From an uncultured Hyphomonadaceae bacterium (lineage in GTDB: Bacteria; Pseudomonadota; Alphaproteobacteria; Caulobacterales; Hyphomonadaceae), in the NCBI GenBank assembly GCA_964412785.1, contig CAYPQD010000025.1, positions 1-32,000 on the forward strand: DNA of 32,000 nt, written 5' to 3'. Below are positions 1 to 32,000 of this stretch, one piece after another. The notes beneath the pieces were generated by a model, which had not been told where the DNA came from, made no database searches, and saw nothing but the letters and a program-made list of their open reading frames with translations. The translations under genes were made by a program, and so were the position numbers. Each line of letters opens with the position of its first letter. Position 1 is the first letter of the stretch.

Positions 1-2
1 TC

Positions 3-230
3 AGCGCCGGATCGTCCCTGAAGCTCTGCCTCGTCGGCGCCGGCGAGGCCGACCTCTATCCCCGCCTCGGGCGCACCATGGAGTGGGACACCGCAGCCGG
101 ACAGGCTGTGGCCGAGGCCGCTGGCGCGCGTGTCCTCTGCGAGGATGGCACGCCGCTCCTCTACGGCAAACGCGAGCGCGGCTATGACAACCCCCACTTC
201 ATCGTCTATGGCGACGTGGCCCCTGCCTGA
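3..230 (+). CDS. cysQ: 3'(2'),5'-bisphosphate nucleotidase CysQ / inositol-monophosphatase family, C-terminal fragment (5' end outside window)
   Basis: Not in the ORF track because there is no start codon in the window. Frame 3 reads SAGSSLKLCLVGAGEADLYPRLGRTMEWDTAAGQAVAEAAGARVLCEDGTPLLYGKRERGYDNPHFIVYGDVAPA, then TGA at 228-230. The LYPRLG..MEWDTAAG block is the typical C-terminal signature of CysQ/IMPase enzymes. Confidence 0.7.
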   Translation, partial: SAGSSLKLCLVGAGEADLYPRLGRTMEWDTAAGQAVAEAAGARVLCEDGTPLLYGKRERGYDNPHFIVYGDVAPA

Positions 231-349
231 CGACCCCTGGCTGCGCTGCGGCCCCGGTCTGGCAAGCCGCTTGCACTCCCCTCTGGCGCGAATGCGCCTC
301 CTGGCCCTGTGACGGCCATCAGACAGGCGTGCGGATGAGGTGAACGGCG

Positions 350-1459
350 ATGCACTGGATGGGCTGGGGTCTTGCGCTGGCTGCGCTTGTCATCGCCCAC
401 GGCCTGCGCGCGCCAGGCCGCGGTCCGGCCCGGGCTGCCACCGCCTTCCTCCTCGCATTCGTCGTATCTGCCGGAGTGATCCGCGCGGGGGCCGACCGTC
501 TGGGTCTGCAGCGCCCCACCGATTTCGACCGGGTGGTCAACCACGCAATCGCGATAACCCTTCAGGATCCCGCGCCGCTGATCGTGTTCTCTGGCGCAAG
601 CTTCTCGCGCAACGGAATTGACGACGCGCGCCTGACACGCGCCCTGCGCGAGGCGGGCTACCCACACCGGGTCGTCAGCCTCAGCCTGGAGGCCGCCCCG
701 TTCGCCGAGCGCGCCGCCCATCTCGACCAGTTCATCGCCGAAACCGGGCGGGTGCCGGACCTCGTCTTCATGGAAGTCTCCGCAGCGTTCGACGTGCGCC
801 CAGGTATCGTCTTCGACAATTCCAAGTTCTCCGTCCGCGCCATCGAGCAGTTCGACCTGCCGCGCGCCGGCTCGGCTGCACGCGGGCTGGCCGCAGGCCA
901 TTGCGCCGGGCTTGCAGCGTGCGCCAGGGACAGCCTGCTCATTGCCGCCCATGCGCTTGTGAACGCATCCAACACCGGCCTGCTTTCGCGCGCGCAACCG
1001 GCCCGCGAGGCCGGGTCCCTTGCCGCCTTTGACCCGGCCACAACCCCGCGCGAGACGATCGACCCGCTCACCCGCGCCCGTAAGCTGCGTGAGACCGTCG
1101 CACGGGTGTCGGAGAGCCCGGCCTGGGTGCGCCGCGAACGCACCGCCCAGCGCGCCCGCCTGCTCAGCCTTGGTGTGCGCGAGGTCGGCTACTACCTGCC
1201 GCCGGTGATCGACCCGCCCATGCGGGCCTATCTCGCCGGCCTGTGCGAGACCGAGTTTGCCGGCCTGCCCTGCCTGGCGCCGGACGATCCTGCCCTGCTC
1301 GCCGCGCTCGACCGCGATGTCTGGCTCGACGAGACCCATCTGCTCGATGCCGGCACGGCGCTCTATTCGCGCTGGCTGGCGGCGCGGCTGACCGGCAGCG
1401 GCTGGCTGGATACACCAGCCCGGGCGCCTTCGATCGCGGGGCTGGGGGCGGGGCGATGA
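350..1459 (+). CDS. Membrane-anchored hypothetical protein; possible SGNH/DltD-like partner of the downstream MBOAT
   Basis: 369-aa ORF with GAGGTG about 8 nt upstream of ATG 350. Two N-terminal hydrophobic segments (WGLALAALVIAHGL, ATAFLLAFVVSAGVI). LIVFSGASFSRNG (aa 77-89) resembles an SGNH/DltD block-I serine. WLDETHLLDAG (D327/H330) resembles the block-V DxxH. The stop overlaps the MBOAT start as ATGA (1456-1459). The function is inference. Confidence 0.6.
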   Translation: MHWMGWGLALAALVIAHGLRAPGRGPARAATAFLLAFVVSAGVIRAGADRLGLQRPTDFDRVVNHAIAITLQDPAPLIVFSGASFSRNGIDDARLTRALREAGYPHRVVSLSLEAAPFAERAAHLDQFIAETGRVPDLVFMEVSAAFDVRPGIVFDNSKFSVRAIEQFDLPRAGSAARGLAAGHCAGLAACARDSLLIAAHALVNASNTGLLSRAQPAREAGSLAAFDPATTPRETIDPLTRARKLRETVARVSESPAWVRRERTAQRARLLSLGVREVGYYLPPVIDPPMRAYLAGLCETEFAGLPCLAPDDPALLAALDRDVWLDETHLLDAGTALYSRWLAARLTGSGWLDTPARAPSIAGLGAGR

Positions 1460-2880
1460 TCTTCACAGAGCCCGTCTTCTTCGCCTTCCTCACGGCCGTC
1501 CTGACCGCCTACTGGCTGCTGCGCTGCCGGGACCACCGGCTCGACCTGCTGCTCGCCGCCTCGGCCCTGTTCTACGGCTGGTGGGACTGGCGGTTCCTCG
1601 GCCTGATCGCGCTGGTCGTCCTCATCACCTGGATCGCCGGACGCGAGGCCGCTTCGCGTCCGGCCGGCGACCGGGTACGGCGCCGCTGGCTCGCCGGCGC
1701 GATCGCGATCAATCTCGGCGTGCTCGCGAGCTTCAAGTATTTCGGCTTCTTTACCGAAAGCGCGCTGCGTCTCGCCGAGGCAGCGGGCCTGCAGCTCTCC
1801 TGGCCGACGGTCAACCTGCTGCTGCCGGTCGGCATCTCCTTCTATGTCTTCCAGGCAATCAGCTATCTCGTCGATGTCGCCCGCGGCGACCTCGCCCCGG
1901 AGCGCAGGCTGCGCCGGCTCGCACTCTATATCGGCTTCTTCCCGCAGCTGGTGGCCGGGCCGATCGTGCGTGCGGCGTCATTCTTCCCGCAAATGGCGCG
2001 CGACAAGCGCCTCTCCGGTGCGCTCATAGCGTCGGGCGTGCGCCTCTTCATCCTCGGTTTCATCTACAAGGCCGGCGTCGCCGACAATCTCGCCCCCTTC
2101 ATCGACCCGGTTTTCGGCGATCCGATGCGCCCGGGCGACAGCGACCTCGCCGCCTGGAGCAATGGCGCGCTGATCGGCGCGACCCTCGCCTTCGCGGCCC
2201 AGATCTATTTCGATTTCGCAGGCTACTCGCTGATGGCGATCGGGGTCGCCCGGCTGTTCGGCTTCCACATTCCGCGCAATTTCGACACCCCCTATGCGGC
2301 ACGCTCGATCGCCGATTTCTGGCGGCGCTGGCACATTTCCCTGTCCTCATGGCTGCGCGATTATGTCTACATCCCGCTCGGCGGCAGTCGCGGCCGCGCC
2401 GGCCAGACGGCTCGCAACCTCATGGTGACCATGCTGCTCGGCGGCCTCTGGCATGGCGCAGCCTGGACCTTCGTCGCCTGGGGCGCCCTGCACGGCGCAG
2501 CGCTTGTCATCCAGCGCCATCTCTTGCGAACCGGCGGGCGCACGCTCGGGCCGCTCGCGGCGCTTCTGGCCACCCAGCTGTTCGTGCTGCTCGCATGGGT
2601 GCCATTCCGCGCTGATGGGTTCTCAGACACGCTCGACGTCTGGTCGGCCTTTGCCGGCCTGCGCGCCGGCGGGCCCGGGAGCTTGCCGGCGGTCGTCCTT
2701 GCGGTCCCGCTCCTGATCCTTGCCGATATGCTGATGGCGCGAGCGGACGTGCGCCGGCTCGCCCGCCGACCGGTTCTGCGCCATCCTCTCGTTTACGGCA
2801 GTGCCGCTGGCGCGCTCGCTGCCCTTGCCCTGGCTCTCTACCCCCTGGAGGCCGCCCCCTTCGTGTATTTCCAGTTCTGA
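1456..2880 (+). CDS. MBOAT-family membrane-bound O-acyltransferase (AlgI/DltB/PatA-like)
   Basis: Lies in track ORF 1243..2880. I place the start at ATG 1456 (MIFTEPVFFAFLTAVL...). Multi-pass hydrophobic protein with MBOAT hallmarks FWRRWHISLSSWLRDYVYIPLGGSR and LLGGLWHGAAWTF (conserved His). Confidence 0.85.
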   Translation: MIFTEPVFFAFLTAVLTAYWLLRCRDHRLDLLLAASALFYGWWDWRFLGLIALVVLITWIAGREAASRPAGDRVRRRWLAGAIAINLGVLASFKYFGFFTESALRLAEAAGLQLSWPTVNLLLPVGISFYVFQAISYLVDVARGDLAPERRLRRLALYIGFFPQLVAGPIVRAASFFPQMARDKRLSGALIASGVRLFILGFIYKAGVADNLAPFIDPVFGDPMRPGDSDLAAWSNGALIGATLAFAAQIYFDFAGYSLMAIGVARLFGFHIPRNFDTPYAARSIADFWRRWHISLSSWLRDYVYIPLGGSRGRAGQTARNLMVTMLLGGLWHGAAWTFVAWGALHGAALVIQRHLLRTGGRTLGPLAALLATQLFVLLAWVPFRADGFSDTLDVWSAFAGLRAGGPGSLPAVVLAVPLLILADMLMARADVRRLARRPVLRHPLVYGSAAGALAALALALYPLEAAPFVYFQF

Positions 2881-2932
2881 CCGGTGCCCCCCGCGTGCTG
2901 GCCTGGACCCGACAGATGGAGTAAATGGACCC

Positions 2933-4027
2933 ATGACGACCCACACCCTCCTGCCGGCCGTCCTCTGCGGCGGGGTTGGCTCGCGCCTGTGGCCGCTGTC
3001 GCGGCGCGCCAGGCCGAAGCAGTTCCACGCGCTGGCCGGGCCGGAACCGATGCTGGTCGACACCCTTCGCCGCCTTGGCGCCCCGGCAGGGCTCAACGTC
3101 CTGCCGCCCCTGATCGTTGGCAGCGTCGCCCATGGCGACCTTCTGGAAGACGCACTGCGTGCCGCAGGGATCGCTGATGGCACAATCCTGACCGAGCCTG
3201 ATGGACGCAACAGCGCCCCGGCTGTCGCAATGGCCTGCCTGCATGCTCTGGAGTGCGCCGGGCCCGATGCGCTCGCCCTTGTCATGGCCTCCGACCACCA
3301 TGTCGGCCGGCCGGACGCGTTCCGCGAGGCGGTGTGCGCAGCCGCCGACATTGCGGCCGATGGCCGGCTTGTCACCTTCGGCATCCCCGCAACCCGGCCG
3401 GAGACCGGTTTCGGCTATATCCGCCGCGGCACCCCGCGCCTGCGGGGCTTTGACGTCGACCGCTTCATCGAAAAGCCGCCGCGCGCCGATGCGGAAGCAA
3501 TGCTCGCCGCCGGCGGCCATGACTGGAATTCGGGCATCTTTCTCGTCCACGCCGCGACGCTCCTTGCCGAGCTGGAGCGCCAACGCCCGCAAATGGCTGA
3601 CGCCGTCGCCCGCGCCTGGGCTGCACGCATTCGGGATGAACGGCGCATGACGCCCGACCGCGCCAGCTGGGAGACGATCGAGGGTGACAGCATCGACTAT
3701 GCGGTCATGGAGCAGACCAGCCTTGCCAGCGTCGTGCCGGTGGACATGGACTGGTCGGATGTTGGCAGTTGGGCTGCGATTGCCGAAATCGCGGCAGCTG
3801 GCGCGGATGCGAATGGCAACATGGCCCCGCCCGGTACAGTCCTCGTCGAGACCACGGGCAGCCTGGTGCATTCGCTGACCGGGCGGCTGGTGGCCCTCAT
3901 CGGCTGCGAGGATCTGGTCATCGTCGATACGCCTGACGCCCTGCTCGTCATGCCCGGTGAGAAGGCCCAGACGGTCAAGGCCGCCGTCGAGGCGCTCAGG
4001 TCCGCCGGCCGCGAGGACCTGCTATAG
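2933..4027 (+). CDS. manC: Mannose-1-phosphate guanylyltransferase (GDP-mannose pyrophosphorylase), short form without C-terminal cupin/PMI domain
   Basis: Lies in track ORF 2801..4027. Start placed at ATG 2933. MTTHTLLPAVLCGGVGSRLWPLSRRARPKQF is the ManC/XanB-type nucleotidyltransferase loop, and DWSDVGSW lies further on. At 364 aa it is about 100 aa shorter than bifunctional type II PMI-GMP enzymes. Confidence 0.8.
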   Translation: MTTHTLLPAVLCGGVGSRLWPLSRRARPKQFHALAGPEPMLVDTLRRLGAPAGLNVLPPLIVGSVAHGDLLEDALRAAGIADGTILTEPDGRNSAPAVAMACLHALECAGPDALALVMASDHHVGRPDAFREAVCAAADIAADGRLVTFGIPATRPETGFGYIRRGTPRLRGFDVDRFIEKPPRADAEAMLAAGGHDWNSGIFLVHAATLLAELERQRPQMADAVARAWAARIRDERRMTPDRASWETIEGDSIDYAVMEQTSLASVVPVDMDWSDVGSWAAIAEIAAAGADANGNMAPPGTVLVETTGSLVHSLTGRLVALIGCEDLVIVDTPDALLVMPGEKAQTVKAAVEALRSAGREDLL

Positions 4028-4113
4028 GTCGGTTTCCGACCAGATTGACCCACTTGGCCAGCCGTGTTTTCCGTCAGGGTAGTCGTCGCGCGCCCGTCCG
4101 CCAATGCCTGCCC

Positions 4114-6018
4114 TCAGGCGGCTTCGGCGTCCTTGTCCGTCTCGGGCTTGTCGCTCTCTTCGCGCGACATCGGCGGGCCGAAGCTGATCAGCGTCACGCC
4201 CTCGCCGCCCCGCGCCTCGCGCGCCGGGCCAAGGAAGGTCACCGCCCCGGCGCGCACTTCGGCCAGCAGGTCGGCCTGGGGCCGCTCGGCAATGAACTCG
4301 GCGAGCGTGTACTTGTCGGTAAGCGTCGTGCGGGAGAATCCCCAGCCCCGGTATTGGTCCCGGATGAGCCCATCATAGGAGCGCCCGCGCCGGATCAGCG
4401 TGCGCCCGCGCGTGCCCGGGCCGATGCTGCGGCTGTCAACCTCGTCGCCATCGCCCGTCGACAGCTGGAACACCCGGTGGCGGCCGAGCTCCGGAGCGAA
4501 ATGGCCCGAGACAAGCGCGTTGTAGGGTTCGTTCGCCGACAGGGCGATCGCCTGGCTGAAGCGCGAATGATCCAGCCGCACCTCGGCATCCTCGGAGAGC
4601 ACCTCGCCGAAAAATGTCTCAAGCCCCGCCTCGCGTGCCGGGCGCAGGCGCCGCCAGTTGCTGTCAGCGAGAATGGTCTCCACGCCGGCATCGCGCAGGG
4701 TGCGGGCGAACTCGACGCTGAACGGATTGACCCCGATGAGCAGCACGCCCGGCTTCTCCTTGCGCGCGAGGCCAAGGCGCCGCGACAACGGGCTGATGGT
4801 AAAGCCGTGCAGGACAACCGTTGCAAACACCATGGCAAAGGCAAGCGGGGTGATCCGGTCTGCGCCATAGAAGTCGAACTGGCTGGTCCGCGACAGCTCG
4901 ATCAGGCGCTGGCCGAACAGGCTGGAGACGGCCACCGCAACGATACCCCGAGGCGCGATCCAGCCAAGCAGGAGCGCCTCATTGCGGGTCAGCGTGCCAT
5001 AGGTCGATATCCACACGGACAGCGGCCGCACCACGAACAGCATGGCCACAAGGAAGGCGAGGGTCTGCACCGTCAGCGCCGAGGCGATGATGTCGGGCGT
5101 GAGGTTGGCCGTCAGGATGACGAACACGCCGGAGACCAGGAGGACGGCAATGTCCTCCTTGAACTTGCGCAGCTCCGAAAGGCCGGCGAGCCTGGAGTTG
5201 GCGAGGGTCATGCCATAGGCCGTGACGGCGACCAGGCCGGTCTCCTGCTCCACCTGTTCTGACAGCGCATAGCAGAGGATCAGGCTGGCAAAGATCAGCG
5301 GCGCCTTCAGATATTCCGGTGTCCAGCCGGCGCGGAAGGCGCGCGACATGGCGAATCCGAACGCAACGCCCAGCGCTGTGCCGACTGCGGCGGCAAACAA
5401 CACCCACATGGCGATGCCGACCGTAGACTCGCCGTTAGAGGCAACGCGCACCACCTCATAGGCGACCACGGCAAACAGGGCGCCGACCGGGTCGTTGACA
5501 ATGCCTTCCCATTTCAGAGTGGCGCCAACCTTGCCGCCGAGCTTCGACTGACGCAGCAGCGGCATGATCACCGTCGGCCCGGTAACCACCATGACACCGG
5601 CGAAGACCACAGCGCTCGCCCAGTCAAGGCCGGCTGCATATTTCGCCGCCAGCGTCCCGAGACCCCACGCCAGAGGGCCGCCGACAAACACCATCCGGCG
5701 GACGACCGCACCGGCATCGCGCAGGTTCTCGAACTTCAGAACGAGGCCGCCCTCGAACAGGATCACCGCGACCGCCAGCGCGATCACCGGGCGCAGCAGG
5801 TCGCCGAAGGCGCGCTGCGGGTTGAGCAGCGGTTCGCCGAAAATTGCCGCCCAGAGCGGGCCCACCGACAGACCGGCGAGCGCCATCAGAACGATCGCCG
5901 GCGCCTGGATCCGCCAGGCCAGCCACTGCGCGCCAAGGCCAAGGGCGCCGATCAGCGCCACCGCCATGAAAACGGCATTGTCGGCGGCGCCCGCCAGGAG
6001 ATAGGGCAAGTCAAACAT
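4114..6018 (-). CDS. Cation:proton (Na+/H+) antiporter, CPA1 family, with soluble C-terminal regulatory region
   Basis: 634 aa. About 400 aa form a polytopic membrane domain that includes the exchanger-family VILFEGGL motif. A ~220-aa soluble C-terminal part follows (GVLLIGVNPFSVEFARTLRDAGVETILADSN looks like an RCK/TrkA-type nucleotide-binding fold). Confidence 0.8.
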   Translation of the reverse strand: MFDLPYLLAGAADNAVFMAVALIGALGLGAQWLAWRIQAPAIVLMALAGLSVGPLWAAIFGEPLLNPQRAFGDLLRPVIALAVAVILFEGGLVLKFENLRDAGAVVRRMVFVGGPLAWGLGTLAAKYAAGLDWASAVVFAGVMVVTGPTVIMPLLRQSKLGGKVGATLKWEGIVNDPVGALFAVVAYEVVRVASNGESTVGIAMWVLFAAAVGTALGVAFGFAMSRAFRAGWTPEYLKAPLIFASLILCYALSEQVEQETGLVAVTAYGMTLANSRLAGLSELRKFKEDIAVLLVSGVFVILTANLTPDIIASALTVQTLAFLVAMLFVVRPLSVWISTYGTLTRNEALLLGWIAPRGIVAVAVSSLFGQRLIELSRTSQFDFYGADRITPLAFAMVFATVVLHGFTISPLSRRLGLARKEKPGVLLIGVNPFSVEFARTLRDAGVETILADSNWRRLRPAREAGLETFFGEVLSEDAEVRLDHSRFSQAIALSANEPYNALVSGHFAPELGRHRVFQLSTGDGDEVDSRSIGPGTRGRTLIRRGRSYDGLIRDQYRGWGFSRTTLTDKYTLAEFIAERPQADLLAEVRAGAVTFLGPAREARGGEGVTLISFGPPMSREESDKPETDKDAEAA

Positions 6019-6059
6019 CAGGGCTCTTGTCCTTTGCCGGTCCGCCGGGCCTTCGCCGA

Positions 6060-6584
6060 TCAGGTTTCGGCCGTGTCGATATCACGCGCAAAATCGAAGC
6101 CGATTTCACGGGTTCCATAATCGCCCTCGCGATACCGCTCAATCTTGTCGGCAAACCAGAGGTGAACATGGTCGAACACTGCCTGATAGAAAGGCGTCGG
6201 GTCGGTCTCTGCAAGCGGGAGTTCGAAGGTGTATGTGCTGCCGCCCTTGATTTCCACTTCGAACCGGTCGCCGAGCTTGCGACATTCCAGCGTCAGGCGA
6301 AGCCAGTCGGTACCCTTGGTGACGCGGACTGCCAGCCCGAATGACACCGGGCCGAGCGGGCGGAAGCCGCGCGGTGCGACCGAAAATGCCTTGTCGCCAT
6401 AGGGTTTGGGCTCGAACGGGCCATAGGGCGGCACCAGGCGGACACATACGCCGTCCCGCGCATCGAGGAATGCGCAAAGGCCCTCGCGCAGGTCCTCCGC
6501 AAGCCGCCTTATCCGGTCATAATTCGCAGCCGCGAGTGCCTGATAGGTCTCGACCGTCTCAAGCAGGGTCTCGAAGCGTCCCAT
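6060..6584 (-). CDS. Hypothetical soluble protein (174 aa), no domain recognised
   Basis: Lies in track ORF 6060..6731. I prefer ATG at 6584 (MGRFETLLETVETYQAL...), which is preceded by GGGAGG 7 nt upstream. The longer N-terminal extension is low-complexity and not protein-like. Confidence 0.5.
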   Translation of the reverse strand: MGRFETLLETVETYQALAAANYDRIRRLAEDLREGLCAFLDARDGVCVRLVPPYGPFEPKPYGDKAFSVAPRGFRPLGPVSFGLAVRVTKGTDWLRLTLECRKLGDRFEVEIKGGSTYTFELPLAETDPTPFYQAVFDHVHLWFADKIERYREGDYGTREIGFDFARDIDTAET

Positions 6585-6704
6585 GGCATGGCCTCCCGGG
6601 CTTCGCCGAAGCATCGGCAAGCGCCGACTTATACCGTGCTGCATGGACCCAAAACCGATCCACGCAGCGCAGGGCAAGCGCGTCGGCGCCCCATGCGCCG
6701 TGGC

Positions 6705-6726
6705 CGCGGATGAGTCTTCATCCGCG
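6705..6726 (-). terminator. Perfect 9-bp stem / 4-nt loop hairpin downstream of the 6789..7193 gene (no U-tract)
   Basis: CGCGGATGA-GTCT-TCATCCGCG at 6705-6726, flanked by an AT-rich patch (cacattagtattag). It sits 63 nt past the stop of the upstream minus-strand gene. No T-run follows on the minus strand, so intrinsic-terminator status is uncertain. Confidence 0.3.
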
Positions 6727-6788
6727 CACATTAGTATTAGCCTTCACGGAGCGTTGCGGCAAATCGGGACGTCAACGGGCCTGCACGG

Positions 6789-7193
6789 TCAGTCCGGATC
6801 GTAGCGCAGGTGGCGGTGCCAGTAGAGATGCAGGCCCAGATAGCTGAGCCCGATGCCAAAGCTGCTCGCCCCAAGTGCCGGCATGATGACACCGCGCAGC
6901 GGCGAGAAGATGATCTCAAGGCAGATGGCAAAGCCCAGCGCCACCATTGCGGCCACACCGCGCCGGTGGAGGCCGATGGTCAGTGCCGTCCAGATCGTCA
7001 TCGACGAGAAGGCCGACGCGCGCACAACATAGTCCTGCAAGGGCAGGACCGTGTCGGCCACCTCGGCAAAGGTGACCGTCTTCAGGGCCACGATCACGGC
7101 GATCACGCCGGTGACGCCCGTGGCGATCTGTTCAAGGCGGCGGTCCATCCAGACGCTCGGCCCGCGCTCCTCGTCGGCGGTCATCTCGCTCAT
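6789..7193 (-). CDS. Hypothetical integral membrane protein (134 aa, ~4 TM segments)
   Basis: ORF MSEMTADEERGPSVW... with hydrophobic segments IATGVTGVIAVIVAL, MTIWTALTIGL, VAAMVALGFAICLEIIF and ASSFGIGLSYLGLHLYW. Lies 96 nt downstream of motA on the same strand. Confidence 0.55.
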   Translation of the reverse strand: MSEMTADEERGPSVWMDRRLEQIATGVTGVIAVIVALKTVTFAEVADTVLPLQDYVVRASAFSSMTIWTALTIGLHRRGVAAMVALGFAICLEIIFSPLRGVIMPALGASSFGIGLSYLGLHLYWHRHLRYDPD

Positions 7194-7289
7194 CGGTCTG
7201 CCTTTTCGCGCTCAAACGGGTTTCAACCGGGCTTAGCGAAGTTTCGATGACACACCGCAAAGACCGGCCCCGGGATTTCCTCGACCGCG

Positions 7290-8171
7290 TTAACCGGCGC
7301 GCCTTCGCGGGCGCCGGGATGCGGCGAGGGGCACCACCCGCGCCGGGATGGCAGCGGGACGGTAGGCCTGCGGGATGGCGCGCCGGCCGGCCTCGACCGC
7401 AGCATGGGGCGGGGCCCCCTGGCAATGGGCCGACAGGGTCGCGCGGATCACTTCCAGGGGCGCGGTGTCGGCCTCCACCACGTCGCCGAAGCGCGCCGCC
7501 AGCGGCCCGACCACGCCATAGGAGAGGAACACCCCGAGAAAGGTGCCCAGCAGGGCCCCGGCGATCAGGCCGCCAAGAATGTCGGTCGGCTGGTCGATCG
7601 CGGCCATGGTCTTGATGATGCCGAGAACCGCCGCGACAATGCCCAGTGCAGGCAGGGCATCGGCCAGTTGGATCAAGGCGCGCACCGCCTTCATCTGCTC
7701 CTCGCGGGCCTGCGCCGCGCTGCCGGCCAGCGCCTCGTCCAGCCGCGCGCCGGCGGACGGGTCGATCGCCAGCGCCTGCAGCGCCTCTGTGAGATAGGTG
7801 CACACGCTGGCGTCCTTCAGGGTCATCGGTGCGTTGGCAAAGCGCGGCGAGTCGGCGGGGACTTCCATGTCCGCCTCGATTGCAACAAAGCCGCCCCGGC
7901 GGACCTCGCCGAGCAATGCGCGCAAGAGGCCGATCAGGTCTTCATAGGCTTCCCGGCGCCAGCGCGGGCCGTGCAGCGCCCGCCAGAAGCCCAGCAGCGC
8001 CTCAGCCGATACCCGGGCGGAATTGGCAATCAGCAGCGTACCGAGCGCCGCGCCGCCGATCAGCGACAGTTCGAAGGGCAGGGCGGCCAGCACGCTGGCC
8101 CCGCCGGTCGAGGCAAGCGCCCCGGCGACCAGGATGAGGACAAGAAGCAGGCCGGCAAGCTGGAGCATCAC
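7290..8171 (-). CDS. motA: Flagellar stator protein MotA
   Basis: 293 aa. The N-terminus MMLQLAGLLLVLILVAGALASTGG...LSLIGGAALGTLLI is MotA-like. The C-terminal MotA/TolQ/ExbB channel block is LPALGIVAAVLGIIKTMAAIDQPTDILGGLIAGALLGTFLGVFLSYGVVGPLA. No motB lies adjacent. Confidence 0.85.
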   Translation of the reverse strand: MMLQLAGLLLVLILVAGALASTGGASVLAALPFELSLIGGAALGTLLIANSARVSAEALLGFWRALHGPRWRREAYEDLIGLLRALLGEVRRGGFVAIEADMEVPADSPRFANAPMTLKDASVCTYLTEALQALAIDPSAGARLDEALAGSAAQAREEQMKAVRALIQLADALPALGIVAAVLGIIKTMAAIDQPTDILGGLIAGALLGTFLGVFLSYGVVGPLAARFGDVVEADTAPLEVIRATLSAHCQGAPPHAAVEAGRRAIPQAYRPAAIPARVVPLAASRRPRRRAG

Positions 8172-8532
8172 ACCCAGTGTCGCCTGTCAGGGCTTAACCC
8201 GCCGTTGCCGTGCGACGCCCGGGCTACGCAATGCAGTCAGGCCTGTGGACACGCATTGTCGCAAGTTGGGGGGTTTGTTACGGTTAAGACGGGGTTGGCC
8301 GATAAGGATAGGCGAATGGTCGCGCCTGCGATATACGAGCGGGTGGACAGGCATCGGGCTGTCACACCGGATGGGAACGGACCGGGCCGATCCCCGGAAT
8401 GTATCTTGCCCGGGCCGTATGGTCCGGCTGCGGTCCATCGCGGGCTGTACAAGGATCAGGGGATAGGGTGCCTGGCGTAACCCTGGGTTAAGTCCATCCC
8501 CTTAGAGTTAACGTACGTTTTAGAGGAGTTGC

Positions 8533-9018
8533 ATGATGAAAGTCACCCTCGCCGCCCTTGCCCTCGTCTTTGGCGCCGGCACGGCTTCCGCCCAGCAATA
8601 TGCCGCAGCCAACGGCTACCGCACCTGTCCGGCGGACCAGACCACTCAGGGCATTGAGATCGTCCGCGATGTCTGCGGCGCGCTCAAGCCGCCGAGCCTG
8701 ACCAGCGCCAACTTCTCCTCGCTTGACGAGTTGAGGGCCGCAGAGGCCCAGCGCGTTGCCTTCGAGCAGGACGTGGCCGCGTTCGGCCAGTGCGTCACCG
8801 GCTTCATCCAGTCCTATCGCCGCCCCGGCGCCGATGCCAGTTCAGCGGCGCCGGACCAGGCCGCCTGCGCCCATGCCTGGGCAGAGGACCAGGCGACGCA
8901 GCTGGTGCGCGACTTTGGCCGCGCCTGCGTGGATTTTTCCAACCGGTCCATGGTCGACGGCACGATCGAGCCGTGGAGCGGAGCGTGCTACCCTTCGGCC
9001 GGCTCCGGCCAGGGCTGA
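8533..9018 (+). CDS. Secreted hypothetical protein with signal peptide and six cysteines
   Basis: GAGGAG at 8523-8528 precedes ATG 8533. MMKVTLAALALVFGAGTASA-QQ is a Sec signal with an A-x-A site. The mature part has 6 Cys (RTCP, DVCG, GQCV, AACA, RACV, GACY). Confidence 0.6.
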   Translation: MMKVTLAALALVFGAGTASAQQYAAANGYRTCPADQTTQGIEIVRDVCGALKPPSLTSANFSSLDELRAAEAQRVAFEQDVAAFGQCVTGFIQSYRRPGADASSAAPDQAACAHAWAEDQATQLVRDFGRACVDFSNRSMVDGTIEPWSGACYPSAGSGQG

Positions 9019-9035
9019 GCGCGCCCCCGCGCCAT

Positions 9036-9061
9036 GCCGCTTGATTTGTCCCGCAAGCGGC
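9036..9061 (+). terminator. Stem-loop between the secreted-protein gene and the MFS gene
   Basis: GCCGCTTG (9036-9043) pairs with CAAGCGGC (9054-9061) across a 10-nt loop. It starts 18 nt after the stop at 9018 and is not followed by a T-run. Confidence 0.3.
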
Positions 9062-9074
9062 GGGACATAGCGCC

Positions 9075-10376
9075 ATGCGCAGCGACGGGATGCCGCCGAC
9101 AGACCAGCAATCCGATGCGCCGTGGCCCGATCGCCGCGGCGCATTCCGTTTGCTGTTCTTCGCGCTCGCAGTCATCGGCGCGGGCAACACCATGCTCATC
9201 GCCGCCGTCCTGCCACCGCTGACGCGCGCGCTTGCGCTGCCGGACTGGATGGCCGGTGCAATCTTCTCCCTGTCGGCGGCACTCTGGGTGGTGATGAGTC
9301 CCTATTGGGGGCGCAAGAGCAACAGCTGGGGGCGCAGGCGGGTCGCCGCCCTTGGCCTTGCCGGCTATGCCGTCTCGATGCTCCTGTTCGGGGTGTTCGG
9401 CTCGCTCGCGCTGGCGGGCGTCCTCACCGTGCCCGCCCTCATCTTTGCCTGCCTGCTGGCCTCGCGCGCCCTGTTCGGCCTGTTCGGGTCAGGCACCAGC
9501 CCGGCGGCCCAGGCCTATGTCGCCGACCGGACCCCGCCGGAGCGGCGCACCGAGGAGATGGCCTCTGTCACCGCAGGTCACAGTTTCGGCACCGTCGCCG
9601 GCCCCGCCTTCGCGGCAGCCGTCGCAGGCGTCTTTGGCCTCTTGAGCCCGGTTTTCCTGACCTTCCTGATGGCGGCCGCGGCCAGCTGGCTGATCGCCAC
9701 CCGCCTGCCTGAGAACACCCCGCCGCAGGGGGCCTTCGAGCGCCCGTCACCGCGCATCGTCAGCCCGCTGTGGTGGGACAGGCGGATCACGCCCTTCATC
9801 CTGTTCTCGATCGGCCTGTCACTGGTCACCGGCGTGATCTTCCAGACCTATGCCTTCGCCATCATGGACAAGCTCGACGTCGAAGGCGCCGCGGTCAACC
9901 AGTTCACCGGGCCGGCCTATTCGGTCGGCGCCATGGCGACCCTGATGGCGCAGCTCATCCTGATCCCGCGCCTGCACCTGTCCAACCGGATGCTGATGGT
10001 GTGCGGCGCGGCGGTGATGTGCCTCGGCACGCTGATGATCGTGCCGACGACCAATTTCGCCGTGCTTATCATGGCCCAGTTTGCCATCGGTCTCGGCCAG
10101 GGGCTCAGCCGGCCCGGCTTCTTCGCCGGCGCCTCGCTCGCGGTCGGTCCGCAGGAGCAGGGCGATGTTGCCGGCCTGATGGTCGCCACCAATGCCATCG
10201 GCTTTGTCGTCTCGCCCCTGTTCGGGCCGTTCATTTACCAGTATGTCAGCGCCGACGCGCCCTTCGTGATGGCCGCCGCCCTGCTGGCGGTCATGACCCT
10301 GTTTGCCTGGTTCCAGGTGCGGCTGCCTGACCTGCCGGAGCGTGAACCGCCGGGCGTGACCGGTGACGAGCTCTGA
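9075..10376 (+). CDS. MFS transporter
   Basis: 433 aa with about 12 hydrophobic segments. An MFS motif-A-like loop (WGRKSNSWGRRRV) follows TM2. Confidence 0.8.
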   Translation: MRSDGMPPTDQQSDAPWPDRRGAFRLLFFALAVIGAGNTMLIAAVLPPLTRALALPDWMAGAIFSLSAALWVVMSPYWGRKSNSWGRRRVAALGLAGYAVSMLLFGVFGSLALAGVLTVPALIFACLLASRALFGLFGSGTSPAAQAYVADRTPPERRTEEMASVTAGHSFGTVAGPAFAAAVAGVFGLLSPVFLTFLMAAAASWLIATRLPENTPPQGAFERPSPRIVSPLWWDRRITPFILFSIGLSLVTGVIFQTYAFAIMDKLDVEGAAVNQFTGPAYSVGAMATLMAQLILIPRLHLSNRMLMVCGAAVMCLGTLMIVPTTNFAVLIMAQFAIGLGQGLSRPGFFAGASLAVGPQEQGDVAGLMVATNAIGFVVSPLFGPFIYQYVSADAPFVMAAALLAVMTLFAWFQVRLPDLPEREPPGVTGDEL

Positions 10377-10383
10377 AGGGCGG

Positions 10384-11709
10384 TCAGGCGCCCCGCGCGG
10401 CGTTCACTGCATCGAGCATCGCCGGCGTCGGATACCCGTCGGCTGGCAGGCCCTGCGCCTTCTGGAAGCGCCGCAGCGCAGCCCGCGTGCCCCGCCCGGC
10501 AATCCCGTCGACCGCCCCGGCATCATGGCCGAGCATGTTGAGCCCCGCCTGCAGTGTTTTGATATCGGCGACCGAGAGCGGCGTTATATCGCGCGGCCAG
10601 GGCGTTACCGGCCCACCCGCTCCGACCACCTCATTGGCCAGAACGCCCACCGCCAGCGCATAGCTGTCGGCGCGGTTGTAGGTCTTGAACACATCGAAAT
10701 TCTTGAACAGCAGGTATTTCGGCCCGGTCGCCCCGGCCGGCAGCCAAAGCTCGGCAAACTCGGCGCCGCCGGTTTCGAACGCGCCCCCGCGGATTGGCGA
10801 CAGTCCGAGCCCTTGCCAGGTCGAGACGCGCCGCTGCTGGCCGTCGGCGAGGCCAAAGTCGAACCCGCCCGGAACGATCACCTCAATACCCCAGGGCTCG
10901 CCTGCACGGTAGCCTGAAATCGCAAGGTAATTGGCCGCAGAGGCCAGCGCATCGGCCTTCGACTGCCAGACATTGATCCGCCCGTCGCCATCATGGTCGA
11001 CAGCGTGGGCGAGATAGGTGGAGGGCATGAACTGGGTCTGGCCCATCGCCCCGGCCCAGCCGGAGACAAGTTCGCCGCGCTCGGCAAGGCCCGATTCCAG
11101 CACCTTCATCAGGGCGATCAGCTCCCCTTCCGCAAAGCGTGTGCGCCGGCCCTCAACGGCCATGTTGGCCAGCGTGTTGGCCGCGTCATCGCTGCCGATG
11201 AAGCCGCCATAATTGGTCTCCATGCCCCAGATCGCGGCCAGAACGTGCCGGTCCACGCCATGGCGGGCCTCAAGTGAATCGAACAGCGCGGTCTCCGCGG
11301 CCAGGGCCTCGCGGCCGCGCTCGATCCGCGTGCCATTGACCCGCTTGTCCAGATAGACCCAGATCGGTTCGGCGAACTCCGCCTGGTCGCCAATGCCCGT
11401 GCCAGCGACCGACAGCGTCGGATTGAGGAAGCGGTCGATCGGGCTGAGGTCCTCCAGAACGGCGCGGATTACCGCAGGGTCGCGCCCCTGCGCGGCGGCA
11501 CGGCTGGCAAAGTCGATGCGCCAGGCGTCAAGGCCGGCATGGCCCGAACTCTGATAGGGCGCAAGCGGGTCCACCGATGGAACAGTCGGCCCCTCTGGCG
11601 CCGGCGCCGGCGGTGGCGGCGTCGGTGTCGGGCCGGCAGCGCAGGCGCCAAGCCAGGCGGCCATGGAAATCAGTGCGATCATGCGGGACACCTGTGCCTT
11701 GAATTGCAT
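10384..11709 (-). CDS. Lytic murein transglycosylase (MltB/SLT-2 type) with C-terminal peptidoglycan-binding domain; probable lipoprotein
   Basis: Lies in track ORF 10384..11772. Start placed at ATG 11709 (MQFKAQVSRMIALISMAAWLGAC, lipobox-like) with GGAG upstream. Carries the motifs IWGMETNYGGF and GAMGQTQFMPSTY. The C-terminus LQAGLNMLGHDAGAVDGIAGRGTRAALRRFQKAQGLPADGYP looks like PG_binding_1. Confidence 0.85.
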   Translation of the reverse strand: MQFKAQVSRMIALISMAAWLGACAAGPTPTPPPPAPAPEGPTVPSVDPLAPYQSSGHAGLDAWRIDFASRAAAQGRDPAVIRAVLEDLSPIDRFLNPTLSVAGTGIGDQAEFAEPIWVYLDKRVNGTRIERGREALAAETALFDSLEARHGVDRHVLAAIWGMETNYGGFIGSDDAANTLANMAVEGRRTRFAEGELIALMKVLESGLAERGELVSGWAGAMGQTQFMPSTYLAHAVDHDGDGRINVWQSKADALASAANYLAISGYRAGEPWGIEVIVPGGFDFGLADGQQRRVSTWQGLGLSPIRGGAFETGGAEFAELWLPAGATGPKYLLFKNFDVFKTYNRADSYALAVGVLANEVVGAGGPVTPWPRDITPLSVADIKTLQAGLNMLGHDAGAVDGIAGRGTRAALRRFQKAQGLPADGYPTPAMLDAVNAARGA

Positions 11710-11825
11710 TGCCGTCTCCTTAACCCTGCGTCCAGTCCGGCAGGACTCATTGACTCCCTGCCTGTCTGCCATTAGCGACGCGCATTCTCTGTTTCACAGT
11801 CAAAGACCCGTCCGGATCCCGCGCC

Positions 11826-11951
11826 ATGAAAGTGAAGTCGTCCCTCAAGGCCCTTAAAGAGCGTCACCGCGATTGCAAGGTCGTGCGTCGTCGCGGCCGG
11901 GTCTATGTCATCAACAAAACCGACCCCCGCTTCAAAGCAAAGCAGGGATGA
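11826..11951 (+). CDS. rpmJ: 50S ribosomal protein L36 (Cys-poor, YkgO-like form)
   Basis: Absent from the ORF track because it is under 60 aa. ATG 11826 to TGA 11949-11951 gives [41 protein letters not shown] (41 aa). This matches the L36 family with only one Cys, so there is no zinc ribbon. Confidence 0.9.
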
Positions 11952-11989
11952 GCCGTTGATGAACAAGCGCGAACGGGAGCGTTAGGCGC

Positions 11990-12598
11990 GTGACCGTCCG
12001 CATTGTCCTGTTCGATCTCGGCAATGTGGTCGTCGACTGGGAGCCGATGCGGCTCTATCGTCGCCGTTTCGGCGATGAAGAGCGCGCGCGCTGGTTCTGC
12101 GAGACGGTGTGTACCCAGGACTGGCACAAGGCCCATGATGCCGGCGTGCCGATGGCGGCCAACATGGCGCCGCTGATCGCACGCTATCCGGAACTTGAAG
12201 CCCACATCCGCGCCTGGCGCGAGGACTGGCTTGAGATGTTTCACGGCTATGTGCCCGGCGTGCCGGCACTGGTCGCCCGGCTGGAGGAGCGCCGCGTGCC
12301 GCTCTACGGGCTTTCCAACCTTTCAGACGAGGTGGCGGAGGAGACCTTCAGCGCCTTCCCGCTGATCCGCGTCCTGCGTGATGTCGTGGTCTCCGGCGCG
12401 GAGGGGATGGTCAAGCCAGATCCGCGAATCTACGCGCTGGCTCTCGCCAGGATGGGCGATCCTGACCCGGCCAGCGTGCTGTTCATCGACGACCGGGCGG
12501 AAAACATCGCCGCGGCCGAGGCGCTGGGGGTGCAGGGCCACCTGTTCAGCGGCGCTGGCCGGCTTGAAGCCGACCTTGCTGCCCGCGGCCTGATCTGA
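11990..12598 (+). CDS. HAD-superfamily hydrolase (subfamily IA-like)
   Basis: GTG start. VLFDLGNVVVDW is motif I, YGLSN is motif II, and VLFIDDRAENI is motif IV. Confidence 0.75.
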   Translation: MTVRIVLFDLGNVVVDWEPMRLYRRRFGDEERARWFCETVCTQDWHKAHDAGVPMAANMAPLIARYPELEAHIRAWREDWLEMFHGYVPGVPALVARLEERRVPLYGLSNLSDEVAEETFSAFPLIRVLRDVVVSGAEGMVKPDPRIYALALARMGDPDPASVLFIDDRAENIAAAEALGVQGHLFSGAGRLEADLAARGLI

Positions 12599-12600
12599 CG

Positions 12601-12864
12601 TCACGCCGCCAGGCGCACGTCGAAAATCTCGCTCAGCGTCACGCCAAGCTCACCGTCGGCCACCACAAGCCGTCCGCGCGCCATAAGCCGGTCCGAGACA
12701 TAGATCTCGATCTCTTCGCCAGCCGCCCGGTCCAGCGCCAGCACACTGCCCGGCGCCAGAGCCAGCAGCTCATCCATCGGCATGCGCACCTCGCCCAGCA
12801 CCACGTCCACCTCAACGGGAACGTCCATCATCCGGCGAGCGAGTGCGGGGTTGGTGTCGGTCAT
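12601..12864 (-). CDS. fliN: Flagellar motor switch protein FliN (SpoA domain only, 87 aa)
   Basis: VPVEVDVVLGEVRMPMDELLALAPGSVLALDRAAGEEIEIYVSDRLMARGRLVVADGELGVTLSEI is a canonical FliN/SpoA domain. GGAGG lies upstream of the ATG. Confidence 0.85.
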   Translation of the reverse strand: MTDTNPALARRMMDVPVEVDVVLGEVRMPMDELLALAPGSVLALDRAAGEEIEIYVSDRLMARGRLVVADGELGVTLSEIFDVRLAA

Positions 12865-12888
12865 CGGGCGCAGCCTCCAGGTCTCAGA

Positions 12889-13281
12889 TCAGTCCGAATC
12901 CGCGAACGTGGCGGGCAGGGGTTTACAGCTTGCAAACAAGTCGAGCTGGCCATCGCTGACCCGCTGTGCCGCGGTGCGGGCAAACGCCGCCAGCCCTTCC
13001 GGAAGCGTGCCCGCCATCCCGGCCGCGTCGAGGCGCTCGGCCAGGTGGCTGAGATCGGCGAGCGCCAGGTCGAGCCGTGCGGCGGCCCGTTCCAGCCGCT
13101 CAAGCCCCGCAGGACCTGCCCGGTCTGCCGCCTCACGGGCGCCCTCCGCGCGGGCCTCGGCAAACAGGGCCGCCAGCTCACGCAGGCTCAGCGTCACCCG
13201 TTCGCCCGTATCCTGCTGCGGCGCGGAGAAATCGGCGGAAAACGAGAACGGTTCGACAGAGGCGATGCGGCGCACGGTCAT
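12889..13281 (-). CDS. FlbE/FliH-like flagellar assembly protein (130 aa)
   Basis: Sits between fliG and fliN, as flbE does in the Caulobacter fliF-fliG-flbE-fliN operon. Ala/Arg/Glu-rich helical protein (LRELAALFAEARAEGAREAADRAG...LERLERAAARLDLALADL). Its start overlaps the fliG stop as ATGA. Assignment rests on position plus composition only. Confidence 0.5.
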   Translation of the reverse strand: MTVRRIASVEPFSFSADFSAPQQDTGERVTLSLRELAALFAEARAEGAREAADRAGPAGLERLERAAARLDLALADLSHLAERLDAAGMAGTLPEGLAAFARTAAQRVSDGQLDLFASCKPLPATFADSD

Positions 13282-14162
13282 TCGATCAGCTCATCGGGCT
13301 TTGCGCGGGCACCGGGGGGGCGGATATCCCCGGCCACGATCAGCCGGCGGACGGTCGCCACCAGTCGCTCCCTGGCGGCCATGACCTGCTCACGGCGGAC
13401 CGGGCCAAGCGCGGCAAGCTCCTCGCCCAACGCTTCGCCGGCGCGCCGGGTCATGTTGGCAAGCACGGCCCGCCGAACCGCTTGCGGCGCCGCCTTCAGG
13501 GCAAGCACCAGGTCGCCGCGCTCGGTCTGCGCGAGCAGGGTCTGCATCCCGGCCGGGTCCAGGTGCGCAAGGTCTTCGAAGCGGACAATCCGTCGGCGGA
13601 GTGCTTCGGCCTCGGCCGGGGCCTGCTGGCCGAGGCGGGCGATCAGCCGCTCTGCCTCGTCTGCCGGAAGGCACTCCAGAACGCCGGCGACCGTGTCGAG
13701 GCCGCTTGCGGGCGAAGCGCTGCCCGTCCCGCCGACATGGCGGATGAGGCCCGCGTTCAGGGCGTCGAGGACGCCCGGCACCGGCGTGACTGGCTGCAGC
13801 AGACGCGCCATCACACGGCCAGCCTCCGGGCGCTTCATCGCGCACACAATCGCCGCACCGAGGGCCGGGTCGAGCTGTGAGAGGATCAGGGCCGCCACCG
13901 CCGGGCGCTCGCCGCTGAGGGCATCGGCCATCCGCGCGACATCGCACCCGGCAAGATCGGCAAACCCGATCATTGCGGGCGCATCGTCCTGCGCTGGCGC
14001 CGCCGATCGTTGCGGGCCGTCCATTGCCGCTGCAATTGCCCGCGACTCTGCGTCCGACAGCCGTGCCCAGACCGGTTCCCCGGCGGGCCCCAACGCCTCC
14101 AGCAGCCGCGCGGAACGCTCCGCACCGCTGAGACCGGAGAGGCGGGGTCTCAGCGCGGTCAT
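13278..14162 (-). CDS. fliG: Flagellar motor switch protein FliG (short, 294 aa)
   Basis: N-domain LSGAERSARLLEALGP. Middle domain SGERPAVAALILSQLDPALGAAIV (the EHPQ-block equivalent). C-domain FEDLAHLDPAGMQTLLAQTERGDLVLALKAAPQAVRRAVLANMTRRAGEALGEELAALGPVRREQVMAARERLVATVRRLIVAGDI. Confidence 0.85.
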   Translation of the reverse strand: MTALRPRLSGLSGAERSARLLEALGPAGEPVWARLSDAESRAIAAAMDGPQRSAAPAQDDAPAMIGFADLAGCDVARMADALSGERPAVAALILSQLDPALGAAIVCAMKRPEAGRVMARLLQPVTPVPGVLDALNAGLIRHVGGTGSASPASGLDTVAGVLECLPADEAERLIARLGQQAPAEAEALRRRIVRFEDLAHLDPAGMQTLLAQTERGDLVLALKAAPQAVRRAVLANMTRRAGEALGEELAALGPVRREQVMAARERLVATVRRLIVAGDIRPPGARAKPDELIE

Positions 14163-14719
14163 GAGCGGGTCTCCGCTGACAGCCAGCCGCGGATCAGGCC
14201 GAGCGCCATGTCTGTCTCATCGGCGCGGCCGCCTTCCGGCTCTGCGGCGGCACAGGCCAGCCTCGGCGATCCGTTGGCGCGCACGCCGGCAATCAGGGCG
14301 ATTGCAAGGGTCGCGACCAGCAGGTAGGGCGCGGCGCGATCCAGACCCGCCAGGCCTGCTGCCGCTCCGGCACCGGCAAAGCTGACGCGCTCCACTGTGA
14401 TGCCTCCAGCCGCCGCCCAGGGTGCAATGCCGGAGCGACCGGCGAGGCCGGCAAGGTTCGCAGCCTCCGCGTTATCGACGGCGGCACGGTCCACGAGCAC
14501 AAGCACCTGAAGCGCGCCATCATTGGCGGACTGGCCGATCGTCACATGCACGCGCCCCGGCCCGGCGACACGCTCCAGAAGGGCGGTCAGACGGGCTTCC
14601 TCGGGGCTTGCTGCGCTCGGGGATGGCGCGGCTGGGCCAGCCAGCGCGGCGCGGGCAGCAAGCAGCCCGGCCACCAGCAGGACGCCAAACGCCAGGATTT
14701 CCACCGGCCTGAAAGCCAT
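14159..14719 (-). CDS. 186-aa two-TM protein in the fliF position; candidate miniature FliF-like M-ring protein
   Basis: Lies in track ORF 14159..14746. Start placed at ATG 14719 with GGAGG 6 nt upstream. The stop overlaps the fliG ATG (ATGA at 14159-14162). TM1 is ILAFGVLLVAGLLAARAAL. A ~100-aa segment follows with a helix-strand-strand-helix-strand pattern. TM2 is PYLLVATLAIALIAGV, and the tail ends DMALGLIRGWLSAETRS. Codon-position G+C counted over 14521-14580 is 16/20, 10/20, 16/20, which is compatible with coding but not decisive. The FliF-like call is inference. Confidence 0.6.
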   Translation of the reverse strand: MAFRPVEILAFGVLLVAGLLAARAALAGPAAPSPSAASPEEARLTALLERVAGPGRVHVTIGQSANDGALQVLVLVDRAAVDNAEAANLAGLAGRSGIAPWAAAGGITVERVSFAGAGAAAGLAGLDRAAPYLLVATLAIALIAGVRANGSPRLACAAAEPEGGRADETDMALGLIRGWLSAETRS

Positions 14720-14779
14720 CGCACGCCTCCGTGACCGGACACACATCCGGCCTCGGATAAAGGCGTAGCCGGTTCACGG

Positions 14780-14795
14780 TAAATCCCGCTTTAAC
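14780..14795 (-). promoter_or_regulatory. CtrA-box-like site (GTTAA-N7-TTTA on the minus strand) upstream of the flagellar operon
   Basis: The plus strand reads TAAA-TCCCGCT-TTAAC at 14780-14795, one mismatch from TTAA-N7-TTAAC. It lies 61 nt upstream of ATG 14719. Ten nt downstream on the minus strand is GCTACGCC (14762-14769), which resembles the alphaproteobacterial -10 GCTANAWC. Confidence 0.35.
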
Positions 14796-14810
14796 CGGGA
14801 TCGTCCGGGT

Positions 14811-15080
14811 TCAGCGGTATTGCTGGACGCGGGTCGCGCGCAGGCCCTTGGCTCCGTGGTGGGTGTAAAGGCGCACCCACGTTGCGAATTCCTCGTCCGA
14901 CAGGGCATAGCGCGCGCAGGCATCATCCCTGGACAGGAGGCCGCCCTGTACGGCGGCGACCACCTCGGCCTTGCGGCGTGTCACCCAGCGCGAAATCGTC
15001 GGCGGGGGAAGGTCGTCGAGCGTCAGCGGCGTTCCGTCGGGGCCGCGCACGCTGACGACGTGGGCGTTCTGCTGGTTCAT
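14811..15080 (-). CDS. sciP: SciP-type small transcriptional regulator (DUF1153 family)
   Basis: MNQQNAHVVSVRGPDGTPLTLDDLPPPTISRWVTRRKAEVVAAVQGGLLSRDDACARYALSDEEFATWVRLYTHHGAKGLRATRVQQYR. The LTLxDLPP...RWVxRRKAEVVAAVxGGLLS...GLRxTRxQQYR pattern is the SciP/DUF1153 signature. I prefer ATG 15080 (AAGGTGG 5 nt upstream) over the track's GTG at 15089. Confidence 0.8.
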   Translation of the reverse strand: MNQQNAHVVSVRGPDGTPLTLDDLPPPTISRWVTRRKAEVVAAVQGGLLSRDDACARYALSDEEFATWVRLYTHHGAKGLRATRVQQYR

Positions 15081-15186
15081 CGGGTCCACCTTGCTTCACA
15101 TGTGGAGTCTGGCCGCCGCTTCTGCGGTCGGCGTGAAACAGGGTGTACCCCAGCCGCCTTTAAGGTGGCGCTGAGCCCGGCACGGC

Positions 15187-15202
15187 AATTTTCGTCAAAA
15201 TT
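15187..15202. promoter_or_regulatory. AT-rich inverted repeat AATTTT-N4-AAAATT in the sciP upstream region
   Basis: AATTTTCGTCAAAATT at 15187-15202, about 107-122 nt upstream of the sciP ATG, in otherwise GC-rich DNA. On the minus strand it contains TTGACG, a -35-like hexamer, followed 16 nt later by GCTCAG. Confidence 0.3.
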
Positions 15203-15268
15203 CCCCCGGTCTTTGACGCGTGCGTTTGCCGGTTGGATAGAAAGCCGTGCCGTGGTGGGACGGCGACC

Positions 15269-16468
15269 TCAGGCCGCCGCTGCTGTCCAGGCGCTCCAGG
15301 TTGCGGCGATGAAGCCGCCGCCAAGCACGCGGGTGCCATCGACCGGGTCATGGAGCACGCAGGCCTGGCCGCGCGCGACACCTTCTTCCGGCGCGTCGAA
15401 CTCCACCGCCGCGACGCCATCGCGCCAGCCGAGACGCGCCGCCACCGGCTCGCGGGTGGAGCGCACGCGCGCCAGCACCGGCGCGGCCGCGTCGCAGGCC
15501 GCCTCAAGGCTTCCGCCGCCGATCCAGTTCAATTCACCGAGCGTCAGCCCCGCCGTCAGCAACGCCTCGCGCGGGCCGACCACCACCTCGCGTGCGGCCG
15601 CGTCGATGCGCACCACATAGAGCGGGTCGCCCGTGGCCACGCCCAGGCCCCGGCGCTGGCCGACGGTGAAGTGAATGACGCCGTCATGGCGGCCGAGAAC
15701 CCGCCCGTCCAGGTGGACAATCTCGCCCGCCCGGCCCGAGCCCGGCCGCAACCGCTCCACCACGCGGGCATAGGAGCCCTCCGGCACAAAGCAGATGTCC
15801 TGGCTGTCCGGCTTGTCGGCAACCGTCAGGCCGAAATGCGCCGCCAGGCGACGCACATCCGCCTTTGGCAGTCCGCCCAGAGGGAAGCGCAGATAGTCAA
15901 GCTGCTCCGGCGTCGTCGCGAACAGGAAATAGGACTGGTCGCGCGAGGCGTCGGCGGCGCGGTGAAGCTCCGGCCCGCGCGGGCCGACCACGCGGCGGAT
16001 ATAATGTCCGGTCGCCATGCAGTCGGCGCCGAGATCGCGCGCGGTGGCCAGCAGGTCCGCAAACTTGACCGTCTGGTTGCACCGGATGCACGGGATCGGC
16101 GTTGCGCCCGCAAGATAGGTGTCGGCAAAATCCTCCATCACCTGCTCGCGAAAGCGCGATTCATAGTCCAGCACGTAATGCGGGATGCCGATTGCGTCGG
16201 CGACCCTGCGCGCGTCATGAATGTCCTGCCCGGCGCAGCAGGCGCCCGTCCTGCGGACCGCTTCGCCGTGATCATAAAGCTGCAGGGTGATGCCCACCAC
16301 GTCATAGCCCTGCGCCTTCAGCAGCGCGGCCACCACAGAGCTGTCGACGCCGCCGGACATGGCCGCGACCACGCGCGTCTGCGCCGGCGGCTTGGAGAAG
16401 CCCAGCGCATTGATGCCGTTCGTCATCGGGTCCGGCGCCACCAGCGAGACCGGTTCGAATTCGCTCAT
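15269..16468 (-). CDS. mnmA: tRNA 2-thiouridine(34) synthase MnmA
   Basis: 399 aa. PP-loop [19 protein letters not shown], then [39 protein letters not shown] and MATGHY. Confidence 0.9.
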
Positions 16469-16571
16469 ATCAACCCTCCACCGGGGTCAAGGCCCGGAGC
16501 AGTTGCCGCAGGTTCGCGATATAGGGCCGGCTGGGTCGCGTTTGGAGCCCGGCCCGCTGCCGGGCGTCGGC

Positions 16572-17408
16572 TCAGGCTGCCGAGCGGGCCGCCGCCGGTT
16601 CGGCGATCCAGCCGCCACGGACCTCGCGCGACGGACGCAGGATGCCCTCCGGAGCGCGGGCCGGCTCGCCCTCGCCGAACAGGATCACCCCGCCGGGGGC
16701 CAGCCGGTTGCTGAGGGTGCGCGCCACCTTGCCGGCCGCTTCGTCGGTCATGGTGCGCACCACATTGCGGCACAGGATAATGTCGGCCGCCGGCACGGCG
16801 TCCGCCGGCTCCAGCAGGTTGTGGACGGAAAATTGGACACGGTCACGCAGGCTTGTGCGCGCCTGCCAGTCGCCGCTGTCGATCCTGTCGAAATGGGCCA
16901 GCAGGTGGTGGATCGACAGGCCGCGCTGGACGGCGAAATGGTCGAACACGCCGGCCGCGCCGCGCACCGTCGCCTCGCGGCTGAGGTCGGTGGAGCAGAT
17001 CTCGAAGCCGGCCGGCAGGGCCTCGTCCGCCACCCGCCGGGCCAGCAGGATCGCCAGCGAATAGGCCTCGTGACCGGCCCCGCCGCCGGCGCACCAGATC
17101 CGGACAGGGCGACCCGGTGCACGGATCGCCGCCGCCGGTGCCAGCGTCCCGGCGATACGCTCCAGACCTGTCCGTCCACGGAAAAACGTCGCATCGGACG
17201 CAACCAATGCGGCCGCCACTTCCCGCTCGAACGACGGATTGGGACGCTCGTGCAGGCAGCGGGTCAGGTCCTCAAGGCTGGAAAAGCCCTCGCGCCGCAG
17301 GATTGGGGCAAGGCGCGCCTCGACCAGATAAGGCCTGGCCGTCGTCAGGACCTGCCCCGCATGGTGGCGCAGCAGGTCGGCAAGGGCGGTCAACGAGGCG
17401 TCCGTCAC
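16572..17408 (-). CDS. cheR: CheR-type protein-glutamate O-methyltransferase
   Basis: Lies in track ORF 16572..17522. I prefer GTG 17408 (GGAG 6 nt upstream), which avoids a 47-nt overlap with the upstream gene. CheR N-domain ends in ...SDATFFRGRTGLERI. The SAM-binding block is VRIWCAGGGAGHEAYSLAILL, followed by IILCRNVV. Confidence 0.75.
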   Translation of the reverse strand: MTDASLTALADLLRHHAGQVLTTARPYLVEARLAPILRREGFSSLEDLTRCLHERPNPSFEREVAAALVASDATFFRGRTGLERIAGTLAPAAAIRAPGRPVRIWCAGGGAGHEAYSLAILLARRVADEALPAGFEICSTDLSREATVRGAAGVFDHFAVQRGLSIHHLLAHFDRIDSGDWQARTSLRDRVQFSVHNLLEPADAVPAADIILCRNVVRTMTDEAAGKVARTLSNRLAPGGVILFGEGEPARAPEGILRPSREVRGGWIAEPAAARSAA

Positions 17409-17475
17409 GTGAGGCTCCAACAGGCGGCCGGCAGTTGCAACGTGGGAGCGTGGCGGCCCGTGCGTTAACAAACCC

Positions 17476-17841
17476 TCAAGCGAGGCCGACCTCGGCGAAC
17501 TTGCCGCGCACGATGTCCGCATCGAATGGCTTCATGATGAATTCATCCGCGCCCGAACGGAGTGCCTCGCCAATATGCTCCGGGTCGGACTCCGTTGAGC
17601 AGAAGATGACCTTCGGCTTCGTGCCATCGGGCTCCCGGCGCAGCGAGCGCAGGAAATCAAGGCCGTTCATGACCGGCATGTTCCAGTCCAGCAGCACCGC
17701 ATCCGGCATCGCCTCGCGGCAGAGCTTCAGCGCTTCGGCCCCGTCGCCCGCCTCGCTGACCTCAAAGGCCATGTCTGTGAGAATGCGGCAGGCAACCTTG
17801 CGCACCACACGCGAGTCATCGACGATCAGGCAGCGTTTCAT
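17476..17841 (-). CDS. CheY-like single-domain response regulator (121 aa)
   Basis: Start at ATG 17841 (MKRCLIVDDSRVVRK). All receiver residues are present: DD (aa 8-9), phospho-acceptor D in AVLLDWNMPVMNG, T in FCSTE, and K in FIMKPF. Confidence 0.85.
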   Translation of the reverse strand: MKRCLIVDDSRVVRKVACRILTDMAFEVSEAGDGAEALKLCREAMPDAVLLDWNMPVMNGLDFLRSLRREPDGTKPKVIFCSTESDPEHIGEALRSGADEFIMKPFDADIVRGKFAEVGLA

Positions 17842-17931
17842 GATATCGTCAGTCTCCGGCGACACAATCTCAGGTAGACCCATAGCCAGAAGCGGTTAAG
17901 CCTTTCCTTATCGGCTGGTGGCCTTGCGCGC

Positions 17932-18573
17932 TCAGCCGCCCGTCACCACGCCTGCCGCAATCAGGGTCACCTCATCGCTGCCCGTCCGCGTCTCGAAGCG
18001 CGCTCCCATCTTCTGCCCGATCAGCCAGGTGAACAAGGGCTGGATGGTCCGCGCCTGGAAGCCCTCCGGGTCGCTCTCGCCGCGCAGGCCGCAGGCGATG
18101 GAGTCCGGCAGGCGCGCCCGGTCGCCGCGCGCGATCACGGCCATCGACAACCCGTCTGCCTCCTCACGCAGCCGGATCGTCAGCGTCCCGCCGCGCGGAA
18201 TGCAGCCCATGCCCATCAGCGCCATGTTCATCATCAGCCGCGCATGGGCATAACTCACATGGGCGGTGCCGAGATCCCAGGCAACGCTCGGCTTGTGGGT
18301 TGCCACAAAGCGTTCGGTGATGCGTTTGGCCTCGTGGATGTCTGCTGCCCCATCGGTCATGCCCATCGAGCCGAAGGCATAGCGCAGGAACTCCACGCGT
18401 GCCGACGCGGACGCCGCGCCCTCGCGCAGCAGCGCACCAGCCTCCGCCCGGGTCTCCTCGCCATCCGGTCCATCAAGGAGGTCGATCGCGGAGACGATCG
18501 AGGAGATTGGCGAGACAAGGTCGTGGCACACCCTTGAGGCCACGAAACTGGCGAGAATGTCGGGATCGAGCAT
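17932..18573 (-). CDS. chpT: Histidine phosphotransferase ChpT
   Basis: FVASRVCHDLVSPISSIVSAIDLLDG matches the ChpT phospho-His helix (CHDxxSPxxAIxxxxDLL). At 213 aa it has an HK-like DHp plus degenerate CA architecture. Confidence 0.85.
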   Translation of the reverse strand: MLDPDILASFVASRVCHDLVSPISSIVSAIDLLDGPDGEETRAEAGALLREGAASASARVEFLRYAFGSMGMTDGAADIHEAKRITERFVATHKPSVAWDLGTAHVSYAHARLMMNMALMGMGCIPRGGTLTIRLREEADGLSMAVIARGDRARLPDSIACGLRGESDPEGFQARTIQPLFTWLIGQKMGARFETRTGSDEVTLIAAGVVTGG

Positions 18574-18642
18574 GACGGGTCCGGGTCCTTGAGCCTGTGC
18601 CCGTGCAGTCTACCCGATTCGAGGCGGCCGCCGGATCAAATC

Positions 18643-18903
18643 TCAGTCTTCGCCGGTGCGGGTGGGGTCATTGCCGCCGGTTTCGTCATGGCCATCGCGG
18701 GCTGACCGGAACAGCAGGAAGAAAAGGCCGCCGGACAGGGCAAGGCTCGCCATGCCGCCAACGCCGTAGGCAAGCCAGCCCCAGCCGGAAATCTCCACGC
18801 CGAGCCGGACCCACAGCCGGGTCACGAGATAGCCGGTCGCCAGCAGGGCCAGCCCGGCAAACAGGACAATCGGCAGCGCCTTCCGGACGGGCCCGACCGG
18901 CAC
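18643..18903 (-). CDS. Small two-TM membrane protein (86 aa), possible fourth gene of the ydbH operon
   Basis: The GTG start at 18903 overlaps the TAG stop of ydbL by 1 nt (taGTG). Two hydrophobic segments (LPIVLFAGLALLATGYLV, MASLALSGGLFFLLF) and an acidic C-tail. Confidence 0.5.
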   Translation of the reverse strand: MPVGPVRKALPIVLFAGLALLATGYLVTRLWVRLGVEISGWGWLAYGVGGMASLALSGGLFFLLFRSARDGHDETGGNDPTRTGED

Positions 18904-19250
18904 TATTTCCGTTTCCAGGCGCCGGTATCATCCATGTAGTACTCGCCAGGCTCGGCCTTCGCGATCTGCTTCTCGCCGGTGACAATGCCAACCGCTTCCA
19001 CCGTCGTGCCGGTGTCGGCCGCCAGTTTGTCGAACAGGCGGCGCCGGGCATTGTTGGTCTCCAGCACCTTGCGCTTGAGCGCCGCGTCATTGGTCTCGCG
19101 GACGAAGCCGAGGAAGCCGTCAATGCGCTCGCCAACAATGCCGCCATCCTTGGCGGCCTCGATCTGCGGGTCGCCGGCAGAGGCCGGTGCGGCGAAGGCG
19201 AGGGCGAGGGCGACCAGGGCGGCCGCGATGAGGGAGCGGATGGCAGTCAT
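18903..19250 (-). CDS. ydbL: YdbL-family periplasmic protein (DUF1318)
   Basis: Signal peptide MTAIRSLIAAALVALALAFAAPASA. AKDGGIVGERIDGFLGFV...NNARRRLFDKLAADTGTTVEAVGIVTGEKQI is the YdbL/DUF1318 pattern. Confidence 0.8.
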   Translation of the reverse strand: MTAIRSLIAAALVALALAFAAPASAGDPQIEAAKDGGIVGERIDGFLGFVRETNDAALKRKVLETNNARRRLFDKLAADTGTTVEAVGIVTGEKQIAKAEPGEYYMDDTGAWKRK

Positions 19251-19284
19251 GGCTTTGCAGGTCTCCTGACGGCAATGGTCCGGC

Positions 19285-19470
19285 CTAGAACAGGTCCGGA
19301 TTGTTGGAGATGAGGTCCTCGACTTCCTTGTCGAGGCGGACGCGGACTTCCTGGTCGATCTTCACATTGAGGTTGATGGTGATCGGCTCGGTCGGCGCCT
19401 GCACGCGCACCGTCGGCGTGCAGGCGGCCAGCGCCAGCGCCGGAATGCCGAGGAGAAGGGGGGATTTCAT
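19285..19470 (-). CDS. ynbE: YnbE-family small lipoprotein (61 aa)
   Basis: Start at ATG 19470. MKSPLLLGIPALALAAC has a lipobox. TPTVRVQAPTEPITINLNVKIDQEVRVRLDKEV is the YnbE pattern. Confidence 0.75.
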   Translation of the reverse strand: MKSPLLLGIPALALAACTPTVRVQAPTEPITINLNVKIDQEVRVRLDKEVEDLISNNPDLF

Positions 19471-19545
19471 CAAGGGGTCACTCCCGTCTGTTGCCCGCCA
19501 GGCTGGCAGGTCGCACCTGAACCGCAATTGAACACCTGCGCACAC

Positions 19546-22500
19546 TCAGCGCCCCGTCACCCCTTCTGTCACCACATCGGCCAGCCAGGAGGAGGACGCC
19601 ATCCTCTGGCCTGACTGTAGCAGCTGCGCGAGCTTGGAGTCGATTGCCACATTGAAGGCGAAGGGGGCGCCGTCGAGCACGTCGGGATTGCGCCCTTCGA
19701 GCTTGATCGACACCAGGATGTCGCCGGTCACATTGCCGTCCATGCCGATCTCCAGCACCGAGAACCGGAAATCCCGGAGCGCATCGAAGGCCATCTGAAC
19801 GGTTTCACTCGTCGCCCCCGCGCGTTCACCGACAGCGCCGGTATAGCTCAGCCTGCCGCCAGCGGTATCGGCCTTCAACCGCGCGTCGCTTATCCTCACT
19901 GCCGCGCCGTCGAAGACAATCGGGAAGCGGCCCGACACCGTCCCGGTCGCTTCGATGTCACGCGAGCCGAACGCCTCGGTCAGGCGGGCCAGGTCGATTG
20001 CCGTGGCGCTGACTGCCAGGGTGCGCGAGGGATCGGCGATCGTCCAGCGAACCGGGTCGACCGCCAGGCGCCCGCCCATGAATGGCCAGCTCGCCTCCTC
20101 CAGCCGCGCCTCGCGCCCGCCGAGCAGCTGGAATGCGACCCGCCCATTCTCCAGGGCGATGCCGGGATCGATCCGATCGATCGTCACCACCTGGTGGGGC
20201 GGCGTCGAAAGGTTCAGCAGGTCGTCGAACACCACACGGCCATTGACGCCTTCCACCCGGCTCACCGAAAGGGTCTGGAAACCGAAATCACGAGCCGACA
20301 CGGCCCCTTCGCCACTGACGGCGCCGCCGCCAAAGCGCAGCCGCGCCACCCCCTCGATCTCGCCCGCCGCATCGGTGAAATAGCCGCGCAGCCGGTCGGA
20401 GATGTCGCTCGGCTGCAGCCCGCCCGGCTGGAAGGCGATGAGCCGGCTCGTCATGGCCGCCTCGCCGGACAGGGTCGCGAGGTCGACCGCAAGGCTGGCA
20501 TCGGCGATCGCGGTGCCACGCCTGCGCAGCCGCACCGGGCCGCGCATCAGGATCTGCCCGTTCGCGAGGTTGGCCGACAGGCTTGCCGCCAGAGGCTCAT
20601 AGAGCGGGTCGGCGCGTGTGTCGGAAATCGTCACATCGGCAAGGGTCGCCCAGCCGGCCAGCCCGCCGGGGCCGGAAGACAGGGTCACGTCGAACAGGCC
20701 GGCGCTGACATTCGCAGGCACCAGCGCGCCGCCGAACGCGGTGGAACGCAGCCGCCCGCCAATCGTCAGCGCCGGCCCGTCAATGGCGATGTCGAGGGAG
20801 GGCGCCTCGCTGTCGATCAACAGGGTCCTGCCGGAGACAATCAGGGGCAGGGACAGGCGCGCCGCGTCCACGTCGAGGCGTATCCCGTCTCGCGCCGTCC
20901 ACGTCATGGCAATGTCGCTCAGGCGCAGCGTCCCGCTGGTGTCCTCGGTGCGGAAGGGAAGCGCCAGTTCATCAAAGGCGAGCGCGCCGGCAAGTGCGCC
21001 ATTGCGGCGCTGCAGCAGCCGCCCGCCATCCGGGCAGAGCGGCAGGCTGAGCGCGCCGAAACTCAGCCCCTCGAAGGCGATCCCGTCCGTTCGCAGGCCG
21101 AGGCAGTCCCGCGTCGTCGTCTGCACCCGCCAGCCCTCGACACCGCGGGCGGCCTCAAGGGCGCCGAACAGGGTCGTTTCGGCCAGGCGCGCGCCCTGCA
21201 TCCGGCCCGTCATCGACACCTCGCCGAGAAAGGCGAACCGGAGCGACTCGCCGGCCTGGCGCCATTCAAGCGCTTCCGCCCGGGTGCTTAGCGACAGGCC
21301 CGCCTCCGACCAGTCGGCGAGGCGGACATCGCGCGCGGAAATGTCGATCGCGCCGGCTTCGCCAAGGCCAAGAGCGAAGCGGTCGAGCCCGGCCTCCAGC
21401 CGCGGCAGGCCGCCGCCCTCGACCGCGATCTCCCCCGACAGCGTCAGCGCCTCAGGGGTAAGGCGCAGCCAGGGTTGGGCGTTGAAGGGGCTGATGCTGA
21501 GGGTCAGTCCCGAGGCGGCCTCCAGGACACTGGCCCGGCGGGCGGTGACTGCGAGCCCGCCCTCCCGCCAGGTGGCATCGAAGGCAAGGGCCAGATCAAA
21601 CGCCTGGGCTGCCTCACGCCCCGCCGCGACCAGCGCCGCGCCATGGGCGTCAAGCGGCTGCGGCAGCGCTAATCTGCCGGCGAGCGCCTCCGCCCGAGAT
21701 GGCGTGATCGCAGCGTCGTTCGCGGTGACGGCCCCGGTGAGCGACACGTCCCCCGCGCCCGCCGCGATCTCACCGCTGAGCCTGAACCCGCGCGCTGACC
21801 CTGCCTCGACCAGCGTGACCGGGCCCGCCTCAAGGCTCATCGGACCGGCAAGCAGCCCGCCGACGGCGCCGCGCCGCGCATCCAGTTTCAGCGCCGCCGC
21901 CTCCGCGCGCGCGGACGGGGTCTCGACCCGGTCGGCTTGCGCAGTCAGCGTGGTCGCAAGCACCGCCTCCAGCGCCGCCGCAGGGTCTGCGAGGTCGAAG
22001 CGGCGCAGGTCCGCCCGGCCCGCCGAGCGCAGGCCCGTGAACGACATGCCAGCGGCCTCCATTCGCTGCAGGCGAGCACTCCAGCTCAGCGCCTGCAGCC
22101 CCTCGCCGGTCTCCGCCAGCGTCCCCTCGATCTGCCCGGCGCTCAGCCGCAGCCCGTCGAACGCCGCCTCGCTGATATCCAGCGCAAGCCTGCCGGAGCG
22201 CGGCGACAGCCCGTCCAGTGCCACCTCCAGCGCCCCGCCCTGCAGCACCAGCCGGCCATCGTCGGTCGCCAGGTCGGCTGCGTCGAACCGCACCCCGATG
22301 CGCCCTTCCAGGTCCGGCGCGGCCATCGCATCGATCGCCGCCGAAACCGGCCCGGCAGGGGTTGCAAGCTCGAAACGACCCTCCTCGATGCGCACGGCCG
22401 GGACCATTCCGCCCGCCTGACCGCCATCGCCGGCCAGCATCTCAAGGCCATGGGCGGTGAGCCGTTCGCCATCATATGCGGCGCGGACTGTGAGACCGGA

Positions 22501-22824
22501 AAGGGTGAGCGCCTCAACCTGCGGTGTGACCCAGCCAGGCCAGGAGATCTGCGCGCTGATCCGATCCGCGGCGAGTGGCGTGCCGGTCCCGGTCGCCACC
22601 GTGAGGCCCTCAAGGGTAACCTGCGACAGGGTAAGTTCTGTCACCTTAACGCGGCATGACAGCGCCCGCTCCGCGCACCAGGTGGCAAGCGCCCGCTCCG
22701 CCAGCGGCACGCGGAACAGCCACGCTGCCCCGCCGGCGGCAACGCCCGCCATGACGACGGCGCCAACGCCCCAGGCGAGGCGTCGCGGCCACCGGGCCGG
22801 GCTGGGGGGCGGCGCGTCCGACAC
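19546..22824 (-). CDS. ydbH: YdbH-like AsmA-family large envelope protein (1092 aa)
   Basis: N-terminal anchor (AWGVGAVVMAGVAAGGAAWLF) followed by about 1000 aa of repetitive beta-rich Ala/Gly/Leu sequence. It sits immediately upstream of ynbE and ydbL, the same order as the E. coli ydbH-ynbE-ydbL operon. Confidence 0.75.
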   Translation of the reverse strand: MSDAPPPSPARWPRRLAWGVGAVVMAGVAAGGAAWLFRVPLAERALATWCAERALSCRVKVTELTLSQVTLEGLTVATGTGTPLAADRISAQISWPGWVTPQVEALTLSGLTVRAAYDGERLTAHGLEMLAGDGGQAGGMVPAVRIEEGRFELATPAGPVSAAIDAMAAPDLEGRIGVRFDAADLATDDGRLVLQGGALEVALDGLSPRSGRLALDISEAAFDGLRLSAGQIEGTLAETGEGLQALSWSARLQRMEAAGMSFTGLRSAGRADLRRFDLADPAAALEAVLATTLTAQADRVETPSARAEAAALKLDARRGAVGGLLAGPMSLEAGPVTLVEAGSARGFRLSGEIAAGAGDVSLTGAVTANDAAITPSRAEALAGRLALPQPLDAHGAALVAAGREAAQAFDLALAFDATWREGGLAVTARRASVLEAASGLTLSISPFNAQPWLRLTPEALTLSGEIAVEGGGLPRLEAGLDRFALGLGEAGAIDISARDVRLADWSEAGLSLSTRAEALEWRQAGESLRFAFLGEVSMTGRMQGARLAETTLFGALEAARGVEGWRVQTTTRDCLGLRTDGIAFEGLSFGALSLPLCPDGGRLLQRRNGALAGALAFDELALPFRTEDTSGTLRLSDIAMTWTARDGIRLDVDAARLSLPLIVSGRTLLIDSEAPSLDIAIDGPALTIGGRLRSTAFGGALVPANVSAGLFDVTLSSGPGGLAGWATLADVTISDTRADPLYEPLAASLSANLANGQILMRGPVRLRRRGTAIADASLAVDLATLSGEAAMTSRLIAFQPGGLQPSDISDRLRGYFTDAAGEIEGVARLRFGGGAVSGEGAVSARDFGFQTLSVSRVEGVNGRVVFDDLLNLSTPPHQVVTIDRIDPGIALENGRVAFQLLGGREARLEEASWPFMGGRLAVDPVRWTIADPSRTLAVSATAIDLARLTEAFGSRDIEATGTVSGRFPIVFDGAAVRISDARLKADTAGGRLSYTGAVGERAGATSETVQMAFDALRDFRFSVLEIGMDGNVTGDILVSIKLEGRNPDVLDGAPFAFNVAIDSKLAQLLQSGQRMASSSWLADVVTEGVTGR

Positions 22825-23030
22825 GGCGGCGCATACTCCTTCTGGTTCCGCCCGACCCGCATCCCTGGCCGGGGACTTGCATCGCGGCGCTCTGTCAGGC
22901 TGAAATGTATCGCAGCGCGGCGGTTGAAGTCAGGTCCCGTTTTGGGAATTTTAACAGCCGGACGCCACCTTGGCCGGGAGGGAGCGGGACTGGGGATCAG
23001 ACGCTGCGCAGATGCAGCCATGGAGGAGTG

Positions 23031-24425
23031 ATGCCCCAGCGCGTGCCGGCAAGGCGACCATCCTTTCTGACCCATGTGAGCGTCGCCGCGACGGGGCTCG
23101 CCGGCGCCCTCCTGCTGATGGGCCTCTGGCAGGCCGGCCAGGGCAGCAGCGACGCCGAGGCCGGCATCCCGCAGGCGCCCGTTACCGGGGCTTCCGCCAT
23201 TCGCCCCGCCGCTGCGCCCCTCGTGCATGCCGATTTCACCCATCCTGAGCGCGACCTTGTCCGCCGCAGCGCCATCCTCGCCCCGCGCGAGACCCTGGCG
23301 GAGATGCTCGACGCGCTCGGCGTGCCGGCGCGCGAGGCCTACGCCGCAATGCAGCCGGTCTATGAGCGCGGCTGGCTCGACCCGCGCAGGCTGCGTCCGG
23401 GCCTGTCCGCCTCGGTGACGCTGGAAGCCGGCCCGGAGGCGGGAGAGGATGGTGAGCCCGCCCTGCGCCTCGTCGGCCTGTCCCTGCGCGCCGACAAGGA
23501 TCGCTCGCTGCTGATCACCCGCACCGCAGCGGGCGGGTTCGAGCCCGTCCGCCTTGACGTGCGCCTCATGCCGCAGACCCGGCGCGTCACCGGAACGATC
23601 GAGACCAGCCTTTACGACGCCGCCCTGAAGGGCGGGGCCTTCGACCAGCAGGTTGTCGATTTCGCCCAGATCTTCGCCTACGACATCGATTTCCAGCGCG
23701 AGATCCATCCGGGCGATGCCTTCGAGATCCTCCATGAGGTGCTGGTTGACGAGCGCGGCCGCCCTGTGCGTACCGGCGAGGTGCTCTATGCCGCCCTTGA
23801 CGGCAAGGCGCTGAGCCGCGGCTTCTACCGGTTCACCCCGCCCGATGACGGCATCACAGACTATTTCGACGACACCGGCGAGAGCGCGACCAAGTTCCTG
23901 ATGAAGACGCCGATCAATGGTGCACGCCTGTCGTCCCGCTTCGGCATGCGCCGCCACCCGATCTCCGGCTACAGCCGCTTGCACAAGGGCACCGACTTTG
24001 CCGCGCCGACCGGCACGCCGGTCTTTGCGGCAGGCAATGGCGTGGTCGAGCGCGCCTCGCGCCATGGCGGTTATGGCAATTATGTCCGCATCCAGCACGC
24101 CAATGGCTATGAGACCGCCTATGCCCATCTCTCGCGTTACGGGCCGGGCATCCGCTCCGGACGGCGTGTGCGCCAGGGCGAGGTGATCGGCTATGTCGGC
24201 TCGACCGGCGCCTCGACCGGCCCGCATTTGCATTACGAAGTCCTCATTAATGGCAAGCACGTCAACGCCATGACGCTCAACCTTCCGACAGGGCGCCAGC
24301 TTGAAGGCGACACGCTTAAGGCCTTCAATGCCCACCGCGATCATGTCGATGCCCTGCGCCGCGGCGAGGCGACACTGGCACCGGTCCAGATGGCCGGCGA
24401 GACTGATGGCGGCCTGCTGCCCTAG
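23031..24425 (+). CDS. M23-family metallopeptidase (membrane-anchored)
   Basis: Start at ATG 23031 with GGAGG upstream. TM segment HVSVAATGLAGALLLMGLW. The catalytic motifs are intact: HKGTDFAAPTGTPVFAAGNG (HxxxD) and GSTGASTGPHLHYEV (HxH). Confidence 0.85.
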   Translation: MPQRVPARRPSFLTHVSVAATGLAGALLLMGLWQAGQGSSDAEAGIPQAPVTGASAIRPAAAPLVHADFTHPERDLVRRSAILAPRETLAEMLDALGVPAREAYAAMQPVYERGWLDPRRLRPGLSASVTLEAGPEAGEDGEPALRLVGLSLRADKDRSLLITRTAAGGFEPVRLDVRLMPQTRRVTGTIETSLYDAALKGGAFDQQVVDFAQIFAYDIDFQREIHPGDAFEILHEVLVDERGRPVRTGEVLYAALDGKALSRGFYRFTPPDDGITDYFDDTGESATKFLMKTPINGARLSSRFGMRRHPISGYSRLHKGTDFAAPTGTPVFAAGNGVVERASRHGGYGNYVRIQHANGYETAYAHLSRYGPGIRSGRRVRQGEVIGYVGSTGASTGPHLHYEVLINGKHVNAMTLNLPTGRQLEGDTLKAFNAHRDHVDALRRGEATLAPVQMAGETDGGLLP

Positions 24426-24484
24426 CGCCAGCCTCGCCGTGTCGCCGGCGATGACAATGTCGCGCGTGTGCGCTATCGGGCGCC

Positions 24485-24970
24485 ATGACGCAGCGTCCGC
24501 CCCCGCTCGATCCGCAGAATTTCGACGCTGACCGCCAGCACTGGATGGCGGTGCGTGTCTATTACGAGGACACCGACTTCACCGGCATGGTCTATCACGC
24601 CAACTATCTGCGCTTCTTCGAGCGCGGTCGGTCCGACCACCTTCGCGATGCCGGCGTGTCCCACACCAGCCTGCTGGAGCGCCCCGACCCGGCGGCCTTC
24701 ACCCTTGTCCGCGCCGAGCTCGACTACCGCTCCGCCGCGCGGGTCGACGACCTGCTGCACATCGCCACCCGCTATCTCGGCACGCGGCGCGCGCGCATCC
24801 TGTTCTCCCAGACCTGCTGGCGCGGCGATACCGTGATTGCGGAGGCGGCGATCACGGTTGTCCAGATCCACTCCGATGGCCGCCCGCGCCGGCCGCTGCC
24901 GGAACTCTGCTGCCGCCTTGGCCCCTTCACGTTCCGCAATGGCGACGGAGCATTAACCGAACCGGCCTAA
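24485..24970 (+). CDS. ybgC: Tol-Pal-associated acyl-CoA thioesterase YbgC
   Basis: VRVYYEDTDFTGMVYHANYLRFFERGRSDHLR is the 4HBT hot-dog signature. The gene lies directly upstream of tolQ. Confidence 0.85.
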   Translation: MTQRPPPLDPQNFDADRQHWMAVRVYYEDTDFTGMVYHANYLRFFERGRSDHLRDAGVSHTSLLERPDPAAFTLVRAELDYRSAARVDDLLHIATRYLGTRRARILFSQTCWRGDTVIAEAAITVVQIHSDGRPRRPLPELCCRLGPFTFRNGDGALTEPA

Positions 24971-25074
24971 CCGATCGCAGCCGTCACTGTCCCATTGCGC
25001 CCCGACTGCCCCGATTTCGTCAGAATTCATGGGCAGGGATCGCATTCGGGCGGCGGCCATTGCGGGCCTGTCCC

Positions 25075-25097
25075 CCGCGCCCCCGCAAGGGGCGCGG
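25075..25097 (+). other. GC-rich 9-bp stem-loop between ybgC and tolQ
   Basis: CCGCGCCCC (25075-25083) pairs with GGGGCGCGG (25089-25097) around the loop CGCAA. No clear T-run follows. Confidence 0.3.
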
Positions 25098-25153
25098 CCC
25101 CGCCGAGAGTTTGCCACACGCCCGATGACGGGCGCCCCAGAGTGAGGATCCCC

Positions 25154-25870
25154 ATGGACAACCAAGGCCTGCAAGACCCCATGGCCCATTCGGACTTCTC
25201 CTTTATCGGCCTGCTGCTGGACGCCGATATCGTCGTCAAGGCCGTCCTGCTCATCCTCATCATCGCCTCGGTCTGGTCCTGGGCGGTGATTGTCGAGAAG
25301 TGGATGACCCTCGGCTCGGCCCGGTCCAAGGCTCGCAAGTTCGAGGAGGCCTTCTGGACCGGGCGCACCGACCAGTTCGACCTGCGGCCGGGCTCAGGCG
25401 GAGAGAATGCCGGCGAGCGGGTGTTCGCCGCGATCTCGCGCGACTGGAACGAGGCGCGCCGCGGCGCACTGCCGCCAAGCCAGGCCGGCCACCTGGTGGA
25501 GCGCGCCGAACGCGCCCTCAAGGCGGCGGTCGATCGCGAGGTCGGCGCCCAGTCCGGCGGCCTTGGCGTGCTCGCCACCGTCGCGTCCGCCTCGCCCTTC
25601 ATCGGCCTGTTCGGCACCGTCTGGGGCATCATGAACGCGTTCATCAATATCGCCGAGCGCCAGGATACCAGTCTCGCCACCGTCGCCGGCCCGATCGCCG
25701 AGGCGCTGTTCGCCACGGGCCTCGGCCTGGTGGCCGCGATCCCGGCCGTCATCTTCTACAACAAGTTCACCGGCGACCTGAACCGCTTCGCCGACCAGCT
25801 CGACACCTTTTCCCAGGACATTCTCGTCCGCCTCTCCCGGCGCGCGGGCGAAACCGGCGCGGAGGCCTGA
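25154..25870 (+). CDS. tolQ: Tol-Pal system protein TolQ
   Basis: Start at ATG 25154 with GAGGA upstream. Carries the MotA/TolQ/ExbB block GLGVLATVASASPFIGLFGTVWGIMNAF...GPIAEALFATGLGLVAAIPAVIFYN. Confidence 0.9.
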   Translation: MDNQGLQDPMAHSDFSFIGLLLDADIVVKAVLLILIIASVWSWAVIVEKWMTLGSARSKARKFEEAFWTGRTDQFDLRPGSGGENAGERVFAAISRDWNEARRGALPPSQAGHLVERAERALKAAVDREVGAQSGGLGVLATVASASPFIGLFGTVWGIMNAFINIAERQDTSLATVAGPIAEALFATGLGLVAAIPAVIFYNKFTGDLNRFADQLDTFSQDILVRLSRRAGETGAEA

Positions 25871-25874
25871 CACC

Positions 25875-26315
25875 ATGGCGGTCCAGCTCGGAGGCGGCGA
25901 GGGCAAGCGCGGCCGGCGCAGTTTCGACAGCAATATCAATGTGACGCCGCTGGTCGACGTGATGCTGGTGCTGCTCATCGTGTTCATGATCACAGCGCCG
26001 CTGCTGGTGCGCGGCGAGGAGGTCTCCCTGCCGAAGACGTCGTCGGGCAACATCGCTGCGAGCCAGGACCAGCCGCTCTCGGTCACCCTTGACGCGGAGG
26101 GTCGCATCTTCATCCAGCAGACCGAAATCCCGCTGGAGGAACTGGCCACCAAGCTGGTCGCGATCACCGGCGAAGGCTATGAAGACATGGTCTATCTGCG
26201 CGGTGACGAGTCGGTGCCCCATGGTCGCGTGATGCAAGTCGTCGCAGAGGTGCGCGGCGCCGGCTATCGTCGCATTGCCTTCGTCACCGACCCGAGGGGG
26301 CGCGCGACCCGCTGA
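25875..26315 (+). CDS. tolR: Tol-Pal system protein TolR (ExbD family)
   Basis: SNINVTPLVDVMLVLLIVFMITAP is the TM segment with the conserved Asp. An ExbD-type periplasmic domain follows. Confidence 0.9.
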   Translation: MAVQLGGGEGKRGRRSFDSNINVTPLVDVMLVLLIVFMITAPLLVRGEEVSLPKTSSGNIAASQDQPLSVTLDAEGRIFIQQTEIPLEELATKLVAITGEGYEDMVYLRGDESVPHGRVMQVVAEVRGAGYRRIAFVTDPRGRATR

Positions 26316-27250
26316 TGCAGATGTGGCGCGGCATTCCGGTCTCGATCCTCCTGCATGCGATCATCGTCGCGGGCGGGACCATCGCCTGGCCTTATTTCGG
26401 CCCGCGCGAGCGGGAGATGGCGTTCGTCGCCGTGCCGATCGAACTGCTCGAATTGTCCGACGAGACCAATGTTGCCGCCAGCCTTGCCCGCGACGAGCCG
26501 GAGGAGGACGACACGCCGGAGCCGCCGCCGCTGCAGGACCTGCTGGAGCAGACCGACGTCCTGCCGGACGAGGAGGTGGTCGAGGCGGATGAGCCGACCG
26601 CCCGCGAGGAGGCGCCCGACCCGGCGCCCGCGCAGGACGAGGAAGAGGTCATCCTGCCCGAGGACGCGCCGGAAGAGGAGCCCGAACCGGCTGAGGAGGA
26701 GGCCACCGAGGAGGACCCCGCCGAGGAGACGCCGGCCGAGCCTGAGCCCGTCCGCGTCGACCCGGAGCCGGAGCCCGACCCGCTTGACAGCCTGCTCAGC
26801 GAGAGCGCCAATCTGTTCGACAAACAGCGACAGGAGCGCGCGAGTGCGCCGCCCTCGCAGCCGAGGCGCGACCTGCAGGACGAGTCCCGCCAGGTGGTTG
26901 ACCGCCGCAGCGCCGGCGATCGCACGGGCAACACCCAGTCGGTCGTCAACATGCTCTATGCCCAGCTCTACCTGTGCTGGGACGACGTCGACGACCTGCC
27001 CAACCCGGAACGGCTCAATGTGACGCTTCGCATGCAGCTGCGCCCCGACGGTTCGCTGGATGGCCAGGTGCGCCTCGTCAGCCCGTCAAGGCCGCCGATC
27101 GGCGACCGTGCGATGGGGGTCGCGATCGAACGGGCCTTGCGCGCGGTGCGTAAATGCGCCCCCTACCGACTGCCGCCTGAGGCGCTCGACGATTATGAGG
27201 CGTGGCGGACGGTGGTCCTGAATATCGGGCCTGCATTCCGCGGCCAGTAG
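26315..27250 (+). CDS. tolA: TolA-like cell-envelope integrity protein
   Basis: The ATG overlaps the tolR TGA by 1 nt. N-terminal TM segment (VSILLHAIIVAGGTIAW), a ~100-aa acidic Pro/Glu linker, and a C-terminal TolA/TonB-like domain. It occupies the tolA position between tolR and tolB. Confidence 0.75.
   Translation: MQMWRGIPVSILLHAIIVAGGTIAWPYFGPREREMAFVAVPIELLELSDETNVAASLARDEPEEDDTPEPPPLQDLLEQTDVLPDEEVVEADEPTAREEAPDPAPAQDEEEVILPEDAPEEEPEPAEEEATEEDPAEETPAEPEPVRVDPEPEPDPLDSLLSESANLFDKQRQERASAPPSQPRRDLQDESRQVVDRRSAGDRTGNTQSVVNMLYAQLYLCWDDVDDLPNPERLNVTLRMQLRPDGSLDGQVRLVSPSRPPIGDRAMGVAIERALRAVRKCAPYRLPPEALDDYEAWRTVVLNIGPAFRGQ
26489..26785 (+). repeat. Low-complexity Glu/Asp/Pro-rich linker-coding tract inside tolA
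   Basis: Amino acids ~59-157: DEPEEDDTPEPPP...EEPEPAEEEATEEDPAEETPAEPEPVRVDPEPEPDP. At DNA level these are reiterated gag/gac/ccg codons. Confidence 0.8.
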
Positions 27251-27308
27251 CATGTCAGCGGTCGCCGCCTGTCAGGGGCGGAAGGGGCCGAGGAAGGAGA
27301 AACGAGCC

Positions 27309-28670
27309 ATGTGGAAACAGATCGGGGCTGCAATCGCCCTTGCCCTCGCTGCGGCCGGGCTGGCCGGGGCGCCGGCCCGCGCTGAGATTGTCGTCAATAT
27401 CGGCGATGGCACCGCCAAGCCGCTGCCGATCGCGGTGCCAACTTTCGCCGCCGCGACCCCCGAGGCGCGCGACCTCGCCGAACAGATCACCGCCGTCGTT
27501 CGGGCCGACCTGGTTTCGACCGGCCTGTTCGATCTCAAGGACGGGGCCGCCTTCATCCAGAAGGACCTGTCCATCTCCGTCCAGCCGCGCTTTGCCGACT
27601 GGAAGATCATCAAGACCGACGCCCTTGTCGTCGGCGCCCTCGACGAACTTCCCGACGGGCGTGTCGCGGTCTCCTTCCGCCTCTGGGACATCTATGGCGA
27701 GGAGGTGCTGCGCCTCGATGGCCAGGCCGGCAAGCGCTACACCACCACCCCGGAAAACTGGCGGCGCATCGCCCACAAGGTCGCCGATTCCATCTACACC
27801 CGGCTGACCGGCGAGAGCGGCTATTTCGACACCCGCATCGTCTATATCGCCGAGAGCGGCCCGGTGACCCAGCGGGTCAAGAAGCTCGCCATCATGGATG
27901 CCGACGGTGCCAACCAACAGGATCTCACCACCGGCCGCCACCTCACCCTGACGCCGCGCTTTTCCACGTCCGAGCAGGAAATCACCTACATGTCCTTCGA
28001 GGGCGGCCGCCCTCGGGTCTACCTGTTCAACATCGAAACCGGCCGCCAGGAAGCCCTTGGCAACTTCCCCGGCATGACCTTCGCGCCGCGCTTCTCGCCC
28101 GATGGCCGCCAGGTGCTGCTGAGCCAGGCCGAGGATGGCAACACCGACCTCTACATCATGGACCTGCGGACCCGTCAGGAACGCCGCCTCACAGACCACC
28201 CGGCGATCGACACCTCCCCCTCCATGTCGCCCGATGGCAGCCAGATCGTCTTCACCTCAGATCGCGGCGGCTCGCCGCAGCTCTACATCATGAACACCGA
28301 TGGCAGCGCGCTTACCTGCCCGTCGGGCGGGCGCGACACCGCCTGCCGGATCACGTTCGGCCAGGGCCGCTATTCCACCCCCGTCTGGAGCCCGCGCGGC
28401 GACCTTATCGCCTTCACCAAGCAGGCCAGCCGGCGTTTCTACGTCGGCGTCATCCGCACCGACGGCAATGGTGAGCGGCTGCTGACGGAAAGCTATCTCG
28501 ACGAAGGCCCGACCTGGTCGCCCAATGGCCGCGTCATTGCCTTCTTCCGCGAGAGCCGTCCCGGTGCCGGACCGCGGCTCTATTCGATCGACCTGACGGG
28601 CAGGAACCTCCGCCAGGTCCCGACCCCGACCGACGCCTCGGACCCCGCCTGGTCGCCGCTGCTCGACTGA
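27309..28670 (+). CDS. tolB: Tol-Pal system beta-propeller protein TolB
   Basis: Start at ATG 27309 with AAGGAG upstream. Signal peptide ...LAGAPARA. Repeated propeller blades: PRFSPDGRQVLL, PSMSPDGSQIVFTSDRGG, PVWSPRGDLIAF, PTWSPNGRVIAF, PAWSP. Confidence 0.95.
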   Translation: MWKQIGAAIALALAAAGLAGAPARAEIVVNIGDGTAKPLPIAVPTFAAATPEARDLAEQITAVVRADLVSTGLFDLKDGAAFIQKDLSISVQPRFADWKIIKTDALVVGALDELPDGRVAVSFRLWDIYGEEVLRLDGQAGKRYTTTPENWRRIAHKVADSIYTRLTGESGYFDTRIVYIAESGPVTQRVKKLAIMDADGANQQDLTTGRHLTLTPRFSTSEQEITYMSFEGGRPRVYLFNIETGRQEALGNFPGMTFAPRFSPDGRQVLLSQAEDGNTDLYIMDLRTRQERRLTDHPAIDTSPSMSPDGSQIVFTSDRGGSPQLYIMNTDGSALTCPSGGRDTACRITFGQGRYSTPVWSPRGDLIAFTKQASRRFYVGVIRTDGNGERLLTESYLDEGPTWSPNGRVIAFFRESRPGAGPRLYSIDLTGRNLRQVPTPTDASDPAWSPLLD

Positions 28671-28684
28671 GCCGCGGCGCCCTT

Positions 28685-28706
28685 GCGCGCCCGGGCGTGT
28701 TTTTTT
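28685..28706 (+). terminator. Candidate intrinsic terminator after tolB
   Basis: GCGCGC-CCGG-GCGTGT forms a 6-bp stem including two G-U pairs. It is followed immediately by seven T's (28700-28706) and starts 15 nt after the tolB stop. Confidence 0.5.
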
Positions 28707-28840
28707 GCGGCAACATGCGGGAAAATCCCGGAACCGGCGTGAGAATCCTGCAAGACTCAGCCACCGCAATGTCATGAAGTTGACAACTCATGTCGCTAAG
28801 GCGTGATAGAGTCTGCAAGAAGCCTCCAGGAGCCTCGCCA

Positions 28841-29395
28841 ATGAACAAGATCATCACAACCGGTGCCGCAGCCGCCCTCATGCTCGGCCTGGGTGCCTGT
28901 GCCTCCCGGCCCGTTCAGGTGGAACCGGCTGAAGCCCCGGCACCGGCGGCCCCCGCGCCAACCCCGGCCCCCGTGCAGGCGACCACCGCCGAGCCGGTGC
29001 GCGAAACCTATCAGGGCCCTGCGCCCGGCACGATCCAGGACTTCCGCGTCAATGTCGGCGAACGGGTCTATTTCGACCTTGACAGCTCCCGCCTCGATGA
29101 GGACGACCGGGAAATCCTCAAGCGCCAGGCCGCCTGGCTGCAGTCCTACCCGAATGTGCGCATCCTGATCGCCGGAAATTGCGATGAACGCGGTACCCGC
29201 GAGTACAACCTCGCCCTCGGCGAGCGCCGCGCCAACACGGTCAAGGACTACATGGTCAGCCTCGGCGTCGACCCCTCCCGTCTGGAGACCGTCTCCTACG
29301 GCAAGGAACGCCCGATCGCGCCGGGCAGCGATGACGCCGCCTGGGCCCTCAACCGCAATGGCCACACCCAGATCATCTCCGGCGCCGTCGGCTGA
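28841..29395 (+). CDS. pal: Peptidoglycan-associated lipoprotein Pal
   Basis: Start at ATG 28841. Lipobox LGLGAC. OmpA-like domain: ILIAGNCDERGTREYNLALGERRANTVKDYMVSLGV...VSYGKERP. Confidence 0.9.
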   Translation: MNKIITTGAAAALMLGLGACASRPVQVEPAEAPAPAAPAPTPAPVQATTAEPVRETYQGPAPGTIQDFRVNVGERVYFDLDSSRLDEDDREILKRQAAWLQSYPNVRILIAGNCDERGTREYNLALGERRANTVKDYMVSLGVDPSRLETVSYGKERPIAPGSDDAAWALNRNGHTQIISGAVG

Positions 29396-29436
29396 TCGCC
29401 GGACGCTCGCCTCGGCGATCCCTGATCTTTCAGTTC

Positions 29437-29478
29437 ACGGCCGGGCTGCCATATTTTGGCCCCGGCCGTTTGCTTGTT
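29437..29478 (+). terminator. Intrinsic terminator after pal
   Basis: ACGGCCGGG (29437-29445) pairs perfectly with CCCGGCCGT (29461-29469). An inner GCC/GGC extension is possible. The T-rich tail TTGCTTGTT follows. Confidence 0.6.
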
Positions 29479-29487
29479 GATCGGGTC

Positions 29488-30507
29488 ATGTTTTCAAACT
29501 TTTCCTGTGCCCGCCCCGCCCGGTCCCTGACCTTGGCATCGCTCCTCCTCCTCGCCGCCGCCTGGCTGCCGGCCAGTGCCCAGCGAGGCGCGCCGATCAC
29601 CCAGGGCGCCACCAGTTCCGACATCGCCGCCACCACAAGGGCGCTGCTGGAACAGAATGCCGACCTGCAGCTTGAGGTGCAGGTCCTGCGCGAGGAGAAC
29701 GCCCGCCTGCTCGGCGAGGTGGAGACCCTGCAATTCCTGATCGGTCAGACGCGCGACGAGGTGAACCGGATGCAGGGCGATGATGCCGAGATCGGCCGCC
29801 AGCTTTCGGAGATCCAGCAGAGGCTGAAAGCGCAGGATGCAAAAATTGCCTCGCTGGAGCGCCAGACCCGCACGCCTGTAGCCGCAAGTGGCGGCAGCGT
29901 GCGGTATTCCGATGGCTCCATCGCGCCGCGCTCGGGCAGTGAAGGGCTCGGCGACACGGGCAATGCCGTCTCCGGCGGGTCGGCGCCCGGCAATGAGCCC
30001 GCCGGCGTCCCGGGCGAAACCCGCATCACCCGCACACCTCGCCCCAATGCCCCGGACACCAGCGGCAATCCGCCGCAGACCGGCAGCCTCGGCACCATCC
30101 CTGCCTCGGCCTTGCCGGGCGAGGCGGGTCCCCTGTTCGAGGATGCCAAGACACGGCTGCTGCAGTTCGATTATGCCGGGGCGGAGCGGAGTTTCCGCGC
30201 CTTCCTTGAGACGTTCGGCGATGACCCGCAGGCTGCCGAGGCCCGGTACTGGCTCGGCGAGGTGCTCTACCAGCAGGGCGCCTATGCCGATTCCGGCGCG
30301 GCATATACCGAGATGATCCGTACCTATCCAGACGACCCGCGCGCGCCCGAAGCCCTGGTCAAACTGTCCCGATCGCTGCGGCTCGTCGGCGAGACGGACA
30401 AGGCCTGCGCTGTCCTCGATACCCTGCCCAAGCGCTACCCCAACGCCTCTGGCGTCACCCGCAATCTCGCGGCGGTGGAACGCACCCGCTCGGGCTGCGA
30501 TGGCTGA
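29488..30507 (+). CDS. cpoB: Tol-Pal system protein CpoB/YbgF
   Basis: Start at ATG 29488. Signal peptide ...WLPASAQ. N-terminal coiled coil (LQLEVQVLREENARLLGEVETLQFLI). Gly/Ser/Pro linker. C-terminal TPR region (AEARYWLGEVLYQQGAYADSGAAYTEMIRTYPDDPRAPEALVKL). Confidence 0.85.
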   Translation: MFSNFSCARPARSLTLASLLLLAAAWLPASAQRGAPITQGATSSDIAATTRALLEQNADLQLEVQVLREENARLLGEVETLQFLIGQTRDEVNRMQGDDAEIGRQLSEIQQRLKAQDAKIASLERQTRTPVAASGGSVRYSDGSIAPRSGSEGLGDTGNAVSGGSAPGNEPAGVPGETRITRTPRPNAPDTSGNPPQTGSLGTIPASALPGEAGPLFEDAKTRLLQFDYAGAERSFRAFLETFGDDPQAAEARYWLGEVLYQQGAYADSGAAYTEMIRTYPDDPRAPEALVKLSRSLRLVGETDKACAVLDTLPKRYPNASGVTRNLAAVERTRSGCDG

Positions 30508-30580
30508 GCGCGGCGCGCCAGCGCTGCAGGTCGCACCGGTCACGGCCCTTGCGGACTGACGCCGATTCCGGGGAGCGCCA

Positions 30581-31780
30581 ATGCCGCTTCAGACAATCTT
30601 TCCGCTGCTGATGGCCGAGGCCCGGGGTCCGCTCGGCGTTGCGGTGTCGGGCGGCAGCGACAGCCTCGCCCTGATGATGTTCGCTGCCGAGGCGGCCCGC
30701 GCCGCCGGCCGTGACCTGCTCGTGCTGACCGTCGACCATGGCCTGCGCGCGGAGTCCGCCGCCGAGGTCGCGCGCGTGGCCGCCCGCGCCACGGCGCTGG
30801 GCCTCAGGCACCGCACGCTCGTTTGGCAGCGTCCGCGGCCGAACCAGGCGGCCGCCCGGCGCGCCCGCCATGCCCTTCTCGCCGCCGCCCTGCGCGCAGC
30901 GGGTGGAGATACCCTGCTGCTCGGCCATACCCTCGATGACCAGCGCGAAACCCTGCTGATGCGGGCGCGCTCCGGGTCCGGCTGGTTCGGGATGGCCGCC
31001 ATGGACAGCGCCGTGCCCTCGCCGGCCTGGCCGGAGGGACGGCGCATCGTCCTCGCCCGCCCCCTGCTCACGACACCGCGGGCCGCCCTGCGGCAGGCGC
31101 TTGCCGATCGCCGCCTGCCCTGGATCGAGGACCCCGCCAATGCCGACCCGCGCTATGAGCGCGTGCGCATGCGCGCGCTGCTGGCCGGCAGCAGCGGGCT
31201 GGTGACGCGGATCGACCGGGTGCGTGGCTCGCTCGGCCTGTTGCGGGCGGCCGAGCGCCGGCGCCTTGCCGAGCTGGTGGCAGGGCGGGTGCGGGCGCGC
31301 CGCGACGGCTCGCTCGCTGCCGACCTCGACGGACTGCCAGCCGAAACCGGCCACCGGCTCCTGTCCATGCTGCTCGCCGTGGCGGCGGGCCATGATCGCC
31401 AACCCGATGCGGAGCGCGTGCGCCGCCTCCTGCATGAGATCGCCGCCGGCGGCCCTCACAAGGCGCGCACCCTTGCGGGTGCCTGGACCCTGCGAGAGGC
31501 CGGCAGCCTGCTGATCGCCCGTGACCCTGGCGCGGTGCCCACCGGAATGGCGGGCCGTGTCTTTGACGGCCGCTTCGCCCGCGACCAGTCCGCCCCGCCG
31601 CTCGTGCCCACCCAGGCCCACCGGATGGCCCGCCGCGCCCTGCCACCCGATGGTGATCGCTGGCGCCCGCTGGCGGCAGAGCGCCTGCAGGCGTTTCGTC
31701 GCGCCGAAGCCCTCTCGCGCCGCCTCGATGCAGCGATTTCATCCCTCTACCGGGCCGAATCGCCGCGGTTGGCGGACTGA
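30581..31780 (+). CDS. tilS: tRNA(Ile)-lysidine synthase TilS
   Basis: PP-loop GVAVSGGSDSLALM, then LLVLTVDHGLRAES and LLLGHTLDDQRETLLMR. It sits in the tilS position between cpoB and ftsH, as is typical of alphaproteobacteria. Confidence 0.85.
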   Translation: MPLQTIFPLLMAEARGPLGVAVSGGSDSLALMMFAAEAARAAGRDLLVLTVDHGLRAESAAEVARVAARATALGLRHRTLVWQRPRPNQAAARRARHALLAAALRAAGGDTLLLGHTLDDQRETLLMRARSGSGWFGMAAMDSAVPSPAWPEGRRIVLARPLLTTPRAALRQALADRRLPWIEDPANADPRYERVRMRALLAGSSGLVTRIDRVRGSLGLLRAAERRRLAELVAGRVRARRDGSLAADLDGLPAETGHRLLSMLLAVAAGHDRQPDAERVRRLLHEIAAGGPHKARTLAGAWTLREAGSLLIARDPGAVPTGMAGRVFDGRFARDQSAPPLVPTQAHRMARRALPPDGDRWRPLAAERLQAFRRAEALSRRLDAAISSLYRAESPRLAD

Positions 31781-31852
31781 GGCGCAGCCGGGAGTCGCAA
31801 TCTCGACACGTCAGACATACTTTGAAGCAACACACACGGATCGGAAGGCACC

Positions 31853-32000
31853 ATGAATCTCAGGAATATGGCAGTCTGGGGACTGATTGCGGCGATGGTC
31901 ATCGCGATGGCCGTGGCCATGCAGGGCACCGCGGTTCCGCGCGGCGCCCAGGAATTCACCTATTCCGAAGTGCTGCGCGAGGCGCAGGCCGGAAACGTTT
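31853..32000 (+). CDS. ftsH: ATP-dependent zinc metalloprotease FtsH, N-terminal fragment (continues past window)
   Basis: ATG 31853 gives MNLRNMAVWGLIAAMVIAMAVAMQG...EFTYSEVLREAQAGNV. This is the FtsH N-terminal TM segment followed by the conserved YS-F/V-L start of the periplasmic domain. The synteny tilS-ftsH supports the call. Confidence 0.8.
   Translation, partial: MNLRNMAVWGLIAAMVIAMAVAMQGTAVPRGAQEFTYSEVLREAQAGNV

Follow-up and report, generated by a model that had tools for sequence, protein, structure and literature searches.

A short FliF-like protein encoded beside sciP with other trimmed rotor proteins in the Hyphomonadaceae

FliF, its reduced relatives and paired rotor gene sets

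Among the structural proteins of the flagellum FliF comes first. Its ring-building motif (RBM) 3 forms a ring that is the 1:1 template for FliG; RBM1 and RBM2 lie around the export gate, and the β-collar encloses the rod. Here we describe a protein, mini-FliF, that takes the position of FliF (Salmonella, PDB 6SCN; Caulobacter CC_0905), after sciP, as in Caulobacter, and before fliG, in a 32,000-nucleotide stretch of DNA from an uncultured Hyphomonadaceae bacterium, which was analysed as a whole and is referred to as the window. Both proteins have N- and C-terminal transmembrane (TM) helices, the RBM3 core of the mini-FliF family is like that of FliF (LLExVAGxGxVRV..., VLVLxD, GDxLxIxxxxFA), and the family also has the C-terminal DPxxAAxxxRxW helix, which in FliF binds FliG_N. 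In contrast to FliF, with its ∼550-580 residues, members of the mini-FliF family have 186-236; the window protein is without RBM1, RBM2 and the RBM3 β-collar and stays under all curated thresholds, and mini-FliF appears to coexist with a true FliF in Hyphomonas neptunium, as a paralogue rather than a functional orthologue.

The short FliF of the Chlamydiaceae (∼330 aa), part of a FliF-FliG fusion (Bergeron, bioRxiv 10.1101/023564), is likewise reduced, with two TM helices, a short periplasmic region, a link to FliG and an occurrence outside a classical complete flagellum. It keeps, however, RBM2 and another RBM and is fused to a FliG-M-like domain, whereas mini-FliF has the RBM3 core only and presumably binds a separate FliG (FliG') by a normal tail helix. 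SctJ proteins (PrgK, EscJ) are also small and combine a ring-building-motif fold with a C-terminal TM helix, but their signal peptide has a lipobox and their two RBMs are homologues of FliF RBM1 and RBM2, where mini-FliF begins with a TM helix and has one domain of RBM3 type and a FliG-binding-type tail. The N-terminus of mini-FliF (MAFRPVEILAFGVLL...) has no lipobox, its gene context is flagellar, and the protein resembles the RBM3/C-terminal half of FliF and not the SctJ-like half. PrgK domain 2, EscJ and FliF are among its top Foldseek matches, but none reaches E ≤ 1e-3 and the unrelated α-β-β-α-β folds of KH, MamM CTD and Ohr score similarly, so that this comparison is not discriminating. 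With FliF as query, the only SctJ matched was the product of a genuine sctJ gene carried by an Ensifer plasmid.

In SpoIIIAH and SpoIIIAG, as in mini-FliF, one RBM comes after an N-terminal TM helix; that of SpoIIIAH also lacks the β-insertion, and FliF RBM3 is itself a SpoIIIAG-like domain (10.1101/023564). These proteins differ in having neither a second TM helix nor a FliG-binding tail, their genes lie in another context, and their sequences show no detectable similarity to that of mini-FliF. Two rotor gene sets in one genome are known from Rhodobacter sphaeroides fla1/fla2 (PMC6180460), and in genomes of this type one set, ordered fliL<>fliF-fliH-fliN-fliP-fliG, is CtrA-controlled. While fla1 and fla2 are two complete flagella, the second set considered here comprises four truncated genes without the parts that contact the export apparatus and rod.

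The mini-FliF gene, its neighbours and its predicted structure

The mini-FliF ORF (14159..14719, minus strand) encodes 186 residues of a predicted FliF-derived inner-membrane protein with two TM helices. A ribosome-binding site (GGAGG, 14726..14730, minus strand) precedes the ATG at 14719 by 6 nt and the closest homologue, at locus L001, also begins MAF and has no upstream ATG, so that the 186-aa start is taken as right; an alternative in-frame ATG at 14746 (195 aa) was rejected on the same grounds. The GC3 of the gene, 0.74, is the lowest in the operon (neighbours 0.79-0.88). Frame, length and synteny are kept in a homologue of 68% identity. mini-FliF is a real gene and a chance ORF is ruled out. 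About 60 nt upstream of its start lies a CtrA-box-like motif, TTAAAGCGGGATTTA (TTAA-N7-TTTA; 14780..14794, minus strand). All 25 of the sciP/mini-FliF intergenic regions compared have TTAA-N7-TTAA with at most one mismatch at the same position, in the conserved form TTAA-N7-TT(T/A)A (25/25), which suggests that CtrA may bind and control the operon there. A FliF HMM derived from 25 full-length sequences of Alphaproteobacteria found no full-length fliF or remnant in the window (E<1e-3, six frames, ORFs of at least 60 aa).

Upstream, sciP, encoding the CtrA inhibitor (14811..15089, minus strand; NCBIfam CtrAInhibSciP NF051866, 2.4e-38; Pfam DUF1153, 3.3e-37), is separated from mini-FliF by 91 nt and adjoins it in every locus for which the upstream flank is present. 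Downstream, the mini-FliF stop overlaps, as ATGA, the start of FliG' (294 aa; 13278..14162, minus strand), which matches Pfam FliG_C (5.6e-28) and FliG_M (3.9e-10), but FliG_N over 37 residues only. The FliG' profile aligns with the M and C domains of T. maritima FliG at E 6.3e-48, and the torque-helix charges equivalent to K264, R281, D288 and D289 are kept. Its N domain is ∼40 residues short of that of canonical FliG, with ∼20-24 more gone in the window lineage, the EHPQ motif is degenerate in the window (ERPA), and the protein scores 105 bits on TIGR00207 against a cutoff of 227. From the truncated N domain and the score below cutoff we regard FliG' as a divergent FliG paralogue; its M and C domains are intact.

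The next ORF (130 aa; 12889..13281, minus strand), in the FliH/FlbE position, has no Pfam match, and its resemblance to FliH is confined to the N-terminal ∼95 residues of the latter. It aligns with the proteins of ∼220 aa encoded after fliG in canonical loci (hhalign 84%, E 7.5e-6), the match taking in columns 15-95 of a 248-column alignment. One of these ∼220-aa proteins matches Pfam FliH (2.7e-5), and the region corresponding to that domain is missing from the 130-aa protein. FliN' (87 aa; 12601..12864, minus strand) consists of the SpoA domain only (FliMN_C, 4.8e-23; TIGR02480, 1.2e-23), and flhF-parA-ctrA do not come after fliN in the window. Some 6 kb from the operon, and of interest here as context only, lies motA (flagellar stator; 7290..8171, minus strand; MotA_N 3.5e-18 and MotA_ExbB; TIGR03818 MotA1 2.9e-78, under the curated cutoff), so the organism retains motor genes.

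AlphaFold2 models mini-FliF with a pLDDT of 76.7 (84-90 in the periplasmic blocks) and with helices (H) and strands (E) at H5-26, H39-52, E57-63, E70-77, H83-95, E107-112, H117-148 and H167-185. TM1 (residues 5-26; 14642..14707, minus strand) is the hydrophobic ILAFGVLLVAGLLAARAAL, including the family-conserved L19 and R23, and is followed after only ∼12-20 residues by the first helix of the RBM3-like domain. The putative periplasmic domain (residues 39-112; 14384..14605, minus strand) is the best-conserved and best-predicted section of the protein and forms a single α-β-β-α-β ring-building motif, corresponding to the FliF RBM3 core minus the β-collar, with β1 and β2 joined by a 6-residue turn. 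TM2 is the helix of residues 117-148 (14276..14371, minus strand; hydrophobic core ∼129-146) and lies within the hhalign match to FliF TM2. With two hydrophobic helices bracketing the intervening domain, the protein would have its ring-building motif in the periplasm and its tail in the cytoplasm. That tail ends in a helix (residues 167-185, DMALGLIRGWLSAE; 14165..14221, minus strand) apparently homologous to the C-terminus by which FliF binds FliG; in a PDB search it aligns with ...DPRVVALVIRQWMSND of Salmonella FliF, but in the window protein it is without the 'DPxRAA' turn present in the rest of the family.

The first-pass annotation of this DNA had described, between sciP and fliG, a 186-aa ORF with a good ribosome-binding site and ATGA coupling, and no full-length fliF or frameshifted remnant; the sequence and the silence of the FliF HMM in six frames confirm both points, although the sciP stop that it placed 92 nt upstream is 91 nt away. 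The succession of TM1, α-β-β-α-β motif, TM2 and tail helix that it read from the letters is matched by the AlphaFold2 model.

Descent from FliF and conservation across the family

Against Pfam (PF01514, PF08345) and NCBIfam (TIGR00206), the window protein returns nothing even at E=1, contrary to the PF01514/PF08345 matches expected at first, and one Hyphomonas member scanned against NCBIfam also has no match. Two family members have sub-threshold matches to YscJ_FliF_C (PF08345; 18-21 bits against a cutoff of 23.8), which take in positions 100-147 of the 147 in that profile. In an hmmsearch of the whole PDB, the family profile recovered three sequences at E ≤ 10, each of them a FliF and each of another species (E 0.043, 0.044 and 0.11), with collinear matches to the start and end of RBM3, TM2 and the C-terminus; the ring domain is collinear with residues 243-271 and 409-437 of Salmonella FliF. 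An hhalign comparison of 36 mini-FliFs with 25 full-length alphaproteobacterial FliFs gives 97.6% and E 2.6e-12 locally, and 98.4% globally. When the β-collar columns are spliced out of FliF, this rises to 98.8% and E 6.5e-17, and the match grows from 76 to 104 columns, crossing the junction; only with these columns deleted is the match to the RBM3 core continuous. Beyond TM1, nothing in mini-FliF aligns with positions 1-220 of the FliF HMM, where RBM1 and RBM2 would lie. Finally, an HMM of 23 C-terminal columns, run over 11,286 ORFs, ranks the mini-FliFs first, then ∼38 full-length FliF C-termini, and unrelated ORFs only after these; the window protein matches it weakly (E 0.035), yet ahead of all unrelated ORFs. 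At the level of sequence comparison, these matches show that mini-FliF is derived from FliF, and the homology of its tail helix suggests that it may bind FliG.

Because the mini-FliF alignment is too little conserved for the purpose, related loci were found with the FliG' alignment, in a genome scan whose best match to the window had 39% identity. The family itself was reached by exhaustive phmmer, a word-indexed search having returned only the query and one homologue of 66% identity, and comprises ∼30 protein clusters (phmmer/profile E 4.9e-8 to 7.8e-30) of 160-240 aa with the signature TM1, LLEPxAGxGxxRV, VLxLLD, GDxLxIxxxxFA, TM2, (DPxRAA)xxxRxW. One phmmer match, P0073 (566 aa), seemed to be a full-length FliF but is a low-complexity repeat protein, and tblastn of plasmids with a Hyphomonas mini-FliF gave no match. 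The window protein belongs to the family as a shortened, divergent member (20-32% identity).

All 38 Hyphomonadaceae loci collected encode SciP, a mini-FliF of 214-236 aa and a FliG of 304-318 aa, together with a cut-down FliH-like protein and a short FliN, in the common order (mnmA)-sciP-mini-FliF-FliG'-FliH'-FliN', often followed by flhF-parA-ctrA; in most relatives flhF, ctrA and the gene for a ParA/FlhG-like ATPase are linked to the set. At the same positions, other Alphaproteobacteria have a FliF of 545-584 aa, a FliG of 335-366 aa, a FliH of ∼220 aa and a FliN of ∼115 aa. Between the window and its nearest relative, L001 (dS ∼0.65), mini-FliF has 186 vs 187 aa, the other three ORFs are equal in length, and dN/dS is 0.34 for mini-FliF, 0.20 for FliG', 0.21 for FliH' and 0.08 for FliN'. 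This comparison of loci shows the short form to be the conserved state in the Hyphomonadaceae, with substitution rates indicating purifying selection. In the lineage of the window, mini-FliF is 30-50 aa shorter than other members, ∼35-40 residues of the tail (the linker and first part of the FliG-binding region) being gone, and this deletion is matched by one of ∼20-24 residues in FliG'_N.

Much of what had been proposed for the locus therefore stands: the Caulobacter-type sciP/fliF-fliG-(flbE/fliH)-fliN synteny holds, with 545-584-aa FliFs before fliG in other Alphaproteobacteria; the two ends of RBM3 are joined without a collar, as the spliced alignment indicates; RBM1 and RBM2 are absent; and comparison of the sciP-fliG interval in relatives finds the short ORF conserved in 38 loci at a dN/dS of 0.34. 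The proposed likeness of the tail to the FliG-docking helix of FliF is upheld by motif homology across the family, and is less clear for the window protein with its weak match.

A second rotor-protein set and its possible roles

In H. neptunium, one flagellar island comprises HNE_0241 (fliL), HNE_0242 (fliF, M-ring), HNE_0243, HNE_0244 (fliN), HNE_0245 (fliP) and HNE_0246 (fliG), and a separate locus HNE_1390 (SciP), HNE_1391 (hypothetical), HNE_1392 (putative FliG) and HNE_1393 (hypothetical) (PMC7200025 supplements). The full-length fliF is under CtrA control, and each of HNE_1391-1393 is expressed, the three being regulated together in a divJ mutant (PMC7200025). A 'split FliF', in which an island FliF without FliG tail would be complemented in trans by the tail of mini-FliF, was also considered, but HNE_0242 and HNE_0243 together span ∼2.2 kb, and HNE_0242 therefore appears full length. 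The island order recurs on a Sulfitobacter plasmid, where FliF has 564 aa and FliG, with three domains, has 343 aa. By synteny rather than by its own sequence, we identify HNE_1391 as mini-FliF; the FliG' relatives from H. neptunium are 33-40% identical to FliG' of the window. Within 10 kb either side of mini-FliF, none of the 38 loci has a full-length FliF, and coexistence is therefore taken from the literature, where it is documented in H. neptunium only. By homology with H. neptunium, the window organism would also have a full-length fliF.

A full-length fliF in the same genome as the sciP-linked locus points to an accessory or second rotor-type assembly and not to an MS ring around export gate and rod, and mini-FliF is probably not the main MS ring. 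The explanation we favour, and hold to be reasonably probable, is that mini-FliF serves as a membrane anchor, and possibly a ring former, for FliG' in a conserved second set of rotor proteins. It has kept both TM helices, the RBM3 core with β1 and β2 directly joined and a C-terminal helix homologous to the one that docks FliF into FliG, and has lost RBM1, RBM2 and the ∼110-residue β-collar. Its gene opens a translationally coupled operon with a probable CtrA-type promoter, whose four products all appear to be trimmed rotor or switch proteins. The protein would sit in the inner membrane, may self-associate through its RBM into oligomers, and would tether FliG' by its tail helix; FliG' would in turn organise FliN' and mini-FliH, and its C-domain might engage MotA. 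Such a module would work beside the canonical FliF/FliG/FliH/FliN encoded elsewhere, without replacing them. In the window lineage, the interaction of mini-FliF with FliG' could have decayed, given the weak C-terminal match, ERPA and the very short FliG' N-domain.

That mini-FliF is instead the organism's only M-ring protein, a minimal, SctJ-sized scaffold for a working or reduced flagellum as first envisaged, would suit its fliF position and translational coupling to fliG, the motA nearby, and the retention, by homology, of both TM helices, one ring-building motif and a FliG-binding helix, and RBM3 of Salmonella FliF is able, on its own, to assemble into rings (bioRxiv 10.1101/2021.09.23.461508). 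We consider this very unlikely, as the orthologous H. neptunium locus coexists with the CtrA-controlled full-length HNE_0242; moreover, the export-gate domains (RBM1, RBM2) and rod-contacting collar are missing, and FliG' has diverged from the PGAP-equivalog FliG (105 vs 227 bits on TIGR00207). With the FliH-like protein also lacking the Pfam FliH region, the module looks uncoupled from type III export. Still harder to credit is that the similarity is spurious and mini-FliF a small two-TM protein with no relation to FliF, placed before fliG by chance: curated domain matches are absent, the sequence is alanine-rich and of high GC, and all Foldseek matches lie above E 1e-3, but three independent collinear blocks match FliF and nothing else, and FliF C-termini rank before all of the ∼11,000 background ORFs.

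A regulatory or assembly role has somewhat more in its favour, though we judge it unlikely. As a FliG-binding decoy or chaperone tethered in the membrane, mini-FliF might set the time or place of rotor assembly in the CtrA/SciP cell-cycle programme; it could, for instance, keep FliG' at the membrane or pole, or compete with FliF. Such a role would explain the conserved linkage to sciP (in most relatives also to ctrA, flhF and the gene for a ParA/FlhG-like ATPase), the conserved CtrA-box-like motif and the response of HNE_1391-1393 to divJ deletion, and would not depend on a stable ring, which is not guaranteed without a collar. It would, on the other hand, need neither a conserved periplasmic RBM nor dedicated FliG, FliH-like and FliN paralogues with torque residues. 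For the family as a whole, the in-frame deletion relic suggested at the outset does not fit a short form that is conserved in 38 loci, under purifying selection, with three partner genes miniaturised too. Confined to the window lineage, whatever the family does in Hyphomonas, decay is improbable but conceivable: mini-FliF is 30-50 aa shorter than elsewhere and its tail lacks the DPxRAA part, FliG' has lost the additional N-domain residues and has ERPA for EHPQ, mini-FliF has the highest dN/dS and lowest GC3 of the operon, and flhF-parA-ctrA are not downstream of fliN. Yet two independent genomes, the window and L001, keep four intact ORFs with overlapping stop and start and ribosome-binding site, dN/dS is well under 1 for all four genes, and the paired deletions in the mini-FliF tail and FliG'_N, albeit from a single lineage, would fit co-adaptation over random decay.

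As an extension of the favoured anchor reading, and a speculative one that we think has little chance of being right, the four mini proteins might build a separate inner-membrane ring without export gate or rod that engages MotA/MotB via the FliG' torque helix, as a non-propulsive rotary or force-sensing device present throughout the Hyphomonadaceae beside the ordinary flagellum. If so, this motor-derived device might act, for instance, in polar organisation or in cell-cycle signalling near sciP, flhF and ctrA.

The literature searched holds no description of the mini-FliF family, under HNE_1391-1394 or as short, truncated or paralogous FliF, and no published study of the mini rotor set was found in it; H. 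neptunium offers a genetically tractable host. Members are labelled 'hypothetical' by NCBI and 'FliF' in IMG/UniRef, and automated pipelines may miscount fliF genes accordingly. The losses would fit dropped contacts to export gate, rod and ATPase, and the retained parts contacts to rotor, switch and stator. The locus may thus be read as a natural deletion experiment, in which a whole bacterial family has retained only TM1, the core of RBM3, TM2 and a tail of the FliG-binding type, and which bears on the minimum required to tether, and perhaps to ring-template, FliG.

A short, intact gene in the fliF position

The gene X (14159-14719, minus strand) is an intact ORF of 186 codons, with a GGAGG 6 nt 5' of its ATG. 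Its start lies 91 nt from the stop of sciP (14811-15089, minus strand; NCBIfam CtrAInhibSciP, 2.4e-38), and its stop shares an ATGA with the ATG of the next gene, which encodes a short FliG of 294 aa, here FliG' (13278-14162, minus strand; FliG_C 5.6e-28, FliG_M 3.9e-10), with FliG_N matched over 37 residues only. Downstream follow a 130-aa minus-strand ORF without a family match and FliN', of 87 aa (FliMN_C, 4.8e-23). A search of all six frames of the window with an HMM of 25 full-length alphaproteobacterial FliFs returned nothing at E<1e-3, and the window therefore holds no hidden or frameshifted fliF; together with the reading of the ORF, this bears out the first-pass annotation, which had placed a 186-aa ORF at the fliF position with no frameshifted remnant. 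The GC3 of X, 0.74, is below that of the neighbouring genes. On an independent contig (L001) with identical synteny, the X homologue is 68% identical, and NG86 estimates between the two contigs give a dN/dS of 0.34 for X (dN 0.227, dS 0.670), 0.21 for the 130-aa ORF, 0.20 for FliG', 0.08 for FliN' and 0.04 for SciP. Purifying selection acts on X, though less strongly than on any other gene of the operon.

Curated libraries (Pfam, NCBIfam) give zero family matches for X, so the YscJ_FliF and YscJ_FliF_C matches that had been expected of it were not obtained. Searched exhaustively with phmmer, 1.84 billion representatives yielded a small family of related proteins of 180-227 aa (E 5e-8 to 7e-4), the mini-FliFs, two members of which match the last 48 positions of Pfam YscJ_FliF_C below threshold. 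Another phmmer match, P0073 (566 aa, E 6.5e-5), was rejected as a FliF: its ~45-residue valine/proline/histidine-rich repeats make it a compositional false positive. When the family profile was compared with every PDB sequence, three matches appeared at E<=10, each a 'Flagellar M-ring protein' and each from a different species (E 0.043, 0.044 and 0.11). These matches are collinear: family positions 50-78 correspond to Salmonella FliF 243-271, the start of the ring-building motif RBM3, positions 98-127 to FliF 409-437, the end of RBM3, with TM2 next, and the C-terminal 'DPxRAAxxVRxW' to 'DPRVVALVIRQWMSND' of FliF.

Alignments of 36 mini-FliFs and 25 full-length FliFs, built from the fetched loci and compared with hhalign, match locally over mini-FliF 92-167 and FliF 368-470 (97.6% probability, E 2.6e-12) and globally at 98.4%. 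With the columns of the collar, the β-insertion in RBM3 that forms the S-ring, removed from the FliF alignment, the local match grows from 76 to 104 columns and crosses the splice (98.8%, E 6.5e-17), a direct test, which it passes, of the earlier view that X joins both ends of RBM3 and leaves out the S-ring collar. For the C-terminus, a family HMM of 23 columns was run on 11,286 six-frame ORFs; it ranks the mini-FliFs first and then the extreme C-termini of ~38 full-length FliFs (to E 2.4e-7), the first unrelated ORF appearing at E 0.67; X itself lies within the FliF block at E 0.035. Compared with canonical FliF, X thus keeps the RBM3 core, TM2 and the match to the C-terminal motif, and lacks RBM1, RBM2 and the collar.

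Computed from a 32-sequence alignment, the AlphaFold2 model of X has a pLDDT of 76.7, with 84-90 in the periplasmic blocks. It predicts TM1 at residues 5-26, an α-β-β-α-β succession at 39-52, 57-63, 70-77, 83-95 and 107-112, TM2 at 117-148 and a tail helix at 167-185. The best Foldseek matches of this model in the PDB include PrgK domain 2, EscJ and a Salmonella MS-ring chain; none reaches E<=1e-3, and other α-β-β-α-β folds score equally. The predicted fold is accordingly compatible with kinship to FliF, and not decisive.

A miniaturised operon across Hyphomonadaceae

The FliG' alignment, run against GTDB with each species represented by a single genome, returned 80 loci, none of them from the window organism, the best match being 39% identical. 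In Hyphomonas, Henriciella and other Hyphomonadaceae FliG' measures 304-318 aa and is preceded, in nearly every locus with the upstream flank present, by a mini-FliF of 214-236 aa; the remaining Alphaproteobacteria returned have a FliG of 335-366 aa, with a FliF of 545-584 aa before it in nearly all. The order (mnmA)-sciP-mini-FliF-FliG'-116-141-aa protein-FliN' is common to all 38 of 38 loci, and among the Hyphomonadaceae loci L002-L053 flhF, a ParA/FlhG-like ATPase gene and ctrA usually stand directly 3' of it. Some Henriciella-like loci carry a 1-3 kb insert before these three genes, and in the window lineage their place after FliN' is taken by genes for a HAD hydrolase, rpmJ and a lytic transglycosylase. 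In Hyphomonas oceanitis SCH89 (L044:9280-9956) the mini-FliF frame changes between about 9675 and 9732, with the C-terminal motif on a separate ORF; the strain has a frameshift or pseudogene here, or the sequence contains an error. In an uncultured Hyphomonas MAG (L030:2067-2889) the gap between sciP and FliG' has short ORFs only (97 and 83 aa) and is negative to mini-FliF by tblastn; the gene may be lost or strongly diverged there.

The genes after X are reduced as well. In canonical loci fliG is followed by genes for proteins of ~220 aa, one of which is FliH by Pfam (2.7e-5), and ~115 aa. The 130-aa family aligns to the N-terminal ~95 residues only of these ~220-aa FliH-like proteins (84%, E 7.5e-6) and is without the region covered by the Pfam FliH domain. 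FliG' has its M and C domains complete, matching T. maritima FliG at E 6.3e-48, retains the equivalents of E. coli K264, R281, D288 and D289, and is short of about 40 residues in its N-domain. From what is known of the partners bound by RBM1, RBM2, the collar and the C-terminal domain of FliH, the miniaturised operon has plausibly given up its contacts with export gate, rod and ATPase and kept those with rotor, switch and stator.

The window lineage has gone further: X is short of about 35-40 residues, drawn from the cytoplasmic linker and the beginning of the FliG-binding region, and its FliG' of ~20-24 more N-domain residues. We read this paired loss, seen in a single lineage, as probable co-adaptation. 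The EHPQ/EYPQ motif of FliG, its FliM-binding site, is ERPA in the window lineage, EHPQ, ERPQ or ESPQ in its relatives and EYPQ in canonical alphaproteobacterial FliGs (alignment A4).

Regulation and genomic surroundings

The CtrA consensus is TTAA-N7-TTAA. A motif TTAA-N7-TT(T/A)A, differing from it in no more than one position, occupies the same place in the spacer between sciP and mini-FliF in all 25 loci examined, and in the window lies at 14780-14794 (minus strand), about 60 nt upstream of the X ATG; by a rough base-composition estimate, chance expectation in these GC-rich spacers is well below 0.01. This conservation suggests that the operon may have its own CtrA-dependent promoter. In the ChIP-seq data of PMC7200025, a CtrA peak is assigned to HNE_1390, the sciP gene of Hyphomonas neptunium. 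A simple scan found neither a σ70 promoter nor a terminator. Directly upstream of mnmA-sciP, the stretch 16572-18573 (minus strand) encodes a ChpT-type histidine phosphotransferase (17932-18573) and, on ORFs that overlap by 47 nt, a single-domain response regulator (17476-17883) and a CheR-like methyltransferase (16572-17522), so that CtrA-pathway genes are concentrated around the operon.

Six kilobases from the operon lies an orphan flagellar stator gene, motA (7290-8171, minus strand; MotA_N and MotA_ExbB, TIGR03818 2.9e-78), which suggests that motor genes are retained in the organism; no motB was found near it in the window. On either side of it lies a small ORF without a family match (6789-7193, minus strand; 8533-9018, plus strand). 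A second (Logan) assembly has all genes from mnmA to motA in identical order; the contig recurs in SRR7048221, and its sister lineage in SRR28089850. A candidate second stator at 24995-25870 (MotA_ExbB) was rejected, being the TolQ of a complete Tol-Pal cluster (24485-30507, plus strand: thioesterase, TolQ, TolR, TolA-like, TolB, Pal of the OmpA family and a TPR CpoB-like protein). The window also holds a three-gene cluster of the intermembrane phospholipid transport family (18903-22824, minus strand), with a YdbH-like protein of 1092 aa, a YnbE-like lipoprotein and a DUF1318 (YdbL-like) protein.

Coexistence with full-length FliF and possible role

In Hyphomonas neptunium, the motility island comprises HNE_0241 (fliL), the full-length fliF HNE_0242, HNE_0243 (hypothetical), HNE_0244 (fliN), HNE_0245 (fliP) and HNE_0246 (putative fliG), and listed apart from it are HNE_1390 (SciP), HNE_1391 (hypothetical), HNE_1392 (putative FliG) and HNE_1393 (hypothetical), of which HNE_1391-1393 are expressed and jointly up 1.5-2.1-fold in a divJ mutant (Leicht et al., 2020, supplements, PMC7200025). 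The island order recurs in a Sulfitobacter plasmid cluster, fliM-fliL<>fliF(564 aa)-fliH-fliN-fliP-fliG(343 aa, three Pfam domains), and is matched as well by fliL2<>fliF2 in the fla2 set of R. sphaeroides (PMC6180460). HNE_1391 we infer to be a mini-FliF from the invariant synteny in other Hyphomonas species, rather than from its own sequence. As H. neptunium has both the island set and the sciP-linked genes, the sciP-linked operon is a second, reduced set, and mini-FliF is not the sole FliF, at least in Hyphomonas; the FliF-less flagellum implied by the first-pass annotation did not hold.

By analogy, we propose that the X module would be an accessory or second rotor-type assembly, and not an MS ring holding export gate and rod, because relatives possess a complete canonical set. 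X would reside in the inner membrane and self-associate through its periplasmic RBM3 core; Salmonella RBM3 in isolation makes rings, from a construct that contains the collar (bioRxiv 10.1101/2021.09.23.461508). The cytoplasmic tail helix would tether FliG', which would in turn bring together FliN' and the FliH-N fragment, and possibly MotA. X could instead be a membrane-tethered FliG regulator, keeping the tether and forgoing the ring, which we regard as unlikely. Lineage-specific decay of the module, to be set beside both the weaker constraint and the persisting selection on X, is less probable again. That X is a sole minimal M-ring, which the Hyphomonas gene sets speak against, seems very improbable, and a spurious similarity to FliF, compatible with the silent curated libraries and at odds with the profile alignments, we give next to no weight.

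A reduced FliF has its closest precedent in a ~330-aa chlamydial FliF-FliG fusion, keeping RBM2 and one further RBM (bioRxiv 10.1101/023564), in contrast to which X is smaller, retains a different domain, the RBM3 core, and has a separate FliG. A FliF of ~280 aa, encoded upstream of a FliG of 366 aa in the MAG E30__bin278 of an uncultured alphaproteobacterium (L045:7063-7935, plus strand), has neither RBM1 nor RBM2 and retains TM2, the C-terminal helix and a collar of reduced length (FliF-HMM 221-285, 321-447 and 535-565; TIGR00206 1.7e-8); it is an independent, intermediate reduction. Database labels for mini-FliFs range from 'M-ring protein FliF/YscJ' (IMG) and 'Flagellar M-ring C-terminal dom...' (UniRef) to 'hypothetical protein' (NCBI), automated pipelines having thus partly caught the relationship; our literature search turned up no study of this family or of HNE_1391-1394. 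For flagellar specialists, the interest lies in a natural minimal FliF and in a conserved, unexplained second rotor set.
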